Part shown: piece by piece, positions 1 to 64,000 of the stretch | How the letters are laid out: each line of letters begins with the position of its first letter | Numbering within the stretch: position 1 is the stretch's first letter | Source of the DNA: a virus | IMG/VR virus record: IMGVR_UViG_3300026097_001210 | Coordinates: 1 to 64,000 of that record | Direction: 5' to 3' (one strand) | Length of the DNA stretch: 64,000 bases | Translations under genes and position numbers: made by a program | Notes under the pieces: model-generated | The model's input: only the letters and a program-made list of their open reading frames with translations | Database searches by the model: none | What the model was told of the DNA's origin: nothing

Positions 1-41
1 CAAAAAGAATTTTAAGTACAAAAATTAACGATTTACTTTAA

Positions 42-50
42 TGCTATAAT
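42..50 (+). promoter_or_regulatory. Extended -10 promoter TGCTATAAT
   Basis: TGn-TATAAT upstream of SD AAGGAG and GTG 81; the same motif recurs before many genes in the window. Confidence 0.7.
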
Positions 51-80
51 ATTAAGGTACCAAACTTATAAGGAGACAAA

Positions 81-410
81 GTGCACACATATACAATTAG
101 CGAAGAAAACACCATCGAGGTTTTTGGTGAAGGAGAGACTATTCCATTCCTTCGTCAGCCACACTACCCTAACGGTGATGCTTTTGATACCCGTGAAGAA
201 GCAGAGACTTGGGCTCAGCTCTTTATTGAAGCTTTGGTAAACGATGAAGCACCCTATGCTCCAATTGGCAAGGGTATGGAAGGTGAACCAAAACCTACTA
301 AAGAAGAAATGCTAGCAATGCTTAAAGAGCGTGCTGAAGAGTTCGGGGACAATGTTCCAGAACAACTAGCACAGCGTATTGCTGACCTTGAATCTGAAAT
401 TTCTGCTTAA
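81..410 (+). CDS. Hypothetical acidic protein, possibly fibre-associated
   Basis: SD AAGGAG, GTG start, biased codon usage; no recognisable catalytic motif. Confidence 0.7.
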   Translation: MHTYTISEENTIEVFGEGETIPFLRQPHYPNGDAFDTREEAETWAQLFIEALVNDEAPYAPIGKGMEGEPKPTKEEMLAMLKERAEEFGDNVPEQLAQRIADLESEISA

Positions 411-418
411 CATTTGAT

Positions 419-463
419 CATCGTTTCTTCTTCTGATACAATGTATTAGGAGGAGAGACGATG
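419..463 (+). promoter_or_regulatory. RBS/start-codon-sequestering hairpin containing an extended -10 promoter (TGATACAAT 434-442)
   Basis: 419-439 pairs with 443-463 (21 contiguous WC/GU pairs), covering AGGAGG and ATG 461. Confidence 0.75.
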
Positions 464-1120
464 AATCATTTTGATGTTCTTATTGCTACCCCTGGGCATA
501 GCCTGGAAGCTCACTATGTGAGAAGCCTTGTAGATACTTTAGCTGAGTGTGATTCTCGGGGGGTATCATACAAGTGGCTTAACTCTTATTCTTCTTTAGT
601 TCATAATGCTAGAGAAACAACTATTAGCGGTGGAGATGGGTTTACTCTTAATCCCCTCGATAAAGGTCCATTAGGAGATAGCGTTACATATAACAAAATC
701 TTTTGGATTGATTCTGACATTTCCTGGACACCAGAAGACTTTTTTAAGCTATATGATTCTGAGCATGAAGTTACTACTGGTGCATATTTACTTGCAGACA
801 ATGTTACTACTTCTGTTCATGCTTGGGGTACACCTGGCGGTATTCCTAAAGAAGAAATCTTAAAGATGAAAGAAGTAACCAAAATTCAAAGTATGGGCTT
901 TGGATTTGTTGCTATGAAAAACGGGGTATTTGAAAGACTAGACCGTCCTTGGTTTGGACATTATACTCAAAAGATGCAAACAGGTCCAGATACCTTTATT
1001 GACACATATCTAGGTGAAGATATATCATGGTGTATTAATGCTTATAAGCATGGTGTGGAAATTTATTTTGACCCCTCGGTTTTGGTGGGGCATATGAAGA
1101 AGGTGAAAATAGAATGGTAG
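461..1120 (+). CDS. GT-A fold glycosyltransferase-like protein
   Basis: N-terminal VLIATP strand, DxD motif FWIDSDI, GFGF and GEDISWC motifs, C-terminal GH. Confidence 0.75.
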   Translation: MNHFDVLIATPGHSLEAHYVRSLVDTLAECDSRGVSYKWLNSYSSLVHNARETTISGGDGFTLNPLDKGPLGDSVTYNKIFWIDSDISWTPEDFFKLYDSEHEVTTGAYLLADNVTTSVHAWGTPGGIPKEEILKMKEVTKIQSMGFGFVAMKNGVFERLDRPWFGHYTQKMQTGPDTFIDTYLGEDISWCINAYKHGVEIYFDPSVLVGHMKKVKIEW

Positions 1121-1935
1121 ATAAACAATATTTTTTTATGGCAGGTTTGCCACGTTCAGGAAGCACATTGCTTGCTTCTCTCTTGAGTCAGAATCCAGAT
1201 ATGTATGTTTCTGCTCAATCTCCCCTGCCCAATATTCTGGGGGCAGCTTATAATCAATATCAAAGCAAAGAAAATCTAGACCACAGTAGATTTGATGATA
1301 TCTATAATGTAGTAGACAATATTATTCCTTTGTTCTATGAAAAGCACCCAGAAAAATACATCATTGATAAAAACTTTTCCTGGCTAGAGCCACACCCATA
1401 TGTGATTCTAGAGCACCATCTTAAGAACGATATTAAAGTTATTTGTCCAGTAAGAAATATTCTTGAAATTCTTGCATCATGGAATAGACTATGTGAAAAT
1501 GACAAGACTAATCAATATGACAATATTATTAGACAGCATGATAAGACTAATCGTAAGATGCCAGATCGTCGAGCAGACTTCTTTATGAATGTCCAAGACG
1601 AAGAGCAGAAGGGTATTCTTAATGGAATTGAAAACATGAAGCGTATTCTATACCCCCAATTCAAAGACCAGATTATGCTCGTTGAATATGATGACTTAAT
1701 TGATAATACCGCAGAAACAATTGACAGCATTTATAATTTCTTAGGTATTGAAAAGTATGAGCACGATTTTTCACATATTACTAATCCTCACGAATATAAC
1801 GATATTTGGGGGGTAAAGAATCATCACACAATTAAGTCAAAGATTAAAAAAGAAGAGTATGACTTTGAAAAACTATTCTCTTTTGACACTATTAAAAGGT
1901 ATTCTGGTCTAGAGTTTTGGAAGAATATTAAATGA
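1114..1935 (+). CDS. PAPS-dependent sulfotransferase
   Basis: 5'-PSB loop GLPRSGSTLL, DK motif, 3'-PB motif VRNILEILAS, VEYDDL...IYNFLG. Confidence 0.85.
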   Translation: MVDKQYFFMAGLPRSGSTLLASLLSQNPDMYVSAQSPLPNILGAAYNQYQSKENLDHSRFDDIYNVVDNIIPLFYEKHPEKYIIDKNFSWLEPHPYVILEHHLKNDIKVICPVRNILEILASWNRLCENDKTNQYDNIIRQHDKTNRKMPDRRADFFMNVQDEEQKGILNGIENMKRILYPQFKDQIMLVEYDDLIDNTAETIDSIYNFLGIEKYEHDFSHITNPHEYNDIWGVKNHHTIKSKIKKEEYDFEKLFSFDTIKRYSGLEFWKNIK

Positions 1936-2687
1936 TTATTGTGATTTCTGGTTTGCCAGGGGCAGGCAAAACAACACTAGCTAAAGAAATAGTGCGTAGA
2001 ACAGATGCTATTCATCTAAATGCCGATGACGTTAGGGCAGACCTAAGTTCTGACCTGGGGTTTTCTATTGATGATCGTAAAGAACAGTCAAGAAGGTTAG
2101 GCGCTATGGCAAGGCTGCTTTCTAATCAAGGTCATCTTGTGATTGTTGATTTTGTAAATCCTATCGAAGAAACTCGTAATGCTTTTGGTAGCTATGATTA
2201 TTTTGTTTGGGTTGACAGAATTAAAGAGGGTAGGTTTGAAAACACCAACAATATTTGGCAAGAGCCAACTAATGTTGATATAAGAATAGAAGAAGGCTTA
2301 ACTGTTGAAGAAGAAACAAAGCTTGTTTTAGATACCTTCGAAATTTATGACTGGACAGAACCAACAACTTTAATGCTTGGTAGATACCAGCCTTGGCACG
2401 AGGGGCACCAGGCTTTAAAAAACGAGGGGCACAAAAGAACAGAACAAGTTTTGATTGGAGTTAGAAACACTCATGGTACTTCTGAAAAAGATCCACTACC
2501 TTATGAAAAAGTGGTGGAATACATACAGCAATCTAATGGCACAAATAACTCACTAATAATGAAACTACCCAACATTACTAATATTATTTATGGTAGGGAC
2601 GTGGGGTATAAAATTGAACACGTTGAGCTACCCCCTGAAATTCAAGAAATATCAGCAACAAATAAACGTAAAGAGATGGGAATATGA
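1932..2687 (+). CDS. cysC: Adenylylsulfate (APS) kinase fused to a C-terminal HxGH nucleotidyltransferase domain (candidate PAPS synthase)
   Basis: P-loop GLPGAGKT, LNADDVR and LGFSIDDRKEQSRR (CysC signatures); C-domain GRYQPWHEGH, YGRD, ISATNKR. Confidence 0.8.
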   Translation: MIIVISGLPGAGKTTLAKEIVRRTDAIHLNADDVRADLSSDLGFSIDDRKEQSRRLGAMARLLSNQGHLVIVDFVNPIEETRNAFGSYDYFVWVDRIKEGRFENTNNIWQEPTNVDIRIEEGLTVEEETKLVLDTFEIYDWTEPTTLMLGRYQPWHEGHQALKNEGHKRTEQVLIGVRNTHGTSEKDPLPYEKVVEYIQQSNGTNNSLIMKLPNITNIIYGRDVGYKIEHVELPPEIQEISATNKRKEMGI

Positions 2688-2893
2688 AAGCAACAAAAGC
2701 TCGTTCAATGGCTAAAGCACTTCTTTACCGTGGACTAGGAACTTTAAGCACTTTTGTCATTGCTTTGATTTTTACGGGGGAAGCAGTAACAGCAACCTGG
2801 ATTGCTTTGATTGAATTTGTTGTCAAAACACTTCTATATTATTTTTATGAACGTTTTTGGAACATGATTTCTTGGGGTAGACAAGAAACCTAA
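2684..2893 (+). CDS. Small two-TM membrane protein, DUF2061-like
   Basis: RSMAKALLYR...KTLLYYFYERFW..ISWG pattern; ATGA overlap with the cysC fusion. Confidence 0.75.
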   Translation: MKATKARSMAKALLYRGLGTLSTFVIALIFTGEAVTATWIALIEFVVKTLLYYFYERFWNMISWGRQET

Positions 2894-2902
2894 TGCTATA
2901 AT
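2894..2902 (+). promoter_or_regulatory. Extended -10 promoter for a leaderless transcript
   Basis: TGCTATAAT, 6 nt, ATG 2909; no SD. Confidence 0.65.
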
Positions 2903-2908
2903 AGTTTT

Positions 2909-3874
2909 ATGTTTAATCCACTACTATTAAGGTTTAGAGCTATTGATCAAACCTTTAAGCCAATGGAGGCTACTGGTGGGAACATATCATATTATGCAGA
3001 TAATGGAATAGTTTATAAGGTTCATACTTTTACTTCTGGTACCTCGAATTTTGTCGTCAATGACCCTGGAAATGGCAACAGCAGAGGCTTGGTAAATTAC
3101 TTGGTTATTGCTGGTGGTGGTGGTTCTGCTGGATCTCAGGATGACGTTACCCTCGCTGGCGGTGGCGGTGGTGGCGGGTATAGAACAAACATGCCAAATG
3201 AAAGATCTGGAAGAGATAGCGACCCAGAGCCAGTGTTAAAACTAAATGCAGGATCTTATACTGTCACCGTTGGCGGCGGTGGTGGTGCTGGATCTAGCAG
3301 ATATCGCTTTCCTGGAGATGGTGGAAATGGTGGCAACTCTCAGTTTTATAATATTATTTCTAGTGGTGGGGGTGGAACTAGATACCAAAAGGGTGGAAAA
3401 AATGGTGGATGCGGAGGAGGAGACTCCAATCGTAGAAATGGTGGAGGCTCTGGCTCAATAAATCAAGGATTTGACGGCGGAACGGGTAGCACTTACGGCA
3501 CGGGACGCGGCGGTGCGGGCGGAGGTGGAGGTGCTGGCTCCGCTGGAGAAAGCGTTAGCTCTTTTAGCAGCTCTGGTGGAGACGGTGGCTATGGAATAGT
3601 TTCCTCAATTAACGGTTCTGCAATAGGCAGGGCAGGCGGCGGTGGCGGCTCTGCAAGAAGTTCTGCTGGTGTAGGCAGAAACGGAGGTGCATCTGGAAGG
3701 ACTGGCAGAAGCTCTGGGGCATCTGGTGCAAACGGATATGGGGGTGGTGCTGGCGGATCATCTTGGTACAGTACCGAAAGAGGAAGCACAGGCGGCGGCC
3801 GAGGAGGATCGGGAATCGTTATCGTAAGATATATATATGGATATGGCGATACGGTGGAAGAAGTTTTGGGGTAG
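2909..3874 (+). CDS. Glycine-rich virion fibre/adhesin-like protein
   Basis: YKVHTFTSG, YLVIAGGGG, many GGGGG runs, terminal GGSGIVIVRY. Confidence 0.7.
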   Translation: MFNPLLLRFRAIDQTFKPMEATGGNISYYADNGIVYKVHTFTSGTSNFVVNDPGNGNSRGLVNYLVIAGGGGSAGSQDDVTLAGGGGGGGYRTNMPNERSGRDSDPEPVLKLNAGSYTVTVGGGGGAGSSRYRFPGDGGNGGNSQFYNIISSGGGGTRYQKGGKNGGCGGGDSNRRNGGGSGSINQGFDGGTGSTYGTGRGGAGGGGGAGSAGESVSSFSSSGGDGGYGIVSSINGSAIGRAGGGGGSARSSAGVGRNGGASGRTGRSSGASGANGYGGGAGGSSWYSTERGSTGGGRGGSGIVIVRYIYGYGDTVEEVLG

Positions 3875-3878
3875 AATT

Positions 3879-4334
3879 GTGAAAGTTACTTTAGATATTG
3901 GTAATGGTTTTTGGAGTTTTGACAAACAAGAGCTAGCAAAAAGATATAGAGATAACGATGACTTAATTTTTGATTTTGTAAAAAATTCTAATGCCTACGT
4001 AGAGTTTAAAAGTTTAAGTTTTGGCTTCTTTTTGAAACTAAACAAAGAAGTTGTTTATCAGGAAAGTTTTCCTAAAGATAGTATTGTTTATTATTCAACA
4101 GATCAAGAATACTTAGAATCCGTAAAGGTTGAAGATATCAAGGCAGACAAAGAGTATGAGCTGAGTGTTTGGGCGGTAAACGATGGAATAGAGTATTCAG
4201 AAATTTTTGTATTTTCAATTCCTAAGCCAAAACAACCTGGTCAAGGATGGGTATGGAACGATGATGGAAATTATTGGGATCCCCCAATTGAATCTGCAGC
4301 CATCGGCGTAGAAATAGACAATCAAAACAACTAG
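3879..4334 (+). CDS. Hypothetical protein, probably fibre-associated
   Basis: GTG 3879 just after the upstream stop (ORF track start 3837 overlaps it); C-terminal PKQPGQGWVWNDDGNYWDPP. Confidence 0.6.
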   Translation: MKVTLDIGNGFWSFDKQELAKRYRDNDDLIFDFVKNSNAYVEFKSLSFGFFLKLNKEVVYQESFPKDSIVYYSTDQEYLESVKVEDIKADKEYELSVWAVNDGIEYSEIFVFSIPKPKQPGQGWVWNDDGNYWDPPIESAAIGVEIDNQNN

Positions 4335-4385
4335 AGCCTATCTACACAAAAACTCCCACTATGTTAAAATATATTAGGAGAATAA

Positions 4386-7300
4386 ATGTCTACAGCCCTT
4401 AATCTTTATGCCACAAAAGTTTTTGCGGAACACCCCGTTTCTTTGTGGGCATTGGATGATACATCCGACTATGTAGCCCTTATAAACGACACTAATCAGA
4501 ATCTTGATAATTGGAGTGTTACAGGGGCATCAGTTGTTGATGCTAGAACAGATTCAGAGTTTCAATCGGATAGGCCACCGCTAGAGCCATTTGAAAATAA
4601 ATATCTTAATGGTGTAACAGAAACTTTGGGTAGCGGTGGAATAGTAACTTTTGAAAGTCCAGGTTATTTTCAGCCATCAGATTTTGATCTGACCCTTGGA
4701 TCTTTTTCAATATCTACCTACTTTTTTACTTATGATAGAACAACTCAAGTTCGAGTGGGGTATTCATATTTTAACGGCTCACAAAGAGTAGAAGTCCCAG
4801 ATGTAACTAGAGCAACCACAATACCGGTTGAAAGACAGTGGGCATCTATTTCTCAAACTTTTGATTTCCCCTCAAACTTTAGTGATCTTAAGATATTTAT
4901 AGAAGTTTCCTTTACTGAGTCTGCATCACCATACAAGTTTTCTATTAATGGAATAAATGTTGGTCAGCTTGCAGAAGAGTTTTTTTTAGAGTCCCCTGGG
5001 GTTTTGCCAGCATCGCTGTCTTCAGAGATTAATTTGCAAGTTTCTGGAGTACCCGCTCAGCCATATGGATTAGAGGGGGCTAGTGGATACTATTTATCTG
5101 ACAACAAAAAAATGTATGCAAAAAATCTGGGGATGCCAATTGTTTATGGTGCATACAATAGCACAGTTCTGACACCATTTGCCAACAATCCCTCTTTAAT
5201 AGTTCCAGGTTTAGGATTTTTAAATGAGTCTGGGCAGTATCAAAAATTCACTTTTGAGTTTTGGGCAAAAATTCATAATGAATCTTTTGTGCTTAGAAAA
5301 ATATTTGGACCTGTTTTTTCAGAAGATGGTTTGTATACGGAAGGTCCATTTCTTATTTTAAAAATAGGAAAAGAGGTTGGCTCTCACTACATTGGTGAAT
5401 GGAATAGGCCAATGCTTTTCAATATTCGATATTCCCCCGACTCCTGCAGTCTTGTCTTAAACGGCGAAGAAGTTATTTCTTTTTCCATTAATCCTAACGA
5501 TACAACCTTTCCAAATAAAGAAGATGGCTCTGGAAACGATCAAGACTGGTTAGGTTTCTACGCCTATGAAGACATCCCCATTATTTCTCTAGACTGTACT
5601 GGTCTATATCCTTATGAGGTTCCAGCTATTGTTTCAAAAAGAAGATTTGTGTATGGCCAGGCTGTAGAAGTGCCAAGCAATTTGCAGGGGTTTAAGAAAA
5701 ATAATTCTTTATCTATAGACAATGCTTTTGCAAAACATGCCAAAACTTATTCCTACCCCCTGCTTGGAAATTGGTCTAATGCTATCGTTGAAAACCTGGT
5801 ACCAAATCCTTCCGACATATCATCTCCAAGCTATTCCCTTCCAGAAATTGCTTTTGACAATAAAACCGTAGAGGAGTGGTATCAGGCTTCTTCAAACAGC
5901 CAAGTGGGGGGATACTCTTTCTTCTCTATGGAGCCAGATGCAGAGTGGACAGAAACTAATGGCCATATGTATTTTAATTCCCTCGAAAATATATTAGAAG
6001 AAACAAAGGCCATCTATGGTGTTTTTAGTCTTAAAAGACTTTATCAAGAAAAGCAAATCTTAATAGAAATGGTTAACAAGGTTAGCGGGGATTCTTTAGA
6101 AATATCTGTAACAGATAATACAGTTAACTACATATTAAAAACAAAACAACCAAACGGTTCTTTTGTAGAGGAAAATATTTTTACGGTAACTGGTCTAGTT
6201 GCTGACGCAATATTTTTAGCGGGTATTCATATTCCAAGAGCAAAGAATTCTTTTGGGTATAAGCTATCTAGGTTTTTTACTAACATTAGCAACATCAGCG
6301 TATTTTTATGCGGTAATTCAGAATTACAGAATACCTTCCGTGGAAGAGTTCACTCTGTAGGCTTTCCGAGTAAAAGGAATCTAAAAAAAATAGAGGATGA
6401 CTTTCTCATTATTGGCATGCCCTCAAACTTTTCAGAAAACTACACCGAGATTCTTATTTATGACGGTGGAGAGTATGACACTATTGAGTGGGAGTATAGC
6501 TATGAAAGTGGAACATATGCCCAAGAGGCTAACGAAGTTTCCTTGATAGGTAACGAGTCTGGCTCTAGTGCTGCTCTTCTAGTGGCGACTCAGGTATATG
6601 ATCATATATCAACATACACTCTGATTCCAAAAGATTATTTTGGCGCATTTACTCTGGATATTGGTGCCGAGTCTTACTGGGAGGATTATTTGCCTCTAAG
6701 TTACTTTGCAAAATATGTTACAGATGGTGCGGGGAATCAGTATAAAGATCTTGACTTTATTCAATTTAATATTGACTACCCTTTCTTTAATAAATATCTC
6801 AATAACTTTTATGACTCAACTGACTCCCCAGTAAAAATGTATGCAAGCTTTGAGTATTTAGTAAATGGCGTCGCCACACAGCTTTCTGCTTACACAAACA
6901 CAAAGCTTTTACCAAAGTCTGGAATTGTTAGACCTGGAACAGAGTGGAAAACAACTAAGTATGAGATAACAGATGATACAGTCATCTACCCACCTGCTGA
7001 AGAAAACTTTGAAAGTCTTGCTCTAAAGATAAGTCTTGAGATTTCCACTATTGGTGTAATTGAAAAACCAATTTCAATTAAGTCCTTAGATTTTGCATCA
7101 AAATCTTTGGGGTATTCTCCAAATAGAATTGGTAACAGGTTTGGAACAGAGGTATATCCTTATAGAAAAGTAGGTCCTTATTTTGATTATAAGAATGTTC
7201 CACCATTTAGTATTTATAAAAACAGTGTTCCATACTTATATCTTTCAGGAAGTTCGGGTATAAGAATGAGAGATGATTATGCAACATCAGATGAAAGAGG

Positions 7301-7982
7301 CTTTACAATGCCAATTAACAGGGGGAGGGGTAGCTTCTTTAAGGTTGGCTCAATGCAAATTTTAGCTAAGTATGAAAGAGATACGCTTCCCACCACCCCA
7401 GTAAAAATATTTGAAATCGACGGGGCAGACAGAAGTATTAACTTTTATCTAGTTGCATTCAAGGGAAACAGTAAAAGAGGGTTTGTCTATGCACTAGATG
7501 GCACAACGGGAAGGGCCATAAGCGGACTGATTTATAGTATGGACGGTAGAAATGTTAAAAGACCAATTATAAGCCCCAATGTTTGGACAGCAATAGGCGT
7601 TAGTTTTGAAGAAGCTATAGACTTTTCTTCTTCTGTTGGTGCTTTAAGAATAACAAACCCAATCTTTGTAGACAATATCTCTTATTATCAAATTACTGAA
7701 CAAGAAGAATCTTCTCGTCTTGCATATAGAAAATGGTATGCTGTACGAGCAGAGCCAGACAATGACTTAGACTGGGATTATTGGGACGAATCAACTTGGC
7801 AAGAGGTTTTATTCCTTACAGAAGCTAGGCCAACAGTTATAGATCCCACAAAAATTTACAAGCAGTACACAGGAACAGACAGGTTTGTCAATCAGTCAAG
7901 CACATCAATTAGGCTAGGCGAATATAAATACTCTACATTCAAAAATGTAAGATGGTCTAGAATAACCTCAAATTCTGCCTAG
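4386..7982 (+). CDS. Large beta-rich virion structural protein with a LamG/ConA-like segment
   Basis: 1198 aa; HPVSLWALDD start, FTFEFW and LVLNGEEV LamG-type motifs; promoter TGTTAAAAT and SD upstream. Confidence 0.6.
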   Translation: MSTALNLYATKVFAEHPVSLWALDDTSDYVALINDTNQNLDNWSVTGASVVDARTDSEFQSDRPPLEPFENKYLNGVTETLGSGGIVTFESPGYFQPSDFDLTLGSFSISTYFFTYDRTTQVRVGYSYFNGSQRVEVPDVTRATTIPVERQWASISQTFDFPSNFSDLKIFIEVSFTESASPYKFSINGINVGQLAEEFFLESPGVLPASLSSEINLQVSGVPAQPYGLEGASGYYLSDNKKMYAKNLGMPIVYGAYNSTVLTPFANNPSLIVPGLGFLNESGQYQKFTFEFWAKIHNESFVLRKIFGPVFSEDGLYTEGPFLILKIGKEVGSHYIGEWNRPMLFNIRYSPDSCSLVLNGEEVISFSINPNDTTFPNKEDGSGNDQDWLGFYAYEDIPIISLDCTGLYPYEVPAIVSKRRFVYGQAVEVPSNLQGFKKNNSLSIDNAFAKHAKTYSYPLLGNWSNAIVENLVPNPSDISSPSYSLPEIAFDNKTVEEWYQASSNSQVGGYSFFSMEPDAEWTETNGHMYFNSLENILEETKAIYGVFSLKRLYQEKQILIEMVNKVSGDSLEISVTDNTVNYILKTKQPNGSFVEENIFTVTGLVADAIFLAGIHIPRAKNSFGYKLSRFFTNISNISVFLCGNSELQNTFRGRVHSVGFPSKRNLKKIEDDFLIIGMPSNFSENYTEILIYDGGEYDTIEWEYSYESGTYAQEANEVSLIGNESGSSAALLVATQVYDHISTYTLIPKDYFGAFTLDIGAESYWEDYLPLSYFAKYVTDGAGNQYKDLDFIQFNIDYPFFNKYLNNFYDSTDSPVKMYASFEYLVNGVATQLSAYTNTKLLPKSGIVRPGTEWKTTKYEITDDTVIYPPAEENFESLALKISLEISTIGVIEKPISIKSLDFASKSLGYSPNRIGNRFGTEVYPYRKVGPYFDYKNVPPFSIYKNSVPYLYLSGSSGIRMRDDYATSDERGFTMPINRGRGSFFKVGSMQILAKYERDTLPTTPVKIFEIDGADRSINFYLVAFKGNSKRGFVYALDGTTGRAISGLIYSMDGRNVKRPIISPNVWTAIGVSFEEAIDFSSSVGALRITNPIFVDNISYYQITEQEESSRLAYRKWYAVRAEPDNDLDWDYWDESTWQEVLFLTEARPTVIDPTKIYKQYTGTDRFVNQSSTSIRLGEYKYSTFKNVRWSRITSNSA

Positions 7983-8010
7983 AGAGTTATAATATGGTAT
8001 ACTGGTTACC

Positions 8011-8379
8011 ATGAATAGCCCAACTTCGGACAAAATCGGCAAGTCTAAAGCCACAATCATTGATAAGGGTTATGACTGGGGCATTTATGTGTGGAAAAAG
8101 TCAAATGGGAAGTGGTTTACTGATGGAAACGGAAATATTTTAAACATCCCTTCCATGAAGGGCGACCTTTCTAAAATTTCAGAACTTAAAAGTGCCGCCG
8201 CATATCACGGAGAGCCAGACGGAGAGCCAGTCTTTTTTGCTGGACTAAGCAGAGTCAGTGATGAAGAGTATGAGGAGCAGGTGGGAAGAATGCAACAGGG
8301 TCTTATTCCTAACCTCAATGACCTTGGTGCGGTGCATGCGGCACAACAAACTTTAAAACAGTATGGTGATGAAGGATAA
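8011..8379 (+). CDS. Hypothetical protein upstream of portal
   Basis: TGGTATACT-N7-ATG; stop overlaps the portal start. Confidence 0.7.
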   Translation: MNSPTSDKIGKSKATIIDKGYDWGIYVWKKSNGKWFTDGNGNILNIPSMKGDLSKISELKSAAAYHGEPDGEPVFFAGLSRVSDEEYEEQVGRMQQGLIPNLNDLGAVHAAQQTLKQYGDEG

Positions 8380-9983
8380 TGGAACAAGAGTGGACAGTCG
8401 GCGCTAGAATCGACGAATTAGAAAAACAAGAAAATAGCTTTAAGAATCAGGATCCATTCAACAAAAGCTGGGAAGACTTAAAGGCATACAATGGTTTGGC
8501 TACAAACTTTAAAAGAAGATCTACAAGAATTGCAAAAACCTTGGATATGCCACCAAGCGAGCAATACCTATCCAATGCTCGTGCCAGTCAGGTAGGAACA
8601 GACGGGGCAGGCTCTAAAGAAATTAATCCTGGCGACGTTTTTCGTAATGGCTACGGAATGTTTGATGTTATCACACCCCCATGGAACCTATACGAGCTTG
8701 CAAACTACTATGATACATCATTCGCTAATCACGCAGCTATTGATGCAAAGGTAGAGAATATCGTTGGACTTGGCTATGATTTCGCGGTATCAGAAAGAAC
8801 TATGCTTAGACTTGAAACTAATCAGGATGAGCTAGCCACTAAGCGTGCTCGCAACAGAATTGAAAGAGCAAGAATTGAGCTAAGGGACTGGATTGAAAAT
8901 CTTAATCAAGATGATTCTTTCACGAACACACTAATGAAGTTTTATACTGACGTTCAGTCAACTGGTAATGGATATTTAGAAATTGGTAGAACTACAAAGG
9001 GAGAGATTGGCTACATTGGACACATTCCCTCTACCACAATGCGAGTGCGAAGATTGCGCGATGGGTATGTTCAAATTATTGGACAGAAAGTTGTTTACTT
9101 CCGTAATTTCGGGGCAAATAATCAAAACCCCATGACCACCGACCCACGTCCAAATGAAATTATTCACTACAAAGAGTATTCTCCATTAAACACTTTTTAT
9201 GGTATTCCAGACATCATGTCTGCCATTTCATCACTTCATGGAGATCAGCTTGCCTCTCAGTACAACATTGACTACTTTGGAAATAAGGCTGTTCCAAGAT
9301 ATGTGGTTACCTTAAAGGGAGCAAAACTTTCTCCAGATGCTGAAGACAAGATGTTTAGATTTTTGCAAACAAGCCTAAAGGGTCAGTCCCATAGAACACT
9401 ATACATTCCACTACCTGGAGATACTGACAATAACAAAGTAGAGTTTAACATGGAGCCAATTGAAAATGGTGTTCAAGAGGCATCCTTTAATGAATACAGG
9501 GTCCGCAATAGAGATGATATTTTGGTTGCTCATCAGGTCCCTCTTTCAAAAATTGGTGGAGCAGATGCATCATCAATTGCATCAGCACTTGCACAAGACA
9601 GAACATTTAAAGAGCAGGTAGCTAGACCAGCACAAAAGAATTTAGAAAAAATTATAAACAAAGTCGTTAAAGAAAAAACAGACATTCTAGAGTTTAAGTT
9701 TAACGAACTAACATTGACAGACGAAATCGCTCAGTCACAAATTATTGAGCGCTATGTGAAGACACAGGTCATGACTCCAAACGAAGCAAGGCAAGAGCTT
9801 GGCCTCCCCCAAAGGCCAGATGGCGACGATCCATTCCTAATGTCCCCCAGACAAATGACTGATGCTAGAGCAAATTTGGCAGGGAATAGGGAAAGAGATT
9901 CTCAAAGATCAAATGAACAATCTGACAATACAGAAACACTACAAGGAAGAAACGCTCAGGGCGAAGGCCCAGCATCAGAGTAG
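8379..9983 (+). CDS. Portal protein (HK97-type)
   Basis: TGNGYLE, EIIHYK..SPLNTFYGIP, YFGNKAVP, HQVP, MTPNEARQELGL; position before protease and capsid. Confidence 0.92.
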   Translation: MEQEWTVGARIDELEKQENSFKNQDPFNKSWEDLKAYNGLATNFKRRSTRIAKTLDMPPSEQYLSNARASQVGTDGAGSKEINPGDVFRNGYGMFDVITPPWNLYELANYYDTSFANHAAIDAKVENIVGLGYDFAVSERTMLRLETNQDELATKRARNRIERARIELRDWIENLNQDDSFTNTLMKFYTDVQSTGNGYLEIGRTTKGEIGYIGHIPSTTMRVRRLRDGYVQIIGQKVVYFRNFGANNQNPMTTDPRPNEIIHYKEYSPLNTFYGIPDIMSAISSLHGDQLASQYNIDYFGNKAVPRYVVTLKGAKLSPDAEDKMFRFLQTSLKGQSHRTLYIPLPGDTDNNKVEFNMEPIENGVQEASFNEYRVRNRDDILVAHQVPLSKIGGADASSIASALAQDRTFKEQVARPAQKNLEKIINKVVKEKTDILEFKFNELTLTDEIAQSQIIERYVKTQVMTPNEARQELGLPQRPDGDDPFLMSPRQMTDARANLAGNRERDSQRSNEQSDNTETLQGRNAQGEGPASE

Positions 9984-10044
9984 AATGTTACAAAATATTA
10001 ATATATTTGAACTTTCTTAAAAAACAATGTATAATGGAGCTAGT

Positions 10045-11409
10045 ATGACTATGTTTAAAGCCCATTGGGATACAGATGGCGACGCCGTTCGCCTATCAAT
10101 GCCCTTTGCAAAAGTAGATAAAGAAAGACGCACAGTGTCTGGTTTTGCCACACTGGACAATGTTGATAAACAAAACGACATTGTTACCACCGATGCGTCT
10201 TTACAGGCTTTCTCCAAATTTCGCGGAAACATTCGAGAGATGCACCAGCCTTCGGCTGTTGGACGCATGGTGTCATTCAAAGAGGATAAGTATTTCGATC
10301 CTGACACCAAAAAATTCTATAGCGGCGTCTATGTTTCCGCGTACATTTCCAAGGGTGCACAAGACACCTGGGAAAAGGTAATGGACGGTACATATACAGG
10401 TTTTTCCATTGGCGGTAAAATGCTTAAATGGGACGATGCTTTCGATGAGAAAATGGATAAGCAAATTCGTATTATTAAAGAATATGACCTTGTAGAGCTT
10501 TCACTTGTTGACTCTCCTGCAAATCAGTTTGCTAGCATTCTATCTATCGAAAAGTCTAATAACGGTGAATTCGTAAAGGGAGAAGGCGTTGTAGATTTAG
10601 AAAATGTGTTTTGGGATTCGGATTCTGGGCTTGTCATACTGTCAGAAAACGAATCTGAAAACCACCCTGTTTCGGGGGAAGCTATGAAAAACATTGGATT
10701 TGTAGAAAAAGCCGATACAGAAAAAAATGACATGATAAAGTTCTTAGTTGATAGTGCTAAAGGCATTAATCTTTCTAAGATGACAGAGGAGGTAAGTCCT
10801 ATGACTGAAGCAACAGAAAATCTCACAGAAAAAACTGATGAGGTTGTTGAAGAAGTAGAGGTCGCTCCAGAGGCAGATGCCGAGACTGAAGAGGCAGCTG
10901 TTGAGGAAGAGGCCGAAAAGGCCGATTCTGCAGAAGAGACAGCTGAAGAATCAGAAGCAGACGTTGAAAAAGCTGATGCTACTGAAGCCGATGTCGAAGA
11001 GGCTGAGGCTACTGAAGCCGAAGTTGAAAAGGCCGAGGCTGTCGAGGCAGATGAAGAGGTAGCCAAGTCCGACGACGTAGCAGCCGTAGAGGCAGTTGCC
11101 GAAATTAAGGATACCCTCACATCAGCCTTTAGCGATCTTGCAGAAACCGTAAAAGCTCTTCACGAGCAGGTTAATGCATTAAACAAATCTATTACTGGTG
11201 TATCCGAAGAAGTTTCAGCTACAAAGCAAGAGCTTGCTGAAGCCAAGGGCCAGTTTGATGAGTTTGGTAAGCGTGTTGATGCTGTAGAGCAAGACACCGC
11301 TTTCCGTAAATCTGGCGATCTTGGCGAGATCGTGCAGGAACAACCAGAAATGGTTGAGAAATCCCTATGGGGCGGTCGTTTCCTCAAAACTGCCGACTTA
11401 TTTAAATAA
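10045..11409 (+). CDS. Prohead maturation protease fused to an acidic coiled-coil scaffold
   Basis: VSGFAT..DKQND, REMH, GFSIGG, LVELSLVDSPAN; E/A-rich C-terminal half; start 10045 or 10051 preferred over 10027. Confidence 0.88.
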   Translation: MTMFKAHWDTDGDAVRLSMPFAKVDKERRTVSGFATLDNVDKQNDIVTTDASLQAFSKFRGNIREMHQPSAVGRMVSFKEDKYFDPDTKKFYSGVYVSAYISKGAQDTWEKVMDGTYTGFSIGGKMLKWDDAFDEKMDKQIRIIKEYDLVELSLVDSPANQFASILSIEKSNNGEFVKGEGVVDLENVFWDSDSGLVILSENESENHPVSGEAMKNIGFVEKADTEKNDMIKFLVDSAKGINLSKMTEEVSPMTEATENLTEKTDEVVEEVEVAPEADAETEEAAVEEEAEKADSAEETAEESEADVEKADATEADVEEAEATEAEVEKAEAVEADEEVAKSDDVAAVEAVAEIKDTLTSAFSDLAETVKALHEQVNALNKSITGVSEEVSATKQELAEAKGQFDEFGKRVDAVEQDTAFRKSGDLGEIVQEQPEMVEKSLWGGRFLKTADLFK

Positions 11410-11435
11410 GCAAAAAATCACTTAGGAGGTGACAA

Positions 11436-12566
11436 ATGTCGGAAGAGATCAAGAAGAATCAGCCAGGTGAATCTGGTGAACTAGGAGGTACTGCTCCTGG
11501 TAACTTCCAGGGCCAGGGTGCATTCGCATCTGGTGGCGTTGGAGGCGTGACAGACCCTGGTGCTGACACACTTGGTAACATTCCTACCGCCGAGTTCGGT
11601 GTTACTACTGGTCCAAACGCAGTAAACCCTTCGGGTGATGCAGCTAGTGGTATTCTCCGTCCCGAGCAAGCACGTCGTTTTATTGACTACGTGTGGGATG
11701 GCACCGTTCTCGCCAAGGATGGTCGCCGTGTAACAATGCGCGCCAACACAATGGAACTCGAAAAAGTCAATGTTGGTGAGCGTGTTATTCGTGCAGCTTC
11801 ACAAGGTATTGGTGACTACACCAACACTGGTGCTACATTCAGCAAGGTAGAACTTACTACAAAGAAGATCCGCCTTGACTGGGAGGTCAGCGCTGAGGCA
11901 CTCGAAGACAACATCGAAGGTGCAGCTCTAGAAGACCACCTAGTAAGACTCATGACAAATGCTTTTGCAAATGACATCGAGGACCTTGCTATTAATGGTG
12001 ATGGTACTACAGGTAACTTCCTTTCCATTATGGACGGATTCGTTAACCGCGTAAAGACCAACGGAGATGCTCACGAGTATGTTGCTGAGGTGACCGACAA
12101 TGCCTGGACTACAGAGGTTATGCAGGGAATTCTCCTTGCCATGCCACGTAAGTACCGCGCACTTAAGAACAACCTTAAGTTCTACGCTGGTACTGACGCA
12201 TTCCAGGGAATTGTCAAGAACAACGGTACACTTGCTGACGCTATTGCTGAAGCATTTGCTGGCACACCAGCTGGTACAGAGCAGAACCGTCAGGCCTACC
12301 TCGATGGTCAGGCTCAGACACTCGGTACTGCTCGCACCACTCGTGTTCTCGGTATCGACGTTCAGGAAGTTCCATACTACCCAGAGGGCTATGTAGACAT
12401 TACATTCCCCGCTAACCGTGTATGGGGTTTCCAGCGCGACATCACTGTAAACCGTGAGTATGTTGCCAAAAAGGACACAATTGAATACACAGTATTCGTC
12501 CGCTTTGGTATTCAGTGGGAAGAGGAAGACGCCGTCGCATACGCAGACGCCGCTGCTGATTCCTAA
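11436..12566 (+). CDS. Major capsid protein (HK97 fold)
   Basis: GILRPEQARRFID, LEDNIEG, DIEDLAINGDG; strong SD and strongly biased codons; terminator follows. Confidence 0.92.
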   Translation: MSEEIKKNQPGESGELGGTAPGNFQGQGAFASGGVGGVTDPGADTLGNIPTAEFGVTTGPNAVNPSGDAASGILRPEQARRFIDYVWDGTVLAKDGRRVTMRANTMELEKVNVGERVIRAASQGIGDYTNTGATFSKVELTTKKIRLDWEVSAEALEDNIEGAALEDHLVRLMTNAFANDIEDLAINGDGTTGNFLSIMDGFVNRVKTNGDAHEYVAEVTDNAWTTEVMQGILLAMPRKYRALKNNLKFYAGTDAFQGIVKNNGTLADAIAEAFAGTPAGTEQNRQAYLDGQAQTLGTARTTRVLGIDVQEVPYYPEGYVDITFPANRVWGFQRDITVNREYVAKKDTIEYTVFVRFGIQWEEEDAVAYADAAADS

Positions 12567-12578
12567 TAACTCAACATT

Positions 12579-12616
12579 AAGGGGCAGGGGGCTTCGGCTC
12601 CCTGCCCTTTTATTTA
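12579..12616 (+). terminator. Rho-independent terminator after the capsid gene
   Basis: GGGGCAGGGGGC-TTCG-GCTCCCTGCCC stem followed by a T-rich tract. Confidence 0.88.
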
Positions 12617-12648
12617 TTCTGATATAATGTAATTAGGAGGCATACAAA

Positions 12649-13008
12649 ATGTCAGAAACAAATGCATGGGAAAAACCAGATACTTCTGAAGAATCTATTA
12701 TCACTGGAAAGACAACGTCTAAGAAAAGTGATGGAGATAAGCAGGGGTATGTTGGTTCAATTGAGACGGGTGCAATTGGTGTAACAGCTAAGGCACCTAA
12801 GAAAAAGCCTGCTGCTTCTAGAAAGTCTCCAGCCAAGAAAAGCGAAACAACTGCTATTTATTCTTCAAAGAATGTTGTTTGGCAGGGGGTTGGAAAGCTA
12901 GAAAAAGGCTATAACATTGTAACTGATAAACAAGCAGAGCAATGGTTAACTAGAGGTCATGTCCGTTTAGCTACGCCAGAAGAGGTTGCTAGAGAATACG
13001 GAAAGTAA
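12649..13008 (+). CDS. Hypothetical head-associated protein with Lys-rich linker
   Basis: TGATATAAT promoter and SD; located between capsid and adaptor genes. Confidence 0.65.
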   Translation: MSETNAWEKPDTSEESIITGKTTSKKSDGDKQGYVGSIETGAIGVTAKAPKKKPAASRKSPAKKSETTAIYSSKNVVWQGVGKLEKGYNIVTDKQAEQWLTRGHVRLATPEEVAREYGK

Positions 13009-13011
13009 AAA

Positions 13012-13890
13012 ATGGAAATACTGAGAGTTCCGTCATATCAAATTCAAGCAGAAATTTCGGTTTCTTCGCCATCAACGAGTTACGACTATACCGTAACAGA
13101 TATGGCGGATAACTCAGTTTCTAATGGGACGCTAACTTCTAGCATCGATTCTAAAATTACAATAGATTTTTCCGATAAGTATGATTCTAGCTATTTAGTT
13201 AACGTAGATGGCACAGATCATTATATTGATGTTGTCAGACCGTATGTAGACCCCACTACTAAAGCAGAAACAGCTTCTGAAATTAATGATTATGCAAAAT
13301 ATGAAATTATTGCAAGAGCAATTATTGACTCAGTTGTTCGAGAGGGATTCTACTACAAAAAGCACACAATTCAAACTACTGGTCTAGGTGCTGACTATAT
13401 ACCGCTTTGGGTTAACGCTCACAGGGTGCTGAAGCTTTATGAAAACAATGTCTTAATGTATGATTTTGACAATGCAGAAAACTATAGCACATCTTACAAA
13501 GTTACTACAGATAAAACAGCTGTTATAGAAGATTATGAAGATATGATTAATAGGTTGGAATCCTCCGCCCTTATGATACCCTCGGCTGGTTCAGATATCT
13601 TTGATATCAAATACACATACAAAGGTTTTCCTAAGACTTTTGACTACACGATTGTTTTAGAGGTGGGGTATCCAAATATTCCATCAGACATTGTTAGAGC
13701 TACGGAGCTATTGGTTGATGATATTGCTTGCGGTAGGCTAGACTATGCCCAAAGATATATGAAGAGCTATCAAACAGATCAATTTAAGATAGGCTTTGAT
13801 GACAGAGTATTTGAGGGTACTGGCAATCTAGTTGTAGACAAGATACTTTCTAAATATGCAAAGTCAATCACTAATCCTGGAGTATTGTAA
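13012..13890 (+). CDS. Head-to-tail adaptor
   Basis: EIIARAIIDS, VGYPNIPSDIVRAT, TGNLVVDKILSKY; synteny. Confidence 0.7.
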   Translation: MEILRVPSYQIQAEISVSSPSTSYDYTVTDMADNSVSNGTLTSSIDSKITIDFSDKYDSSYLVNVDGTDHYIDVVRPYVDPTTKAETASEINDYAKYEIIARAIIDSVVREGFYYKKHTIQTTGLGADYIPLWVNAHRVLKLYENNVLMYDFDNAENYSTSYKVTTDKTAVIEDYEDMINRLESSALMIPSAGSDIFDIKYTYKGFPKTFDYTIVLEVGYPNIPSDIVRATELLVDDIACGRLDYAQRYMKSYQTDQFKIGFDDRVFEGTGNLVVDKILSKYAKSITNPGVL

Positions 13891-14336
13891 TGGAATGTGG
13901 ATCAAACGACCCCTTGTTCCCAATGCAAGCAGATATTTACTATCCAGAAGTTAACCAAAGCGCTTATGGGAATGTTAGCAAGAACTGGATGAAAGATAGA
14001 ACGATTTCTTGCAACCTTGGGCCAGCAGGCTCTCGCTTTAAGGAAGAGGTTGACCCACAAGTTGCTTTAAACATAGAGTCTCTCTTAATTGGTAGATTTA
14101 AAGAAGATATTAGGTTTTCGGGTGACGATCGGGGTAAAGCAATTACCAACATTGTCATTAGCAATGTAAAAGATAGAAACTGTAATGATTTATATGTAGA
14201 AACATCTGGCGCTAGATCTGGACAGTCAACTATTTTTGAAGTTGCAACGGTAACTCCCCACGTCGGACCTTTTGGAGGAGTAGAGTATTATCGAGTTATT
14301 CTTAAAAGATCAGAGAATCAGGGGGTAGACGTATGA
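13890..14336 (+). CDS. Head-to-tail stopper/closure protein
   Basis: Size and synteny; NQSAYG..W pattern. Confidence 0.55.
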   Translation: MECGSNDPLFPMQADIYYPEVNQSAYGNVSKNWMKDRTISCNLGPAGSRFKEEVDPQVALNIESLLIGRFKEDIRFSGDDRGKAITNIVISNVKDRNCNDLYVETSGARSGQSTIFEVATVTPHVGPFGGVEYYRVILKRSENQGVDV

Positions 14337-15010
14337 TAAGCGTTGAGTTTGATTCAAAATCTTTTGCAAGAGAAATGAAAATGATTACCGACTATGCCTA
14401 TGGTTTTGTTCAGGGGGCTAGATCTGGACAGAAAGTTTTAATAGATCAAATTGGTAGAACCGCTGTAGAAATTCTTGGTGAGTTTATTGATTCTAATGCT
14501 AGAGCTAACTCAGATGCACTTCATCATGTTTATGAATGGGGGCAATCTGGAAGCCCCGCCGCAAGACTTTTTGATTTACAATATTCTACATATGGAGGAG
14601 GCCTAACAATTAGCTCCTCTTTTAGACAGTCGTCTAGTATTAAAAAGGGGTCCAACGTTCCTTTCTACGACAAAGCAAGAATAATGGAGCAAGGCATTCC
14701 AGTGAGAATTAAACCCGTCAGGGCGCAAGCACTACGATTTGAAGATGATGGCGAAGAGGTTTTTACAAAAAAACCAGTAACGGTAGACAATCCAGGTGGA
14801 AGCCAGGTAGAGGGTAATTTTAAAGAAACTATTGATATGTTTTTTAACAATTATTTTTCACAGGCTTTTTTGCAGGTAAGTGGAATTTCTCAAATACTAA
14901 ATGATGTTGTAACATTTTCTAAAAATTTACCAAGAGCAAAATCTGGTGGACGTTCTGCTGGATATGATGTTGGATATCGTTGGATTGCTGCAAGGAGGTT
15001 TGGAGTATAA
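14333..15010 (+). CDS. Neck/tail-completion protein
   Basis: Synteny; IKPVRAQALRF..VFTKKPV.NPG motif typical of neck proteins. Confidence 0.55.
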   Translation: MISVEFDSKSFAREMKMITDYAYGFVQGARSGQKVLIDQIGRTAVEILGEFIDSNARANSDALHHVYEWGQSGSPAARLFDLQYSTYGGGLTISSSFRQSSSIKKGSNVPFYDKARIMEQGIPVRIKPVRAQALRFEDDGEEVFTKKPVTVDNPGGSQVEGNFKETIDMFFNNYFSQAFLQVSGISQILNDVVTFSKNLPRAKSGGRSAGYDVGYRWIAARRFGV

Positions 15011-15642
15011 TGGCTATAGATTATCCCCCAGTTTTTATTAATTATTATTTAGCTGACAAAGTGTATGAAAGAATTCCAGATTATTACTTTAAACCTTCTC
15101 TTGGAATACAGGAAGAGTTCTTTCCAAGTGAAAACAATCCCTTTAGCTACCCCCTGAGATTTTTTCCAACACAGCCAACATCTATCGACACTTTAACCGA
15201 AGAGTTTCCAGAAGCTGCCGAAAACGTTTTTGCTGTATACGACAGAATGTTTAGAATGAGAAGGGGCCCCTTTCCTCATAAAAGAACTGAGCAGTTGCTG
15301 TACTACTTCTACAAAACAGCAGGAGACATCGAGGCACTAATTGAAACAACTCAGATTGTTGCAGAGCTACTGGATGATGGCGACGAATCCGCGGTAGATG
15401 TCAATAGATGGATCAGAGATCTTTATAAAAATGCTGGAACCACCTCAGATTATTCAAAAGGAGAAGATTCCAACGGAAGACCATACCTGACTATTTTAGG
15501 AAAAGATTTCTATCTTCCATATTTTCATGAGTTTAAGATTTTTCAATTAGAAGAAGCAAGAGATATTATTGATTTTGGAACAGCTAGAACATATGCTGCC
15601 AACAAACTAATTATTGAGTACTGCTGGCATAAAACTGTTTAA
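15010..15642 (+). CDS. Probable tail terminator
   Basis: TAATG coupling at 15008-15012; position directly before the major tail gene. Confidence 0.45.
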   Translation: MAIDYPPVFINYYLADKVYERIPDYYFKPSLGIQEEFFPSENNPFSYPLRFFPTQPTSIDTLTEEFPEAAENVFAVYDRMFRMRRGPFPHKRTEQLLYYFYKTAGDIEALIETTQIVAELLDDGDESAVDVNRWIRDLYKNAGTTSDYSKGEDSNGRPYLTILGKDFYLPYFHEFKIFQLEEARDIIDFGTARTYAANKLIIEYCWHKTV

Positions 15643-15718
15643 TTTAAAAATGGCTGTTATACTTAAAGCTGAGGAAACGCGCCTACTACTTCATATATGA
15701 AAGAAGAGGTGAAATACT

Positions 15719-16378
15719 ATGGCATATTCAAGAGGTAATAGCTCCCAGATTATTGTGGGTGCTGCTGCTCTTTTCACATTCGAAGAGGGTGAGCTTACCG
15801 ATGCTGACCTGCCAACAGTTGTAGATGACCTAAGCTACCGCGAGACTCTCTCGGACGCTACTGACGGTGTGGGCTTCCGCAACGTTGGTTACACCATGAA
15901 CGGTCTAGAAATTGTTTTCCAGCCCGACTTTGGTGAGGTACAGGTAGACCAGATTCTCGACGTTGCTAAGCTTTACAAGCAGGGTATGCAGGTTAATCTA
16001 AACACTGCATTCGCTGAAGCAACACTTGAGAACCTGCTATTTGCAGTTGCAGGTAAGAGCGATGACATCACAGAGGGCCCAACAACTGGTTCCTTTGCTG
16101 GTTCTTCAAACACAGTGCTAGACATGTCGTCTGGTGACATCGGTGAGTGCCCAGTCGAGCGTGGTCTTGTTGCTGTCGGACCAGGTACAGGAGACTGTGC
16201 AATTGGTGATCAGATCGAGCGTATCTATGTTGGATACCGTGCACTTTCAATTGAAAGCGTTACAGTGTCCGCAAAGCGCGACGAGCCAACAATGTTTGAA
16301 GTTTCATTCAGAATGCTTCCAAACAACAGCGGTTCCTACGGTAAAATCGTAGACCGTACCATTCCAGCTTCTAGCTAG
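15719..16378 (+). CDS. Major tail (tube) protein
   Basis: IIVGAA, NVGYTMNGLE, VDQ, FAEATLENL; capsid-like codon bias; terminator follows. Confidence 0.85.
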   Translation: MAYSRGNSSQIIVGAAALFTFEEGELTDADLPTVVDDLSYRETLSDATDGVGFRNVGYTMNGLEIVFQPDFGEVQVDQILDVAKLYKQGMQVNLNTAFAEATLENLLFAVAGKSDDITEGPTTGSFAGSSNTVLDMSSGDIGECPVERGLVAVGPGTGDCAIGDQIERIYVGYRALSIESVTVSAKRDEPTMFEVSFRMLPNNSGSYGKIVDRTIPASS

Positions 16379-16393
16379 AATACAATTTAATAT

Positions 16394-16436
16394 AAGGCGC
16401 CCAGGGGCTAATATCCCCCTGGGCGCTTATGTTTTG
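16394..16436 (+). terminator. Rho-independent terminator after the major tail gene
   Basis: GGCGCCCAGGGG / CCCCTGGGCGCT inverted repeat followed by TATGTTTT. Confidence 0.8.
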
Positions 16437-16449
16437 GTACAATTATATT

Positions 16450-17133
16450 ATGGCTACCGACATATACAAGAAAAACTATGTAGAGTTGATTGACGGTACC
16501 AAGGTAGTCTTGTCACCATTAAAAATAAAATATCTAAAAGAATTTATGAATATTTTTGAAAATATTAAAAACTCAAAAAACGATGACGAATCCATCACAA
16601 TACTTTCTGAATGTGCTGCTGTATGTATGCAACAAAACTATCCCATTATTCAAACTAGAGAAGATTTGGAAGACCACGTTGACCTTCCAACCGTTTATGA
16701 AATATTAGATTATTGTGCGGGTATTAAAATTAATCCCGAAGAAAGCAGTGTTGACGAACAAGCAAAACAACAAAAGACTGGCAACAGCTGGGACGAGCTG
16801 GACTTAGCTTCTCTAGAAGCAGAAATTTTTACTACGGGTGCCTGGAAAAACTTTGAAGAACTTGAGTCCTCGATTAACATGAAAGAACTAGTTGCCGTTC
16901 TAGAAAAAATTAGAGAGCTTGATTATAATGAGAAAAAGTTTTTTGCTGCAATCCAAGGCGTTGACTTGGATAAAAACTCCAACAAGGGCCAGGATGAATG
17001 GGAAAAGATGAAAGCAAGAGTCTTTAGCAATAATGCTACTGAGGACCCAGATGACATCCTTTCCTTGCAGGGTATAAATGCAGAAAAGGCTGGATTTGGA
17101 ATAGGCATGGGGCTTTCCTACGAAAAACTTTAG
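16450..17133 (+). CDS. Tail assembly chaperone, long (GT-like) form
   Basis: Between major tail and tape measure genes; N-terminal ~95 aa paralogous to 17200-17511, plus a C-terminal T-like domain (WKNFEELESS); leaderless TGGTACAAT-N6-ATG. Confidence 0.75.
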   Translation: MATDIYKKNYVELIDGTKVVLSPLKIKYLKEFMNIFENIKNSKNDDESITILSECAAVCMQQNYPIIQTREDLEDHVDLPTVYEILDYCAGIKINPEESSVDEQAKQQKTGNSWDELDLASLEAEIFTTGAWKNFEELESSINMKELVAVLEKIRELDYNEKKFFAAIQGVDLDKNSNKGQDEWEKMKARVFSNNATEDPDDILSLQGINAEKAGFGIGMGLSYEKL

Positions 17134-17199
17134 TCAATAATTAAGAATCGATTATGTTATAATTAGATAGCCAAAAAAACAAAAGGAGACATGATTTAT

Positions 17200-17511
17200 A
17201 TGGCAAACACTACAAACAATGAAGAACAAGAAATTAAATTAATGGATGGAACAAAAATCAAAGTAAGACCACTAAAGATTTCACTACTTCGTGAATTTAT
17301 GAAAAAGTTTGAGGGTATTCAAGCAGTTGCATCTGATAATGAAAAGTCAATGGACATTTTGCTTGAGTGTGTTCAAATAGCCATGAAGCAGTATAAGCAA
17401 GAGCTTTCTGAGGACAAGGAACAGCTCGAAGAACTTCTCGATCTACCAACAGTATATCGAATTGTTGAAGAGGCATCTGGAGTAAGACTTTCAGATTCTC
17501 TTATAAATTAA
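17200..17511 (+). CDS. Tail assembly chaperone, short (G-like) form
   Basis: DGTKIKVRPLKISLLREFM and DLPTVY shared with the upstream gene; own promoter TGTTATAAT and SD (start 17191 or 17200). Confidence 0.75.
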   Translation: MANTTNNEEQEIKLMDGTKIKVRPLKISLLREFMKKFEGIQAVASDNEKSMDILLECVQIAMKQYKQELSEDKEQLEELLDLPTVYRIVEEASGVRLSDSLIN

Positions 17512-17526
17512 AAGGAGCTATTCTGA

Positions 17527-20500
17527 ATGGCTGAAGCACAAGCCAATATAAATCTGAATCTAAATACCTCTGGAGCCCTCGCACAATTGCGAGCGCTCCA
17601 GAGGCAGATTTCTTTGTTTCAGCAACAAATGGCTCGTGGGAATGCCAACACTGTTGCCCAAGCTCAGGGCATGCAGAGAAACCTTCTTAATAGCATAAAC
17701 TCTACTGGCCAGTTCGCAGCCAGTATGACGACGGTATCCACAGCTACCGAATCTTTTACTAGTGCACTTCAAAAAAACAAACTCTCTATGGGGGAGTACT
17801 TTAGGTTTGCTGGCGGGGCATCTAAAAACTTTGGTCGTTTCTTTAGAAATGAAATGAATCTTGTTGGCAAAGTTGCCAGGGAAAGAGTAAAAGACCTTCA
17901 AACCCAATACATTAAAATGGGTCGAGACACTAACGGAGCCATGAGGGCTATGGCCGTTAGGCCACTAACCCTTGATATGGAAAATCTTGCCACTAGGACG
18001 GCAATGGCTGCTCAAAAACAGCAAATATTCAATCAGCTTATTCGTCAAGGATCAACCAATCTTCTAAACTGGGGTAAGAATACTCAGTGGGCTGGTAGAC
18101 AGCTTATGGTTGGTTTTACTATTCCGCTTGGAATAATGGGTGCAACAGCCATTTCTGAGTTTAGAAAACTTGAAGAGCAAGCGGTTAAATTTAGACGTGT
18201 TTATGGAGACATGTTTACCACCAGCGCTGAAACAGAAAAAGCTCTAGACAACATTAGAGAACTCGCTGATGAATTCACAAAGTATGGTATTGCTGTTGAG
18301 AAGACAATTGATTTAGCCGCAAAAGTCGCCCAGATGGGTAACATGGGCGACGCCCTCGAACAACAGGTAACTCAAGCAACAAGACTTGCTGTTTTGGGTG
18401 GGCTAGAGCAGCAAGAAGCACTAGACACCACAATTTCTCTTACTAATGCTTTTGGTGTTGCAACAGAAGATTTGGCTAGCAAGATTGCCTTTTTGAATGC
18501 CGCAGAAAACCAAACAATTCTTGCCATTGAAGACTTTAACGAAGCGATTCCAAAAGCTGGTTCTGTTGTTCAACAGCTTGGTGGGGACGTAGAAGACCTT
18601 GCATTCTTCCTTACTGCCATGCGAGAGGGTGGAATTAACGCCAGCCAAGGTGCAAACGCTCTAAAGTCATCTCTTGGTAGATTAGTAAACCCAACCGAGG
18701 TTGCCAGAAAGAAAATGGCAGAGCTGGGAATTGACATCGTCGGCATTGTTGAAAATAATGTCGGTGATTTGCGCGGTACCATTATGGAGCTTGGTTATGA
18801 GCTAGATGCCTTGGCCCCACTTGACAGATCTAGAGCTATTGAACAAATGTTTGGAAAGTTCCAGTTTGCTCGAATGTCTACAATGTTCCAAAATATTGTA
18901 AAAGATGGAAGTCAGGCACAAAAAGTTCTAGAGCTTACTACTAACAGCTCCGAAGAGCTTGCTATTTTGGCAGAGCGCGAGCTTGCCAGGGTAGAAGAAT
19001 CTCCAGCATTCAAACTACAAAAAAGCTTTGAGCAACTTAAAGCATCTCTTGCCCCACTAGGTGAGCAGTTTGTTAAAATTGTTACCCCAATTATAGAGTT
19101 TGGTACAAACATACTTGAAAAGTTTAACGCTATGGGCGAAGGTGGAAAACGTTTTGCCACTATTGCGATTGCCTCACTTGGTCTTGTTGCCCCAGCAGCA
19201 TTGATGATTATTGGTCTTATTGCCAACGGTGTGGCAAACTTGGCAAAATTCTTTACCATGCTAATGAGCGTTGGAAAGCAGGGGTCAACATCAATGACTC
19301 AGCTTGGCGCACAGACACAGTATATGACTCAAGAACAAATTGAAGCAAGCGCTGTAGCGGCTTCTCTTAATAATTCTCACGAAAGATTGCGACAAACATT
19401 TACATCTGAAGCAGCTGCTGTTAGAAATTTGACAACCGCATACCAACAAGGAATTGGGGCACAAAGAGCTTTTGCATTTGGTCCTGGACGCGGCCCAGCA
19501 AGAGGTAGGACTGCTTCTGGATTTGCAGAGGGGGTTGTTTCCGTACCTGGTCCAAAAGGCGCGGGGGACATAATTCCAGCAATGCTCTCCCCAGGGGAAG
19601 CAGTTATTCCAGCAAAGATGGCTGAAAAATATGCGCCATTTATTAGTCAAATGATTGAAGGTACGGTTCCTGGATTTATAAAAGGAACCTTTTTAACAAA
19701 TAAACAGGTTGCAGATGAAAAGTTTTATAGCGCTCCAAGGTCTGTCTCTCAACAGGCGTCGGAAATGCCAGCCTGGTCAACTGAGGCCGCGGAGGATGAA
19801 TTTCTTGAAAGACTAGCGGCAGAAGAAGGGTTGTCAGAACAACAAACCAAACAGTTAAAGAGAAGACAAACTTCTCACATTGAAAAAGACACATCTCCAG
19901 TTGAAATTGGTGGCCAGAAGGTTGAAATGAAAAACTGGAAAGCAGACAACCTTATGCTTGACAAGGGGGCAGTTAACAATTTTCAAAACAGCCTAGAGCA
20001 AAGCGGTGGAGTACTAAAAGACCTGTCTGATTCAGACATTGGCAATATCGCAAAAGAAGCAGGGACGAGCTTTAAAGACACCAAAAAAACTTTAGAAAAG
20101 TTTGACAAGGGAATTGCTCCAGCAACCAAAAAAGAAGCAAAAATAATGCAAAAGGTTGCCGAAAGAAAAGCAGCCGAAGCTGACGCAGCCTATAAGGCCG
20201 AAGAAGCTAAAAAAAGACCAAACCAAAGAAACTTAAGCAGACTGAGAAATCAAAGATATCAGGCTAGGGCAGCCGCGGGAGTGCTGCAAGAAAGGCTTAA
20301 GGCACCAACCGGTAAGGGTTTTTATGATACAAAAGATCAAAGGTCTTATGACCCTAAAAAAGATGCCAAGGCTGATCAGGAACAAAAAAGAAAAGTAGAC
20401 AGCTTAAATCGCAAAAACGAAAAGCTAAAAGAAGAAAACAGCAAAGCCATAAAAAAGAATACGCGGTCAAAGAAAAATTCAACTCGGGCAACTGATAAGA

Positions 20501-23500
20501 ATACCGCGGCCACTCAAAAAGAAGAGGCGGCAACGAAAAGGTCTGTTGCCGCAAAGAAGGGGTGGGAAACTAGGCGAGCAAGAGCTGCCGCAACATCAGC
20601 CGCATCTGCCCCAAGAGATTTAAGTGGCGTTACTAGATTAACTTCTAGACAACCAGTTTTGGCTTATGCTGGCGGTATGCCAGAAACAAGCCCAGCACCA
20701 GCAGCACCAGGAAGATTTAAAAGATTTATGTCTGTTGGTAAGGGTAGCGGCGGTATGGGTATTGCCATGGGTGCATCTGCTTTGGCAATGGGCGGTTCTA
20801 TGCTTCCAGGTCAAATAGGTCAAACTGTTCAAAAGCTAATGCCAGCAATTATGGGAATTTCAATGCTTGCCCCAATGATCGGTATGCTTGGAGCGCCACT
20901 AACTGCTTTAATTGCTGTTGTTGGTGGGCTAACCGCTGCTTATTTCTTGCACAAGAAAGCTATTGAGGATACCGCCAAAGAAACGTATGAATTGCAAAGA
21001 GCGCTGGGTACCAGTAGAACAGCAGTTCAGTCTTTGGCAGAAGAGGCGGGGAGGGTAACAGACAGAGAGCTTGTTGAAAGGCAACAACAGGACAGATTTG
21101 ACCCATTCCAAATTGCAGCGGGTAAAACCACTTTCGGTGAAAACTTTGCAGAGGGAGAAGCTGGTCAAGAGCTAGTAAGTAACATTAGAACATCACTAAC
21201 TGATTTGGGAAGAGACCAAACAGTTATAAGTGTTTTCCAGCAACTTGGTCAGGCCGTAGGAGAGGGTGCTCTTTCTATCCCAGAAGCCAGAAGTATCGCC
21301 ACAGAGCTTGGAGATCAAATTGACGATATGTCATTTGGTATGGAGGTTAATGCAAACTTAATGAGGCTGCTTGGCCCAGGGGGAGAAGACCTAACCGCTG
21401 GGGACAGACTAACAATCCTTGCAGACCTTAGAGAGGATCGAGAAAGAACCAGAGAAGAGATGGATCTGGACTATGAAGCAACCTCTTATGGGGATATCTT
21501 CGATGCTGAATCCGAAGCCAATGAAAGGCTAGGAGAAATAATTGAACAAAGTGGTAGCATGCTTGGCGCAATGGCTACTTCTGGAGAAGCCTGGAAGATT
21601 TGGTGGGGTGCCATTACTGGCACTACCGCAGCTCAAGATAATATAAAGCAGATGTCTACTATTTTAGCTCAAGGTGTCAATGACGCCGATGCATACGCTT
21701 CAGAAATGGCTGCAATAGAAGTAGCTTATGGCGAGGACCTAGAAAAAGCCTATGCTATGGGAGATCAGTACGAAATATCAAGACTTGAAAGAGAAAAGAG
21801 CGATGCGCAAAGGGAGCTGGTTGCTCAAAGGAAACAAGATCAAGATCAAATTTTATCAGAGCTTGGCGAAGATACTTCAAAAGCCAGAATAGCCATGAAG
21901 CAAGCCCTAGAAGTTGATTTTGCTGGTGACGAAGCCGCCCTAGCTCAATATCAAGGGGCCTTAAAACAAATACAAGAGCTGGGCCTGTCTGATCAAAAAT
22001 CCTTACAGTTAGAATATATGCTTACTTCTGGTGACATGGAGTTTTCAACTGCAATGGCAATTGTAGAAAATTATGAAAAATTACCAAAAGTTTCCAACAA
22101 AATATTAGAAATTCAAACCAAGCTTGGCGGAGATTTTGGCAAAAACGCATCAGACTTATTCAATATATTCAATGATCTAGATGAAGCATTAGCAGAAGAA
22201 TTTGTTTTGAGTCTAGACACCAGAGATCTAGATGAGTATCAAAGACAAATTGAAGGATTTGGTGCAATTTCTAGGATTACTAACCTTTTTCCAGAAGGGG
22301 AAGAAATTCTTTTAGATTTGGCACTTAAAGACCCAAGTGTTTTAGATGGAATTGTAGAAAGAACTAGCAGAATAGAGGCTTTAGATAATGAACAGATTAC
22401 CCTAGACTTTATTGCTAATACATTTGGAGACGAAGCACTCGCTGCAGCAGAAACTATTTGGTCAGATATACCAAAGGAAGATAGAAAAGACGCTCTTTAC
22501 AGTATTTTAACAGCCTTAGACCTTCAGATGGGAGAAGGATTCGACGATCTTTTCTCATCACTAGAAGGGCAAACAATTGCTGGGGTGACAATTAGTGAAC
22601 CTGGAGACATTCTTTCCCTTATTGGAGCAAGAACCTCTGGCATAGCACAAGGAAACAGAGAAGCTGGCGATGGTGAAGATGAAATAGAGGCAGCAGGCGG
22701 CAGCGCCAAAAAGCTAACCTCTATTATGGATGACCTAGTTAAAAAACTAAGAGACGTTAGACTTAGCACAATCTTAATGACAAACGGATGGGTTGAATCT
22801 GCGAATAAGCTAGAAGAGCTTTTTGGAGGCGGCAGGGGTATTTCTGTATTCAGAGGTCTAGAACAGGAAATGCGTAGCCTTGGTGCAGGCGAAGACCTAA
22901 TTGACCTAATTGTTGGAATGGATCCTGAAGAGTTTGAAAAGAAAAAAGATCAGCTATTTACTTTTGATGCTGCTGGAAATATTACTGGAGCAACAAACAT
23001 TCTTGCCAACATGGGCAAAGCGCTAGATGCAATTGCTCTTGGAGACTTCCAAAGTGAACAGGAAAAGGTTGTTAGAACTATAAGTGATCAAATTATCGCA
23101 ACAAGAAAACTTACAGCTGCTGGATTTAGCCAAGTTGAAGCCTATGAGGCAGTCCAGGATGCAGCTTTTGCTGCGGCGGTAGCTCAAGAAAAAAACAAAG
23201 ATGTAATAAGACAGCTCGTAAATGTAACAAAAGAAGCAAAAGAAATGACTGAGGCTTTTGCCGCTGCTCAGGCGGTAGCTTCATCAAATCAAGAATTTGT
23301 TGACAGAGGTAATGCCATAGACTTTATTGCTAAAAATATTGAAAACCTTACTGAAGCACAAAAACAATTAATTATGAGCGATAGCAATGTTCAAGCATTA
23401 ATTGGAACTACCGTCGATGCAAAGGCGCTTAGGCAGGCATTGGCTAATGCTGAAAAAGAAGCACAGCTTGAGCTTAGAATTAAAAAGCTAACATTTGAGG

Positions 23501-26229
23501 GGCAGATAGATATCTTTGAAGAAGGATTTAGTAATGCTATGGAAGCATTTGCTGTTCAAGAAAAAGAAATCGAACTTGATTTTAAGATTAAAAAGCAGCC
23601 ACTTATTGACGCCATAGAGGCGGCAGAACGACAAATTCAAGACATTCGTGATAGACCAGGGGGACTAGATGATCTTGAAGCAGACCTTAGCAGAATTTCT
23701 GATAAAGAGGAAGAGCTTAACGAAAGATACGACGAAAGAATTAAAGCACTCGAAGAAGTTAAAAGCATTAATGAAGCCGTCGCTAAGCTACAACAAAATC
23801 AGTTAGATGTAGCAGAAGCTTTGTCCCGTGGTGACATTGCCGCAGCGGCCAAAGCTGCTCAACAAAGAAGACAGCAGTCAGCAAGCATAGCTGTAGAAAA
23901 TCAGTCAAAGCAAATAGAGCTACAAAGAGAAACAGAGCTTGCCAATCTTACTGCTAAGACTGGTCTAAACAGAAAACAGCTTGAAGAGTCAATAAAAACA
24001 CTTAAAGATGAAATTTTTGAAATAGAAGAAAGAACTATTGAGCCAGCACAGTATAGGCTAGAACTTCTTGAAAGAGAGCAGCAAGAGCTTATTGATGGGG
24101 TTACCGTTCTTGGAAAAACCAGGGACGAGTGGGAAAGAATTAAAAACAACATTGATCTTGCAAAGATTAGTAGTGATAGCTTCCAACAAACCATGCAAGA
24201 AGCACTAGACATTGTAGAAAGCATTGTTAATTATTGGAATGATTTTGACCCAGACCCCAAAGAAATACAAATTACAGAAAAGGTTGTAGAAGAAAGAGAA
24301 CCACTTGAGCCAGTAGCTACGGTGGTGCCAAAAGATACCCAAGACGGAACTGGTCCTGGAACAGAAAAAGAGGAAGAAGAAGAGAAAGAAGAGTATGAAT
24401 GGCCAGGGGAGGCAGTGGGTTGGCGACCACCAATGCTTCCTGGTTACGACCCAAACGCACCCAGTCTTCCAGGAATCAGGCCATGGGAATTCAGAAAATA
24501 CGGACCACAAAACCCAAGGCAGGCGGATGGATCTTTCCCAGAAGAAGAAGCAGGAAGAAGAAGAAGAAATAATTCCTTTGATGTTCTTGGTGGGGTTCCA
24601 GAAGGATACTATCAAAAACCAGGAACTGATCCTGGTCCTTTTGGAGACCCAGCGCTGGCCTTGACCGAATACGAAAAGAGACTACTTGGACAGGCAGGAT
24701 CTTCTAAAACAAATATTAATGGCTCTGACGCCAGTGCCGGTGGCACGGGCGGATATGACCCACTAACTGGAAGATACAATCCACAATCTTCTATAGCACT
24801 ACCAGGAGGGGGACCAGCAGGTGTACCCTCAGCACTTTCTGGTGGTCAAGATTTTAATGCTATAGTTTCACAAATTACTCAGGGTCTAAGTGCTAAACTT
24901 CAACAAGTTCAAAACGATACCGCTGAAACAACCAGGGTAATGCTTCAACACTTTGGACAATTTGGAATTACAGCCCCAATCTTAATGCAAACAATTCCAA
25001 ACTTTATTAACAAAATTCCAGAACAAAGCAGGGTAGCTATTTTGGAAAATGTTCAAGGACACTTTAATACACTATCTATAAACGCTAAAGAGACTCTTAA
25101 TCAAATACCCGACTTCTTCACAAGGTTACCGGAAATAAGTCAGCAAGCCCTTCTTGAGCAAATGAACTCTCAGTTTGGCCAGTTTAGCAATCAAGCGTTA
25201 ACCGATTTGGGTGGAATTAACGAGTGGATTTCGGCACTTCCAGCAGACGCCCAAGTTGCGGCATGGGATATCTTGTCCCAACAAATTTCTAAATTAGCTG
25301 TCGATGCTGAGGGCAATTTAAATGAAACTATCTTTAAGTTTTTCGACGTGTTACCCGAAAACGTACAGGGTCCAATTGTTGAAGAGCTTGGCGCTCAAAT
25401 TCAAACAATGGCTAAAAATGCGGGTATGAGTGTTGACCAGTACATCACTACAAAATTAAAGGATTTGCCAGAAGAAACAAAGCAAATGCTGGTAGATGGA
25501 ATTCAGGGAAATATAACAGAGGCCTCGGAGGGCAGCGCTGAAGCCATTACAACTTATATTCCTGGTGGTTTGAATGAGGTAAGCGAGTCGGGCAGTACAA
25601 CAGCTTCTGGAATTGAAGAAGACTTTGAGAATGCCTCTATTTCTGCTGTAGAAAATATTGAGACTATTAAAACACCCTTTGAGGCCCTGGCTGCATACAT
25701 TTCAGACGATGGAAACGAGGGCTTTACTGGAATCTTAAACAAAGCATTCGATGATGCCAAAAACAATGGTGTTTCTGCGGCAGGGGATATTAAGGATGCT
25801 TTTGGTTCTGCTGGTAGAAAATTTGCCTCAGAGTTTAAGGGTAAGTTTAGTGATTTACTGGACAAGCTTGAAGGAGTCAGGGTAGACGGAGAAAAAATTG
25901 ATATTGATAGAAATGGCTTCAACAAGGGAGGCCTTGTTCCTGGAATAGGAAGCACCGATATTATTCCAGCTTCTCTTACCCCAGGAGAGTTTGTTATAAC
26001 AAAATTTGCTACTAAAAACTTTGGAATAGAAAACCTTCAAGCAATTAATGATGGAAAATTTCCCGTTGCAGCTATTGACGTACCATCAAGCAAGGATATA
26101 AGCTATAATAATAGTTATCAAATCAATGTTAACGTCAAGTCTGATGCAAACCCAGAGGACATAGCAAGAACAGTGGTGCAAAACATTAAGAGAGTGGATA
26201 GTCAAAGGGTTAGGGGGAATAGGATTTAA
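17527..26229 (+). CDS. Tape measure protein (2900 aa)
   Basis: TP901-type core (AFLNAAENQT..., GANALKS), TM segments, long coiled coils, C-terminal DIIPASLTPGEFVI and NVNV..PEDIAR motifs. Confidence 0.92.
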   Translation: MAEAQANINLNLNTSGALAQLRALQRQISLFQQQMARGNANTVAQAQGMQRNLLNSINSTGQFAASMTTVSTATESFTSALQKNKLSMGEYFRFAGGASKNFGRFFRNEMNLVGKVARERVKDLQTQYIKMGRDTNGAMRAMAVRPLTLDMENLATRTAMAAQKQQIFNQLIRQGSTNLLNWGKNTQWAGRQLMVGFTIPLGIMGATAISEFRKLEEQAVKFRRVYGDMFTTSAETEKALDNIRELADEFTKYGIAVEKTIDLAAKVAQMGNMGDALEQQVTQATRLAVLGGLEQQEALDTTISLTNAFGVATEDLASKIAFLNAAENQTILAIEDFNEAIPKAGSVVQQLGGDVEDLAFFLTAMREGGINASQGANALKSSLGRLVNPTEVARKKMAELGIDIVGIVENNVGDLRGTIMELGYELDALAPLDRSRAIEQMFGKFQFARMSTMFQNIVKDGSQAQKVLELTTNSSEELAILAERELARVEESPAFKLQKSFEQLKASLAPLGEQFVKIVTPIIEFGTNILEKFNAMGEGGKRFATIAIASLGLVAPAALMIIGLIANGVANLAKFFTMLMSVGKQGSTSMTQLGAQTQYMTQEQIEASAVAASLNNSHERLRQTFTSEAAAVRNLTTAYQQGIGAQRAFAFGPGRGPARGRTASGFAEGVVSVPGPKGAGDIIPAMLSPGEAVIPAKMAEKYAPFISQMIEGTVPGFIKGTFLTNKQVADEKFYSAPRSVSQQASEMPAWSTEAAEDEFLERLAAEEGLSEQQTKQLKRRQTSHIEKDTSPVEIGGQKVEMKNWKADNLMLDKGAVNNFQNSLEQSGGVLKDLSDSDIGNIAKEAGTSFKDTKKTLEKFDKGIAPATKKEAKIMQKVAERKAAEADAAYKAEEAKKRPNQRNLSRLRNQRYQARAAAGVLQERLKAPTGKGFYDTKDQRSYDPKKDAKADQEQKRKVDSLNRKNEKLKEENSKAIKKNTRSKKNSTRATDKNTAATQKEEAATKRSVAAKKGWETRRARAAATSAASAPRDLSGVTRLTSRQPVLAYAGGMPETSPAPAAPGRFKRFMSVGKGSGGMGIAMGASALAMGGSMLPGQIGQTVQKLMPAIMGISMLAPMIGMLGAPLTALIAVVGGLTAAYFLHKKAIEDTAKETYELQRALGTSRTAVQSLAEEAGRVTDRELVERQQQDRFDPFQIAAGKTTFGENFAEGEAGQELVSNIRTSLTDLGRDQTVISVFQQLGQAVGEGALSIPEARSIATELGDQIDDMSFGMEVNANLMRLLGPGGEDLTAGDRLTILADLREDRERTREEMDLDYEATSYGDIFDAESEANERLGEIIEQSGSMLGAMATSGEAWKIWWGAITGTTAAQDNIKQMSTILAQGVNDADAYASEMAAIEVAYGEDLEKAYAMGDQYEISRLEREKSDAQRELVAQRKQDQDQILSELGEDTSKARIAMKQALEVDFAGDEAALAQYQGALKQIQELGLSDQKSLQLEYMLTSGDMEFSTAMAIVENYEKLPKVSNKILEIQTKLGGDFGKNASDLFNIFNDLDEALAEEFVLSLDTRDLDEYQRQIEGFGAISRITNLFPEGEEILLDLALKDPSVLDGIVERTSRIEALDNEQITLDFIANTFGDEALAAAETIWSDIPKEDRKDALYSILTALDLQMGEGFDDLFSSLEGQTIAGVTISEPGDILSLIGARTSGIAQGNREAGDGEDEIEAAGGSAKKLTSIMDDLVKKLRDVRLSTILMTNGWVESANKLEELFGGGRGISVFRGLEQEMRSLGAGEDLIDLIVGMDPEEFEKKKDQLFTFDAAGNITGATNILANMGKALDAIALGDFQSEQEKVVRTISDQIIATRKLTAAGFSQVEAYEAVQDAAFAAAVAQEKNKDVIRQLVNVTKEAKEMTEAFAAAQAVASSNQEFVDRGNAIDFIAKNIENLTEAQKQLIMSDSNVQALIGTTVDAKALRQALANAEKEAQLELRIKKLTFEGQIDIFEEGFSNAMEAFAVQEKEIELDFKIKKQPLIDAIEAAERQIQDIRDRPGGLDDLEADLSRISDKEEELNERYDERIKALEEVKSINEAVAKLQQNQLDVAEALSRGDIAAAAKAAQQRRQQSASIAVENQSKQIELQRETELANLTAKTGLNRKQLEESIKTLKDEIFEIEERTIEPAQYRLELLEREQQELIDGVTVLGKTRDEWERIKNNIDLAKISSDSFQQTMQEALDIVESIVNYWNDFDPDPKEIQITEKVVEEREPLEPVATVVPKDTQDGTGPGTEKEEEEEKEEYEWPGEAVGWRPPMLPGYDPNAPSLPGIRPWEFRKYGPQNPRQADGSFPEEEAGRRRRNNSFDVLGGVPEGYYQKPGTDPGPFGDPALALTEYEKRLLGQAGSSKTNINGSDASAGGTGGYDPLTGRYNPQSSIALPGGGPAGVPSALSGGQDFNAIVSQITQGLSAKLQQVQNDTAETTRVMLQHFGQFGITAPILMQTIPNFINKIPEQSRVAILENVQGHFNTLSINAKETLNQIPDFFTRLPEISQQALLEQMNSQFGQFSNQALTDLGGINEWISALPADAQVAAWDILSQQISKLAVDAEGNLNETIFKFFDVLPENVQGPIVEELGAQIQTMAKNAGMSVDQYITTKLKDLPEETKQMLVDGIQGNITEASEGSAEAITTYIPGGLNEVSESGSTTASGIEEDFENASISAVENIETIKTPFEALAAYISDDGNEGFTGILNKAFDDAKNNGVSAAGDIKDAFGSAGRKFASEFKGKFSDLLDKLEGVRVDGEKIDIDRNGFNKGGLVPGIGSTDIIPASLTPGEFVITKFATKNFGIENLQAINDGKFPVAAIDVPSSKDISYNNSYQINVNVKSDANPEDIARTVVQNIKRVDSQRVRGNRI

Positions 26230-26819
26230 TGACAAGTCAAAGTTATTTAGAAGGTCGTAAATCTTATGGTAGACCCCAAGCAATGCTTTTTTCCAATAAT
26301 CCTGGATCTATTGAAAATGGCTTTTATGTCCCAGATGGCACAGAGTTTGAAGATTTTCTTATTCTTTCAGATCATAATCGTGACCCAATTAATTTTACTC
26401 ATCAAAGAATTGAAAACAGGTTAAGAACCATTAACGGAAGGATGAGGTCTTATCATATTGCAGATAAGCTTTCTATATCTACTAGTTGGCAGAATTTACC
26501 ATCCCGCTCCGCTTCGTCAAGGCTAATTATTGACCAGGAAAGCGGTCAAACCTTTATTGGCGCAGATGATCTTTCCTACATTGTTGATAACGGTGCAGCT
26601 GGTGTAGACTTGCTAAATTGGTATGAAAATAACCAAGGATCTTTTTGGGTATTCTTAGCCTATGATAAGTTTAACAACTTTAATAATGATTACAATAAGT
26701 TTGGCCAATACAATGAAATACTAGAAGTTTTCTTTGTTGATTTTCAGCACGAGGTTGTTAAACGAGGACAGTCATCCCATGACTTTTGGAATATATCTTT
26801 GACGGTGGAAGAGGTATAA
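26229..26819 (+). CDS. Distal tail (Dit-like) protein
   Basis: Directly after the tape measure gene; RTINGRMRSY, WNISLTVEEV end. Confidence 0.65.
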   Translation: MTSQSYLEGRKSYGRPQAMLFSNNPGSIENGFYVPDGTEFEDFLILSDHNRDPINFTHQRIENRLRTINGRMRSYHIADKLSISTSWQNLPSRSASSRLIIDQESGQTFIGADDLSYIVDNGAAGVDLLNWYENNQGSFWVFLAYDKFNNFNNDYNKFGQYNEILEVFFVDFQHEVVKRGQSSHDFWNISLTVEEV

Positions 26820-29800
26820 TGTTTCAAAATGATGAATTACAAAATCATTTAGAGACTTCTTCTACAATTAGAATTGAGTCTTTTGTTACCGCTGAATGGA
26901 ACATGAACGTTGCTGAAAACATTGCTCGTATAGGTAACTACAGATACCGACCCACTGACCCTGAAACATCAAAATACTTTAGGGTAGCAGAATCATTTGA
27001 ATATAATGATGAAGGGTCTATGTTTTACACAGGCGCAACTGATGCAGACGTTATTGTAGACGGTGGGTTTGATGACAACAATGTGCCAATTGCTTTTATT
27101 TCTAAAAAAGAAAAAGAAAAAATGCTTTATTCTTTGGAAGATTGTTTTGGAAGATTTCGCCCTCGCTCTGGAATTAATAAGCTTCGTTATTTTTCAGACA
27201 AATATTCTCATCACGACAATAGGCTAATGTCTCAAAGACCAAGATACTATATGGCAGATAAAAAAGATCCTTTCAAGTATTGGTCTTCTTTTAGAACAGA
27301 AGATGGAATCGAGAGGGGGATTGCTGATACTGTAGTTAATGGTAGATATTATATTTCAGATGCCGCCCCATTTGTGGTTTATAAGAATAAAATTCCAGCC
27401 AATCGAATTGTTGTAAAAATGCAAACGAGTGTTGGGTCTGTAGATTTGGGTCCTTTTTCAGATTCTTCTGGAGCATTTAATGATCCATTTTTTGGAGAAG
27501 AAAACAAAACAACACCAGTTAGATGGAAGATTCAGTATTTAAAAGACTCTAACTGGGTAGATGCAATAAGGTTTGATGAAAACTCAACAAGAAGAGATGG
27601 CTCTCCAATAATTGGATCAGATGGATATTTAGAAATTGGCTATGGTCTTATTATTCCAGATGAATATTATAATATTTTTAATTTTGAAAAAGTTTTAGCA
27701 TCAGAGTCTTTGCTACCCCCTGCTTCTGAAATGGTTAATGGTGTCGCTTTTCTTATTATTAACAACAGCAGTTCTAAAGGGGTTGTTCACATAGCAATGA
27801 ATGGTCAGTATGAAACTTTTAATGCATCGTATGGATGGCAAATTATTGATGAAATAAACAGATCTGTTAGCTTTGTAGAAAATTTAACCAACCCAGAATA
27901 TTTTGTAGAAAATAACTCTAATGAAAAAATTTATAGAGAGCTTGCATATATTCAAGGCCTAAGAGTTGTTGCGGAAACAATGAATAAGATTGAATCATCG
28001 CTAGATTTAATAGAACTATCTCCAAGACTTTCAGCAAACATTTCAGATAAGATTAATCAATTTTCAATTACTAAGCCAGCCTCTGATCTTGGTGTTAGTG
28101 GAATGCCAGTAGGGCAGCTTCTCGTTTCAACGGGTACCCTCGATATATTTGATTACGATCAAGCATTTTTTGACACAAACACCAATAGCATTGTTAAAGA
28201 TTATACAAATCAAAGCATTCAGTTTAAATTTTATGAAACAGTTTTAGGTGTTAATGGCTCAGATTACTTTGTTCCAATTAAAACTATGTATGCAGATGGT
28301 TTTCCTTCTATTAATAATCAATCCAGAACTGCATCAATAACTTTGAGAGATTTGTTTTTCTATTTAGAATCTTCAGCAGCGCCGACTATTCTTTTAGAAA
28401 GTGCTTCGCTGAGCTATGCTGTTTCGTTATTGTTAGACTCTATTGGCTTTTCTAATTATGTATTTTTAAGAACAGAAAACGAAGCTGAAGATGTAATTCC
28501 ATATTTTTATATTGAACCAGACAAAAGTGTTGCTGAGATCTTAAACAGTATAGCGAGGTCAACCCAATCAGCAATGTTCTTTGATGAATACAATAACCTC
28601 ATTGTAATGAGTAAAAACTACATGATGCCAAGCACTACGGAAAGGGGCACAGATTTAACACTTTATGGAAGCAAAGATTTTGCTCAAAATGGTGCCATTA
28701 AAAATCAGGGTACCAGTAACAAGCTTTCCAACATAGTTAACATCACTTCTCAAGATAACAGAATATATAATGATGGGAAAATACTTTATTCAACTAGATA
28801 CATTCAAAGATCTTATGCCTCTATCAGGCAAGCATCGCTATTAGATAGAGATAAGACCTGGATTTACAAGCCAGCTTTATTGTGGGAGGTTTCAGCGACT
28901 GAAAACACAAAATCAGTAAATGAAGAGGTCAACGAGCAGTCCGCTTACGCCTTGGCTGCAATCCCCCTTAACTCTGATCTCAACACTAAATTGCCAAAGG
29001 TGGTAAATCACCAGCTTGTCAATAATATTATTGACCTTGGTGACGGAATTTATTGGCTAACTAGATACAACGGATATCTTTATGCTAATGGTGAAATTAT
29101 TAAATTTGATGCTGTTCAATATAATATTCCTGGACTTAGCGCAACAGAAAAAACAGAAACTGGCGATGACAATGTTTGGATAAGCAGTCGTAAAGAGTAT
29201 CAGAGATATTTTGAAAAGGTTCCCTTTAATGGAAAGATATATCCTACTGGTATTTTAAGAATTTATTCCGAACCAAATTATGAAACTGCTGGAGATACAG
29301 TAAGACTTAAAAACGGCGATGTAGCTAAGCACGGTAGGGGACAGTTCGGAACGGAAATTGTAGAACATTCTTCTGGAATATCTTCGCATTGGACAGATGA
29401 TAACAATGTTCGCGGCGCCCTGATGGAATCTAAATATCTATTTGGTGACACAAAAGTTTTTAAAACAGTAAGCAGCGTTGAGCTTATATCGAATGATCCC
29501 GTTGCGCTTTTTTCTGTCTCTGACCCGTCTGTATTGCGTCCTGGAGATTATATTGAGAGATATGACGAGGAAGAGTATGAGGGCGTAGAGATTTCTGCCA
29601 ATATTATTCAAGAAAACACACAGGTTACGGGGGTAGATGTAGAAAATAAACAGATAGTAGTAGACAAGCCAGTCCTAATTGAGTCTGAAGAGCAAACCCC
29701 AATTGTTGCTTTAAGAGTTTTCACTCAAATACCTGCAACGGTTACTGGAGCTGCTGGAATTGATAACGCCAGGGCACAACAAACAAACAGAACTGACTTA

Positions 29801-31417
29801 ATTAGAAACTTTTTAGCCAAAAAGAGTGTTAGCGAATTGCCAGGTGCACAAGAGTATCCTGCAACAACCCAGTCTTCTGCCTTAGTAATGGAAGGTGCTT
29901 TTCCCACAGACAATATTTCTCCTACTGATTTTGTTTCTTATGTCTATAAACCTTTAGAAAATAGATTTAGACACTTTGGAACAAGGCTAAGAATCGTTGG
30001 ACAAATTAATGACAATGACATCCGCGGACAGTCTCCAGAGGGTGCCTCTACTTATTTTACAGTGACAGATGCTCGTGGCTCTCGTGATGTTTCTATTTCT
30101 GGATCTTCTGCTGGAATAGCGATTATGGTAAACCCAGAAACAAATAACGGATACTTTTTTGAGCTGGCAGGTCTTAGCGTTGCTAAGAATCTTTCAAATT
30201 ACCAGTCAGACGAGAACGTTGCAGATATGATTTTCTACAAGGTTTTAAAACGAGACGGTGCTGAAAACGATAACGAGAAAGCAATTCCCGTCCCTCTTTG
30301 GAGGGGCATAGGAAATATCCTTGTTGACTCTGGTGATTTTGTTGGTCAGCAAAGGTTGGCGGTAGAGGCAGAAACAACAGTGTACGATATAGCCATAGAG
30401 TACGAAGAGCTAGGAAATACCAGAAGGTTTTATCTATACGTAAACAATGTTCTTGTTGGAATAGCAGATGACGAAGAGCCGCTACCGATTTATAGCAATA
30501 TGGCTCTTTTTATTCGAGGATCTTCTAAAGCTATGTTTGAACACGTTTATGCATTAACTAAAAATTATAGTCAAAACGCTACTTTTTCTTTAGAAACACC
30601 AGCAAGCGATGTTTTTGAAATTGAAGATCTTAATGCCAATCAGTCTTTTAGAAAGTATGCAGTTAGTGGATTTGTGCAGTCTACATTTTTAAGCGGTATT
30701 GGACCAGATCAACCACCGAAATATAACATATATTACGATGAATTTGGAACAATAATGAGAGAAGCTGCCTACTTTAATGTTAGATATGATAAGGCATACC
30801 CAGCTCTTTCGGCAGAAATTTCTCCAACCTTTAACAGAATTAAGGGATACAGTGTTTCTGGATTTAGGGCAAGCTCGTATGGCGCAGAGTTTCTAATATT
30901 TAACAATACAGACTCTGCATTAAATCTCGATTCGACAAGTGGCAACTATTTAAGAATACAAGGAGTAACCTTTACTCAGCAATCTAAAAACGAACTAACG
31001 GTTGATGAGTATTTTGAAAAGATAGGAAATCTTTCGGATCCAGAAATTTTAGACAACAACGTTATCGTTTCTCCAGAAGTTGCTGAAGAAAGATATCGAG
31101 ACATCAAGCTAAGCAGAATTACGCATGGAAGAACAGAGTTCTCCATTGATGCCCCCTATATTCAAAGCCAGGATTCTGCCAATGGATTAATGAAGTGGAT
31201 GACTGAAAAGGTTATGAAAAAGAGAAAGTCTGTAGGTCTTCAAATTTTTGCAATGCCCACGCTACAACTGGGAGACATCGTCACCATTAACTATGTCAAT
31301 GAGCTGGGTACCCCAGAAATATCTTCTTCAGATTCTAGATTTGTAGTATATTATATTGAATATAACAGGGGGCCACAGGGGCCTACGATGAATGTTTATT
31401 TAAGTGAGGTGATTTAA
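26819..31417 (+). CDS. Large tail tip/baseplate hub protein
   Basis: IARSTQSAMFFDEYNNL and C-terminal PYIQ...PTLQLGDIVTI hub motifs; TAATG coupling at 26819. Confidence 0.7.
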   Translation: MFQNDELQNHLETSSTIRIESFVTAEWNMNVAENIARIGNYRYRPTDPETSKYFRVAESFEYNDEGSMFYTGATDADVIVDGGFDDNNVPIAFISKKEKEKMLYSLEDCFGRFRPRSGINKLRYFSDKYSHHDNRLMSQRPRYYMADKKDPFKYWSSFRTEDGIERGIADTVVNGRYYISDAAPFVVYKNKIPANRIVVKMQTSVGSVDLGPFSDSSGAFNDPFFGEENKTTPVRWKIQYLKDSNWVDAIRFDENSTRRDGSPIIGSDGYLEIGYGLIIPDEYYNIFNFEKVLASESLLPPASEMVNGVAFLIINNSSSKGVVHIAMNGQYETFNASYGWQIIDEINRSVSFVENLTNPEYFVENNSNEKIYRELAYIQGLRVVAETMNKIESSLDLIELSPRLSANISDKINQFSITKPASDLGVSGMPVGQLLVSTGTLDIFDYDQAFFDTNTNSIVKDYTNQSIQFKFYETVLGVNGSDYFVPIKTMYADGFPSINNQSRTASITLRDLFFYLESSAAPTILLESASLSYAVSLLLDSIGFSNYVFLRTENEAEDVIPYFYIEPDKSVAEILNSIARSTQSAMFFDEYNNLIVMSKNYMMPSTTERGTDLTLYGSKDFAQNGAIKNQGTSNKLSNIVNITSQDNRIYNDGKILYSTRYIQRSYASIRQASLLDRDKTWIYKPALLWEVSATENTKSVNEEVNEQSAYALAAIPLNSDLNTKLPKVVNHQLVNNIIDLGDGIYWLTRYNGYLYANGEIIKFDAVQYNIPGLSATEKTETGDDNVWISSRKEYQRYFEKVPFNGKIYPTGILRIYSEPNYETAGDTVRLKNGDVAKHGRGQFGTEIVEHSSGISSHWTDDNNVRGALMESKYLFGDTKVFKTVSSVELISNDPVALFSVSDPSVLRPGDYIERYDEEEYEGVEISANIIQENTQVTGVDVENKQIVVDKPVLIESEEQTPIVALRVFTQIPATVTGAAGIDNARAQQTNRTDLIRNFLAKKSVSELPGAQEYPATTQSSALVMEGAFPTDNISPTDFVSYVYKPLENRFRHFGTRLRIVGQINDNDIRGQSPEGASTYFTVTDARGSRDVSISGSSAGIAIMVNPETNNGYFFELAGLSVAKNLSNYQSDENVADMIFYKVLKRDGAENDNEKAIPVPLWRGIGNILVDSGDFVGQQRLAVEAETTVYDIAIEYEELGNTRRFYLYVNNVLVGIADDEEPLPIYSNMALFIRGSSKAMFEHVYALTKNYSQNATFSLETPASDVFEIEDLNANQSFRKYAVSGFVQSTFLSGIGPDQPPKYNIYYDEFGTIMREAAYFNVRYDKAYPALSAEISPTFNRIKGYSVSGFRASSYGAEFLIFNNTDSALNLDSTSGNYLRIQGVTFTQQSKNELTVDEYFEKIGNLSDPEILDNNVIVSPEVAEERYRDIKLSRITHGRTEFSIDAPYIQSQDSANGLMKWMTEKVMKKRKSVGLQIFAMPTLQLGDIVTINYVNELGTPEISSSDSRFVVYYIEYNRGPQGPTMNVYLSEVI

Positions 31418-31933
31418 ATGGTTGATGCAGTTCCTTCTGTGCCAAGCTCTCAAGTTTCTTCATCAAGCGATATGGTTAATGCAATAAAAATTGCTACACC
31501 AGATCTTATTATTTTTAAAGAGGACTTGCCAGTAGAGGGGTTGGCTCAAATTGCCTTTGAAAATATTGCTGCCCAAGAGCTTATTAGCATAACTCGTAAC
31601 AATCTTGTAGATGGACAAAGTGTTTCTTATAGCTTAGTTGGAAATTTAAAACAAATACAAGATGCTTACAATACTAGAAACATATTCACACTTTCTGAAA
31701 CTGGAGATAGATATTTTCAAAACTTTGGCATTAGGTTTTCGACCCATGTGCCCGAAGTTGGTAGCGGACCAGAAGAGCTAAGGGCTTATATTGTTCCAGC
31801 AAACTCTGCTATCGCCAACAGGGGCGACTTGATTATAGATGTTGTTAATATGGAAATTAACGAGAGGGTAGATATAGAAATTCTTAGAAGCGGAGAGTCT
31901 CTGGGTGATACAATATATGTGGAGGAATCTTGA
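31418..31933 (+). CDS. Minor tail protein (hypothetical)
   Basis: SD GAGGTG; tail-module synteny. Confidence 0.55.
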   Translation: MVDAVPSVPSSQVSSSSDMVNAIKIATPDLIIFKEDLPVEGLAQIAFENIAAQELISITRNNLVDGQSVSYSLVGNLKQIQDAYNTRNIFTLSETGDRYFQNFGIRFSTHVPEVGSGPEELRAYIVPANSAIANRGDLIIDVVNMEINERVDIEILRSGESLGDTIYVEES

Positions 31934-33096
31934 TTACTAATACTGGTCGTACAATTATTTCTAAATATTTAGTTGGTCAGGCGCCAGCATACGCATCGCA
32001 CATTGCTTTGGGCGTGGGGGCCAATCCATTAGGACCTAACGATTCTTTTGGCGACTATTCTAGCAAAAAACAATTAGACTTTGAGGTTCTCCGCATTCCA
32101 ATTACCTCTCGCGGCTATGTTTATGATGAAGATGGTGAATCTAATATTGTTTTTGCTGGAGAGCTTCCTGGCGATCAGAGATATCTTTTTACTGAGATTG
32201 GTGTATTTTCAGCAAGATCTAACCCATCGGCTGGAACAATTGGTAGCAGATTTGTTTATACATTTTCAGAATCAGAAAACTGGGAATATCACAATGAAAC
32301 ATCCGCACAATCTTTGCCTTTAATTCTAGAACCTTTAGATGCCAACTCAACTACTGGGAAAATAGATAATATTTTGGATGATCTTGGAAACCCAGTTTTT
32401 GCTTTTAGAACTAACTCAGACAATGATGTCTTTAACAGTATCGCCAGGACAGAGGTTTTTGAACAGCCCAGATTTTTGGATCGTACACTAATTTTGCCAG
32501 GAGATATGTCTTATTTAGAATCGGTTAACGGTAACCTAGCTATTGCTAGCGCCCCAGAAGGGGAGTATTATGGAACACACATTCACCTAACTGGAATTAG
32601 CGCTGATTTTAATCAAAACTCTTCTCAAGATCAGCTAAGGCTTGCATTTGCGGTTTTAGACAAAGAAGCAGGCCAGTCTATAGATGTAGGCGGGGTAAGA
32701 ATTTTGCTCGAATTTGCTTCAAGCGACTCTTTGAATCCAGACAACTTTGCGAGACTTGAGATTGATATAGATAATTCTGATGTTTTGTTTAATAATAATA
32801 GATACATTGTTATAACTAAAACTTTAGGAGAACTTATTAAAAGTACTTCGTTCACTTGGAACGCAGTTAACCTTGTTAAAATTTATGCTACCGTATACGA
32901 TACAACAAGCGAAACACCATCTAGCGACTTTTATATAGCGCTAGACGGTCTTAGGTTTGAGAATGTTACCGCTCAGAACCCACTTTATGGAATGACAGGC
33001 TATACAGTGGTTAAGACTCAAGATGGATACCCAGTTGTAAAAGAAAATAACACATCTAATATTGTTGAGTTTAGGTTTGGTATGGGAATACAGTAA
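31930..33096 (+). CDS. Minor tail/baseplate protein
   Basis: MITNTGR..HIALGVG..TEIGVFS pattern typical of tail/baseplate N-terminal domains. Confidence 0.65.
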   Translation: MITNTGRTIISKYLVGQAPAYASHIALGVGANPLGPNDSFGDYSSKKQLDFEVLRIPITSRGYVYDEDGESNIVFAGELPGDQRYLFTEIGVFSARSNPSAGTIGSRFVYTFSESENWEYHNETSAQSLPLILEPLDANSTTGKIDNILDDLGNPVFAFRTNSDNDVFNSIARTEVFEQPRFLDRTLILPGDMSYLESVNGNLAIASAPEGEYYGTHIHLTGISADFNQNSSQDQLRLAFAVLDKEAGQSIDVGGVRILLEFASSDSLNPDNFARLEIDIDNSDVLFNNNRYIVITKTLGELIKSTSFTWNAVNLVKIYATVYDTTSETPSSDFYIALDGLRFENVTAQNPLYGMTGYTVVKTQDGYPVVKENNTSNIVEFRFGMGIQ

Positions 33097-33542
33097 TGGC
33101 AAGAGGAAAAGAAAAAGTTATTATTTCTAGAGAAGACTTGCCAGCCGTTTCTAAATTATCCAATGGCACTTATGGATATGTTGTTAGATATAGAATAATT
33201 TCAGAAGACCAAAACAGGTTTTCTCACTGGTCCCCAATTAGGGAGCTGGCAATACCTTCGCCATTACAGGTTACTGGAGATTTGGCAATTAATATATCTA
33301 ATGGAGGTGGTCAGGCCTCACTCGTCTGGGGGGACGAAGAGTCAAGGCCTAGCTACGACATTTTTGTTAGCTTTAACGGAGAAGATTATTTTTATCATGG
33401 AACATCGCCAACTCATCAATACGGCTTTATATTAGAGAGTGGCACAACTTCGGTCCAAGCCGCGGTTCAAATAGAGTCTGTAAACAAGGAACGCTCTTCT
33501 CAAATACAAATATTTGAAAGTCAAGCTATAAGTTTGGTATAA
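33096..33542 (+). CDS. Minor tail protein, FN3-like
   Basis: YVVRYR..SHWSP, beta-rich. Confidence 0.5.
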   Translation: MARGKEKVIISREDLPAVSKLSNGTYGYVVRYRIISEDQNRFSHWSPIRELAIPSPLQVTGDLAINISNGGGQASLVWGDEESRPSYDIFVSFNGEDYFYHGTSPTHQYGFILESGTTSVQAAVQIESVNKERSSQIQIFESQAISLV

Positions 33543-33567
33543 TTGTTTAACAACTTAGGAGATTAGA

Positions 33568-34014
33568 TTGTCAAAAATACCATTGCCCGAAAGGGGTCAG
33601 CCCCTAGATGTTTCTTATATTTATCAAATTGCAAAAAGTATAAATGAGCTAGCAACGCAAGTTTCTGGATCGGCTAACAGATATAGCTCAATTGACACAG
33701 TTTCTTCTGGAACACAAAACATAAGAACAGCAGACTCAAGGATTGTCGGCGGGTACGTTACTGTAACCAACAACTCAACCACAAGCCCAGACGGCGAAGG
33801 AAGCTTCAGCTACAACTTTTCTGATTTTGTATATGCACCCGTAGTAACCGCCACCCCAATACTTATTGACGAAAACTCAACAGAGGCTGGTAAAGATGTT
33901 ACAGTAGTTTTGACAAAAGTTTCAAATAACAGGGTTGAGGGCATTGTTCAGTTTAACACTATTGGTGTTGCATCGGTTGGTATTAACCTTATAATGGTTG
34001 GCGTCCCTGTCTAA
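33568..34014 (+). CDS. Minor tail/fibre protein
   Basis: F..APVVTAT, H-lectin/gp53-like C-terminal pattern; promoter TGGTATAAT upstream. Confidence 0.5.
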   Translation: MSKIPLPERGQPLDVSYIYQIAKSINELATQVSGSANRYSSIDTVSSGTQNIRTADSRIVGGYVTVTNNSTTSPDGEGSFSYNFSDFVYAPVVTATPILIDENSTEAGKDVTVVLTKVSNNRVEGIVQFNTIGVASVGINLIMVGVPV

Positions 34015-34022
34015 GAGCCACT

Positions 34023-34544
34023 ATGGATAGAGAGGCATACAATACCGCACCCGTTGTTCCTGGCAATAAAAGTGTTTGGTTTTTAAACGGGGACTTAGTG
34101 AGAAAACACCATTTTAGTAAGGCTAATGGAATAATGTCTGTTTATAACATTAACAAAGACAGAATTGAAAGCTGTTTCATTCATGACTTTAAAAAAAATA
34201 GAGAAAAGGCTTATACCGTTAAAGAAACAGCACAGCTTGTTGACAGGCATCACAAACATCTTTATAGGCTTATTCACCAAGGAGTAATACCGCCTCCTGT
34301 TGGTGCAACAAAAAATGGAGAAAGAGCTTGGAGGATTAGAGCTTACTATTCAGCTACGGCAGTAAAAGAAATTCGTGATATACTCGCATCAAGGCACATG
34401 GGTAGAGAAAGAAAAGATGGTCTAATTACCAATAACTTAACTCCTACCGTTCAAGAGTTGAATCGTAGAATGGGTTCTGGTATACTGACTTATACGAGAA
34501 CAGAAGACGGAAACTTTGTACCAGTTTGGTCAGAGAGTATTTAG
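34023..34544 (+). CDS. DNA-binding protein with a MerR/excisionase-like HTH
   Basis: YTVKETAQLVDRHHKHLYRLIHQGVIP..R.YYS. Confidence 0.65.
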   Translation: MDREAYNTAPVVPGNKSVWFLNGDLVRKHHFSKANGIMSVYNINKDRIESCFIHDFKKNREKAYTVKETAQLVDRHHKHLYRLIHQGVIPPPVGATKNGERAWRIRAYYSATAVKEIRDILASRHMGRERKDGLITNNLTPTVQELNRRMGSGILTYTRTEDGNFVPVWSESI

Positions 34545-34556
34545 AAAGGGTATGGG

Positions 34557-34760
34557 ATGGAAAACGAACAAACCAAAGTCAATGTGGCTTTGGGATACAC
34601 ATTAAACCTTGGCAATTTTCAATCGCTTCGAATCGATCTAGGAATCGAAGATTCTCGCAGAGATGGCGAAAACATTAGCGAGGCATTTGAAAGAGTCTAC
34701 AGCTTTGTAGAGGAAAAGCTAACACAAAAAGTTCAGGAAGCTTCCAAGGAAATTAACTAG
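34557..34760 (+). CDS. Hypothetical phage protein
   Basis: YTLNLGNFQSLRID motif; SD upstream. Confidence 0.65.
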   Translation: MENEQTKVNVALGYTLNLGNFQSLRIDLGIEDSRRDGENISEAFERVYSFVEEKLTQKVQEASKEIN

Positions 34761-34762
34761 CA

Positions 34763-35071
34763 GTGGCTGATCGCAAGCAAAGAATGGCCCTGCTTTCCAG
34801 ATACAGTAGACTGTACAATATCAAGTACGGAACAAGGCCAGATCTGAACCTAAACAAAGAGCAGTGGTCGTCAGATGCCTTGGTAGATTCTTATGGGCTT
34901 ACTGACTGCTATGACTTGCTTTCGTATTATTTTGAAACGGCTAATGCTCCCAGCTGGAACTATTTTGCATACAATGCCGACAAAATATTGGAAGCAAAAA
35001 AACAGCTTGAGGAAGACTTAAAAGAAAGAGAAGAGAGACGCAAGATGGCTAAGGAGTGGTTAAATGGCTAA
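34763..35071 (+). CDS. Hypothetical protein (helicase-loader position)
   Basis: Overlaps the helicase start. Confidence 0.6.
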   Translation: MADRKQRMALLSRYSRLYNIKYGTRPDLNLNKEQWSSDALVDSYGLTDCYDLLSYYFETANAPSWNYFAYNADKILEAKKQLEEDLKEREERRKMAKEWLNG

Positions 35072-36287
35072 CACGGAAGCAAAAGTTATTTCAGCAGTAT
35101 TGGAAGATAAGCAAATTCATGTCTTGCTTCAAGCCAACGTAGACACTATTTTGCGCACACATAACGATGTGTGGGGATTTATTAGGTCTTATTTTGAACA
35201 AAACTCTTCTGTCCCACCGTCCTCACTGGTTGTTGAAAAGTTTAGAGACTTTCAACCCGTAGATGGGGTTGGTGCCACCAAACACCACCTTGAAGAGCTT
35301 CAGTCTGAATATTTAAATGATAGTTTAAAAGAAATTTTAAGGTCCGCAGCGGCGGAGGTTCAGGGGGGCAGTGGAAGTAGTGCACTAGAAGACATCATTG
35401 GTCAAACAGCAGAGCTTAAAAAGAACACTTCTGCAATTAGGGATATCGATGTTACAGATTTAGATTCTGCCGTTGCTTACTTTGAAAATGTTAAAAAGCA
35501 ACAGGAGGCAGGGGTATCTGGAATCAAAACGGGACTACCTGGATTTGACGGATACTTGCCAGCAGGCATTATGCCTGGTCAGCTTGGCGTTTTCTTGGCA
35601 TATCCTGGCATCGGAAAGTCTTGGCTATCTTTATATTTTGCCGTACAGGCGTGGAAGCAGGGAAGATCCCCGCTTGTTGTAAGTCTTGAAATGTCGGAAA
35701 CAGAGGTTCGTAATCGTGTATTTACAATTATGGGTGAGGGGTTGTGGTCACATCGTAAGCTAAGCTCTGGCGAAGTAGAGCTGGACACATTAAAAATGTG
35801 GCATCAAAAACATCTTCAGGGGAAACCAGAGTTTCACATTATTTCTAATGATACTGGTGGCGACATCACACCATCTGTGTTAAGAGGAAAAATTGATCAA
35901 TACAAGCCAGACTTTGTTATTGTTGACTATTTACAGCTAATGAGCCCTAATCAAAAGTCTGATAACGAAACGGTAAGAATGAAAAACCTGTCTCGTGAAC
36001 TAAAGCTAATGGCTATTGCAGAAGAGGTGCCAATTATTGCTATTTCATCTGCAACACCAGATGATGTCACGAAACTGGAAACTGTTCCCACCTTGGGCCA
36101 GACGGCATGGTCTCGTCAAATCGCCTATGATGCCGACTGGGTGCTTGCTTTGGGCAGAGCAACCAATAGCGATGTGATAGAGTGTGTTTTTCGAAAAAAC
36201 AGGCATGGCTTTATGGGTGAATTTATGGTTCAGGCTGATTTTGACAAGGGATACTATAGATACAAGGACGTAGAAGATTTAACATAA
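35064..36287 (+). CDS. dnaB: DnaB-like replicative helicase
   Basis: Walker A AYPGIGKS, SLEMS, VIVDYLQLM, SRELK, IAYDAD, KNRHG. Confidence 0.92.
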   Translation: MANTEAKVISAVLEDKQIHVLLQANVDTILRTHNDVWGFIRSYFEQNSSVPPSSLVVEKFRDFQPVDGVGATKHHLEELQSEYLNDSLKEILRSAAAEVQGGSGSSALEDIIGQTAELKKNTSAIRDIDVTDLDSAVAYFENVKKQQEAGVSGIKTGLPGFDGYLPAGIMPGQLGVFLAYPGIGKSWLSLYFAVQAWKQGRSPLVVSLEMSETEVRNRVFTIMGEGLWSHRKLSSGEVELDTLKMWHQKHLQGKPEFHIISNDTGGDITPSVLRGKIDQYKPDFVIVDYLQLMSPNQKSDNETVRMKNLSRELKLMAIAEEVPIIAISSATPDDVTKLETVPTLGQTAWSRQIAYDADWVLALGRATNSDVIECVFRKNRHGFMGEFMVQADFDKGYYRYKDVEDLT

Positions 36288-36308
36288 AGTCCTAATATAA
36301 TGTTGTGT

Positions 36309-36650
36309 ATGAAAATACATCACAAACCACTAAAAAGATTCGGACTTGATGGATCAATATATGATGACTCCGCCATTTGGAGACTTAAAATAGAATATAT
36401 GAGATTAATAATCTCTGAAATGCGTTTAAGTGGTTATGTGCCAAGACTTGATATTGCACCAGATTTTACGCTAGAATATAATGACAAGACAAAAGCATTT
36501 ATTTTTGAACTATCTTTATATGGAATACATGTTGGAAAGAGACAAAGCGAGTGGATATTCGGAATAAACGAAAGCCAAGTAATACCTATACATCAAAACA
36601 AATTGGAAGAGTACTTACGGGCAGCGGCCTCGATATACAATCAGAAGTAG
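36309..36650 (+). CDS. Hypothetical protein
   Basis: TATAAT-N7-ATG leaderless start; overlaps the primase 5' end. Confidence 0.6.
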   Translation: MKIHHKPLKRFGLDGSIYDDSAIWRLKIEYMRLIISEMRLSGYVPRLDIAPDFTLEYNDKTKAFIFELSLYGIHVGKRQSEWIFGINESQVIPIHQNKLEEYLRAAASIYNQK

Positions 36651-37495
36651 ACTCTGATTACATTATTTTTTGCCCCTTTCATGCTAACAATCGTACCCCA
36701 GCGGGGGAGGTTGACAAAGTTAAGGGAACATTTTTCTGTTTTGCCTGTCACCATGTATGCGATTTAAACGAGCTTGTGATGCATCAAACCGGAAGAACAT
36801 ATTTTGAGGCAATTCGATTTATTAAAAGTAAAGAAACATCGTCTAGCCTTGAGTCAGAAATAAACGAAAGGCTTGTTGAAAAGCCAGATTACGTGCCATT
36901 TGATGAAATATTGGTTAAAAGATTAGCCGCCACAGCTTTGGAATCTCCACGGGCAAAGAGCTATTATCACGGTCGCAGAATTACAGAAGATTCTATGAAA
37001 AAGTTTGCTTTGGGCTACTCTGAAAAACAAGACATGGTAACTATTCCAGTTCACTCTCCAGAAGGAATGCTGATTGGTTTTGTCGGAAGGTCTGTCGAGG
37101 GAAAGGTTTTTAAAAATACCCCAGGGCTGCCAAAATCAAAAACAATGTTTAACCTGTTTAGAGTTAAGTCTTCTAAAGCTGTTTACGTTGTTGAGTCCTC
37201 ATTTGATGCAATTAGGCTAGATCAGTGCGGATTTCCAGCGGTAGCAACATTAGGCTCAAATGTATCTAATCTTCAAGTAGACTTGCTAAAAAAATACTTC
37301 AATGATATTATAGTCATTGCAGACAATGATGAGGCTGGAAACCATATGGTTAAGCGACTCAGTGAGAAGCTTACATCTAGGGTTTCTGTGATTCATTTAG
37401 AAAATAAATATAAAGATATAGGTGATATGGAAGACGAAGAAATTAAATCTCTGGGGTTTGACTTCTCAGATTCTATAGCATCAATACTAAAATAA
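36551..37495 (+). CDS. dnaG: DNA primase (CHC2 zinc finger + TOPRIM)
   Basis: CPFH...CFAC, VVESSFD, ADNDEAG, KDIGD. Confidence 0.9.
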   Translation: MDIRNKRKPSNTYTSKQIGRVLTGSGLDIQSEVDSDYIIFCPFHANNRTPAGEVDKVKGTFFCFACHHVCDLNELVMHQTGRTYFEAIRFIKSKETSSSLESEINERLVEKPDYVPFDEILVKRLAATALESPRAKSYYHGRRITEDSMKKFALGYSEKQDMVTIPVHSPEGMLIGFVGRSVEGKVFKNTPGLPKSKTMFNLFRVKSSKAVYVVESSFDAIRLDQCGFPAVATLGSNVSNLQVDLLKKYFNDIIVIADNDEAGNHMVKRLSEKLTSRVSVIHLENKYKDIGDMEDEEIKSLGFDFSDSIASILK

Positions 37496-37548
37496 AATAC
37501 ATAAATATATAAATAAAATATCAATTAGAGTATAGGAGAAAATATATT

Positions 37549-38205
37549 ATGGGAGTAGTACAAGGACTAGCAAACATTAACGCATTGCTCGACAAGCCAA
37601 AGTATGATGCAGACAAGCCAAGGGTTCGTTGGCTTAAGCTTGCAGATGGTCAGTCTGTCAAGATTCGTTTTGTAGAAGAACTTGACGAAGATTCTGCTAA
37701 CTATGATGCAGAGCGAGGGCTCTCTCTGGTGGTTAAAGAGCACACTAATCCAAAAGACTATCGTCGCAAGGCAGTAGACACTATGGACACTGAGGGTCGA
37801 GACTGGGCAGAAGAAATGCACAAGAAAGACCCCAAAGCTGGGTGGGGAGGACGACTTCGCTTTTACTGCAACGTACTTGTTGACGACGGCATCGATGAGC
37901 CATATGTTGCCATCTGGTCAATGGGTGTTGGCAAGCAGTCGCCATTCAACACTGTTCGTGACTATGCACTAGAAACGGGTAGTATCTCAAACCTTACTTG
38001 GAAGCTAAAAAGAAATGGAATGGGTACAGAAACAAACTATACTCTTATTCCAGTTGGCCCAGATAGTGAGCCATTCGATTGGAGCGGATTCAAGCCATAC
38101 GATCTTAATCTAGCTCTTAACCACGTGCCATACGCAGAGCAAGAAGCCTTTTACCTAGGCTTCGATAGCCCCTCTGTAACCTCCGCTTCAAACGTGGAGT
38201 GGTAA
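37549..38205 (+). CDS. Single-stranded DNA-binding protein (gp32-like)
   Basis: LKLADGQSVKIRF, KLKRNG.GTETNY; located between primase and polymerase. Confidence 0.65.
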   Translation: MGVVQGLANINALLDKPKYDADKPRVRWLKLADGQSVKIRFVEELDEDSANYDAERGLSLVVKEHTNPKDYRRKAVDTMDTEGRDWAEEMHKKDPKAGWGGRLRFYCNVLVDDGIDEPYVAIWSMGVGKQSPFNTVRDYALETGSISNLTWKLKRNGMGTETNYTLIPVGPDSEPFDWSGFKPYDLNLALNHVPYAEQEAFYLGFDSPSVTSASNVEW

Positions 38206-38211
38206 TAAAAC

Positions 38212-41200
38212 ATGGCATATGTTGGCTTGCATGTACACACTCACTACTCACTCTTCGATGGAATCGCCACCCCTCAAGAGTATGTAGATAGAGCAGCTGA
38301 ACTGGGTATGAACGCTTTAGCGATTACAGACCACGGTTCTCTTTCTGGACACAGGGAGATGTATAGAGCTGCAGTGGAAAAGGGCATCAAGCCAATCCTT
38401 GGCGTGGAGGGCTATATAACCGAAGATAGGTTCGATCAACGAGATCGGGACAGTAGAGAAGGTCCACTAGACCTTGTCTATAACCATATAGTCCTCCTAG
38501 CCAAGAATCAAAAAGGTTTAGAAAATCTTAATAAACTTAACGAAGTTGCCTGGACAGAGGGATACTACAAGAAGCCACGTATCGACTACGAGGTTTTACA
38601 AAAGTATAAAGAAGGCCTTGTAGTTCTTTCTGGCTGCCTTAGTGGTGCGATTGCTAAGGCCATTGAGGCTGGCGAGCTAGCAGAAGCCAAAAGGCAAATT
38701 GAGTGGCACAAAGAAGTATTTGGTGACGACTATTACATTGAGGTTATGCCACACAACCCCGCAGAAATGAATCATCAACTGCTAGCTCTTGCCGATGAGT
38801 TTGGCATTAAGGCTGTTGCTACTCCAGACTGCCACCACGCACACACGGGGCAGAAAGAAATACAAGAACTTAAACTAATTCTTAATACATACAGCAATAA
38901 GATTCAAAAAGATGCTACCTATCAAAAGTCTGTAAAATATGAAAACCTTAAAGATAGGTTAGATTATTTGTATGGTGAACGCGATATCAGCTTTGTCAAT
39001 TTTGATATTCATTTGTTGTCTGATGACGAAATGAGGAGTCAGATGACAGCGCAGGGAATTGAAAGAGAAGACATCTACGAGCACTCTTTAGAAATTGCCA
39101 ATAAAATTAAAGACTACAACATTCAAGATGGACTAGATCTGCTACCCGCACAGTATCAAAAGCCCGATGAAGAGCTTAAGTCTCTTGCCATCGAGGGACT
39201 GAAGGCGAGGGGGCTAGATGATAATGAAGAATATCTTAAAAGGTTAGACGAAGAAATGGAAGTTATTACTTCTAAAAAGTTTAGCCCCTACTTTCTTGTT
39301 GTTCGTAATATGATTAATTGGGCAAAGAAAGAGGGTATTCAGGTTGGCCCTGGTCGTGGCTCTTCTGCTGGCTCCCTGCTTTGCTATTCTTTGGGCATTA
39401 CAGATATTGACCCCATTAAGTATGGTTTGCTATTCTTTAGATTTATTAATCCAGAACGTAATGACTTTCCCGACATAGACACAGACATTCAAGACTCTCG
39501 TCGTGAAGAAGTTAAAGATTATCTTGTTAGACAATACCGTCACGTAGCTTCTATTGCCACCTTTCTTGAGTTTAAGGATAAGGGCGTTATTCGAGATATT
39601 GCAAGAGTTTTGCACATTCCCCTCACAGATGTGAATAAGGTTGGCAAACTTTTTGACACCTGGGACGAATACTGTACATCTAAATCAACTGCATGGTTTC
39701 GTGAAAAGTACCCAGAAATTGAGCACTACGGAGATCAGCTTCGTGGACGTATCCGTGGAACTGGTATTCACGCTGCTGGCGTTGTCACATCTAAAGAGCC
39801 AATCTTTAGACACGCACCAATGGAAACCAGAAAGGCTCCAGGATCTGGAGAGAGAATCCCAGTTGTCGGGGTAGACATGGAAGAGGCAGAGCGAATTGGC
39901 TTAATTAAGATTGATGCCCTTGGCCTAAAAACTCTCAGTGTTTTACGCAATACGCTTGACATCATTAAAGAGCGTCATCGCAAAGAAGTAAACTTGTTAA
40001 AAGTTGATCTAGAAGATGAAAAAGTATTTGAAATGCTATCTAATGGTCACACTAAGGGTGTTTTTCAATGTGAGGCTACTCCATACACTAATTTGTTAAT
40101 GAAAATGGGGGTACGTAATTTTGATGAGCTGGCAGCCTCGAACGCCCTTGTCCGACCTGGTGCCATGAATACTATTGGAAAAGATTACATTGAGCGCAAA
40201 AAGGGTAAGCAAGGTATCACCTATCTTCACGATGTAATGAAGCAATATACTTCAGATACCTATGGTTGCATTCTTTATCAAGAACAGGTTATGCAATCGT
40301 GTGTTGAGCTTGGCGGTATGTCAATGGCTGAAGCAGACAAAGTTCGTAAGATCATTGGTAAGAAAAAAGATGCAAAAGAGTTCGACGTCTTTAGGGATAA
40401 GTTTGTGAATGGCGCATCTCAGTATATGAGCCCTAATCTTGCTAAGGATTTGTGGCACGATTTTGAGGCACACGCTGGTTATTCTTTTAACAAGTCTCAC
40501 GCCGTGGCATACTCTACGCTTTCTTACTGGACAGCATGGTTAAAGTATTACTACCCTCTCGAATTTATGTTTGCCATTCTTAAAAACGAAAAAGACAAGG
40601 ATGCTAGAACAGAGTATCTTATTGAGGCAAAGCGTATGGGCATCCCAATTAGGCTGCCACACGTTAATGATTCGGATGCAGACTTTAAAATTGAAGGAAA
40701 GGGTATTCGATTTGGTTTAACCGCAATTAAATTTATTTCAGAAAATGCAGCAAGGGTAATTCTTAAACACAAGCCGTTCTCATCATTTAAACAATTAACG
40801 GAAGTTTTTGCTACAAAAGGAAACGGTGTTACTAAGCGACAGCTTGAATCTTTGCGAATTATTGGCGCTGCAACATTTGAAGATAACCCAAGAAATGAAG
40901 AGGAAATTAGAGAAAATTTGTATGAATATTTAAATTTGCCAGAGTTTAATGTTACTGTGCCTTCTCACTACCACGCTTTTATTAATTCAGTTGATGAGTT
41001 TGAAGAAAAGGGTTCCTTCGTTTTGATGGGTATGATAAAAAGCATAAAGAGGGGTAAGGGATGGTCTCGAATTGAAATATTGGATAAGACGGGTTCAGTT
41101 GGCATTTTTGATGAAGAGCAAACCAGCATTGAAAGTGGTAAGACCTATATACTTTTGGCTAGCGATAACAGGATTGTTTCTGCTATTCCTGCTGACGAGA

Positions 41201-41484
41201 TAAGAAAATCAGAAGCTGCGCTCATTAAATTTTTAAATTACAAAATGCTTCCATACAAGGAAGATGAGATGTATGTTGTTTCTTTTAAACCCAGAGTTAC
41301 AAAGGCTGGAAAGAAGATGGCTACCCTGACCCTGGCAGATAGCGGTAGAGATCTGCACTCTGTGGTTGTTTTTCCAACCACCTTCGCTAAGGCTTATATG
41401 AAAATTCAAGAGGGTAACGCTTATAATTTTTCTTTTGGCAAAACAAAAGATGGAACGGTAATATTGGAGGATATAAATGTTTGA
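38212..41484 (+). CDS. dnaE: DNA polymerase III alpha subunit
   Basis: PHP HVHTHYS/TDHG, GRGSSAGS, PDIDTD, GIHAAG, KIDALGL, YSFNKSH; no intein. Confidence 0.96.
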   Translation: MAYVGLHVHTHYSLFDGIATPQEYVDRAAELGMNALAITDHGSLSGHREMYRAAVEKGIKPILGVEGYITEDRFDQRDRDSREGPLDLVYNHIVLLAKNQKGLENLNKLNEVAWTEGYYKKPRIDYEVLQKYKEGLVVLSGCLSGAIAKAIEAGELAEAKRQIEWHKEVFGDDYYIEVMPHNPAEMNHQLLALADEFGIKAVATPDCHHAHTGQKEIQELKLILNTYSNKIQKDATYQKSVKYENLKDRLDYLYGERDISFVNFDIHLLSDDEMRSQMTAQGIEREDIYEHSLEIANKIKDYNIQDGLDLLPAQYQKPDEELKSLAIEGLKARGLDDNEEYLKRLDEEMEVITSKKFSPYFLVVRNMINWAKKEGIQVGPGRGSSAGSLLCYSLGITDIDPIKYGLLFFRFINPERNDFPDIDTDIQDSRREEVKDYLVRQYRHVASIATFLEFKDKGVIRDIARVLHIPLTDVNKVGKLFDTWDEYCTSKSTAWFREKYPEIEHYGDQLRGRIRGTGIHAAGVVTSKEPIFRHAPMETRKAPGSGERIPVVGVDMEEAERIGLIKIDALGLKTLSVLRNTLDIIKERHRKEVNLLKVDLEDEKVFEMLSNGHTKGVFQCEATPYTNLLMKMGVRNFDELAASNALVRPGAMNTIGKDYIERKKGKQGITYLHDVMKQYTSDTYGCILYQEQVMQSCVELGGMSMAEADKVRKIIGKKKDAKEFDVFRDKFVNGASQYMSPNLAKDLWHDFEAHAGYSFNKSHAVAYSTLSYWTAWLKYYYPLEFMFAILKNEKDKDARTEYLIEAKRMGIPIRLPHVNDSDADFKIEGKGIRFGLTAIKFISENAARVILKHKPFSSFKQLTEVFATKGNGVTKRQLESLRIIGAATFEDNPRNEEEIRENLYEYLNLPEFNVTVPSHYHAFINSVDEFEEKGSFVLMGMIKSIKRGKGWSRIEILDKTGSVGIFDEEQTSIESGKTYILLASDNRIVSAIPADEIRKSEAALIKFLNYKMLPYKEDEMYVVSFKPRVTKAGKKMATLTLADSGRDLHSVVVFPTTFAKAYMKIQEGNAYNFSFGKTKDGTVILEDINV

Positions 41485-41794
41485 TGATTTAGCAACTAGA
41501 TTGCATGAAACAGCAATTTCTAAGGGTTTTTGGAATCACACTGTTGATGATATTTTTATTGCAAAGCAGTGCATGATGATTGTTTCAGAAGTTACAGAGG
41601 TTATGGAAGCTGTTCGTAAGGATAAGGGCAGCCAAGAAGTCGCAGAAGAGCTTGCAGATATTATTGTTCGCACGCTTGACCTTTGGAAGGGAATGTACGA
41701 TAATGGATATGTAGAACATTCGTTAGATGATGCATTAGAGCGCAAAGCAGAGCACAACAAAACCAGACCAGAAAAACACGGAGTGAGATTTTGA
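41477..41794 (+). CDS. MazG-like NTP pyrophosphohydrolase
   Basis: SEVTEVMEAVRK..EELADIIVRTLD, K..HNKTR. Confidence 0.8.
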   Translation: MFDDLATRLHETAISKGFWNHTVDDIFIAKQCMMIVSEVTEVMEAVRKDKGSQEVAEELADIIVRTLDLWKGMYDNGYVEHSLDDALERKAEHNKTRPEKHGVRF

Positions 41795-42801
41795 TGACAA
41801 CTATTGAAGAGGCAATTGCCAAGCTAGACCCTAAAATTCGTAAACAAATTGCAAGCGGTGAAGGAATTGAGATTGAACGCCAGCCCACTCCAAGTTTTGG
41901 GTTGAATAGAGCTTTGGGCGGTGGCTTTCCATATGGCAGACAGGTTCTTGTTTGGGGCAGCAAGTCAAGCGCAAAGTCTTCTGTTTGTCTGCAAACAATT
42001 GCAATGGCACAAAAAGACGACAAGCTTTGTGCCTGGATTGATGCAGAAATGTCTTACTCAGAAGACTGGGCAAAAAGATTGGGGGTAGATACTGAAAAGC
42101 TAATTTATTCTCAAGCTAGAACCATCAATGAAATGGTAGATGTTAGTGTTGCACTAATGGAAGCTGGGGTGGATGTTATTGTTGTTGACAGTATCACCTC
42201 TCTTTTGCCAGCAATTTACTTTGAAAAAGGCACCCAAGATCTTAAGCAACTAGAAAACACAAAACAAATTGGTGCAGAGTCTAGAGACTTTAGCAATGCA
42301 TGGAAAATGATTAACTATGCAAATAACAAAGAAAAGCCAACTTTGTTTATTTTAATTTCTCAGTCAAGAAATAACATTAATGCTATGTATACTAGTCAAC
42401 AACCTTCTGGTGGCCAGGCTACAAAGTTTTATTCTTCAACAGTAATTAAACTATTTTCTTCTGAGTCTGACAATCAAGCAATTAAAGGAAAAATTCCCGT
42501 GGGAGATAAGCTAATTGAAGAAAAGGTTGGCAGAAAGATTCGCTGGGAGGTTCAATTTTCTAAGACCTCTCCCGCTTTTCAATCAGGAGAGTACGATTTT
42601 TACTTTAGAGGTGAAAAGATTGGGGTAGATGGAATTGCTGATTTAGTTGATACCGCTGAAATGAGCGGCCTTGTAGAGCGCACAGGAGCCTGGTACCAGC
42701 TTGAAGATGGCACTAAAATTCAGGGTAGGGAAGCGTTTATTGACAAGGTTAGAGAAGACGAAACATTGCAACAAAAACTTGTGGATCAGCTAAATGCATA
42801 G
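41794..42801 (+). CDS. recA: RecA-like recombinase
   Basis: ALGGGFPYGR, GSKSSAKS, WIDAE, VVDSI, SGGQATKFYSS, GAWY. Confidence 0.9.
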   Translation: MTTIEEAIAKLDPKIRKQIASGEGIEIERQPTPSFGLNRALGGGFPYGRQVLVWGSKSSAKSSVCLQTIAMAQKDDKLCAWIDAEMSYSEDWAKRLGVDTEKLIYSQARTINEMVDVSVALMEAGVDVIVVDSITSLLPAIYFEKGTQDLKQLENTKQIGAESRDFSNAWKMINYANNKEKPTLFILISQSRNNINAMYTSQQPSGGQATKFYSSTVIKLFSSESDNQAIKGKIPVGDKLIEEKVGRKIRWEVQFSKTSPAFQSGEYDFYFRGEKIGVDGIADLVDTAEMSGLVERTGAWYQLEDGTKIQGREAFIDKVREDETLQQKLVDQLNA

Positions 42802-42979
42802 ATATACGATATACCACGGGAGCTTTGTGTGCCACACGTGTAAAATGCAGGTACCAACACTAAGATATTATGATTCAAATAAAAGACTAACCTGGATGTG
42901 TAAAAACAAACATTTATCTGAGGTTAGTTTGCAAACAAAGAAAAGTAGAAAAGACTATGAGCGAACAGAGCGAAAGTAA
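42794..42979 (+). CDS. Small zinc-binding protein
   Basis: CHTC...CKNKH; translationally coupled. Confidence 0.6.
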   Translation: MHRYTIYHGSFVCHTCKMQVPTLRYYDSNKRLTWMCKNKHLSEVSLQTKKSRKDYERTERK

Positions 42980-43241
42980 AAGAATTGGCGCAAAGTTACA
43001 TAAGAACAGTGGTCGTAACACCAAAAAGGGCGACGCTAGTTGGGAAAATTTTGTAATTGATTTTAAAGAAGTAGGCAAAAGCTTTACTTTAAATAAAGAC
43101 GTCTGGGCAAAGGCTGTAACCGACGCCTTGAAATCTAATGCCGATCCTGCTATAGTTGTAGTTATAGGAGAAACACAGAAAACAAGACTAGCAGTGATTG
43201 AGCTGTCGTTGCTAGAACAACTGCTAGAAGAGAGAGAATAA
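42957..43241 (+). CDS. PD-(D/E)xK nuclease, Holliday junction resolvase-like
   Basis: E..SG..KGD..DFK pattern. Confidence 0.6.
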   Translation: MSEQSESKRIGAKLHKNSGRNTKKGDASWENFVIDFKEVGKSFTLNKDVWAKAVTDALKSNADPAIVVVIGETQKTRLAVIELSLLEQLLEERE

Positions 43242-43843
43242 TGAAAATCCTATTGTTAGATATTGAAACCACACCTATGAAAGTTTATACATGGGGACTG
43301 TGGGACCAGAACATTGGTATTAATCAAATTATTGAACACACTGAAATGATGTGCTTTGGTGCCAAGTGGCTAGGTAAAAAGCAAGTTACTTTTAAATCTG
43401 TGCATCATCACGGAAAGAAAGAAATGCTAGAAACTCTGCACGATATGATGAATGAAGCAGATATTCTTGTGGGTTGGAACTCTGCCGCATTTGACCACAA
43501 GCATATTCGAAGGGAATTTCTTGAGGCAGGGCTGGCTCCTCCATCTGAAACTAAAGACCTTGACCTAATGAGTATTGTAAAGGCTAACTTCTTGTTTCCT
43601 TCTAACAAACTTGACTATGTTGCACAAAAGCTTGGGGTAGGAGCTAAGGTAAAACATTCTGGCTTTCAGTTATGGATCGATTGTATGGAGGGCAAAGATA
43701 AAGCCTGGCGTGAAATGAAAAAGTATCAAATTCAAGACGTCCAGCTCCTTGACGATTTATACGAAAAACTACTGCCATGGCTCCCTGGAAAGGTTAGTGT
43801 GACTAGCCAACAAAAGAAGGAAATGGCAGAGGTGGTACAATAG
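43241..43843 (+). CDS. DnaQ/RNase H-like 3'-5' exonuclease
   Basis: LDIET, GWNSAAFD, KLDYVA, YQIQDV (DEDDy). Confidence 0.85.
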   Translation: MKILLLDIETTPMKVYTWGLWDQNIGINQIIEHTEMMCFGAKWLGKKQVTFKSVHHHGKKEMLETLHDMMNEADILVGWNSAAFDHKHIRREFLEAGLAPPSETKDLDLMSIVKANFLFPSNKLDYVAQKLGVGAKVKHSGFQLWIDCMEGKDKAWREMKKYQIQDVQLLDDLYEKLLPWLPGKVSVTSQQKKEMAEVVQ

Positions 43844-43844
43844 A

Positions 43845-44159
43845 ATGGTGGAAAGCGCTGAAAACAAAACCACCATTGAAATGATTAATGGTTTATCTGA
43901 AATTGCAGACTACATGCAAGATGAAGAGCTTAACGCAGCTTTAACAATGATTGCAAAATTAATTGTAAAGCCAGACATTCCAATTAACATTGCTACTCTG
44001 GAAATTGTTAGGCTGCAAGCCATAGCCGCTAAAATGAGCTTTAGGGCAACTTGGATGGCCAATGTTGAAAAGGGAGACAGGGCAAAAAAGAATATATATT
44101 TTACAGCAGCCTCTGCAGTAAATGAGCTGGTGGCCGCTCTTAAATATATTACCCGATAA
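43845..44159 (+). CDS. Hypothetical helical protein
   Basis: TGGTACAAT promoter just upstream (start 43845 or GTG 43848). Confidence 0.6.
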   Translation: MVESAENKTTIEMINGLSEIADYMQDEELNAALTMIAKLIVKPDIPINIATLEIVRLQAIAAKMSFRATWMANVEKGDRAKKNIYFTAASAVNELVAALKYITR

Positions 44160-44164
44160 AAAAT

Positions 44165-44959
44165 ATGGTTAAAAACTTATTAAATCAAATAATGGTAGCA
44201 GATAAACAAAAGGCTACCTCTGAAAGTCTTAATGGGCTAATTGAAAAAATTAATTCTGGTTATATTGCTAAGCGAGGACCTAGACATCAACAAAAGAAAA
44301 GCTTTGCGCCCTCCACTATTGCGTATGGGCACGGCGAGTGCCCTAGATATTGGTATCTAGCTTTTGAAGGCGGCACATTCCAAGATCATGCAGACGCTTT
44401 TGCAGGGGCAAACATGACTAATGGAATCAAGTCACATGAAAGAATTCAAGAAGCAATAAAAGACTCTGGAATCCTTGTTGAAGATGAGTTTAAGATAACA
44501 TTTGATGACCCGCCAATTTTTGGTTTCGGTGACGCTCTGGTTGAGTGGGAAGGCGAAGAGCTTCTCATTGAAATTAAGACAGCGATGCAAGAAGGCTTTG
44601 AGTACAGAAAAAGGACGGGCAAGGCAAAGCTAGGACATCTTATTCAGATTTTGATTTATATGAAAATACTGAAAAAAGCTAAAGGTGTTATAATTTATGA
44701 GAACAAAAATAATCATGAACTGTTGGCGATACCTGTCGAGGTAAATGATTATTATATTAAGTGGGTAGATCAGACGTTTGAATGGATGAGGACGGTTCGT
44801 AAAGCTTGGGAAAATAAAACAATGCCCAAGAAGAACTATAGATCTAATTCAAAAATTTGCAAGACTTGTCCTCTTAGGGCAGTGTGCGATGAGGCTGGTG
44901 AGGGAGATATAAAGATTAATTCTTTGGAGCCCTTAGATGAAAACATGTCAATGGTGTGA
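44165..44959 (+). CDS. Cas4-like PD-(D/E)xK exonuclease
   Basis: CPR..., G.GD, IEIKT, Q..IY, C-terminal C..CP...C (Fe-S cysteines); no CRISPR array nearby. Confidence 0.82.
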   Translation: MVKNLLNQIMVADKQKATSESLNGLIEKINSGYIAKRGPRHQQKKSFAPSTIAYGHGECPRYWYLAFEGGTFQDHADAFAGANMTNGIKSHERIQEAIKDSGILVEDEFKITFDDPPIFGFGDALVEWEGEELLIEIKTAMQEGFEYRKRTGKAKLGHLIQILIYMKILKKAKGVIIYENKNNHELLAIPVEVNDYYIKWVDQTFEWMRTVRKAWENKTMPKKNYRSNSKICKTCPLRAVCDEAGEGDIKINSLEPLDENMSMV

Positions 44960-45236
44960 CAACTCCTTTGAGCCAAACGTTGGCTATCAAATATATTGTC
45001 GCTCTGAGTGCAGAGAATCTGCAACAAAAGAAAAAATTGCGCAAAGATATCAAATATCTAGACGTAATAGAATGATGAACAAGAAAAGAAGTTGCAGCTC
45101 TTGTGGATTGCCTCTATCTGCTTACAACGATGAAGATCTTTGCCAGGCCTGCCTTGTTAATCCAAAAGAAGTTTCTAAAGCTTTAAAGGAAATAAAGGGA
45201 ATAGCTAATGGTAAAAACGAGCAATTTAATTTATAG
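44937..45236 (+). CDS. Cys-rich zinc-finger protein
   Basis: CQWC, YCRSEC, CSSC, CQAC. Confidence 0.7.
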   Translation: MKTCQWCDNSFEPNVGYQIYCRSECRESATKEKIAQRYQISRRNRMMNKKRSCSSCGLPLSAYNDEDLCQACLVNPKEVSKALKEIKGIANGKNEQFNL

Positions 45237-45783
45237 GCCACAAAGTGTTTGCTCAATTGATGCAAGCACAAATAGCTTGGCTTTTGCTATTTTTAATGAA
45301 AAAGAGCTACAGTCTTATGGAAAAATTATTTTTTCTGGTTCTGGAACTTATGAAAAAGTTGTTGACGCTGCAATAAAAACCTTAGACTTTTTTAATTTTT
45401 ATGGCACACCAGAAGCGGTTGTGATAGAGCACACCGTTTATTTAAACAGCCCCAAGACAGCGGCAGACCTTGCCTTGGTACAGGGGGCTTTGCTTGGCGC
45501 AATGGGCAGAGCGGGTGTGAAAAAAATTAAATCAATTAACCCAATTGCTTGGCAAACCTATCTTGGAAACGGTAGGCTACAAGCAAAAGAAAAAGAGGGT
45601 ATTAGAAGAGCTAATCCAAACAAAAGCAGCTCTTGGTATAAAAACAAAGAAAGAGAATTTAGAAAAGAAAGAACAATTGGTTTTATTAATACCTATTATG
45701 ATAAATGCATAGATGATAACGATATTGCCGATGCCATTGGTATTGGTCATTATGCTATTTATAACTGGGAAAAGCTAACTTGA
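45208..45783 (+). CDS. RuvC-like resolvase
   Basis: SIDAST, VVIE, DNDIADAIGI. Confidence 0.8.
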   Translation: MVKTSNLIYRPQSVCSIDASTNSLAFAIFNEKELQSYGKIIFSGSGTYEKVVDAAIKTLDFFNFYGTPEAVVIEHTVYLNSPKTAADLALVQGALLGAMGRAGVKKIKSINPIAWQTYLGNGRLQAKEKEGIRRANPNKSSSWYKNKEREFRKERTIGFINTYYDKCIDDNDIADAIGIGHYAIYNWEKLT

Positions 45784-45795
45784 CAGGAGGCCTAA

Positions 45796-45951
45796 TTGGC
45801 TGCTAAACTTTATCAAAACCCTATGTGGTTAAAAAAAAGATTTCAAATAGATAAAAAAACTCCACAAGATATTGCGAAAGAGTGTGGAGCAAGCACTGCA
45901 ACTATATACAATTATTTAGACAAGTTTGGTTTAAAGAAAAAAAATAAATAA
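45796..45951 (+). CDS. Small HTH protein (51 aa), not in the ORF track
   Basis: SD AGGAGG then TTG; MAAKLYQNPMWLKKRFQIDKKTPQDIAKECGASTATIYNYLDKFGLKKKNK. Confidence 0.75.
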   Translation: MAAKLYQNPMWLKKRFQIDKKTPQDIAKECGASTATIYNYLDKFGLKKKNK

Positions 45952-45969
45952 AAAATTTCAAGGAGAGAG

Positions 45970-47013
45970 ATGAAAAAATATACAAGTGAAGAGCACCTGT
46001 CTTTCGATGACATTTTGCTAGTTCCTCAACACTCCAGCATTTCAAGTCGTAAAGACGTGAGCACTAGGGTAAGCCTGGGCAGCGGAATGACGGGATTTAG
46101 TCTTAACGTTCCAGTAATTGCAGCACCTATGGATACCGTATGCGAATGGGAGATGGCTGTTGGTATTCGTAAAGCTGGCGGCATTGGAACCTTGCATCGC
46201 TACATGCCCATTGAAGAGCAGGCTCGGCACATTAAGATGGCTAAGGCTAACGGCGCTATTGTTGGTGGGTCTGTGGGGGCTATCGGACAGTTTGAACATG
46301 ATGCCGCTGAGCTTTTGGAGGCTGGAGCAACATTTATTTTGATTGATGTGGCTAACGGTCATAGTGACCACGCAATGCTTGCTACACAAAGGCTCAAAAA
46401 GAGCTTTGGCAGAGAGACCCACATTATGTCTGGAAATGTATCTACATGGGAGGGCTACGCCAAGTTAGCAGATGCTGGGGCAGATTCAATTAGGGTGGGC
46501 ATCGGAGGCGGATCGGCTTGCACTACTCGTGTTGTAACTGGTCACGGCGTCCCCACTCTGGCATCTATTATGGATATTAGAAACAATTTTAAATACGGAG
46601 AAGGACCAGACATCATTGCCGATGGTGGAATTCGCAACTCTGGGGATGCCGCTAAAGCTCTTGCTGCTGGCGCAAACGCCGTAATGCTTGGTCGCATGCT
46701 AGCTGGCACCAAGGAGTCCCCAGGGGAGATAGTGGAGGGGCGTAAAGTATTTCGTGGGATGGCATCGGCAGAAGCACAGCACGAAGGTAGGGGCTCTGTT
46801 TCTGGAGTAGAAGGAATTGCCACAACCGTACCATTTGTGGGACGGGTTTGTGACATCGTAGATGAGCTTGCCGCAGGCCTCAGAAGTGCAATGTCTTACA
46901 CGGGAGTGGACAACCTAGTTGATTTCTATCATCACAGCGTGTATAATAGAGTTTCAGGTAATTCGTTAAACGAAACAAGACCTCACGCTAAGGAGTTAAA
47001 TGCCTCGTCGTAA
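45970..47013 (+). CDS. IMPDH/GMP reductase family oxidoreductase without CBS domains (GMPR favoured)
   Basis: LSFDDILLVP, APMDTV, IDVANGHS, GIGGGSACTTR, IADGGI, FRGMAS, VEG; no Arg-Tyr flap dyad. Confidence 0.88.
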   Translation: MKKYTSEEHLSFDDILLVPQHSSISSRKDVSTRVSLGSGMTGFSLNVPVIAAPMDTVCEWEMAVGIRKAGGIGTLHRYMPIEEQARHIKMAKANGAIVGGSVGAIGQFEHDAAELLEAGATFILIDVANGHSDHAMLATQRLKKSFGRETHIMSGNVSTWEGYAKLADAGADSIRVGIGGGSACTTRVVTGHGVPTLASIMDIRNNFKYGEGPDIIADGGIRNSGDAAKALAAGANAVMLGRMLAGTKESPGEIVEGRKVFRGMASAEAQHEGRGSVSGVEGIATTVPFVGRVCDIVDELAAGLRSAMSYTGVDNLVDFYHHSVYNRVSGNSLNETRPHAKELNASS

Positions 47014-47290
47014 AAGGGTAAGCGCAAAACCAACCTACTTTGTCACAGAGCCTTATATGGAAGTGGATGGTTTTCCCATTCATGCTGGTGACATTATAAA
47101 GGTGAGGGGCGAATACGGCACTAAGTTTAAATTTGTTGGTGTCACTACTAACACCCTGACAGGTTCTAATTGGGTTGACTGTCATGAAATTTTTAGAGGT
47201 AAGCCCCAACAGTTTAGAGCTTTTAAACAAGATAAGATTAAGCGGGTACCGCAAAAGGGAAGAAGGGCTAAACGTGTCGCAAAGTCCTGA
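47000..47290 (+). CDS. Hypothetical basic protein (SH3-like beta barrel?)
   Basis: SD AAGGAG; GDIIKVRGEYG. Confidence 0.6.
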   Translation: MPRRKRVSAKPTYFVTEPYMEVDGFPIHAGDIIKVRGEYGTKFKFVGVTTNTLTGSNWVDCHEIFRGKPQQFRAFKQDKIKRVPQKGRRAKRVAKS

Positions 47291-47816
47291 AGAAGAAATC
47301 ACTAAACATTTAGACACTGTAAATAAAGTGGTTGGAGAATACCTTAAGGGAAACGATCCAACTAAAATTTCTAAACAGCTCGATATGCCCAGAACAAAGG
47401 TTGTTACTTTAATTAAAGAGTGGCAGTCCATGGCTTCTGATAATAGTGCTATTAGGGCTAGGGCTAAAGAAGCATTGGCTGCCGCGGATGAACACTATAG
47501 TAGATTAATTAGCCAAGCCTACGAAGTTATTGATGATGCAACAACCAATGGAGATTTGCGCAATAAGTCTGGTGGCATCAAACTTGTTATGGACTTAGAG
47601 TCCAAGCGCATTGAAATGTTGCAGAAAGCTGGGCTGTTAGAAAACAAAGAGCTAGCAGAAGAGATGTTGGAGATTGAGCGCAGGCAAGAGATCTTGATGG
47701 GTATTCTTAAGGATATTGCTGCAGAACATCCAGAAGTTCGTGATAAAATTATGGGCAAGCTTTCAGAGGCTTCTCAGGGCTTAAATGAAACGGTAACGAT
47801 AGTACATAATGTTTGA
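47274..47816 (+). CDS. Probable terminase small subunit (HTH + coiled coil)
   Basis: YLKGNDPTKISKQLDMPRTKV HTH; overlaps the terminase large gene; GTG 47274 preferred over 47175. Confidence 0.6.
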   Translation: MSQSPEEEITKHLDTVNKVVGEYLKGNDPTKISKQLDMPRTKVVTLIKEWQSMASDNSAIRARAKEALAAADEHYSRLISQAYEVIDDATTNGDLRNKSGGIKLVMDLESKRIEMLQKAGLLENKELAEEMLEIERRQEILMGILKDIAAEHPEVRDKIMGKLSEASQGLNETVTIVHNV

Positions 47817-49584
47817 TGATTTTTTAGAGGCATTACAAGACAATCCATTCGAAGAAGAGCCCGTGGATGTTGTCACTTTTGTAGAAAGCGAAGACTTTTT
47901 AGGCCAACCACCGCTTTCTGAAATTCAATACGACATTGTCCGTGCAATGAGTCAAATTTACGAAAAACAAGACCTGGTAAGCTTGATGGGGCACGAAGAG
48001 GGGGCTCGTTATTATCAGAAGTATACTAAGAATGAAATTATTCTTCAGCTTGGTAAAGGATCTGGAAAAGACTTCACCTCTACCGTTGCAGTAGCTTTTG
48101 TTGTTTATAAACTGCTTTGTCTAAAAGATCCCGCCAGGTATTTTGGCAAACCTTCTGGCGATGCTATTGATATTATTAACGTTGCAATCAATGCGCAGCA
48201 AGCAAAAAACGTTTTTTTCAAGGGGTTTAAAAGTAAAATTGAGAGATCTCCATGGTTCGCAGGAAAATATTATGCCAAGATGGACTCAATAGAGTTTGAC
48301 AAATCCATTACCGTTTATTCTGGTCACTCAGAAAGAGAGTCTCATGAGGGCCTAAACTTGTTGATCGCTGTTTTGGATGAGATCTCTGGTTTTGCTAGTG
48401 AAACCGCAAGCGGCAACGACCAGGGTAAAACAGCAGACAACATATACAAGGCCTTCCGTGGTACGGTAGACTCTCGTTTTCCCGATTTAGGCAAGGTGGT
48501 TCTTCTTTCCTTCCCCCGATACCCTGGTGACTTTATATCCACAAAATATGAAGATTGTATTTTGGAGAAAGAAGTAGTTAAAAGAACACACACCTTTACT
48601 ATTAATCCAGAACTGCCAGAAAACCAAGAAGGAAATACTTTAGACATTGAGTGGGATGAAGATCACATTATTTCTTACAAATATCCAAACACTTATGCAC
48701 TTAAAAGACCTACTTGGGAAGTTAACCCCACTCGAAAAATAGAAGACTTTAAGCTAGCCTTCTTTACTGATATGGGGGATGCAATGATGAGATTTTTATG
48801 CATTCCCAAATTTGCGTCAGATACTTTTTTCAAGCAACGTGAAAAGGTTCAGTCTTGTATGACTGGGCGTAATCCTCTAGATACCTTTAGGCGCTTTGAT
48901 TCTAATTTTAAACCAGATAAAGATAAAAAGTATTTTGTCCACGCGGACCTTGCCCAAAAACATGACAAGTGTGCAGTGGCAATTGCTCACGTAGAAAAGT
49001 GGGTAAATATTCAAATTTCTAAAGACTACGAACAGGTTGTCCCCTTTGTAGTTGTAGATGCTGTAGCTTGGTGGGAGCCAAGGGTAGAGGGGCCAGTAGA
49101 CCTTTCAGAAGTTAAGCAGTGGATACAAGGACTTAAAAGGATGGGTTTTGATATTGGCATGGTTAGCTTTGACCGATGGCAGTCGTTTGATATTCAAAAC
49201 GAGCTAAAGTCTTACGGTATCAGAACAGAAACTGTTTCGGTAGCAAAAAAACACTATGAGGATTTGGCTATGCTTATTTATGAAGAGAGGGTCGTAATGC
49301 CAGCAATCGATCTTTTGTTTGAAGAGCTGACGGAGCTTAAAATTATGAGAAACAACAAGGTTGATCACCCCAGAAAGAAGTCTAAAGACCTTGCGGATGC
49401 TGTTTGTGGTTCTGTGTTTGGCGCTATCTCTCACACGCCAAGAGATAATGATCTTGAGGTAGAGGTTCACACCTTTAGAGATAGACCAAGAAGAGAACTT
49501 GAAGAGTTGCCAGATAACGTGATACAATATAAAGCCATGCCAGATGATGTTAAAGATTATTTGGATCGTTTTGGGCTTGTCTAG
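47809..49584 (+). CDS. Terminase large subunit
   Basis: Walker A GKGSGKD, Walker B VLDE, nuclease HADLAQKHD, SFDRWQS, DHP...KDLADA. Confidence 0.9.
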   Translation: MFDDFLEALQDNPFEEEPVDVVTFVESEDFLGQPPLSEIQYDIVRAMSQIYEKQDLVSLMGHEEGARYYQKYTKNEIILQLGKGSGKDFTSTVAVAFVVYKLLCLKDPARYFGKPSGDAIDIINVAINAQQAKNVFFKGFKSKIERSPWFAGKYYAKMDSIEFDKSITVYSGHSERESHEGLNLLIAVLDEISGFASETASGNDQGKTADNIYKAFRGTVDSRFPDLGKVVLLSFPRYPGDFISTKYEDCILEKEVVKRTHTFTINPELPENQEGNTLDIEWDEDHIISYKYPNTYALKRPTWEVNPTRKIEDFKLAFFTDMGDAMMRFLCIPKFASDTFFKQREKVQSCMTGRNPLDTFRRFDSNFKPDKDKKYFVHADLAQKHDKCAVAIAHVEKWVNIQISKDYEQVVPFVVVDAVAWWEPRVEGPVDLSEVKQWIQGLKRMGFDIGMVSFDRWQSFDIQNELKSYGIRTETVSVAKKHYEDLAMLIYEERVVMPAIDLLFEELTELKIMRNNKVDHPRKKSKDLADAVCGSVFGAISHTPRDNDLEVEVHTFRDRPRRELEELPDNVIQYKAMPDDVKDYLDRFGLV

Positions 49585-49646
49585 TACAAAATATTGTGCA
49601 TATTTTAAGATTTGACCACTAGGTTTTGTGTAAAGGAAGAGTATAA

Positions 49647-50060
49647 TTGTTACCTATTGACATCGTGTACTTCTCTCACAAGTCCGAAAACACTAAAAGA
49701 TTTGTAGAAAAACTAGATGTCAATGCTTACAGGATACCGCTAGATTGGGATGACAGCAATCCTTACCAACACTTAAGTGATTATGTGTTGGTATTGCCAA
49801 CTTATGGTAACGGTAATGATAGACATACTATCCCTAAGCAAGTAAAGAAATTTCTAAACATACCAGAGAATAGAAATCATCTCAAGGGTGTGATTGGAAC
49901 GGGTAATACAAACTTTGGAGAGCACTTCTGCAAAGCAGCATATATGATTGCCGCAAAAGTGGGGGTACCTCTGATTGCTAAAGTAGAAATCTTTGGCACA
50001 GAACAAGACGTTGAAAAAGTAAAAGAAGGGTTAAGGCTGCTTTATGAGTACGAACTATAG
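49647..50060 (+). CDS. nrdI: Class Ib RNR flavodoxin
   Basis: [27 protein letters not shown]. Confidence 0.93.
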
Positions 50061-52161
50061 CTATCACGAGCTAAACGCAATGCTAAATCTATATGATGAG
50101 AATGGCAAGATTCAATTTGACAAAGACAGGGAAGCAGCTAAAAGATACTTTCTTGATCACGTAAACCAAAATACTGTATTCTTTCACAGCTTAGAAGAAA
50201 AGATTGAATATCTAATAGAAGAAGAATACTACGAAAAAGAGTTGCTGGATCAGTATGACTTCGAGTTTATTAAGTCTTTGTTTAAGCAAGCATATGCACA
50301 CAAATTTCGATTCCCCACCTTTGTTGGGGCGTACAAGTTTTACACCAGCTACGCACTAAAGACATTTAATGGTAGTCGCTACCTTGAAAGGTTCGAAGAT
50401 CGCGTCTGTATGAACGCCCTGATGCTTGCTAGAGGCGATAAGAAACTTGCTCAAAACCTAGTAGACGAGATTATTTCTGGACGATTTCAACCAGCTACAC
50501 CCACCTTTTTAAACGCAGGCAAGAAGCAAAGGGGTGAGTTTGTGAGCTGTTTCCTGCTTCGCATTGAAGATAATATGGAGTCTATCTCACGAGGCATCAA
50601 CTCTTCATTGCAGTTGTCTAAGCGAGGAGGGGGTGTAGCACTTAACATGACAAACCTTCGTGAAGCTGGCGCACCGATTAAGAAAATTGAGGGCCAATCC
50701 TCTGGCGTTCTTCCAGTAATGAAACTGCTAGAAGACAGCTTTAGTTATGCCAATCAGCTAGGTGCTCGTCAGGGTGCTGGGGCGGTATATCTTAATGCAC
50801 ATCACCCAGATATCCTTCAGTTCCTCGACACCAAGCGAGAGAATGCGGATGAGAAGGTTCGTATCAAGACGCTAAGCCTTGGGGTAGTGGTTCCAGACAT
50901 TACCCTTGAGTTAGCCAAGTCAAACGAAGACATGTACCTATTTTCTCCATACGATGTGGAAAGAGTCTACGGCCTTCCTATGTCTGATATTTCTGTTACC
51001 GAAAAGTATCAAGAGATGGTGGACAACCCAGACATTCGTAAAAAGAAAATTAGTGCTCGCGGTTTGTTTCAAACTATTGCAGAGCTACAGTTTGAGTCGG
51101 GGTATCCTTACATTGTCTATGAAGACAACGTAAACAACGTAAACCCAATCGAAGGTCGAATCAATATGTCTAACTTGTGCTCTGAAATTTTGCAGGTAAA
51201 TGAGCCAACAACATACAACGACGACTTATCGTATAACCACATTGGTAGAGATATCAGCTGCAATCTGGGCTCAATGAACATTGCTAAAATGATGGAGTCG
51301 CCAGACTTTGGAAAGAGTGTTGACACAGCAATCAAGGCACTGACTTCTGTGGCCGATCTTAGCTACATCGAGTCTGTAATGTCAATTGCTGAGGGCAACA
51401 AAAAGACTAGAGCAATTGGTCTGGGTCAAATGAATCTTCACGGGTACTTTGGAAAAGAAAGAATGCATTATGGTGACGAGGAGTCTCTAGACTTTACCAA
51501 TATGTATTTTTATACTATTCTTTATCACTCTCTTAAGTCTTCTAACGAAACTGCTAAGAAGACTGGTAGCCCATTCTACAACTTTGAAAATTCGAAGTAT
51601 GCGACGGGAGAGTTCTTCGACAAATATACTAACATATCATGGGCACCTGTAACGAAAAAGGTTGCCAAGCTTTTTAAGGATGCCGACATTGAAATCCCCA
51701 ATCAGTCTGACTGGGAAAAGCTTAAGAAGTCTGTTATGAAGCATGGCTTATATAACCAGAATCTTCAGGCAGTACCGCCAACAGGATCAATTAGTTATAT
51801 CAATAACAGTACTAGCTCGATTCACCCTATCGCTTCTCAGGTTGAGATTCGTAAGGAAGGAAAGCTGGGGCGTGTTTACTATCCTGCACCATACCTTACA
51901 AACGACAACAGGGAATACTTCATGGATGCTTATGAAGTAGGGCCAGAAAAGATTATTGATGTGTATGCTGCTGCAAGCCAGCACGTAGACCAAGGCCTAT
52001 CCCTTACCTTATTCTTTAAAGACGAGGCAACCACACGTGATATCAACCGTGCACAGATTTACGCATGGAAGAAGGGTATCAAAACAATTTATTATATTCG
52101 TATTAGGCAACAGGCCTTAGAAGGAACAGAAATGGAGGGCTGCGTTTCTTGCCAGCTATGA
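50044..52161 (+). CDS. nrdE: Class Ib ribonucleotide reductase alpha subunit
   Basis: [39 protein letters not shown]-terminal CVSC. Confidence 0.96.
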
Positions 52162-52181
52162 GTGTGTGATACCATAGATAT

Positions 52182-53686
<1,505 letters not shown>

Positions 53687-53689
53687 TCA

Positions 53690-53824
53690 ATGACATACGA
53701 ACAAGACCTAGCTAGCTGGCTAGCCGATCCTGATAATCTTAATAAATTTATCGGAGTAGCTGTTACAGAATCTTTGGGGTATAAGTTGACAGAAGACGGT
53801 CAATGGGTTAAACTATATTCATGA
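53690..53824 (+). CDS. Small hypothetical protein (44 aa), not in the ORF track
   Basis: MTYEQDLASWLADPDNLNKF...; fills the gap and has ATGA coupling to the next gene. Confidence 0.55.
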   Translation: MTYEQDLASWLADPDNLNKFIGVAVTESLGYKLTEDGQWVKLYS

Positions 53825-54003
53825 CAGTTCCTATTGAATCAATTGAATTTGCTGACTGGCTTCAGCAAGGTATGAATAATGGATGGATTTCTCGTCCCTT
53901 TTGCAATACGCACGATATGGATCCAGCCATGACAGAAGAAGAAGAAGCTGAATGGGAAGCAGGCGGGGACCCATGTCAACATGTTGTAAGGATAAATGTT
54001 TAA
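53821..54003 (+). CDS. Hypothetical protein
   Basis: WL..G...GWIS..FCNTHD..P....E..WE.GGDPC.HVVR. Confidence 0.65.
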   Translation: MTVPIESIEFADWLQQGMNNGWISRPFCNTHDMDPAMTEEEEAEWEAGGDPCQHVVRINV

Positions 54004-54750
54004 ATGAAAAGAATTTTTGACTGGAAATCAAATCATGATAACAGGTCTAGGCAATATAGCATCAGGCAGGTTATTGGAAACAACATTAAACCAACAAAAA
54101 TATTGTGGGAAGAGGGCACAGTTCTTGACCAGGGCTCGGAAGGGGCCTGTGTTGGATTTGCTTGGACGGCAGAGCTTTTAGCAGAGCCATCGGCTCCAGA
54201 GAGTCAGCCTAGCGAAGAATTTGCAAATGCATTAGCTAGTGAATTTTATCAGGAAGCCAAGCACGTTGATGAATGGCCAGGGACAAACTATGAAGGCACT
54301 TCAGTTTTGGCGGGTGCAAAAATTATGCATCGTAAAGGTTTTATCAAACAATATCGTTGGTGCTTTAGTGTAGACGAGGTAAGAGATGCCCTTATCGCAG
54401 AAGGCCCTGTAGTAATTGGAATACCCTGGCTAAGCGGTATGTATGAAACAGCACCTGGTGGTATTGTAAGGGTATTTGGAAAGCCAGTAGGTGGCCACGC
54501 TCTAGTTTTAACGGGGTACAACCCAGCAATGAACATTGGTCAATCCACAGAAGAGTGTTTCCGTTGGAGAAATTCCTGGGGGAATGATTATGGAAATAAC
54601 GGATCAGGATGGATTAGACGTAAAGATTTAGAAAAATTACTTGCCTCTAATGGAGAAGCTTGTGTTCCAATGCAAAGACAAACCCCTATTTTTAAGAAAG
54701 CAAAGGTATCTAAAATAAAACGATGGTTTAGTTTTATTTGTAAAAAATAA
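54004..54750 (+). CDS. Papain-like (C1A) cysteine peptidase
   Basis: DQGSEGACVG (Q, C), GGHA (H), RNSWG..YG..G (N). Confidence 0.85.
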   Translation: MKRIFDWKSNHDNRSRQYSIRQVIGNNIKPTKILWEEGTVLDQGSEGACVGFAWTAELLAEPSAPESQPSEEFANALASEFYQEAKHVDEWPGTNYEGTSVLAGAKIMHRKGFIKQYRWCFSVDEVRDALIAEGPVVIGIPWLSGMYETAPGGIVRVFGKPVGGHALVLTGYNPAMNIGQSTEECFRWRNSWGNDYGNNGSGWIRRKDLEKLLASNGEACVPMQRQTPIFKKAKVSKIKRWFSFICKK

Positions 54751-54758
54751 TTAAATAT

Positions 54759-54831
54759 TGGGGTGTGGCGAAATTGGCAGATCGTTCGATTGTTAATCGA
54801 TAGGTTGTAGAATCGTACCCTACCACCCCAG
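54759..54831 (+). tRNA. tRNA-Asn(GTT), atypical T arm
   Basis: Acceptor TGGGGTG/CACCCCA, G73, anticodon arm TCGA-TTGTTAA-TCGA; T loop ATCGTAC. Confidence 0.65.
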
Positions 54832-54860
54832 CGGTTCAATTTTTATGATATAATTGAACC

Positions 54861-55268
54861 ATGAAACACAAAAAAAATATTCTTAGGCTAAGGGCGGAGG
54901 GAAAATCTTATCGAGAGATCCAAAACATAATTGGCTGCTCTAAGGGAACTATTGCTTTTCATTTGGGCGAGGGGCAAAAAGAAAAATACTATGAAACAAC
55001 CAAAAGGAGAAGAACAGAGCTTTCTAGAAAAATTTGGGATATAAAAGAAGCCTCTGGCTGCGTTGATTGTGGAGAGAAATATCCTCACTTTATGTTGGAT
55101 TTTGACCATCTTCCAGGATATGAAAAAGTGAATAGCCCAACATATTTGGCCAGGACTTACAGCCTAAAAAGAGCAATGGAAGAAATTGAAAAGTGTGAAA
55201 TTGTTTGTGCAAATTGTCACAAAATTAGAACCTGGAACAGAAATATTAATCCAGAACAGATAGCCTAA
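54861..55268 (+). CDS. HTH + HNH-type endonuclease
   Basis: N-terminal GKSYREIQ..GCSKGTI HTH; CVDCG..LDFDH..CEIVCANCH; leaderless TGATATAAT-N6-ATG. Confidence 0.82.
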   Translation: MKHKKNILRLRAEGKSYREIQNIIGCSKGTIAFHLGEGQKEKYYETTKRRRTELSRKIWDIKEASGCVDCGEKYPHFMLDFDHLPGYEKVNSPTYLARTYSLKRAMEEIEKCEIVCANCHKIRTWNRNINPEQIA

Positions 55269-55273
55269 TAATT

Positions 55274-55344
55274 GCGAATATAGTTTAATGGTAAAACTAC
55301 AGTCTTCCAAACTGTTGATGTGAGTTCGATTCTCACTATTCGCT
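55274..55344 (+). tRNA. tRNA-Gly(TCC)
   Basis: GCGAATA/TATTCGC, ACAGT-CTTCCAA-ACTGT, GTGAG-TTCGATT-CTCAC, U73. Confidence 0.92.
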
Positions 55345-55345
55345 C

Positions 55346-55417
55346 GGCCCTGTAGCTCAAAGGAAGAGCATCCGCCTGTCCAGCGGAAGGTTGAGATTTC
55401 GAAATTCTTCAGGGTCG
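55346..55417 (+). tRNA. tRNA-Asp(GTC)
   Basis: GGCCCTG/CAGGGTC, TCCGC-CTGTCCA-GCGGA, G73. Confidence 0.85.
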
Positions 55418-55434
55418 CTGATAATTAAATATAT

Positions 55435-55506
55435 GCCCCCTTAGCTCAAAGGCAGAGCGCCACTCTTGTAAAGTGGAGGTTGAGATCTCGGAATTCTCAG
55501 GGGGCT
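55435..55506 (+). tRNA. tRNA-Thr(TGT)
   Basis: GCCCCCT/AGGGGGC, CCACT-CTTGTAA-AGTGG. Confidence 0.85.
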
Positions 55507-55521
55507 CTAATAATTAAATAT

Positions 55522-55599
55522 GCCCCTGTAGCTCAGTGGATAGAGCGGAGTCCTTCTAAGTCTTGTCAGTCGCAGATTCGAATTCTGCCAGGGGCACCA
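55522..55599 (+). tRNA. tRNA-Arg(TCT) with encoded CCA
   Basis: GCCCCTG/CAGGGGC-A-CCA, loop CTTCTAA, A20 in D loop, GCAGA-TTCGAAT-TCTGC. Confidence 0.88.
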
Positions 55600-55620
55600 A
55601 AAGGAGATATAATATTAACA

Positions 55621-56049
55621 ATGTCAGCAGTGATTATTTATAATAATGGTGGTATGGAAATACTGGGTGCTGTCAGTGTTAAGAAGTCTATTACTATGCT
55701 ATACCGTGGCGTTGCACGGGTACGCACTGAATCGGAGGATGGGCGGTTTGGTCCATACCCTATCCCTAAGTCTTTAGAATTAAACAAATATATTTTTCCT
55801 AAGTGGAAGTATAGTAGAAAAACTATTCATTATTCTCGTAAGGGTGTTTTGGAGCGGGATGGATATATTTGTGCATATTGTCATGAGTATGCTAATACTA
55901 TTGATCATGTTATTCCTAAGTGTGATGGTGGGGAATCTACTTGGTTAAATACCGTCGCTTGTTGCAAAAAATGTAATACCGTAAAAGCTGGCAGAACACC
56001 AGAAAAGGCGAGTATGATTCTTAGGAATAAGCCTGCTATGCCAGCTTGA
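55621..56049 (+). CDS. HNH endonuclease (McrA-like)
   Basis: VLERDGYICAYC..TIDHVIP..GG.STW.N.V.CC..CN..K; true start 55621, not 55480. Confidence 0.88.
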   Translation: MSAVIIYNNGGMEILGAVSVKKSITMLYRGVARVRTESEDGRFGPYPIPKSLELNKYIFPKWKYSRKTIHYSRKGVLERDGYICAYCHEYANTIDHVIPKCDGGESTWLNTVACCKKCNTVKAGRTPEKASMILRNKPAMPA

Positions 56050-56074
56050 CAATGATATCGATGACCTGTATTAT
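56046..56074 (+). promoter_or_regulatory. Sigma-A/70-type promoter TTGACA-N17-TATTAT
   Basis: TTGACA 56046-51, 17-nt spacer, TATTAT 56069-74; drives the tRNA-like RNA and thyX. Confidence 0.75.
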
Positions 56075-56084
56075 TTAATGGTGA

Positions 56085-56160
56085 GCCCTGGTATCCCCTC
56101 ACGCTTATAACGTGTTGAAAGGGTAGTCGGTTCACGCGAGTTCAATCCTCGCCCAGGGTA
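56085..56160 (+). tRNA. Non-canonical tRNA-Ile(TAT)-like RNA with D-loop placed 3' of the anticodon arm
   Basis: Acceptor GCCCTGG/CCAGGGT, A73; T arm GCGAG-TTCAATC-CTCGC; anticodon arm CACG-CTTATAA-CGTG; no 5' D arm; AGTCGGT at 56125-31. Confidence 0.7.
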
Positions 56161-56177
56161 CAAAAAGAAGGAGAGCA

Positions 56178-56888
56178 ATGGAAAAAGTAAGTGTATTAGA
56201 TAAAGGTTATGTTCGACTTGTTGATCACATGGGTAGTGATTTGTCTGTAGTCAATGCAGCGAGGGTATCATATGATAAAGAATCAGAAGAAATAACAGAT
56301 CGTGATCGTAAACTACTTAATTTTTTAATTAGGGAAAAGCATACTTCTCCATTTCGTCATGCAGCTATGACTTTTGAAGTTTATGCCCCGCTTGTTGTGG
56401 CACGTCAGTGGTGGAAATATTCTGTATCTTCTACTCATGTTGATGATCAGAATGGGTGGAACGAATCTTCTAGAAGGTATATTACAGAGGATGAAGAGTT
56501 TTATGTCCCTACCGCCACGCAGTGGCGTAGCAAGCCTGAGAACAGCAAACAGGGCTCTGGAGAGCCAGTAGATGAGCTAGTGGGGCAAAGGTTTACCGAT
56601 AGACTAGAGGAGATGATTAGGTTGGGAGAAGAAGCCTATGAGTCCGCTATGGAGCAGGGCATCGCTCCAGAGCTTGCTAGACTATTTCTGCCAGCTTATG
56701 GCATGTATGTTCGCTGGCGTTGGACTACCTCTTTGCAGGGGGTAATGACATTTCTTGAACAACGTCTGCCTCATGATGCTCAATCAGAAATTAGAGAATA
56801 TGCTGATGCTGTTCTTAAACTATCTAAAAATATTTTCCCAGAAACCTTTAAGTCATACCTCGATCTTGACACACAAATCTGGGTATAA
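56178..56888 (+). CDS. thyX: Flavin-dependent thymidylate synthase
   Basis: VVNAARVSY, HTSPF, ARQW, NESSRRY, ELARLFLP, R...AQSEIR. Confidence 0.92.
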   Translation: MEKVSVLDKGYVRLVDHMGSDLSVVNAARVSYDKESEEITDRDRKLLNFLIREKHTSPFRHAAMTFEVYAPLVVARQWWKYSVSSTHVDDQNGWNESSRRYITEDEEFYVPTATQWRSKPENSKQGSGEPVDELVGQRFTDRLEEMIRLGEEAYESAMEQGIAPELARLFLPAYGMYVRWRWTTSLQGVMTFLEQRLPHDAQSEIREYADAVLKLSKNIFPETFKSYLDLDTQIWV

Positions 56889-56917
56889 TAGATACATTCA
56901 ACTACAAAGGAGACCTA

Positions 56918-57475
56918 ATGACAAATCTCAGGAAATGCACTTCCTGCGGAGTTGTCAACGATGGGGAAAATTTTCACAAAGGTAGTCCAGCAAAAGATGG
57001 ATATCAATCTAGATGTAAAAGTTGCAGAAACTCTTATATTGTTGAAAATAAAAAAAGATTTCCTGTTGACAAAAGCATTGCATCAAAAGCTTGCAAGAAA
57101 TGCTTTAAGGAGCGCGGGTCTGACAAGTTTCATTCCAACAATAGCCAGATTGACGGACTGTCTCCTTATTGTAAAAAATGTAGTGCAAAAAAAAGAAAGT
57201 CCTATTATACTTTAGAATATCGTGCGTCTTTGTATAATTTAGACATCAATGCTTTGAAAAATATGCTTGAGGGTGGATGCATGATTTGTGGATCGCATGA
57301 AAGACTTGTAATTGATCACGATCATTCCTGTTGCGATAAACAAAATTACAGTTGTGGAGAATGTGTTCGTGGGGTGCTATGCAACAGGTGCAACATCGGA
57401 TTAGCTCATTTTGCTGACAACATTTTAAAACTACACAATGCCATTAAATATTTAAACAAGGAGGATAAATGGTAA
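56918..57475 (+). CDS. Endonuclease VII-like homing endonuclease with N-terminal Zn-finger repeats
   Basis: Two CxxC...F...DG..S.CK.C repeats; CMICG..LVIDHDH..VRGVLCNRCN.GL. Confidence 0.85.
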   Translation: MTNLRKCTSCGVVNDGENFHKGSPAKDGYQSRCKSCRNSYIVENKKRFPVDKSIASKACKKCFKERGSDKFHSNNSQIDGLSPYCKKCSAKKRKSYYTLEYRASLYNLDINALKNMLEGGCMICGSHERLVIDHDHSCCDKQNYSCGECVRGVLCNRCNIGLAHFADNILKLHNAIKYLNKEDKW

Positions 57476-57693
57476 CCTTATATACTAAAGAAAACTGTGT
57501 CCAGTGCTCGATGACAAAACGACACATGGACAAGATTGGGGTAGAGTATACAACAGTAGACATTACCGAAGATACCGCTGCCCTTGACAGATTAATTGAA
57601 ATGGGGTACAAGGCTGCCCCCGTTGTTGTAACAGACAATGGTGAAAAATGGTCTGGCTTTCAACCTGAAAAAATTAACGAGCTAGCCGCTTAG
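57469..57693 (+). CDS. nrdH: NrdH-redoxin
   Basis: YTKENCVQC, GYKAAPVV, WSGFQPEKI. Confidence 0.92.
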   Translation: MVTLYTKENCVQCSMTKRHMDKIGVEYTTVDITEDTAALDRLIEMGYKAAPVVVTDNGEKWSGFQPEKINELAA

Positions 57694-58154
57694 CTTGTTG
57701 CCATATAGCTACCAGCTATATGAAAGCTATCTGATTGAGTCAATGTTATTGGTTCATTGTAGCTAAAGGGAAAGTCGTATATTCTGCTGGTAAACTGAAC
57801 GTCTGTTGTGTATAAAAGTAGATTAGTCTCTCCTTCATCTATCTCGCCAGAAATGTGATATATTCTACCAGTGCCGTTATCGTGAAGACATCCCTCTCTA
57901 AACATTCTGCTGTACTTAGAGGGAAAGGGCAAGGTAACGTAATACTGTCCAGTTCCAAAAGATGCAATGTTGGTAAAGTCTACAAAAATATTAAAATTAA
58001 CAAAGCTTCCCACCTTAATATAGGAAGCTGTAAAAGCGTTAAAGCCGCCAAAGTCTGGCTGAGTGCCACCAATTGTTCCACCCTCTGCCTGGAAGGCAAT
58101 CTCTTGTACGGAAGAGCTTATGTTGAATGCGCTTTGATCTGTAAATCTTGCCAT
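57690..58154 (-). CDS. Beta-rich fibre-head-like protein, paralog of 58158-58631
   Basis: MARFT, FGTGQYYVTLPF, GCLHD, DSFHIAGSY. Confidence 0.7.
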   Translation of the reverse strand: MARFTDQSAFNISSSVQEIAFQAEGGTIGGTQPDFGGFNAFTASYIKVGSFVNFNIFVDFTNIASFGTGQYYVTLPFPSKYSRMFREGCLHDNGTGRIYHISGEIDEGETNLLLYTTDVQFTSRIYDFPFSYNEPITLTQSDSFHIAGSYMATS

Positions 58155-58157
58155 TTT

Positions 58158-58631
58158 TTATCCAGTAAATATTTCGAATGTTCCCGTGAGATGAAAATTA
58201 TCTGCGGTGCTTAGGGTAACAGGAACACTGTGTTCAAATGGAACATGCCTACCATTGGAGGCAATAGAAAAAAGCATTAGCTGATCAGAACCAGCAACAA
58301 CGTGTCCCAATATTGAATACTGATTACCACTTGAAACGTCATGCAAACAACCACCATTAAACAACATGTTATCTTGCACTTGAAAGGGTAAAACCATGTA
58401 GTACTGGCCTGATCCAAAATCAGTAATATTATCCATGTCTACATCAATAGTAAATTCGCACAACTCACCAATAACAATATATCTTCCAGTAAAAAGTGGA
58501 TCTCCGTTAAATTGAGGTTGGTCGTCAGCAATTATATTGCCAGACTCATCTTTGGTTCCACCGATGAGATTCCATTCACCGGTTTCCGTACCACCCCTTG
58601 CTGAAATTGCTGGGTGAGTAAACCTAGCCAT
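58158..58631 (-). CDS. Beta-rich fibre-head-like protein, paralog of 57690-58154
   Basis: MARFT, FGSGQYYMVLPF, GCLHD, DNFHLTGTF. Confidence 0.7.
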   Translation of the reverse strand: MARFTHPAISARGGTETGEWNLIGGTKDESGNIIADDQPQFNGDPLFTGRYIVIGELCEFTIDVDMDNITDFGSGQYYMVLPFQVQDNMLFNGGCLHDVSSGNQYSILGHVVAGSDQLMLFSIASNGRHVPFEHSVPVTLSTADNFHLTGTFEIFTG

Positions 58632-58912
58632 TACTGACCCTGTTCTAGATTAATCTTAAGAACAGACGCCACAGCTGGCGATTCGTTAGAGCAAATGTAA
58701 AGGTCGTCTTGACCGCTCAATTCAAATGATATAGCATGATTCGGAAGAATCCTGTAGCCATAGTCAGCTGTCGTGACGCCCTCTCCGCCAACATAAATAT
58801 TTGCAGAATCATTGACATTTTGGATTGTAATATCCATTCCAGAGTGTGTTCCGTTGGGGGTAATCTGTGTGGCCTCGCCATAGAGTAATGTATAAATATT
58901 GTGTGTAGTCAT
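58631..58912 (-). CDS. Small beta-sandwich virion-decoration-like protein
   Basis: ITIQN....IYVGG..VT...GY.I.P; leaderless TGTTAAAAT-N6-ATG on the minus strand. Confidence 0.65.
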   Translation of the reverse strand: MTTHNIYTLLYGEATQITPNGTHSGMDITIQNVNDSANIYVGGEGVTTADYGYRILPNHAISFELSGQDDLYICSNESPAVASVLKINLEQGQ

Positions 58913-58918
58913 GATACA

Positions 58919-58946
58919 ATTTTAACATATGTATTAATGATATAAT
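58919..58946. promoter_or_regulatory. Back-to-back divergent extended -10 promoters
   Basis: Minus strand TGTTAAAAT (58927-58919); plus strand TGATATAAT (58938-58946). Confidence 0.65.
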
Positions 58947-59008
58947 TAAAAATGTGAAGTACTGGAGATGGTTTATTAAAGAATTAAAAAAGTCTTTTTG
59001 GAGGAATC

Positions 59009-59800
59009 TTGAAAATTTATAACCCTGCCCCAAATCGTCCTGTCACAAGCCCATATGGGCCACGTAAGCACCCCATTACTGGCGAGGTCGGCAAGATGCA
59101 TCATGGAATCGACTACGGAGGAAGCTTCAACGTTCTAGCAGCTCAAGATGGCAAAGTTGTACACATTGGATGGTCTCCACGCGGTGGAGGCCACGTCGTA
59201 ATCTTAAAGCACGGTACTAGATTTTATACAGTATATTATCACGGTGCTCACAGAACACCACTTAAAAAAGGCGATCGCGTCAAGGCGGGAGATTTTATAT
59301 ATCGATCTGGAACAACTGGTGCTAGCACAGGCAACCACCTTCACTTCGAGGTTCGTACTCCAACAAGGGTTTGGGGGACTACACAAGATCCCGTTATCTA
59401 TATGACAGAAGAGAGTCCTGACAACAGGCCAGACCCAGACAAAGAAGACGTGTCTATTGTTCCAAGCATCGGTGGGCCAGAAAACTTTGCGGCTGGGCTC
59501 AAGGTAGATGGCAGATTGGGTCGTAGAACATGGAGAGCCTGGCAAGAGGTTCTTAAGGATAGATATGGATACCGAGGAATGGTTGACGGTAGGCCAGGAA
59601 AAATGACCTGGACAGCAGTACAGAAATCCACTGGCAAACACTACAAGGGTAGAATTGATGGAGTCACTGGTCCGCTGACCCGTAAAGCAGTTCAGCTTAA
59701 GCTAAAAGAAACGGGCCATTACGACATGGCTATCGATGGTATTTGGGGTAGAGGCACCATTGCGGCACTGCAAAGAGCATTAAATTCGGGTAGGTATTAA
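59009..59800 (+). CDS. Endolysin: M23 peptidase + peptidoglycan-binding repeats
   Basis: HHGID, YYH, STGNHLHFE; repeated VDG..G..T..A.Q units; SD GGAGG and TTG start. Confidence 0.9.
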   Translation: MKIYNPAPNRPVTSPYGPRKHPITGEVGKMHHGIDYGGSFNVLAAQDGKVVHIGWSPRGGGHVVILKHGTRFYTVYYHGAHRTPLKKGDRVKAGDFIYRSGTTGASTGNHLHFEVRTPTRVWGTTQDPVIYMTEESPDNRPDPDKEDVSIVPSIGGPENFAAGLKVDGRLGRRTWRAWQEVLKDRYGYRGMVDGRPGKMTWTAVQKSTGKHYKGRIDGVTGPLTRKAVQLKLKETGHYDMAIDGIWGRGTIAALQRALNSGRY

Positions 59801-60183
59801 TGTTTACAGCACTAATTACTTCTATGAGTAAGGCCATGAATGAGCGAACAAGAAGAAAAAGTAGACAGCGCAAGGCCGATGACAAAGCACTAACCGAAGG
59901 GCCAAGCTGGAGGTATCGTCGTAGACTTATTTATGGCGCATATTTTTTGGGATTTGGTATGGTGATCTTTGGCGCTGCTACCGTTTTTCTTGACAGCATG
60001 ATTGGTGTAGAGCTTATTATTGGCGGGGTAGCACTAGTGTCAATAATCATAACTGCCTATACGACTTCTGCCACATACGAAGATGTTAGGCTTTGGAATC
60101 ATACCCCCAGAATTCGTTTTGGACAAGGGCAGGGGCAAGAGCCCTTGCACAATTACGAAACAAACAACCCAGACGGAACTTGA
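59800..60183 (+). CDS. Two-TM membrane protein (holin-like)
   Basis: WRYRRR followed by two hydrophobic helices; coupled to the endolysin gene. Confidence 0.6.
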   Translation: MFTALITSMSKAMNERTRRKSRQRKADDKALTEGPSWRYRRRLIYGAYFLGFGMVIFGAATVFLDSMIGVELIIGGVALVSIIITAYTTSATYEDVRLWNHTPRIRFGQGQGQEPLHNYETNNPDGT

Positions 60184-60208
60184 CACAGATATAGATATAA
60201 GCTACAAT
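60180..60208 (+). promoter_or_regulatory. Promoter TTGACA-N17-TACAAT upstream of the holin
   Basis: Consensus -35/-10 with a 17-nt spacer. Confidence 0.65.
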
Positions 60209-60241
60209 CGTATAGTTAACAAAACGAAAGGAAGTTCATAA

Positions 60242-60487
60242 ATGATTATGACTGCTGATTTTTGGAAGACTTCTGGAGAGGCTGCCATTAAGGCTGCCGC
60301 TGCAGCTGCTCTTGCTGTAATTGGAACGGATCAGTTCCTTAGCGCAATGTCTGTTGACTGGACCCAGGTGGGTGGCGTAGCTCTGCTTGCGGGTGTTGTT
60401 TCGCTACTAACTTCAATTGTGGTTCCAGATGCTCAGACTCGTGCCGCTCGCCGTGAGGCTAAGCGTGTAGCTAATGAGGAAAAGTAA
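60242..60487 (+). CDS. Holin, r1t-like family
   Basis: FWK..E.AIK.AA..LA.IG...VDW....VA..A.VVSLLTSI. Confidence 0.8.
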   Translation: MIMTADFWKTSGEAAIKAAAAAALAVIGTDQFLSAMSVDWTQVGGVALLAGVVSLLTSIVVPDAQTRAARREAKRVANEEK

Positions 60488-60500
60488 TATATAATTAAAT

Positions 60501-60686
60501 ATGGCTGTTTATGAGTACTCCTGTGGGGTCTGCAATAAATCTGAAACCATTGTAAGATCTATTTCAGACCCCGAGGAGTCTTATTTTTGTAAGAGTTGTA
60601 ATAATAGTCTTAATAGGGTTTACTCTAAAGTTGGGGTAACTTTTAATGGCAGTGGGTTTTATACTACTGATAATCGAAAGGTTTAA
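60501..60686 (+). CDS. FmdB-family zinc-ribbon protein
   Basis: YEYSC..C, CKSC, RVYS..GVTFNGSGFYTTD. Confidence 0.85.
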   Translation: MAVYEYSCGVCNKSETIVRSISDPEESYFCKSCNNSLNRVYSKVGVTFNGSGFYTTDNRKV

Positions 60687-60688
60687 AT

Positions 60689-60931
60689 ATGACACAAACA
60701 GTTCAAAAAGAATATTCTCTTACCGCCAATGATAGGTGTGACAGATGTGGTGGTCAGGCTTTTGTTTCTGTTAAGGGAGTTTCTGGAGAGCTGATGTTTT
60801 GTGGGCATCACTATAAAAAGATTATTAATAATCCCGTTGCTAATGAAAAGCTTCAAAGCTTTGCTTACGAGGTTAACGATGAAACTGACAGGCTAAATCA
60901 ATACGAAAGAAATCGTATCTTAGAGGGGTAA
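60689..60931 (+). CDS. Small zinc-binding hypothetical protein of actinobacterial type
   Basis: LTANDRCDRCGGQA..GELMFCGHH. Confidence 0.7.
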   Translation: MTQTVQKEYSLTANDRCDRCGGQAFVSVKGVSGELMFCGHHYKKIINNPVANEKLQSFAYEVNDETDRLNQYERNRILEG

Positions 60932-60934
60932 TAT

Positions 60935-61354
60935 ATGGAGTATTTTGCAGGAGCATTTATAACCCTGTCTGTTGTTTTTGTTATGAATAAACTTATTTCT
61001 AAACAACTTGTCAAAGAAAAAAAGACCGTGGTCAGATATAGCCAAAGCCATGTTTATAAAATGTCAGAAGCTATTATGTTTGGGCCTAAAAATTCTCCAG
61101 TTCCCGATTCTCAATCAAAGAGATATCAAAATAATGTTTATTTAAAGATTGTTGTAGCTGAGGGAAGGGCCTATTGGATTAAAGATAATGCCTTTTATGT
61201 GGCAGATATTGTAGATGGAAGTGTTGACAAAGAAACAACGAAACAGGTTGACACAATGTCTATGGATAATGTAGAATTGAAAAAGATGTTAGTAATTGTA
61301 GAGACTTTAAGAGAGGGTGATGCAAATGATGGTAGGAATTCAGGCAAGCCGTAA
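60935..61354 (+). CDS. Hypothetical protein with an N-terminal TM anchor
   Basis: Hydrophobic N-terminus; AYWIKDN. Confidence 0.6.
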   Translation: MEYFAGAFITLSVVFVMNKLISKQLVKEKKTVVRYSQSHVYKMSEAIMFGPKNSPVPDSQSKRYQNNVYLKIVVAEGRAYWIKDNAFYVADIVDGSVDKETTKQVDTMSMDNVELKKMLVIVETLREGDANDGRNSGKP

Positions 61355-61676
61355 GTTTGATGACTACGCCGTGTTTCTACGCGCAATGGGCACCGCACTT
61401 TCTATGATGGAAGATGGTGAAAAATATTTCACTATCTGTTCTGCAGGACCAGCACGGCTTAACTCGATGGCTTTGGAGTTTGCTAATGTTTCTGAGAGAA
61501 GCCTAAAGGCTCGGGGCATTTATGTAAGAGTGCGAAAGGTACCACCTTACTGGATTAAAAATAACATTGCCGAATTGGGCTATTTTGCATACTTTAGCAA
61601 GCCAAAAGAGCCAGCCTCTGACCTTGTAGAGTGTGCCGAAGGCAACGATATAGAGGTAGGTGTTTATAGATTCTAA
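61326..61676 (+). CDS. Hypothetical protein, SLOG/YspA-like
   Basis: VGIQASRKFDDY resembles GSR.F.DY. Confidence 0.45.
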   Translation: MMVGIQASRKFDDYAVFLRAMGTALSMMEDGEKYFTICSAGPARLNSMALEFANVSERSLKARGIYVRVRKVPPYWIKNNIAELGYFAYFSKPKEPASDLVECAEGNDIEVGVYRF

Positions 61677-62035
61677 TGGGGCTTAGTAGAAGTGAAAAGT
61701 CCTACCTTTCTGTAGCACGTTACCTGGCTGAAAAATCAAAATCAAACAAAAGGCATGGTGCAGTAATAGTGAAGTCTGGAAGAGTAGTTGGTACTGGATA
61801 TAACAAAGACAGGAACAATCCTCTTTTTGTTTCTCCAGAACATATTAAAACCCACTGCTCTAGACACGCAGAAGTACAGGCAATTAGAGAAGCAAAACAC
61901 AACACAAACGGAGCCATATTGTATGTTGCGAGAGTCAACAGGCAGGGCGAAGATCGTAACAGCAAACCATGTACGCTGTGCGAAAAAGCAATCAATGAAT
62001 CAAATATCAAGAAAGTAATTTACACAAGGGGATAA
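61676..62035 (+). CDS. Zn-dependent CMP/dCMP-type deaminase
   Basis: HGAVIVK.G....GYN, HAE..AI, PCTLC, IKKVIY. Confidence 0.85.
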   Translation: MGLSRSEKSYLSVARYLAEKSKSNKRHGAVIVKSGRVVGTGYNKDRNNPLFVSPEHIKTHCSRHAEVQAIREAKHNTNGAILYVARVNRQGEDRNSKPCTLCEKAINESNIKKVIYTRG

Positions 62036-62039
62036 AACA

Positions 62040-62270
62040 ATGTATATTAAGTCATTAGAAGAGATGGAAAAAATTGTTGATTCTTTTAGGTTTTTGTATT
62101 GGGATGGTTGGGACGTAATTCAAACATTCCCCTCGGACAAAGCAAGGACATCAAAGCGCGGTATTTTTAAAAATGGCCGCTGGTATCTTCACAATAGATA
62201 TCGACCTGGCGCAAAGGGATGGAATATCCCAGACAAACTAATTAATAAGAAAGGCAAAAGTGAATCGTAA
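62040..62270 (+). CDS. Hypothetical protein
   Basis: LYWDGWDV, G.F.NG.W. Confidence 0.6.
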   Translation: MYIKSLEEMEKIVDSFRFLYWDGWDVIQTFPSDKARTSKRGIFKNGRWYLHNRYRPGAKGWNIPDKLINKKGKSES

Positions 62271-62550
62271 TGAATGGAAAGACGATGCTGCTTGCCTAGG
62301 CTATGACACAAATCTCTTTTTTGATAAGTATGAGGAAAGCGAAGAGTTTCGTCCAGGAATAGATAATCTTTGTGCTGGTTGCCCAGTGGCCAGACAATGT
62401 TTTGCTGTTGGGGTTTCTCAAAAAGAATGGGGAGTCTGGGGCGGTATCTATTTAGAAAATGGAAAAATCTCTAGAGAGTTTAATAGACATAGGTCTAAGC
62501 AAGACTGGGCAGATACATGGCAATATTTAACAATAGATCAAAGGAAATAG
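62260..62550 (+). CDS. whiB: WhiB-family Fe-S transcription factor
   Basis: W...AAC, LFF, C..CPV..QC, EWGVWGG. Confidence 0.9.
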   Translation: MNRNEWKDDAACLGYDTNLFFDKYEESEEFRPGIDNLCAGCPVARQCFAVGVSQKEWGVWGGIYLENGKISREFNRHRSKQDWADTWQYLTIDQRK

Positions 62551-62551
62551 T

Positions 62552-62791
62552 GTGTATACAGAAGAAATGGCTAAAGCTTTTAGATCTTTAGATCATTTTG
62601 CCCCCAAGGGCTTCGCATTAAAAATAGCAGATGAAGAACACTTCATTTCAGTTATTGCAGATGAAAAACAATTCAGTCAGCTAGTTGACTTTGATAAGCG
62701 TCGTGCTGTAGAATATATGGTACGTGTAAAAAAAGCACTAGAAGAAAATGGAGCAATCGTTCTATTGGTGAGAGAGGGAGGCCAAGAATAA
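62552..62791 (+). CDS. Hypothetical protein
   Basis: SD AAGGA and GTG start; closely packed. Confidence 0.6.
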   Translation: MYTEEMAKAFRSLDHFAPKGFALKIADEEHFISVIADEKQFSQLVDFDKRRAVEYMVRVKKALEENGAIVLLVREGGQE

Positions 62792-63018
62792 TGGCAAATA
62801 ATAAAAAAGAAGAAAACCTGGACTTGTCAGAGTCTCAGCAAAGGGTGGCAGAAGCGTTAGTATTTTCTGGTGTAAATTATGAGAGGGAGCGCTTGGTTAG
62901 CATTCTTGAGCCACACAGAGACAAGGCTATCAATGTTGACACCATGATTGATATTATCAACAACATCCCACCCAAGCAGCAGGAGCAGTCAGCTGCCAGC
63001 GAGGAAAGTAAAAAGTAA
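62791..63018 (+). CDS. Hypothetical protein
   Basis: TAATG coupling on both sides. Confidence 0.55.
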   Translation: MANNKKEENLDLSESQQRVAEALVFSGVNYERERLVSILEPHRDKAINVDTMIDIINNIPPKQQEQSAASEESKK

Positions 63019-63512
63019 TGCAAACCTTTCTGCCGCATAAAAACTTTGCTAAGACCGCTAGTGTTTTGGATAACAAAAGGCTTAACAAACAAATCTTGGA
63101 ATGCTATCAAGTTCTTAATGTTTTATCAAACAAAGATCCTAAAGCAGCCTGGAGAAACCATCCAGCCGTAAAGATGTGGCGGAACTACGAGTTTGGTCTT
63201 TATAATTATGTTCAAGCAATGATTGTAGAGGCCAACTCTCGTGGAATTAAAACAGACAAGAACGCTGAAAATATTCTTAACTTACGTTACAGGTTTGGCC
63301 TAGAGTGGAGTATGGGCAACCCAGACTGGATGTCTGACAAGCGGCTAATGAAGCGGGTAACTACAACACACAAGGCTAATCTTTTTAAAAAAGAGCCAGA
63401 GTCTTATCCACAATTTCTTAAAGCATTGACCAACAAAAACAACAAGCCCTGTTGCGATAAGTGTCAATATTTTTGGGTAACACATTGGGAGAGTAATAAT
63501 GGAAATATTTAA
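63018..63512 (+). CDS. Pyrimidine-dimer DNA glycosylase (DenV/endonuclease V-like)
   Basis: MQTFLP, LDNKRLNKQILECYQ, W.NHPAVKMW, H..NL..K. Confidence 0.82.
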   Translation: MQTFLPHKNFAKTASVLDNKRLNKQILECYQVLNVLSNKDPKAAWRNHPAVKMWRNYEFGLYNYVQAMIVEANSRGIKTDKNAENILNLRYRFGLEWSMGNPDWMSDKRLMKRVTTTHKANLFKKEPESYPQFLKALTNKNNKPCCDKCQYFWVTHWESNNGNI

Positions 63513-63918
63513 TCTTATTATCTTTATTGTTTTTATTTTGTTGCTTGCGCTTTTTGTTTTTGATTCAGTTAGGTTAAGAATTGTTAATCGTAACCTTTTT
63601 TCAAAATTGGTTCAGGCCGAGATTGATAAAAATACCCTGGCTGATAAGCTAAATAAAACTATTTTAGAGCATAGTGCAGAGAAAAGCGATGGCTTTTTGA
63701 GATTTGTTTCTGACTCAAGGGAGCAAGCGTTTAAGTATATTGAAGAGGTTCAGGATGCCATCAAGGTTTTTGACGAAGAAATTGGAACAACGGTAGAGCA
63801 TTACAAGAAAACTGGTAAATCGCCTACAAGAAAACAAACAGAGCTGCTTAAAAAGATTTCATTAGCTTATGATATTATTATGACGTTAATGCCAAAGGAC
63901 TCTGAAAAAGATGTATAA
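63499..63918 (+). CDS. Membrane-anchored coiled-coil hypothetical protein
   Basis: N-terminal TM; FLRFVSDSREQAFKYIEEVQ. Confidence 0.6.
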   Translation: MEIFNLIIFIVFILLLALFVFDSVRLRIVNRNLFSKLVQAEIDKNTLADKLNKTILEHSAEKSDGFLRFVSDSREQAFKYIEEVQDAIKVFDEEIGTTVEHYKKTGKSPTRKQTELLKKISLAYDIIMTLMPKDSEKDV

Positions 63919-64000
63919 ATACAATGCTAAAGTTTTAAGAGTGATTGACGGAGACACCGTAGATCTTGAAGTTGATTTAGGTTTTAAGGTTAGTTTTAAA
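63911..64000 (+). CDS. Thermonuclease (SNase-like), truncated by the window end
   Basis: MYKYNAKVLRVIDGDTVDLEVDLGF. Confidence 0.75.
   Translation, partial: MYKYNAKVLRVIDGDTVDLEVDLGFKVSFK

Follow-up and report, generated by a model that had tools for sequence, protein, structure and literature searches.

The window analyzed here, the whole stretch of 64,000 nucleotides at the start of viral record IMGVR_UViG_3300026097_001210, carries near its beginning four plus-strand genes (461-1120, 1114-1935, 1932-2687 and 2684-2893 in the ORF listing). They encode a GT-A-fold glycosyltransferase (GT), a predicted PAPS-dependent sulfotransferase, a fusion of an APS-kinase domain with a small nucleotidyltransferase (NTase) domain, and a DUF2061 membrane protein. 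Successive genes overlap by 7, 4 and 4 nt at the sequences ATGGTAG, ATGA and ATGA, and are translationally coupled through these overlapping start and stop codons. A gap of 15 nt separates the DUF2061 gene from the ORF of a Gly-rich protein (2909-3874, plus strand), and a portal gene assigned by Pfam lies further downstream (8379-9983). The preliminary description had placed four overlapping genes upstream of a Gly-rich gene and had named their products; the ORF coordinates reproduce this arrangement, and Pfam, PHROG, conserved motifs and, for the GT, AlphaFold and Foldseek agree with the four identities. Ahead of the cassette, a 109-aa acidic protein (81-410, plus strand) matched no Pfam or PHROG family. 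Genes of this kind often accompany GT and sulfotransferase genes, adjoining them at loci L005, L017, L124, L125 and L150, which suggests that this gene could belong to the module.

The GT (461-1120) has no Pfam match, but it matches phrog_1574 at 2e-48 and, weakly, a glycosyltransferase PHROG. Its AlphaFold model (pLDDT 79, pTM 0.81) matches only GT-A glycosyltransferases (Foldseek probability 1.0), among them STIV A197, ColGalT1, LH3, Mnn9, Mimivirus R699 and ppGalNAc-T; STIV A197 is also the best solved match of the family profile. The DxD motif, D84-S-D86, is invariant among 20 homologues. The protein and collagen glycosyltransferases among these structural neighbors favor the decoration of a protein. 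The sulfotransferase (1114-1935; phrog_27463) matches Sulfotransfer_3 (1.8e-13) and Sulfotransfer_1 (3.6e-13), both beyond the curated cut-offs. Its 5'-PSB, P-R-S-G-x-T (G11, R14, G16, T18), is invariant, as are the 3'-PB, R114-x7-S122, and an EYDDL strand. Tyrosylprotein sulfotransferases are the best of its solved sequence matches, although weak (E 3e-3).

The third gene encodes a 251-aa protein. Residues 1-135 (1932-2336, plus strand) form an APS-kinase domain with a shortened lid, and the C-terminal 114 aa (2343-2687, plus strand) form an HxGH/ISxTxxR mini-NTase, a candidate APS-forming, ATP sulfurylase-like domain. Pfam APS_kinase covers residues 2-84 (2.2e-18), and CTP_transf_like weakly covers residues 148-211. 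By sequence, the top 24 matches of the kinase domain among solved structures are all APS kinases; its fold matches APS kinases with Z scores of 16.8-15.2, and the P-loop, NAD(D/E)VR and DLGFSxxDRxExxRR motifs are invariant. The APS-contacting residues of APS kinases presumably correspond to R35, F44, R49, Q/N52 and F102 of the fusion, and R35, F44, R49 and F102 are invariant in the fusion alignment. Two features count against an APS-kinase role: most of the lid is missing, and the score of 64.6 bits falls short of the TIGR00455 equivalog cut-off of 138.7. The NTase domain carries the invariant motifs GRYQPWHEGH, YGRDVGY and ISAT-x-K/R-R. Its only solved sequence relatives are NMNATs (NadM/archaeal NMNAT; 2qjt 2e-5, 1f9a 2e-3), and the search of solved structures retrieved no ATP sulfurylase at E <= 10. 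This mini-NTase also stands alone, bears an N-terminal membrane domain (DUF4118) in one form (P0135), or lies N-terminal to full-length canonical APS kinases (P0132, a cluster of seven members from several sources, APS_kinase 5.7e-63; P0243, 7e-60). Such reverse-order fusion suggests that the mini-NTase makes APS. The fused protein probably makes the activated sulfate donor; for the phage to supply its own donor, ATP-sulfurylase activity would have to come from the 114-aa domain, and we infer it here.

The product of the fourth gene (2684-2893, plus strand; DUF2061, Pfam 1.4e-18) is a small membrane protein with two hydrophobic segments by hydropathy and a conserved YYxHERxW motif. The kinase-NTase and DUF2061 genes are a separate mobile pair, usually found without the cassette GT: DUF2061 is encoded within 70 of 82 viral fusion loci, and in 64 its gene immediately follows the fusion. 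Among 24 proteobacterial loci, the neighbors of DUF2061 genes revealed no sulfur link, which counts against a role in sulfation. Sulfotransferases are strongly enriched beside the kinase fusion. They lie within 7 kb of it at 25/82 and 40/80 viral loci, i.e. 30-50% of 162, belong to two unrelated families and usually sit one or two genes upstream. Against this association, the flanks of at least half of the fusion loci lack a sulfotransferase. Sulfotransfer_2 and Sulfotransfer_3 recognize none in three of the five complete genomes that bear the fusion, and the fusion is present at only 10 of the 80 loci of the cassette's sulfotransferase family. A second operon recurs at at least 11 loci in the order unknown (c13), Sulfotransfer_2-like protein, Asp/Arg beta-hydroxylase, kinase-NTase, DUF2061 (one or two copies) and tryptophan halogenase. 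SAR11 single-cell genomes, which to our knowledge lack the pathway downstream of sulfate activation, encode a fusion 37-40% identical within a surface-glycan cluster (Wzy_C, GT4, Polysacc_synt_2, GT1, CMP-sugar synthase); no Sat was found in these genomes. The cassette is a union of two modules. Six contigs carry all four genes, ordered in two ways, and the genes are syntenic in L004, L005 and L006 at 53-90% amino-acid identity, so the arrangement is not due to chance. The co-occurrence anticipated in the preliminary description holds on these contigs, but the four do not form a single conserved unit, since the GT joins the mobile pair at only 6/82 loci.

Directly downstream of the cassette, where the preliminary description had noted a Gly-rich fibre protein (a tentative label), lies a Gly_rich_2 gene (2909-3874; Pfam 1.2e-16), whose product contains up to 42 Gly per 100-residue window and is a candidate substrate of the GT and the sulfotransferase. 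In L004 and L006 an orthologue is found at the corresponding place, but in the close relative L005 an SSB gene replaces it, and no homologue was found among cultured phages, so its virion location is putative. Gly-rich or collagen-like ORFs occur at 46/145 sulfotransferase loci compared with 5/97 loci without a sulfotransferase (Fisher p 2.7e-7, not corrected for relatedness). Forty-one of the 46 are no more than 3 kb away from the sulfotransferase, and at five loci a collagen-like ORF ends 14-24 nt ahead of it. Collagen-repeat proteins, Kelch proteins, TerL and P4H-type 2OG oxygenases are recurrent sulfotransferase neighbors. A point against a shared substrate is that, among sulfotransferase loci, GT presence is unassociated with Gly-rich ORFs (p 0.48). 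We infer that the likeliest substrates are the adjoining Gly-rich or collagen-like phage proteins, here the product of 2909-3874.

We propose, with an about even chance of being right, that the phage encodes a sulfation pathway with its own PAPS supply, which decorates Gly-rich or collagen-like proteins, probably on or around the virion. In the donor module, the NTase domain would adenylylate sulfate (ATP + sulfate -> APS) and the kinase domain would phosphorylate the 3'-OH of APS, giving PAPS. As the constant membrane partner of the fusion in phages, DUF2061 might provide membrane anchoring or anion entry, both of which are guesses. In the acceptor module, the GT-A enzyme could add a sugar, to which the PAPS-dependent sulfotransferase could then add sulfate. 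The product would be a glycosylated, sulfated and strongly anionic protein, probably associated with the virion. The phage probably infects an aquatic actinobacterium. This indirect host assignment relies on a whiB gene in the phage genome and on a portal 49% identical to that of Streptomyces BE-cluster phages, while the label of the likely source run, soil, counts against an aquatic host. Nanopelagicales lack complete sulfate assimilation (PMC12817590), and if the host is without sulfate activation, a PAPS-needing phage would have to make PAPS itself.

The same chemistry could instead target the host envelope (a lipid-linked glycan, cell-wall polysaccharide or capsule) and block superinfection or help release. 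The SAR11 surface-polysaccharide cluster, the cell-wall enzymes GlfT2 and Mnn9 among the GT-A structural neighbors, the membrane protein in the module, and GT1+FkbM and GT2 genes near some sulfotransferase or fusion loci all fit this reading, but we consider it rather unlikely: sulfotransferase genes preferentially adjoin Gly-rich/collagen-like ORFs, Kelch and TerL genes, not glycan-export genes, the module has no flippase, polymerase or lipid-carrier enzyme, and the GT and the sulfotransferase both lack membrane segments. It appears improbable that the sulfotransferase acts together with hydroxylases and halogenases to modify a small molecule or peptide metabolite produced during infection, the Gly-rich neighbor being coincidental. 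Although the second operon encodes a beta-hydroxylase and a tryptophan halogenase, and metabolite synthesis was proposed for cyanophage dioxygenase/halogenase arrays (PMC2938197), the cassette here has a GT but encodes neither a hydroxylase nor a halogenase, we saw no gene for an NRPS, a PKS or a precursor peptide, and the Gly-rich/collagen association spans lineages. Modification of phage DNA, as a glycosylated or sulfated base, is hardly credible; Mom, MT-A70 and C5-methylase genes are found close to the fusion in single locus clusters, but the cassette has no link to a hydroxymethyl-pyrimidine pathway, and its association is with Gly-rich proteins. The cassette enzyme is moreover a GT-A protein with protein and glycan transferases as structural neighbors, and the phage DNA glucosyltransferases known to us are of a different kind.

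Two further readings concern the fusion itself. Viral cysC has been assigned to assimilatory sulfate reduction (Kieft et al. preprint, 10.1101/2021.01.05.425418; Chen et al. 2024, PMC10914622) and is transcribed in lakes according to both papers, in neither of which the word 'sulfotransferase' occurs. The fusion probably belongs to the same gene family as these AMGs of aquatic phages, with P-loop and DGD-type motifs, and could likewise be an ordinary cysC that boosts host sulfate reduction to cysteine beside an unrelated GT and sulfotransferase, as the many loci without a nearby sulfotransferase would allow. This is very improbable, however, since the 77-kb record has no cysH or cysD (PAPS_reduct), in keeping with the earlier remark on cysH, and five relatives at least 92% complete have neither PAPS_reduct nor Sat. 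In addition, the kinase is always NTase-fused and paired with a membrane protein (DUF2061 at 70/82), neither of which assimilation needs, sulfotransferases are enriched beside it, the cassette genes are translationally coupled, and the downstream pathway is missing in likely host groups (PMC12817590). NTase fusion, DUF2061, sulfotransferase neighbors and the lack of cysH together suggest that the pathway ends with PAPS; if this is true, the widespread viral "cysC" is not a sulfur-nutrition gene. It is very unlikely that the fusion is a NadR-like kinase and NMN adenylyltransferase that salvages or reconstitutes NAD+ against NAD-depleting defense with no link to sulfation. NadM/archaeal NMNAT are the nearest relatives of the C-domain, JGI names one stand-alone homologue NMNAT, and a NADAR gene precedes the fusion in Xylella phage Sano, but the kinase matches APS kinases at E 1e-14 and any other kinase at no better than 5e-4, its fold Z is 16.8 to APS kinase versus 10.0 to the NadR kinase domain, and full-length canonical APS kinases too occur fused to the mini-NTase. 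The alignment to NMNAT does not extend beyond roughly the first 55 residues of a domain of 114 aa (versus about 170 aa for NMNAT), so the NMN-binding half is missing. In Sano, gp33, encoded two genes upstream of the fusion, has sulfotransferase-like PSB and R-x7-S motifs.

Several known systems resemble parts of the proposed sulfation pathway. PAPS synthases (PAPSS1/2; bacterial Sat-CysC and CysN-CysC) likewise join an APS kinase to an APS-making enzyme, here a candidate, and PAPSS has the same order of N-terminal kinase and C-terminal adenylyltransferase. The phage protein, with predicted activity, is much shorter (251 aa versus ~620), its kinase lid is cut down, and its 114-aa, NMNAT-like C-domain lacks a PUA-like domain and any Sat-family sequence signal. 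The whole fusion model aligns with human PAPSS1 over 240 residues at an rmsd of 14.9 Å, so domain placement differs. TPST1/2 (Sulfotransfer_3), the best solved sequence match of the sulfotransferase, share the 5'-PSB region and the overall PAPS motifs over ~70 residues, a weak match (E 3e-3) from which no firm conclusion on a protein or sugar acceptor follows. STIV A197, ColGalT1/LH3 and Mimivirus R699 are the best structural matches of the GT (Foldseek E 1e-7 to 7e-6, with DxD), but identity is 10-15% and TM-scores are ~0.5, and the phage enzyme has no Pfam or CAZy family assignment. Freeman et al. (2023) reportedly described virion glycosylation in mycobacteriophages, where we know of no sulfation. 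This glycosylation is echoed in PMC11256854; in these actinophages too a glycosyltransferase gene adjoins structural genes, suggesting glycosylated virion proteins, whereas the proposed target here is a Gly-rich accessory protein rather than a demonstrated capsid or tail-tube protein. A further parallel is provided by the bacterial beta-hydroxylase, sulfotransferase and PAPS-synthetase operons predicted by Iyer, Abhiman, de Souza and Aravind in 2010, with collagen-like, Gly-rich or tail-collar proteins as targets (PMC2938197). In both cases, each a computational prediction, the genes for a sulfotransferase, for an enzyme that makes PAPS and for a Gly-rich/collagen-like putative substrate lie together. 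The common logic is that a hydroxyl is installed and then sulfated, and the second phage operon (hydroxylase, sulfotransferase, fusion) fits it closely. The present cassette differs in being phage-borne beside virion genes, in its short fusion with DUF2061 as the PAPS enzyme, and in the GT-A enzyme that replaces the hydroxylase; the phage GT version is a variant of these previously predicted operons.

The best supported reading of the cassette at the 5' end of the window is that the phage makes its own PAPS and uses it to sulfate phage proteins of Gly-rich or collagen-like type. We give this reading an even chance, based as it is on guilt by association and predicted activity. Four plus-strand genes overlap here by 7, 4 and 4 nt (ATGGTAG, ATGA and ATGA): a glycosyltransferase (GT, 461-1120, with AGGAGG and its ATG at 449-463), a sulfotransferase (1114-1935), a 251-aa fusion of a kinase and a nucleotidyltransferase (1932-2687) and a DUF2061 protein (2684-2893). 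After a 15-nt gap follow a 321-aa Gly_rich_2 protein (2909-3874), a 165-aa ORF, a 1198-aa protein (4386-7982), a 122-aa protein and the portal (8379-9983). The four overlapping genes and the adjacent Gly-rich gene of the preliminary description are thus present as described, in ORF coordinates, overlaps and family matches, and the identities of the cassette genes and their coupling are solid. The source record is linear, 77 kb long and about 68% complete (IMG/VR); nearly all genes in the window lie on the plus strand, and GC content is about 40%. A nucleotide search with the cassette DNA gave no match in cultured phages. The 1198-aa protein lies between cassette and portal in syntenic position in four related contigs (L004, L005, L006 and L125) at 28-52% identity; it has no relative in Pfam, PHROG or PDB and no tblastn match in cultured phages, and it faintly resembles (E 0.003) the 578-aa protein that Streptomyces phage Yaboi encodes upstream of its portal. 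In L005, a relative of 101.5 kb, a run of four proteins resembling beta-propellers (weak matches to EPTP/DUF6242; 423-4913) lies directly upstream of the cassette, and the matching stretch falls before the start of the window's contig.

Residues 1-135 of the fusion are predicted by sequence and model to be an APS kinase with a nearly deleted lid: the domain spans about 135 aa versus about 175, with only about seven residues between the FVWVD strand and RFE-x-T. PF01583 matches at 67.2 bits against a cut-off of 21.1 (E 2e-18), with only profile positions 4-91 of 152 aligned, and the NCBIfam equivalog TIGR00455 scores 64.6 bits, under its cut-off of 138.7. The best 24 matches among solved sequences are all APS kinases, the next kinase type scoring about ten orders of magnitude worse. 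Structural comparison agrees in that the top 40 Foldseek matches are APS kinases, the whole-model fold search covering residues 1-141 only, and VIA-align Z is 16.8, 16.4 and 15.2 for APS kinases, 14.9 for gluconate kinase and at most 13.7 for other kinases. Invariant in 18 fusion homologues are the GLPGxGKT P-loop, N-A-D32-(D/E), R35, F44, R49, R54, R55 and F102, with Q or N at position 52; F102 aligns with the FTG Phe of M. tuberculosis CysC (HMMER). Among the P-loop, D32, R35, F44, R49, R54-R55 and F102 are residues that, going by APS-kinase structures, we take to hold APS. These positions cover the P-loop, the DGD-type Mg/catalytic Asp, and the Arg and Phe residues of the DLGFSxxDRxENxRR block and of FTG.

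The main reason for placing the C-terminal mini-nucleotidyltransferase (mini-NTase, residues 138-251) in the APS-kinase pathway is that it is fused to APS kinases in both orders. A profile search against 1.84 billion representative proteins returned 1502 relatives, including stand-alone forms of about 120 aa and reverse fusions in which an APS kinase of the complete, canonical type follows the mini-NTase (P0132, whole-profile APS_kinase match at 5.7e-63; P0243, at 7e-60). Seven members from JGI, ENA, Tara and NCBI make up the P0132 cluster, their contigs reaching 36 kb. In another relative (P0135) an N-terminal DUF4118 membrane domain stands ahead of the mini-NTase, and one is joined to DHHA1, a domain family to which pAp phosphatases belong. 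Single short contigs carry fusions to chorismate synthase or dehydroquinate synthase fragments, possibly artefacts; the unusual architectures as a group were drawn from P0132, P0243, P0135, P0270, P0174 and P0222.

We infer that the simplest role of this domain would be the formation of APS (ATP + sulfate -> APS + PPi). GRYQPWHEGH, YGRDVGY and ISAT-x-K/R-R are invariant among homologues; the stretches to be compared with the HxxH motif, GRD loop and ISGT-type motif of the Sat catalytic domain are H156-E-G-H159, Y-G-R-D-V-G-Y (220-226) and I-S-A-T (240-243), the GRD likeness being one seen by eye only. The first and third of these occur throughout the HxGH superfamily. The Sat-type family PF01747 gave no Pfam match to the fusion, and the C-domain profile found no ATP sulfurylase among solved structures at E <= 10, and ESM Atlas returned only viral 'cytidyltransferase' clusters for this domain. 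By sequence it is closest to NadM and archaeal NMN adenylyltransferases (2qjt, 2e-5; 1f9a, 2e-3; profile positions 10-64), whose motifs GRxQPxHxGH and ISxTxxR it shares. These alignments end after about 55 residues, covering the ATP-binding first half only; at 114 aa versus about 170 aa the mini-NTase is some 55 residues shorter, and the full domain with its NMN-binding half was not recovered.

The DUF2061 protein matches PF09834 at 67.5 bits (cut-off 23.1) and has a plateau in its hydropathy plot at residues ~16-54, which we take, judging the sequence by eye, to be two hydrophobic segments. The papers found on DUF2061 name no function, and a search for longer proteins found no fused forms, which is weak evidence. 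Of 301 Pseudomonadota genomes sampled, 65 carry the family, next to varied genes; only in phages is it coupled to the fusion. A suspected association with cys operons found no support: 24 proteobacterial loci showed LysR, MerR, ferritin and oxidoreductase genes and no sulfur link. Tandem DUF2061 paralogues lie 3' of the fusion in several phage loci (L022, 7768-8255; L040, 6667-7082; and others), with extra copies further upstream in some, an arrangement that hints at a hetero-oligomeric membrane assembly.

The product of 1114-1935 has the marks of a PAPS-dependent sulfotransferase, judged from profile scores and from both cofactor motifs. It scores 51.7 bits with PF13469 (Sulfotransfer_3, cut-off 27) and 49.9 bits with PF00685 (Sulfotransfer_1, cut-off 22). 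A diverse set of 12 homologues, the most distant at 29% identity, shows no variation in P13-R14-S-G16-x-T18 (5'-PSB) and R114-x7-S122 (3'-PB) and likewise keeps an EYDDL strand. The nearest solved sequences are tyrosylprotein sulfotransferases, a weak likeness over the N-terminal 70 residues only. For the product of 461-1120, a GT-A fold with a DxD motif is predicted. This protein belongs to phrog_1574 and weakly matches a glycosyltransferase phrog; it has no Pfam family at E <= 0.01, its homologues carry no precomputed Pfam domain, and no curated GT family is assigned. Among solved structures, only STIV A197, a viral GT-A enzyme, came near significance against a profile built from 20 homologues. 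The AlphaFold model (pLDDT 79, pTM 0.81) gave top Foldseek matches that are all GT-A, namely A197, collagen ColGalT1, LH3, Mnn9, Mimivirus R699, GlfT2 and ppGalNAc-transferases, and D84-S85-D86 is invariant among homologues.

Comparison across IMG/VR indicates how these genes travel. The fusion is found at 400 or more loci, to which a reverse-fusion query adds at least 288. In a first set of 82 fusion loci, DUF2061 was present in 70 (directly downstream in 64, sometimes duplicated), a sulfotransferase in 25 (an iterated profile raised this to 33) and the GT family in only six; a second, more divergent set of 80 had a sulfotransferase in 40 and DUF2061 in 11. Leaving DUF2061 aside, the genes seen most often up to four genes from the fusion were an Asp/Arg beta-hydroxylase-like cupin (29 loci) and members of two sulfotransferase families, the window's own (27 loci, plus 9 with a longer form) and a Sulfotransfer_2-like one (26 loci). 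The window's sulfotransferase family itself occurs at 582 loci or more, and among the 80 examined the fusion was present in 10 and the GT family in 17 (tblastn) to 30 (HMM). All four genes occur together on six contigs (the window's own, L004, L005, L017/L150, L068 and L124), in two gene orders. The set recurs, but as two modules rather than the single one proposed, with the GT in few of the fusion loci and the fusion in few loci of the window's sulfotransferase family.

The donor pair of fusion and DUF2061 has also moved. In one related locus (L087, 7695-9040) it lies immediately downstream of a whiB homologue, and in two others (L091, 5672-5956 and 2485-3495; L097) it lies within the same conserved small-gene block. 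The genes flanking the pair in L087 correspond to window positions 62260-62550 and 62552-62791, which are adjacent here with no insertion; the window's whiB is at 62275-62448. We conclude from this site and the module counts that in this phage the mobile donor pair has become attached to a pair of GT and sulfotransferase genes. A second operon type consists of a 279-aa protein of unknown function, a Sulfotransfer_2-like enzyme, the Asp/Arg beta-hydroxylase-like cupin, the fusion, one or two DUF2061 genes and a tryptophan halogenase (L010, L013, L015, L029, L031, L037, L040, L041, L051, L054 and L066, around position 7001 of each). It suggests that one and the same substrate is hydroxylated, sulfated and halogenated. 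In the cultured Xylella phage Sano (L002, 4957-6726) the fusion is gp35, preceded by the NADAR protein gp34; the 195-aa gp33, ahead of both, combines an LPRSRS loop resembling a PSB with an R-x7-S motif and matches Sulfotransfer_4 weakly. Sano could perhaps serve as a workable system for studying the pathway.

The candidate substrates emerge from the neighbourhood of the sulfotransferase. Collagen-repeat proteins (38 ORFs in 29 loci) are among the neighbours of the window's sulfotransferase family, 12 of them immediately upstream, and other neighbours are Kelch-repeat proteins (24 loci), the large terminase, GT1+FkbM enzymes and P4H-type 2OG oxygenases. Gly-rich or collagen-like ORFs, defined by 28 or more Gly in 100 residues or by collagen-like repeats, were present in 46 of 145 loci with a sulfotransferase versus 5 of 97 without (Fisher p 2.7e-7, a value that overstates independence because the loci are related to one another). 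In 41 of the 46 they lay within 3 kb of the sulfotransferase, some ending 14-24 nt before it. Very long collagen-repeat ORFs of 760-1490 aa end that far before the gene in L130, L134, L137, L140 and L141, and the large terminase is the next gene downstream in 12 sulfotransferase loci. Among sulfotransferase loci, GT presence was not associated with Gly-rich ORFs (p 0.48). The window's Gly-rich protein has orthologues in the same position in L004 and L006, and L005 has an SSB gene there; phmmer, weakened by composition filters, found orthologues only in L004, L006/L126, L134 and L245, and tblastn gave no match in cultured phages. A literature search on sulfation of phages or virions returned nothing relevant.

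Metagenomic surveys count viral cysC as phage steering of sulfur assimilation. Against this published assimilatory reading stand the missing partner genes and the context of the fusion in SAR11. No PAPS_reduct family gene (cysH or cysD) was found in the phage's own record, and neither Sat nor PAPS_reduct was found in five relatives that are 92-100% complete. In single-cell genomes of Pelagibacteraceae (SAR11), a 37-40% identical fusion lies in a surface-polysaccharide cluster with Wzy_C, GT4, Polysacc_synt_2, GT1, CMP-sugar synthase, epimerase and aminotransferase genes (L095, 526-14756, and L094, 668-16321, on contigs of 170 and 198 kb); these genomes yielded no Sat. Beside the SAR11 copies there is no adjacent DUF2061 and no sulfotransferase recognized by HMMs. 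A further point speaks against a universal link to sulfation: a sulfotransferase is clear in only one of the five complete relatives and a weak match in another.

The presence of whiB and a portal 49% identical to that of Streptomyces BE-cluster phages point to a probable actinobacterial host. Relatives of this phage come from lake and marine samples; a search of sequencing runs pointed to a likely source run that is labelled soil, lake and marine runs having small shares, and listed no RNA run with the cassette. Nanopelagicales have been reported without complete sulfate assimilation (PMC12817590). If the host is of this kind, a phage needing PAPS must make its own.

Sulfation of phage proteins with an own PAPS supply can be drawn out into a more specific proposal, which we regard as possible but rather doubtful: the 114-aa HxGH domain would be an ATP sulfurylase of a new, minimal kind, and the 251-aa protein the smallest PAPS synthase known. 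The fusion and its DUF2061 membrane partner would then let phages of sulfate-non-assimilating plankton (acI actinobacteria and SAR11) activate sulfate self-sufficiently, and the PAPS made would go into sulfating their Gly-rich or collagen-like proteins. If true, sulfate activation would have found a new solution in a 114-aa enzyme, the widespread viral 'cysC AMG' would serve to modify virions or proteins, and sulfate esters, so far undescribed there, would be present on phage particles. Ecological readings based on viral cysC would need revision if the gene feeds sulfotransferases instead. Sulfated or glycosylated phage proteins would also be a new virion surface chemistry that could affect adsorption, aggregation, grazing and stability in water. 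The idea is testable through homologues in cultured phages of Xylella (Sano and Salvo), Stenotrophomonas and Clavibacter (phage 33) and in the cyanophages S-SKS1, S-SRM01 and S-SCSM1. Homologues of the fusion occur in Sano, Salvo, Bhz60, DLP6, Suzuki and Clavibacter phage 33, those of the sulfotransferase in the three cyanophages.

Bacterial operons that combine beta-hydroxylases, sulfotransferases and PAPS synthetases with collagen-like, Gly-rich or tail-collar proteins were described by Iyer et al. (2010), who proposed that those proteins are hydroxylated and then sulfated (PMC2938197). Like those systems, the window groups a sulfotransferase, a candidate PAPS-making enzyme and a Gly-rich protein (1114-3874), a grouping that is enriched across loci. 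Unlike them, it has no 2OG-Fe(II) beta-hydroxylase within positions 1-9983 and carries a GT in its place, whereas the second phage operon type does include the beta-hydroxylase. By analogy, the phage cassette would be a variant of the idea of Iyer et al., with a glycosyltransferase instead of the hydroxylase.

Follow-up and report, generated by a model that had tools for sequence, protein, structure and literature searches.

Genes at the locus

Four overlapping genes follow one another on the plus strand of the window, by which we mean the whole analysed stretch of 64,000 nucleotides: a glycosyltransferase-like gene, which is also found with the kinase-nucleotidyltransferase module in related loci, a sulfotransferase gene, the gene for a kinase-nucleotidyltransferase fusion protein (P0001), and a gene for a small membrane protein with a DUF2061 domain (Table 1). 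The P0001 reading frame is open throughout and begins with an ATG that overlaps the stop codon of the sulfotransferase gene (ATGA, 1932-1935), while its own stop codon shares an ATGA (2684-2687) with the start codon of the DUF2061 gene, so that the latter is translationally coupled downstream. The sulfotransferase gene is translationally coupled to P0001 as well and presumably encodes the consumer of the PAPS. A full-length match to PHROG 10255 (8e-58), hundreds of full-length homologues and a confident AlphaFold2 model (pLDDT 94.8, pTM 0.87) indicate that P0001 is a real, conserved gene. Megablast of positions 1-12000 of the window against phages gave zero matches. Neither Sat nor CysD was detected in the window, in the viral loci retrieved or in the whole phage record of 77 kb, which was searched for Sat with PF01747 at E<=1.

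The original prediction, made from the letters alone, had described a two-domain protein of 251 residues as a candidate bifunctional PAPS synthase. The two-domain architecture was confirmed, and all three quoted motifs could be located (GRYQPWHEGH at residues 150-159, TNIIYGRDVG at 216-225, EISATNKR at 239-246). The pathway context, PAPS supply for the sulfotransferase encoded next to P0001, also holds.

Table 1. Features of the gene run that contains P0001 (positions refer to the window).
Feature	Position	Strand	Evidence and remarks
Glycosyltransferase-like gene	461..1120	+	PHROG 1574 (2e-48); weak PHROG 34859 (glycosyltransferase, 5e-7)
Sulfotransferase gene, upstream of P0001	1114..1935	+	Pfam Sulfotransfer_3 (1.8e-13), Sulfotransfer_1 (3.6e-13); PHROG 27463
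Kinase-nucleotidyltransferase fusion gene (P0001)	1932..2687	+	ORF; translation of 251 aa
Compact APS-kinase domain of P0001	1932..2342	+	Residues about 1-137; PF01583 (2.2e-18)
Minimal HxGH nucleotidyltransferase domain of P0001	2364..2684	+	Residues about 145-251, ~105-110 aa
DUF2061 gene, small two-helix membrane protein	2684..2893	+	Pfam PF09834 (1.4e-18)

A compact APS-kinase domain

The N-terminal half of P0001 scores well above the Pfam cut-off for APS kinases (residues 2-84, 67.2 bits versus 21.1) and has the APS-kinase fold. Its sequence matches in the PDB are exclusively APS kinases, with Mycobacterium tuberculosis CysC as the best (3.3e-13), and the top 30 Foldseek hits are all APS kinases or APS-kinase domains (4rfv, E 7.5e-10, TMt 0.79). 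The recognizable motifs are the P-loop GLPGAGKTT, LNAD in place of LDGD, DLGFSIDDRKEQ and DFVNP. For the mycobacterial enzyme, Asp480 has been described as the catalytic base, Arg483 and Arg497 as ligands of the phosphosulfate, Phe492 and Phe576 as stacking on the adenine, and Asp478 as holding a Mg-bound water (PMC4373884). In the alignment, D32 of P0001 corresponds to Asp480, R35 and R49 to the two arginines, and F44 and F101 to the two phenylalanines; all five residues are nearly invariant among 60 homologues, and P0001 shares them, the P-loop and the fold with M. tuberculosis CysC (4bzq).

The domain nevertheless differs from CysC in several respects. Only positions 4-91 of the 152 positions of the APS_kinase profile are covered, the score against the NCBIfam APS-kinase equivalog TIGR00455 is 64.6 bits and thereby below the cut-off of 138.7, and Asn30 is found where CysC has Asp478, the first aspartate of LDGD. 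Moreover, the lid is shortened to ~6 residues between strand 4 and F101, so that few residues remain of the ~30-residue lid that in M. tuberculosis CysC comprises residues 552-581 with Lys562 and Arg559. A kinase domain of this kind also occurs without any nucleotidyltransferase domain in Ralstonia jumbo phages.

The nucleotidyltransferase domain resembles NMN adenylyltransferases

The C-terminal half, in the following termed NT domain, gives only a weak Pfam match to CTP_transf_like (residues 148-211, E 0.0047), but its conservation is pronounced. Beyond the three motifs given above, VRNT..KDP, PNIT, YGRDVGY and ISATNKR can be delineated; G150, R151, Q153, H156, H159, G221, R222, G225 and R246 are invariant among 60 homologues, the GRD at residues 221-223 is nearly so, and H156, H159, R151, S241, T243, R246 and the G221-R222 loop are invariant or nearly invariant even across very divergent members.

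The original prediction had left it open whether this domain is a stripped-down or an independently recruited ATP sulfurylase. A stripped-down Sat is rejected on the sequence evidence: there is no PF01747 match at E<=1, Sat is absent among the 66 PDB profile matches of the NT domain at E<=10, the hhalign probability to Sat is 4% and relates to the HxxH turn only, and the Sat motif QxRNPxHxxH is replaced by GRYQPWHEGH. An independent recruitment, on the other hand, fits the data, since the NT profile matches the archaeal NMN adenylyltransferase (NMNAT) 1f9a with an E-value of 1.3e-12 and NadM/NadR-type enzymes with an hhalign probability of 99.4%. The caveat that GRYQPWH is closer to NMNATs than to Sat is hence upheld at the profile level. 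With the archaeal, NadM- and NadR-type NMNATs (MJ0541, 1f9a; MTH150, 1ej2; NadM, 2qjt/2qjo), the domain shares GRxQPxHxGH, the ISxTxxR helix and an NP-containing loop after strand 2.

Using VIA-align, the NT model reaches a Z of 10.0 with 1f9a (9.2-10.0 across archaeal, NadM- and NadR-type NMNATs), and in a whole-domain superposition it aligns with the catalytic domain of Thermus thermophilus Sat at a Z of 8.5 with 110/114 residues aligned. As the domain superposes on Sat, sulfurylase chemistry is native to its fold. The same fold is found in Fom1 CyTase, TagD and HldC (Z 6.7-8.2).

Judged from its sequence, the NT domain is related to NadM and archaeal NMNATs but truncated. It lacks ~25 internal residues after strand 4 and ~30 C-terminal residues of these enzymes, which correspond to residues of about 76-108 and 136-168 of MJ0541, and a family-specific, nearly invariant YGRDVGY loop replaces the absent segments. 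The scores with the NCBIfam NMNAT models are far below the cut-offs (22.8/397, 21.3/127 and 18.5/181 bits). The PNIxN..Y stretch might match DI..N..W of archaeal NMNATs, a stretch that contacts NMN, and binding of NMN by the NT domain might therefore occur. ESM Atlas clusters are labelled only as ‘putative cytidyltransferase’, and in the literature searched on DUF2061, phage PAPS and sulfotransferases, SAR11 PAPS and novel sulfurylases, the domain is undescribed.

Recurrent association with APS kinases, sulfotransferases and DUF2061

Genomic contexts were drawn from IMG/VR, GTDB genomes and metagenome contigs; as the search of genome contigs used the single pattern GR[YF]QPWHxG, the family is under-sampled there. 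Of 79 non-redundant viral loci, 71 encode the compact kinase and the NT domain in one fusion protein, and 77 have an APS kinase that is either fused to the NT domain or adjacent to it. The two parts also occur as split, adjacent genes in phages, in SAR11 and in other metagenome-assembled genomes (MAGs), and fusions in the reverse order exist, in which the NT domain precedes a canonical, full-length CysC (P0135, 5.7e-63, profile positions 2-151 of 152; likewise P0263 and P0264). The NT domain is furthermore found as a separate gene or fused to DUF2061 at a kinase-free locus.

Sulfotransferase genes are recurrent neighbours in three separate lineages, namely the viral loci (34/79, compared with 13/79 that have a glycosyltransferase nearby), the variable-region copy of SAR11, and the NT-CysC genes on Tara contigs, which adjoin a TPR-Sulfotransfer_3 gene (1.3e-46). 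In Xylella and Stenotrophomonas phages, the homologues lie among early and DNA-metabolism genes, and no sulfotransferase was detected beside them.

DUF2061 is fused to the NT gene or encoded within 800 bp of it in 30 of the 79 viral loci, and for close relatives the count is 23 of 27; direct DUF2061-NT fusions are represented by L117 and L118. In one alphaproteobacterium (L181), DUF2061 is fused to a canonical CysN-CysC. The neighbours of DUF2061 in 14 alphaproteobacterial loci are mostly unrelated genes, and DUF2061 therefore is not generally a gene of sulfur operons.

A near-core gene pair in SAR11

The split kinase and NT genes are a near-core pair of SAR11, as the NT gene is present in 122/151 Pelagibacterales genomes, including one that is unpublished (G237). 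It is known that SAR11 bacteria have cysC, cysQ and aprBA and lack sat and cysDN, and that their AprBA can make APS from sulfite and AMP (PMC5069961), and the orphan APS kinase of SAR11 therefore does not strictly depend on a sulfurylase. Of 61 Pelagibacterales genomes sampled, 2 encode Sat and 3 encode CysD, and all 3 CysD-bearing genomes are NT-negative (Fisher p = 0.0033, uncorrected for phylogeny). Outside SAR11, CysD accompanies the pair in 3/4 MAGs (one of the MAGs, G307, is unpublished), and this displacement pattern is therefore not general.

The core pair is flanked by CoA-related genes, and the variable-region copy has a gene for a PEP-mutase/cytidylyltransferase nearby in addition to its sulfotransferase neighbour. 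A role of the pair as CoA synthase, following the logic of a phosphopantetheine adenylyltransferase (PPAT) plus dephospho-CoA kinase, is unneeded because canonical CoaD and CoaE are each encoded in 5/5 SAR11 genomes with the pair, and the presence of NadD in the same 5/5 genomes likewise led us to reject the NT domain as a replacement for NadD.

A possible minimal PAPS synthase and its alternatives

The reading that we moderately favour is that P0001 is a two-step sulfate-activating enzyme, i.e. a minimal PAPS synthase that feeds the coupled sulfotransferase. In such an enzyme, the ATP-binding elements HxGH and ISxTxxR of the NT domain would move AMP from ATP onto sulfate, yielding APS and PPi, and the invariant R222 in the YGRDVGY loop would probably help to hold the anion. 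The compact kinase would then phosphorylate the 3'-OH of APS and thereby pull the unfavourable first step towards PAPS. The PAPS would pass to the sulfotransferase, which together with the glycosyltransferase-like protein might add sulfate to a glycan or to some other target at the surface in the course of infection, and DUF2061 would probably place the fusion enzyme at the membrane. We infer the sulfurylase activity from the recurrence of APS-kinase fusion or adjacency in both domain orders, from the sulfotransferase neighbours and DUF2061 links, and from the SAR11 genomes that have neither Sat nor CysD. The APS-kinase residues kept by the kinase half, the lack of Sat and CysD in the phage record, the canonical CoaD, CoaE and NadD of SAR11 and the structural match to T. 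thermophilus Sat also speak for it. What speaks against it is that the closest relatives of the NT domain are NMNATs, with likeness to Sat sequences limited to the HxxH turn, that the kinase has a reduced lid and an altered LDGD motif, that AprBA could provide APS in SAR11, that CysD is mostly present alongside the pair in the other MAGs, and that the Xylella and Stenotrophomonas phage homologues have no sulfotransferase detected beside them.

Which other functions could this combination of domains have? It is unlikely that the role in sulfur metabolism falls to the kinase half alone, converting APS of the host to PAPS, and that the NT domain is a non-catalytic or regulatory module for nucleotide binding or dimerisation, which might be likened to the allosteric domain of fungal ATP sulfurylase that resembles an APS kinase. 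The stand-alone kinase of the Ralstonia jumbo phages would agree with such a role, as would the fact that many hosts make APS by CysDN or Sat, that SAR11 can do so by AprBA, and that CysD often co-occurs with the pair outside SAR11. However, catalytic signatures that are kept even in very divergent members are typical of an active enzyme, and a regulatory module of the kinase is difficult to reconcile with NT genes that stand separately or are fused to DUF2061 where the locus has no kinase. Quite unlikely, in our view, is a minimal NMN/NaMN adenylyltransferase whose dinucleotide product would be phosphorylated by the kinase at the adenosine ribose, serving NAD(P) supply or NAD reconstitution of the phage. 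NAD salvage genes are known in phages, NadM, NadR and archaeal NMNATs are the closest relatives by both sequence and structure, and GRxQPxHxGH is the signature of exactly this clade, but the internal and C-terminal segments are gone, the NMNAT model scores are far too low, and NadD is already encoded in SAR11 genomes that carry the pair. The kinase, moreover, is specifically APS-kinase-like with both phosphosulfate-binding arginines kept, and the fusion to canonical CysC and the recurrent links to sulfotransferases and to DUF2061/CysNC do not point to NAD either.

A small acceptor other than sulfate or NMN appears very unlikely: it could be a sugar or alcohol phosphate that would first be phosphorylated and next nucleotidylated, as in the case of HldE and TagD, to yield an activated donor for the neighbouring glycosyltransferase, or else another oxyanion such as selenate or a phosphonate. 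HxGH transferases do include sugar-phosphate and glycerol-phosphate nucleotidyltransferases, the fold matches to Fom1 CyTase, TagD and HldC are in line with this, and glycosyltransferase-like genes in the operon as well as the PEP-mutase/cytidylyltransferase gene near the SAR11 variable-region copy could be seen in the same light. Yet the kinase keeps the phenylalanine pair for adenine stacking and the arginine pair for phosphosulfate and has no sugar-kinase site, the fusion partner in the reverse order is a bona fide CysC, and glycosyltransferases accompany the NT domain much less often than sulfotransferases do.

As a putative PAPS synthase, P0001 invites comparison with animal PAPSS1/2 and the Sat-CysC fusions of bacteria or fungi (e.g. 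Aquifex aeolicus, 2gks), which also combine an APS kinase and an adenylyltransferase of the HxxH superfamily in one chain. As originally pointed out, the kinase-then-transferase order is that of the far larger animal enzymes, and the kinase domains of PAPSS1 and PAPSS2 align structurally with that of P0001. However, these proteins comprise roughly 550-630 residues, and P0001 lacks a PF01747 match, a PUA-like N-terminal domain and a QxRNP motif as well as the ~30-residue lid and the N-terminal extension of their kinases. With an NMNAT-like and not Sat-like second half, P0001 stands outside the PAPSS family, although its function may be that of a PAPS synthase. In contrast to NMNATs, the NT domain has APS kinases as its partners, not Nudix or ribosylnicotinamide-kinase domains. 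CysDN/NodPQ, including CysN-CysC, would have the same role as proposed here, a dedicated PAPS supply for sulfation, and share the DUF2061 association in one case, but they rely on the PP-loop ATPase CysD in combination with the GTPase CysN, and neither domain is present here.

Implications

To our knowledge, ATP sulfurylase exists in two forms, Sat and CysDN. We see about an even chance that the NT domain represents a third, independently evolved and NMNAT-derived class, taken jointly with the corollaries for SAR11 and for phages. If so, the annotation of sulfate activation in genomes and viromes would change, and a minimal sulfurylase would occur widely among aquatic phages and near-core in SAR11. 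SAR11 cells, regarded so far as incapable of sulfate activation, would produce APS and PAPS for sulfation, and the NT reaction run in reverse could provide the ‘Sat’ step that is missing after sulfite oxidation by AprBA. This would address the odd combination of cysC, cysQ and aprBA without sat and cysDN (PMC5069961), and the most abundant marine bacteria would gain a route to PAPS and sulfated surface molecules.

The phage, for its part, would possess a membrane-associated PAPS factory of kinase-NT fusion and DUF2061 that is independent of the sulfur metabolism of its host, and together with the sulfotransferase this would constitute a self-contained sulfation cassette beside tail-fibre genes, which could act on either the virion or the envelope of the host. 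If active, the enzyme of 251 residues would also be an attractive compact catalyst for PAPS regeneration. Current annotations of the NT domain read ‘cytidyltransferase’, ‘kinase’ or ‘hypothetical’.

The fusion gene and its cassette

The ORF for P0001, the fusion of a compact APS-kinase domain with a small HxGH nucleotidyltransferase (NT) domain, is the third of four consecutive, overlapping genes and has an ATGA stop/start overlap at its 5' and 3' ends alike (see table). The window belongs to a 77-kb viral record that is about 68% complete (CheckV) and encodes portal, protease, capsid, DnaB, a DnaE-like polymerase, RNR and TerL. The nearest relatives of the polymerase are found in Streptomyces phages of ~127 kb (BillNye group, 56% identity), so that this aquatic phage might infect an actinobacterium, which is no more than a guess. 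The modification might be directed at the Gly_rich_2 and fibre-like proteins encoded next to the cassette, or these might be its functional partners. Fibre and portal genes are syntenic with the cassette in the related contigs L004 and L008, and the structural region also holds two giant ORFs.

Coordinates of the cassette and of related genes in the window and in fetched loci (L)
Feature	Location	Remarks
Glycosyltransferase-like gene	461-1120	first of four overlapping genes
Sulfotransferase gene	1114-1935	Sulfotransfer_3 and Sulfotransfer_1, E ~1e-13
Kinase-NT fusion gene	1932-2687 (+)	251 aa
DUF2061 gene	2684-2893	E 1.4e-18
Gly_rich_2 protein gene	2909-3874	1.2e-16; directly 3' of sulfation cassette
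Fibre-like gene	4386-7982	1198 aa; 3' of sulfation cassette, with Gly_rich_2 gene
Giant ORFs	17527-26229; 26786-31417	2900 aa; 1543 aa
DnaE-like DNA polymerase III alpha gene	38212-41484	
Split kinase and NT genes, SAR11	L199:5582-6363; L201:5983-6782; L204:5582-6363; L205:5289-6070	Pelagibacterales genomes; kinase ~136 aa, NT ~125 aa
Pyruvate-kinase-like gene next to fused kinase-NT copy, SAR11	L046:6568-7542; L052:8382-9371; L056:6566-7549; L058:5530-6495; L059:6622-7596	variable regions
DUF2061-NT fusion	L117:7767-8342; L118:1781-2356	IMG/VR contigs; 193 aa
CysN C-terminus-CysC-DUF2061 ORF	L181:13-1704	alphaproteobacterial genome G068
Kinase-NT homologue	L001:2199-2876	Xylella phage Sano
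Compact kinase domain alone	L003:4980-5411	Ralstonia phage RsoM2USA; 143 aa
ORF two genes 3' of lone kinase	L003:5872-6423	183 aa

Ancestry of the two domains

Pfam APS_kinase covers residues 2-84 of P0001 (2.2e-18), the best PDB sequence matches of the kinase half are APS kinases only (top M. tuberculosis CysC, 3.3e-13), and the Foldseek neighbours of the whole-protein AlphaFold2 model (pLDDT 94.8, pTM 0.87) are exclusively APS kinases. Residues were mapped with the published Mtb CysC study and a HMMER alignment to that enzyme: D32 is the counterpart of Asp480, the proposed catalytic base; R35 and R49 match the phosphosulfate-holding Arg483 and Arg497, and F44 and F101 match Phe492 and Phe576, between which the APS adenine is sandwiched (PMC4373884). 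In an alignment of 60 sequences, all five hardly vary. Unlike in textbook CysC, the first Asp of LDGD is replaced by Asn30, the ~30-residue lid is cut to a few residues, and the kinase scores below the NCBIfam equivalog cut-offs. The kinase half is related to APS kinases and keeps the APS site intact, but is no textbook CysC.

The original prediction had considered the second domain a stripped-down or independently recruited ATP sulfurylase. The motifs it quoted are all present in the translation, and its caveat that the GRYQPWH motif is closer to NMNAT was well placed. With residues 138-251 as query, 862 clusters were retrieved at E<=1e-3 from 1.84 billion representative proteins. The profile A2 of stand-alone NT members matched the archaeal NMNAT MJ0541 best (1.3e-12), followed by NadM, MTH150 and NadR, and found no ATP sulfurylase at E<=10; by hhalign, the probability was 4% for Sat and 99.4% for NadM/NadR-type sequences, in the latter case across the N-terminal two thirds of the domain, so that a stripped-down Sat can be dismissed. 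In the suggested structural comparison, the NT model (pLDDT 94.0) aligned best with NMNAT, NadM and PPAT (Z 9.8-10.0), and the catalytic domain of T. thermophilus ATP sulfurylase was aligned as well (Z 8.5, 110/114 residues, 20% identity). In comparison to archaeal NMNAT, the NT lacks ~25 residues after strand 4 and ~30 C-terminal residues, and its nearly invariant YGRDVGY loop stands in place of segments that archaeal NMNAT has. By profile, hhalign, model alignment and missing segments, the NT therefore branches from the NMNAT clade, is unusually small, and shares the HxGH superfamily with Sat. The missing segment follows what we take to be the DI..N..W stretch contacting NMN in archaeal NMNAT. 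The PNIxN..Y stretch of the NT might be a remnant thereof, and therefore NMN binding, which the NT might have kept, remains compatible with the sequence. P0001 can be called a bona fide NMNAT no more than a full CysC.

Genomic linkage

The main evidence for the function of the NT is its genomic linkage. The NT is carried by 79 non-redundant viral loci: in 71 it is part of the kinase-NT fusion, in 77 a kinase is fused or adjacent to it, and in 34 a sulfotransferase is present. Overlapping split pairs occur in phages as well as in Verrucomicrobiales and Rhodospirillales MAGs. There is also a reverse-order fusion of the NT with a canonical full-length CysC that has all classical motifs (P0135, 5.7e-63; P0263; P0264); this form is abundant in Tara Oceans contigs, and TPR-sulfotransferases adjoin NT-CysC genes in 6/37 metagenome loci. 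No Sat or CysD gene was found in the phage record, the window, or any viral locus fetched for the NT.

A DUF2061 gene follows the fusion gene in 23/27 close relatives, and two contigs encode DUF2061-NT fusions, with no kinase gene detected in their fetched loci. A single alphaproteobacterial ORF, comprising the CysN C-terminus, a canonical CysC and DUF2061, links this small membrane domain to classical sulfate activation; the neighbours of cellular DUF2061 genes are mostly unrelated. In P0130 (395 aa), a DUF4118 membrane domain precedes kinase and NT. In the metagenomic P0187 and P0230, the NT is apparently joined to fragments of two shikimate-pathway enzymes, chorismate synthase and 3-dehydroquinate synthase; these fusions are probably artefacts of gene calling or assembly.

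In SAR11 the pair of compact kinase and NT is near-core, as the NT occurs in 122/151 Pelagibacterales genomes that are 80% or more complete (121/150 without the unpublished positive G237). It is mostly a 125-136-aa gene directly after a 135-137-aa compact kinase gene, occasionally fused to it, and is surrounded by genes for osmolyte and one-carbon catabolism (DAO-GCV_T, Rieske oxygenase, M24 peptidase, enoyl-CoA hydratase, CoA-binding proteins). In some genomes, a variable region holds a further copy in fused form, flanked by sulfotransferases and always by a barrel-only pyruvate-kinase-like gene (~325 aa; PF00224 down to 2.8e-58, without C-terminal domain) that possibly serves ATP regeneration for PAPS synthesis. 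According to Smith et al. 2016 (PMC5069961), cultured SAR11 have cysC, cysQ and aprA but lack cysDN, cysH/I/J and sat. This orphan 'cysC' is probably the compact kinase, and the adjoining NT gene appears to be its unannotated, unrecognised partner.

Proposed mechanism and alternatives

Going beyond the homologies, conserved residues and linkage observed, we infer sulfate to be the acceptor; the NT would adenylylate sulfate, with ATP bound by the HxGH and ISATxxR elements and anions neutralised by R151 and R222. The fused kinase would at once convert APS into PAPS and thereby draw the unfavourable first reaction forward, in the manner of PAPSS and Sat-CysC enzymes, and the coupled sulfotransferase would use up the PAPS. 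Membrane attachment of the enzyme is probably the role of DUF2061. That the NT of the fusion is an ATP sulfurylase is more probable than not, if by no means certain. P0001 would thus work like PAPS synthases, yet it does not belong to that family, since its second domain is not Sat-homologous. Databases label the fusion 'kinase', 'adenylylsulfate kinase', 'cytidyltransferase' or 'hypothetical', and we found no published description of it in the literature.

What alternatives exist for this sulfurylase function? The pair is not required as the CoA or NAD biosynthetic enzyme, because canonical CoaE, CoaD and NadD were present in 5/5 pair-bearing SAR11 genomes. Replacement of the classical enzymes would agree with the distribution in 61 sampled Pelagibacterales genomes, of which two have Sat and three have CysD; the ten genomes without the NT include all three with CysD (Fisher p = 0.0033, uncorrected for phylogeny). 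However, CysD is encoded in 3/4 non-SAR11 MAGs bearing the pair (one of them, G307, unpublished), and a general displacement argument therefore falls; dedicated PAPS synthases such as NodPQ do coexist with CysDN. Moreover, AprBA can make APS from sulfite and AMP (PMC5069961), so that SAR11 does not strictly need a sulfurylase; AprA was found in 2/5 SAR11 single-cell genomes. Phages of Xylella, Xanthomonas and Stenotrophomonas have homologues (35-38% identity) that lie among early genes, with no sulfotransferase detectable. In Sano-like phages, where an annotated cysteine dioxygenase gene lies ~3 kb from the homologue, the role of the fusion may be another one. The Ralstonia phage RsoM2USA encodes the compact kinase domain alone, and the ORF two genes downstream opens with an apparently sulfotransferase-like 'SATQRSASTIF' stretch.

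What the first reader, a model, noticed from the sequence alone, without database searches (positions are those of the whole stretch)
56085..56160. Topologically rearranged tRNA-Ile(UAU): D-loop on the 3' side of the anticodon arm
Seen: a 76-nt element with a 7-bp acceptor stem (GCCCTGG/CCAGGGT, A73), a canonical T arm and a 7-nt anticodon loop CT-TAT-AA on stem CACG/CGTG. There is no D hairpin after T8-A9. Instead the 5' TATCCCCT strand can pair with AGGGTA downstream of the anticodon arm, and a D-loop-like AGTCGGT (with the GG that normally docks on the T loop) sits where the variable loop belongs. A consensus TTGACA-N17-TATTAT promoter ends 10 nt upstream. Established: bacteria normally read AUA with lysidine-modified CAU (TilS), and UAU anticodons are rare. 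Inference: an alternative fold reaching the L-shape, giving TilS-independent AUA decoding for an ATA-rich phage, or acting as a nuclease-resistant tRNA or decoy. Standard tRNA finders would probably miss it. I cannot confirm from here whether the class is already described.
Basis: partly seen in the sequence, partly recalled or inferred. Interest (0 to 1): 0.85.

Follow-up and report, generated by a model that had tools for sequence, protein, structure and literature searches.

The report
Rewired phage isoleucine tRNA (UAU)
This 76-base phage gene is very probably a working isoleucine tRNA for the AUA codon whose core segments lie in a different order from the textbook cloverleaf; at least a hundred phage contigs share this layout, and gene finders and database annotations miss it.

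Summary
Window 56085-56160(+) has a 7-bp acceptor stem, A73, a canonical T arm and a CU-UAU-AA anticodon loop, but no D hairpin. ARAGORN misses it, and the Rfam tRNA model scores it 28.0 bits against a cut-off of 29.

It belongs to a conserved phage family: 76 distinct sequences and 100 distinct contexts were collected here. Members occur in Streptomyces and Rhodococcus phages and in a crAss-like phage, and none is annotated as a tRNA.

Covariation supports every helix, including the cross-arm stem C11-G39, C12-G38 and C13-G37. It also supports a Levitt-like pair, G42-C51. The core reads as an internal circular permutation: the 10-20 segment (D-stem strand plus AGUYGGU D-loop) now follows the anticodon arm. 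All nucleotides known to build the L-shape are invariant.

Anticodons are only UAU or GAU, and A73 is kept in 75 of 76 sequences. Rewired-UAU genes never sit with a canonical tRNA-Ile(UAU) but do sit with canonical GAU, and the reverse holds for rewired-GAU genes. In thyX relatives the same slot holds a CAU tRNA that looks like tRNA-Ile2.

Most likely this is a charged, AUA-decoding tRNA-Ile (about 0.7). Expression, charging and 3D fold are untested. I found no published description. Earlier notes of this scan report the same class on other genomes.

The parts
56046..56074 (+). Sigma-70-like promoter: TTGACA, 17-nt spacer, TATTAT. It overlaps the stop codon of the upstream HNH gene and ends 10 nt before the tRNA gene.
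   Evidence: (11 of 12 matches). This is a consensus match only. It is conserved in L002. It is absent in relatives L009-L011, where the gene directly follows tRNA-Arg.
56085..56091 (+). Acceptor stem, 5' strand (nt 1-7).
   Evidence: All 7 pairs covary, with 98-99% of cells paired.
56092..56093 (+). U8 and A9, both invariant. I read U8 as the canonical U8 and A9 as the analogue of A21.
   Evidence: Invariant in 76 sequences. The mapping to canonical positions is inference.
56094..56097 (+). U10 C11 C12 C13: the strand equivalent to canonical D-stem positions 22-25. It runs straight on into the anticodon stem.
   Evidence: Pair 11-39 is CG 63 / AU 12 / UA 1. Pair 12-38 is CG 69 / UA 5 / UG 1. 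Pair 13-37 is invariant CG.
56098..56099 (+). C14 U15: analogues of position 26 and of the first anticodon-stem position (27). U15 faces U31.
   Evidence: C14 is invariant and U15 is at least 90% conserved.
56100..56114 (+). Anticodon hairpin: stem C16-G19 / C27-G30 and loop CUUAUAA. The anticodon UAU is at 56106-56108.
   Evidence: 100% of cells are paired, all four pairs covary, and there are 12 stem types. Loop positions C32, U33, A35, U36 and A37 are invariant.
56115..56120 (+). U31 N32 G33 A34 A35 A36: linker between the anticodon stem and the relocated D-stem strand. GAAA is invariant.
   Evidence: N32 varies without a covarying partner. Its role, possibly base triples in the D-stem groove, is inference.
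56121..56124 (+). G37 G38 G39 U40: the strand equivalent to canonical D-stem positions 10-13, relocated 3' of the anticodon arm.
56125..56131 (+). A41 G42 U43 C44 G45 G46 U47: D-loop equivalent, mapping to A14, R15, N16, N17, G18, G19 and U20.
   Evidence: A41, G46 and U47 are invariant and G45 is at least 90% conserved. R42 covaries with position 51.
56132..56135 (+). U48 C49 A50 C51: connector to the T stem. C51 is the Levitt-like partner of G42, i.e. the analogue of Y48.
   Evidence: Columns 42-53 of A2 read GC 45 / AU 21 / GU 1 / other 9. This is the top non-helical structural pair in the mutual-information ranking.
56136..56152 (+). T arm: stem GCGAG/CUCGC and loop UUCAAUC.
   Evidence: Four of five pairs covary. 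The G53-C61 equivalent is invariant. U54, C56 and A58 equivalents are invariant and the U55 equivalent is at least 90% conserved.
56153..56160 (+). Acceptor stem, 3' strand, plus discriminator A (56160). CCA is not encoded; the next bases are CAA.
   Evidence: A73 is kept in 75 of 76 sequences.
56167..56888 (+). Downstream neighbour, not part of the RNA: ribosome-binding site GAAGGAG and thyX (ATG at 56178). No terminator lies between, so it is probably co-transcribed.
   Evidence: Pfam Thy1, 1e-40. No terminator-like site between the two genes.

Best explanation
The element is a functional elongator tRNA-Ile with anticodon UAU, reading AUA. Its core is an internal circular permutation of the cloverleaf.

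Canonical order: 8, 9, [10-13, 14-20], 21, [22-25], 26, anticodon arm, 44-48, T arm.

Order in this gene: U8, A9 (acting as 21), [UCCC = 22-25], C (26), anticodon arm, a GAAA linker, [GGGU = 10-13], [AGUCGGU = 14-20], a short N-C-A connector, Y (48), T arm.

The two D-stem strands therefore flank the anticodon arm. Together with it they form one continuous helix of the canonical length: 4 bp, plus U-U, plus C14-G33 or a mismatch, plus 4 layers, giving 10 layers. The relocated D-loop can still reach the T loop (G18/G19 with U55/C56), pair R15 with Y48, and pair A14 with U8.

Shown here:
- the secondary structure;
- the invariance of the tertiary-contact residues;
- the restriction to Ile anticodons and A73;
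- the gene's position in tRNA arrays;
- its complementarity with other Ile isoacceptors.

Inferred:
- the L-shape;
- RNase P 5' processing and 3' trimming;
- CCA addition by the host enzyme;
- charging by host IleRS;
- AUA decoding without lysidine.

In this phage the gene is probably transcribed with thyX, from the promoter at 56046-56074.
For: **Structure.**
- RNAalifold predicts de novo exactly the acceptor, cross stem, anticodon stem and T stem layout.
- 98.2% of pair cells are standard pairs, against 70.1% in shuffles (0 of 500 shuffles reach the observed value) and at most 48% with slid partners.
- An unbiased, APC-corrected mutual-information ranking recovers only these helical pairs plus the 42-53 Levitt-like pair. 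The few other pairs trace to loop column 26 (position 38) and gap column 49, which track clades.
- A related contig in an independent run shows C11>A together with G39>U, and G19>U together with C27>A.

**All parts present in a new order.**
- U8, A9, A41, G46, U47 and the T-loop U54, C56, A58 and G53-C61 equivalents are invariant; G45 and the U55 equivalent are at least 90% conserved.
- Moving one 13-nt block (A36 to U47) to just after U8 makes ARAGORN of 75 members as tRNA: 68 Ile-tat, 3 Ile-gat and 4 in a shifted register. It of 75 unmodified members.

**Ile identity and decoding.**
- Anticodons are UAU in 73 and GAU in 3 of 76 distinct sequences, and A73 is kept in 75 of 76, while acceptor stems vary freely.
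- In 100 distinct contexts, rewired-UAU genes never co-occur with a canonical tRNA-Ile(UAU) (0 of 95) but do co-occur with canonical Ile(GAU) in 11.
- Rewired-GAU genes (5) co-occur with canonical Ile(UAU) in 2 and with canonical GAU in 0.
- Immediately upstream of thyX, close relatives carry either the rewired gene (window, L002, L006, L009-L011) or a CAU tRNA that resembles tRNA-Ile2 (L005, L008, L013, L015, L017, L018).

**Context.**
- 43 of 130 genes lie within 100 nt of a same-strand canonical tRNA.
- This phage's other tRNAs (Arg UCU, Gly UCC, Thr UGU) also serve A-ending codons, which it uses heavily. AUA is 20% of Ile codons.
- The 77-kb record holds no other Ile or CAU tRNA.

**Purifying selection.** A 96%-identical DNA contig has 0 changes in the 76 nt but 24 in the 525 flanking nt.
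Against: - There is no direct evidence of transcription, processing, CCA addition or charging. No RNA run holds the locus.
- The L-shape is argued from conserved residues and remembered tRNA geometry, not from a model.
- The anticodon stem has only 4 Watson-Crick pairs plus a conserved U-U, and an invariant GAAA bulge has no canonical counterpart.
- For this one sequence, the thermodynamic optimum and ARAGORN on the rearranged version both prefer a shifted anticodon-stem register that presents AUA. Only family covariation fixes the UAU register.
- 27 of 95 rewired-UAU contexts also hold a CAU tRNA. If those are tRNA-Ile2, AUA decoding would be redundant.
- E. coli IleRS uses D-arm and anticodon-stem identity elements (from memory, Nureki 1994) that are altered here.
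- The shifted-block control in the rearrangement test also gave 54 of 75 ARAGORN calls. That test shows that strand order is what blocks recognition; it does not fix the exact boundaries.
- The co-occurrence counts come from partial contigs of related phages, so they are not independent events.
Confidence: 0.72

Rival explanations
1. The RNA is a tRNA mimic that is processed like a tRNA but does not decode. It could be a decoy or sponge for a host tRNA-directed defence nuclease, for a toxin acting on tRNA-Ile or Ile-tRNA, or for a host enzyme such as TilS or IleRS. The rewired core would make it resistant or non-productive.
For: - The unusual core is strictly conserved, including an invariant GAAA bulge with no canonical role.
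- Some phages carry it next to a CAU tRNA or other Ile tRNAs, so its decoding capacity may not be limiting.
- Phage tRNAs that counter tRNA-targeting defences are known (from memory).
Against: - A decoy for an anticodon nuclease would not need the free-to-vary but always paired acceptor stem with a fixed A73.
- It would also not need the canonical 7/5 acceptor/T geometry that EF-Tu requires.
- A decoy does not predict the reciprocal complementarity with canonical isoacceptors: rewired UAU with canonical GAU, rewired GAU with canonical UAU, and never the same anticodon twice.
- It does not predict the syntenic alternation with a CAU tRNA.
- No conserved protein partner lies nearby. The most common neighbour family is ThyX, in 16 of 103 contexts.
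Confidence: 0.18
2. The element is a cis-acting 5' leader of the thyX mRNA: a tRNA-like structure used for processing, stability or regulation of thymidylate synthase expression.
For: - In the window it lies 17 nt upstream of the thyX start codon.
- It lies behind a promoter-like site, with no terminator in between.
- ThyX is the most frequent neighbour in unbiased contexts, 16 of 103.
Against: - In most contexts there is no thyX nearby.
- In several thyX relatives the gene lies downstream of thyX (L020, L025, L029, L038, L044) or inside tRNA arrays.
- The conserved anticodon loop, A73 and isoacceptor complementarity have no role in a leader.
Confidence: 0.03
3. The element is a decaying tRNA pseudogene, or a chance product of rearrangement near the HNH homing endonuclease gene.
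For: - An HNH endonuclease gene sits immediately upstream.
- One relative, L042/L043, looks degenerate.
Against: - There are 76 distinct sequences, with compensatory changes in every helix and invariant tertiary residues.
- The same architecture occurs in phages of Actinomycetota and in Crassvirales.
- Relatives without the HNH gene carry the same rewired gene.
Confidence: 0.01
4. The transcript is a precursor whose segments are cut and rejoined after transcription to give an ordinary cloverleaf tRNA.
For: - Permuted and split tRNA genes that are repaired at the RNA level exist in a red alga and in archaea (from memory).
- Transposing one block in silico gives a cloverleaf.
Against: - Repair would need an excision plus an insertion inside the molecule, for which no bacterial or phage machinery is known.
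- No bulge-helix-bulge motifs are present.
- The cross-arm stem and the Levitt-like pair covary in the unrearranged order. That is expected only if this order is the folded, selected form.
Confidence: 0.02

Closest known systems
Canonical bacterial and phage tRNA-Ile(UAU). Examples: annotated gene 107 of Streptomyces phage LilMartin, and the canonical gene in L060/L064.
   Same: - 7-bp acceptor stem, 5-bp T stem, UUCRANY T loop and A73.
- CU-UAU-A anticodon loop.
- D-loop motif A-R-Y-Y-G-G-U.
- Overall length of 75-78 nt.
- The L060 canonical gene even shares the anticodon arm (CACU-CUUAUAA-GGUG core) and the T arm (GUGGGUUCAAUCCCCAC) with many rewired members.
   Different: - The segment equivalent to positions 10-20 lies after the anticodon arm instead of before it.
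- There is no D hairpin, so the molecule has a three-way rather than a four-way junction.
- The anticodon stem has 4 bp plus a U-U.
- There is an invariant GAAA linker.
- It scores below the RF00005 threshold and is not called by ARAGORN.
D-armless mitochondrial tRNAs, for example mammalian mt-tRNA-Ser(AGY) and nematode mt-tRNAs (review PMC7609411).
   Same: No hairpin lies between the acceptor stem and the anticodon stem, and these are working tRNAs that are not cloverleaves.
   Different: - The mitochondrial forms are shortened and flexible, and they lack the G18-G19/T-loop lock.
- Here nothing is lost: the D-stem, D-loop, Levitt pair and T-loop residues are all kept but re-ordered.
- The setting is bacterial translation, not mitochondrial.
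Circularly permuted and split tRNA genes (Cyanidioschyzon merolae, some archaea; PMC3728597 and memory).
   Same: A permutation of tRNA segments relative to the cloverleaf order. A duplication-then-deletion origin is plausible for both.
   Different: - In those genes the 3' half precedes the 5' half, and processing restores a normal cloverleaf.
- Here the gene ends are normal, and the permutation is internal (positions 10-47).
- The covariation pattern indicates that the permutation persists in the folded RNA.
allo-tRNAs and other 8/4 or 9/3 tRNAs of bacteria and phages (PMC5389517).
   Same: Non-canonical tRNAs found in metagenomes and phages. UAU is a frequent anticodon among allo-tRNAs.
   Different: - allo-tRNAs have 8/4 or 9/3 acceptor/T branches, a long variable arm and a normal D arm.
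- This family has the standard 7/5 branch, no variable hairpin and no D hairpin.
AUA decoders: tRNA-Ile2 (CAU modified to lysidine by TilS), and Mycoplasma mobile tRNA-Ile(UAU) (PMC3575796).
   Same: The proposed task is the same: reading AUA as isoleucine. The rewired gene occupies the slot that a CAU tRNA holds in related phages.
   Different: - Those are ordinary cloverleaves.
- Whether U34 here is modified, and how AUG misreading is avoided, is unknown.
tRNA-like module of bacterial and phage Y RNA-like RNAs (YrlA, RF02553).
   Same: A tRNA-like fold built from re-ordered T, acceptor and D elements.
   Different: - RF02553 gives no match at this site.
- YrlA has no anticodon loop and its ends are not in an acceptor stem.
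- This RNA has both an anticodon loop and acceptor-stem ends.

Membership tests
Canonical tRNA (Rfam RF00005, cloverleaf) | 7-bp acceptor stem with an unpaired discriminator | tested here: met
   All 7 pairs covary and 98% of cells are paired.
Canonical tRNA (Rfam RF00005, cloverleaf) | 5-bp T stem and 7-nt T loop with U54, U55, C56, A58 and G53-C61 | tested here: met
   U54, C56, A58 and G53-C61 equivalents are invariant and U55 is at least 90% conserved in 76 sequences. Four T-stem pairs covary.
Canonical tRNA (Rfam RF00005, cloverleaf) | Anticodon arm: 5-bp stem and 7-nt loop with U33 and a purine at 37 | tested here: inconclusive
   The loop is canonical. The stem has 4 covarying Watson-Crick pairs plus a conserved U15/U31 in the fifth position.
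Canonical tRNA (Rfam RF00005, cloverleaf) | D hairpin between position 9 and the anticodon stem | tested here: not met
   The Infernal alignment skips the D arm (15 model positions against 4 nt) and places 17 nt in the variable region. No such hairpin appears in the consensus fold.
Canonical tRNA (Rfam RF00005, cloverleaf) | Score at or above the curated gathering threshold (29 bits) | tested here: not met
   28.0 bits. No hit at all with standard filters. ARAGORN of 130 genes.
Canonical tRNA (Rfam RF00005, cloverleaf) | L-shaped tertiary fold, with the D-loop/T-loop lock, U8-A14 and R15-Y48 | not testable with these tools
   All the residues are present and invariant, and the R42-Y51 pair covaries (GC 45 / AU 21). 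No 3D modelling or probing was available.
tRNA-Ile (isoleucine identity) | Anticodon GAU, UAU or modified CAU | tested here: met
   UAU in 73 and GAU in 3 of 76 distinct sequences, with no other anticodon. The core pattern used did not constrain the anticodon.
tRNA-Ile (isoleucine identity) | Discriminator A73, and A37 as the t6A site after U36 | tested here: met
   A73 in 75 of 76 sequences. U36 and A37 are invariant. Position 38 is A, C or U.
tRNA-Ile (isoleucine identity) | Aminoacylation by IleRS and decoding of AUA | not testable with these tools
   Only indirect support: isoacceptor complementarity and synteny with a CAU tRNA.
D-armless mitochondrial tRNA | D arm replaced by a short connector, with loss of the G18-G19/T-loop interaction and a reduced size | tested here: not met
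   G45 (at least 90% conserved) and invariant G46 are kept inside an AGUYGGU motif, the D-stem equivalent covaries, and the length is 75-78 nt.
Circularly permuted tRNA gene | The 3' half is encoded upstream of the 5' half, and the gene termini lie inside the mature sequence | tested here: not met
   The gene begins and ends with the two acceptor strands in normal order.
allo-tRNA (8/4, 9/3) | 8/4 or 9/3 acceptor/T branch and a long variable arm | tested here: not met
   7 + 5 pairs and no variable hairpin. The definition is taken from PMC5389517.
Y RNA-like (YrlA, RF02553) | Match to the family model | tested here: not met
   No hit at 56085-56160 at E up to 10.

The most novel reading that the evidence does not exclude
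Bacterial translation uses, in infected cells, a second and non-cloverleaf solution to the tRNA L-shape: an internally circularly permuted tRNA-Ile. It would be processed, charged by host IleRS and accepted by EF-Tu and the ribosome. It would give phages of several bacterial phyla lysidine-independent AUA decoding. The rewired core might also make it invisible to host enzymes or defence nucleases that recognise the D-arm side of tRNA-Ile.
Probability: 0.6. Interest if true: 0.92.

Novelty: new variant of a known kind. Interest (0 to 1): 0.86.

Why it matters
The cloverleaf is treated as universal for tRNAs outside mitochondria. If it is charged and decodes, this family would show that the same three-dimensional solution can be reached with a different strand order, and natural selection keeps it in many phages.

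- **Structural test case.** It offers a natural test of which tRNA features RNase P, the CCA-adding enzyme, IleRS, EF-Tu, modification enzymes and the ribosome really need.
- **Annotation gap.** It exposes a blind spot in tRNA annotation. None of the rewired genes seen here is annotated as a tRNA, including in RefSeq and SEA-PHAGES genomes. Phage codon-supply analyses therefore undercount AUA decoders.
- **Engineering.** It suggests a ready-made scaffold for orthogonal tRNAs.
- **Phage-host conflict.** It may bear on conflicts between phages and hosts over tRNA-Ile and the AUA codon.

Tried and rejected
- **Similarity searches against phage records.** Megablast of the 3-kb region found nothing. 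Distant blastn of 1.7 kb found only thyX and ordinary tRNA similarity.
- **Exact T-arm/acceptor pattern.** It found only the near-identical contig.
- **RNA evidence.** No RNA holder is listed for the locus. The laid runs are contigs, two of them labelled RNA but probably DNA. They cannot show ends, CCA or expression.
- **Cellular genomes.** Two pattern scans of 185,579 species genomes gave one 30-kb MAG contig with a 23-tRNA array, probably a phage contig, and one chance match inside an ORF.
- **Dedicated protein partner.** No ORF family is present in more than 16 of 103 contexts, and the top family is ThyX.
- **thyX-leader reading.** Rejected, because the gene's position relative to thyX varies.
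- **Y RNA and other Rfam families.** No match.
- **Other anticodons.** A scan with a core pattern that does not constrain the anticodon gave only UAU and GAU.
- **Rearrangement test control.** Moving a block shifted by 6 columns still gave 54 of 75 ARAGORN calls. The test shows sufficiency of strand order, not precise boundaries.
- **Literature.** Eight full-text searches and three papers read found no description of this layout. The library lacks most subscription journals, so absence is not proof.
- **tRNAscan-SE.** Not available. Its likely behaviour is inferred only from the Infernal score and from the lack of annotation in records that were curated with it.
Full report
**What is at the site.** Window 56085-56160(+) reads GCCCUGG-UA-UCCCCU-CACG-CUUAUAA-CGUG-UUGAAA-GGGU-AGUCGGU-UCAC-GCGAG-UUCAAUC-CUCGC-CCAGGGU-A.
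- The acceptor stem (7 bp, G1-U72 wobble), discriminator A, T arm and 7-nt anticodon loop (C32, U33, UAU, A37, A38) are all tRNA-like.
- No hairpin follows U8-A9.
- The classic D-loop sequence AGUCGGU lies after the anticodon hairpin.
- ARAGORN finds three tRNAs upstream but not this element.
- Rfam at gathering thresholds finds five upstream tRNAs but not this element. A permissive 3-kb scan at E up to 10 also misses it.
- When the filters are bypassed, RF00005 aligns it end to end at 28.0 bits, one bit under its cut-off. The D arm is skipped and 17 nt are treated as an insertion in the variable region.
- The promoter-like site TTGACA-N17-TATTAT (56046-56074) ends 10 nt upstream. It is an 11/12 match, but promoter-like sites are no more frequent here than in shuffles.

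**Genomic setting.** The window is part of a 77-kb IMG/VR virus record, estimated 68% complete.
- It is a tailed phage with a portal, prohead protease, DnaB-like helicase, Pol III alpha, RecA, a GMP reductase-like enzyme, ribonucleotide reductase, ThyX and endonuclease VII.
- The element closes a tRNA array: Asn GUU, Gly UCC, Asp GUC, Thr UGU and Arg UCU.
- An HNH endonuclease gene (about 55621-56049) separates it from tRNA-Arg.
- It lies 17 nt before the thyX start codon, with no terminator in between.
- The genome is 40% G+C. AUA makes up 20% of Ile codons and AGA 47% of Arg codons.
- The record holds no other Ile or CAU tRNA.

**It is a family, not an accident.**
- Loci fetched through ThyX relatives showed homologues at the same place or nearby.
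- A 25-nt core pattern found 68 IMG/VR loci.
- In all I collected 130 genes in 100 distinct contexts and 76 distinct sequences.
- A covariance model built from 53 of them separates members (74-103 bits) from ordinary tRNAs (31 bits or less). It scores the window's copy 93.4 bits, E 7e-27, and finds only this one copy in the record.
- Named genomes carry members in unannotated gaps:
  - Rhodococcus phage Peregrin;
  - Streptomyces phages LilMartin, MulchMansion and Angela;
  - Streptomyces phage Coruscant, where the match lies under an FtsK-like CDS annotation;
  - the crAss-like phage cr130_1 (Crassvirales) and bajarodcaudo virus 1, both confirmed with the model at 74 and 84 bits.
- Only one contig among 185,579 species genomes holds a member. 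It is a 30-kb MAG contig with a 23-tRNA array and is probably phage.

**Secondary structure.**
- RNAalifold on the 76-sequence alignment predicts, without guidance, the acceptor stem (1-7/69-75), a 3-bp stem 11-13/37-39 that encloses the anticodon hairpin 16-19/27-30, and the T stem.
- Counting pairs on that structure gives 98.2% standard pairs, against 70.1% in shuffles (0 of 500 reach the observed value) and at most 48% when partners are slid by one to three columns. 18 of 20 pairs show changes on both sides (the same picture holds on the first alignment).
- Cross-arm stem: 11-39 is C-G 63, A-U 12, U-A 1. 12-38 is C-G 69, U-A 5, U-G 1. 13-37 is invariant C-G.
- The anticodon stem is 100% paired, with 12 different stem sequences.
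- An APC-corrected mutual-information ranking of all column pairs returns these helical pairs and one more, column 42 with column 53 (G-C 45, A-U 21, G-U 1, other 9). The few remaining pairs trace to loop column 26 (position 38) and gap column 49, which track clades.
- A related contig in an independent metagenome shows C11>A with G39>U, and G19>U with C27>A, on the same contig. A 96%-identical contig has no change in the 76 nt against 24 changes in the 525 flanking nt.

**How the parts map onto a normal tRNA.** This mapping is inference from established tRNA geometry, recalled from memory.
- Reading the 3' strand upward from the anticodon stem gives G37-G38-G39-U40, then A41-R42-N-N-G45-G46-U47. 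This is the sequence of canonical positions 10-13 followed by the D loop (A14, R15, N16, N17, G18, G19, U20), with the canonical three-nucleotide spacing between A14 and G18.
- The 5' strand U10-C11-C12-C13, followed by C14 and the anticodon stem, corresponds to 22-25, 26 and 27 onward. A9 in front of it corresponds to A21.
- The covarying 42-53 pair is then the Levitt pair R15-Y48.
- Invariant in all 76 sequences: U8, A9, A41, G46, U47, the GAAA linker, and the T-loop U54, C56, A58 and G53-C61 equivalents. G45 and the U55 equivalent are at least 90% conserved.
- The helix from the anticodon loop to the top of the D-stem equivalent has ten layers, as in a cloverleaf tRNA.
- The layout is therefore an internal circular permutation of positions 10-47: [10-20][21-47] has become [21-47][10-20].
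- The three new chain joins (8 to 21, 44 to 10, 20 to 48) connect residues that are neighbours in the canonical fold. This is what a viable circular permutation requires.
- A tandem duplication of the core followed by two deletions would produce it.
- As a crude test, moving one 13-nt block (A36-U47) to just after U8 makes ARAGORN of 75 members as tRNA (68 Ile-tat, 3 Ile-gat, 4 in a shifted register), against 0 of 75 unmodified. A control block shifted by six columns still gave 54 calls. The test shows that strand order is what hides the gene, not the exact boundaries.

**Function.** The evidence for a decoding tRNA-Ile is indirect but points in one direction.
- Anticodons are UAU (73) or GAU (3) and nothing else. 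A73 is kept in 75 of 76 sequences while the acceptor stem changes freely.
- The GAU members have fully different but paired anticodon stems, for example LilMartin with CUCC/GGAG.
- Across 100 distinct contexts, rewired-UAU genes never share a locus with a canonical tRNA-Ile(UAU) (0 of 95), but share one with canonical tRNA-Ile(GAU) in 11.
- Rewired-GAU genes (5) share a locus with canonical UAU in 2 and with canonical GAU in none.
- Directly upstream of thyX, close relatives have either the rewired gene (window, L002, L006, L009-L011) or a CAU tRNA. That CAU tRNA's sequence resembles E. coli tRNA-Ile2 as I recall it (L005, L008, L013, L015, L017, L018).
- A third of the genes lie within 100 nt of another tRNA gene on the same strand.
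- No protein family accompanies the gene consistently, so it presumably relies on host enzymes.
- CCA is not encoded in the window's copy, whereas the neighbouring tRNA-Arg encodes it.

**What remains open.**
- Nothing here shows transcription, maturation, charging or the three-dimensional fold. No RNA run holds the locus.
- For this single sequence, the minimum-energy fold and ARAGORN on the rearranged version prefer a shifted anticodon-stem register. The UAU register rests on family covariation.
- CAU tRNAs sit beside the rewired gene in 27 of 95 UAU contexts (examples L020 and L057). This could mean redundancy, or that those are methionine tRNAs.
- Why this architecture is confined, in my sample, to isoleucine is unexplained. 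So is what the invariant GAAA does.
- A non-decoding mimic or decoy therefore keeps about 0.18 probability.

**Novelty.**
- Reviews of non-canonical tRNAs and the allo-tRNA paper describe D-armless mitochondrial tRNAs, 8/4 and 9/3 tRNAs, tRNA-Sec and tRNA-Pyl, but nothing with this strand order.
- Eight full-text searches, including searches for the core sequence itself, found no description.
- Earlier notes of this scan report the same class on other genomes, with the same reading. I reached the segment mapping before reading them (note) and re-tested the claims here. I did not find the arginine members or the 8/4 variant that two of those notes mention.
- I class it as a new variant of a known kind: a tRNA with an undescribed topology.

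Noticed in passing
window 54759-54831 and 55435-55506 (+): Two further tRNAs of the array pass the Rfam tRNA threshold (36.2 and 50.5 bits) but are not called by ARAGORN. One is Asn GUU, with a shortened anticodon-stem/D region and an odd T loop. The other is Thr UGU, with T loop CUCGGAA. The phage's array contains several mildly aberrant tRNAs.
   Followed up: partly
window about 55621-56049 (+): An HNH endonuclease gene (Pfam HNH_5 / HNH) is inserted between tRNA-Arg and the rewired tRNA-Ile. Relatives L009-L011 lack it and have only about 19 nt between the two tRNA genes. The promoter-like site for the rewired gene overlaps the HNH stop codon, so the insertion may have brought its own downstream promoter.
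   Followed up: partly
L042:3697-3772 and L043:3697-3772 (+): A divergent family member (74.5 bits) just downstream of thyX. Its loop is CUUACUG, the GG of the D-loop motif is lost, C replaces U54 in the T loop, and the discriminator is G. It is either a decaying copy or a re-purposed variant.
   Followed up: no
L105:1125-1183 (+): A 59-nt tRNA-like element with an acceptor-like stem and a canonical T arm, but a tetraloop hairpin where the anticodon arm would be. It scores 30.8 bits with the family model.
   Followed up: no
L149 (DAOTVW010000131.1, Anaerolineales MAG, 30-kb contig), 2214-6660: The only member found in the species-genome collection heads an array of 23 canonical tRNAs. The array includes Ile GAU but no canonical Ile UAU. 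The contig looks like a phage or tRNA island binned into a MAG.
   Followed up: partly
A2 columns 55/69 (T-stem pair 50-64), e.g. L161, L162, L185, L186: Nine members share a U-U mismatch in the second T-stem pair: eight with the CAAG, CUGG, GAGU or CUAU anticodon stems plus bajarodcaudo-like sequences. This appears to be a conserved clade-specific feature.
   Followed up: no
L151 (Streptomyces phage LilMartin) 1957-2478; NC_070782 / MT711976 (Coruscant) 73031-73094: In LilMartin the rewired GAU gene sits just after a gene annotated as nucleotidyltransferase, possibly a CCA-adding enzyme. In Coruscant the homologous stretch is covered by an FtsK-like CDS annotation, which may therefore start too far upstream.
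   Followed up: no
window 17527-26229 and 26786-31417 (+): Two very large ORFs (2900 and 1543 aa) lie in the structural region of the phage. They were not examined.
   Followed up: no
window 54004-54750 (+): An ORF just upstream of the tRNA array has a weak papain-family cysteine protease match (Pfam Peptidase_C1, E 1.6e-5).
   Followed up: no
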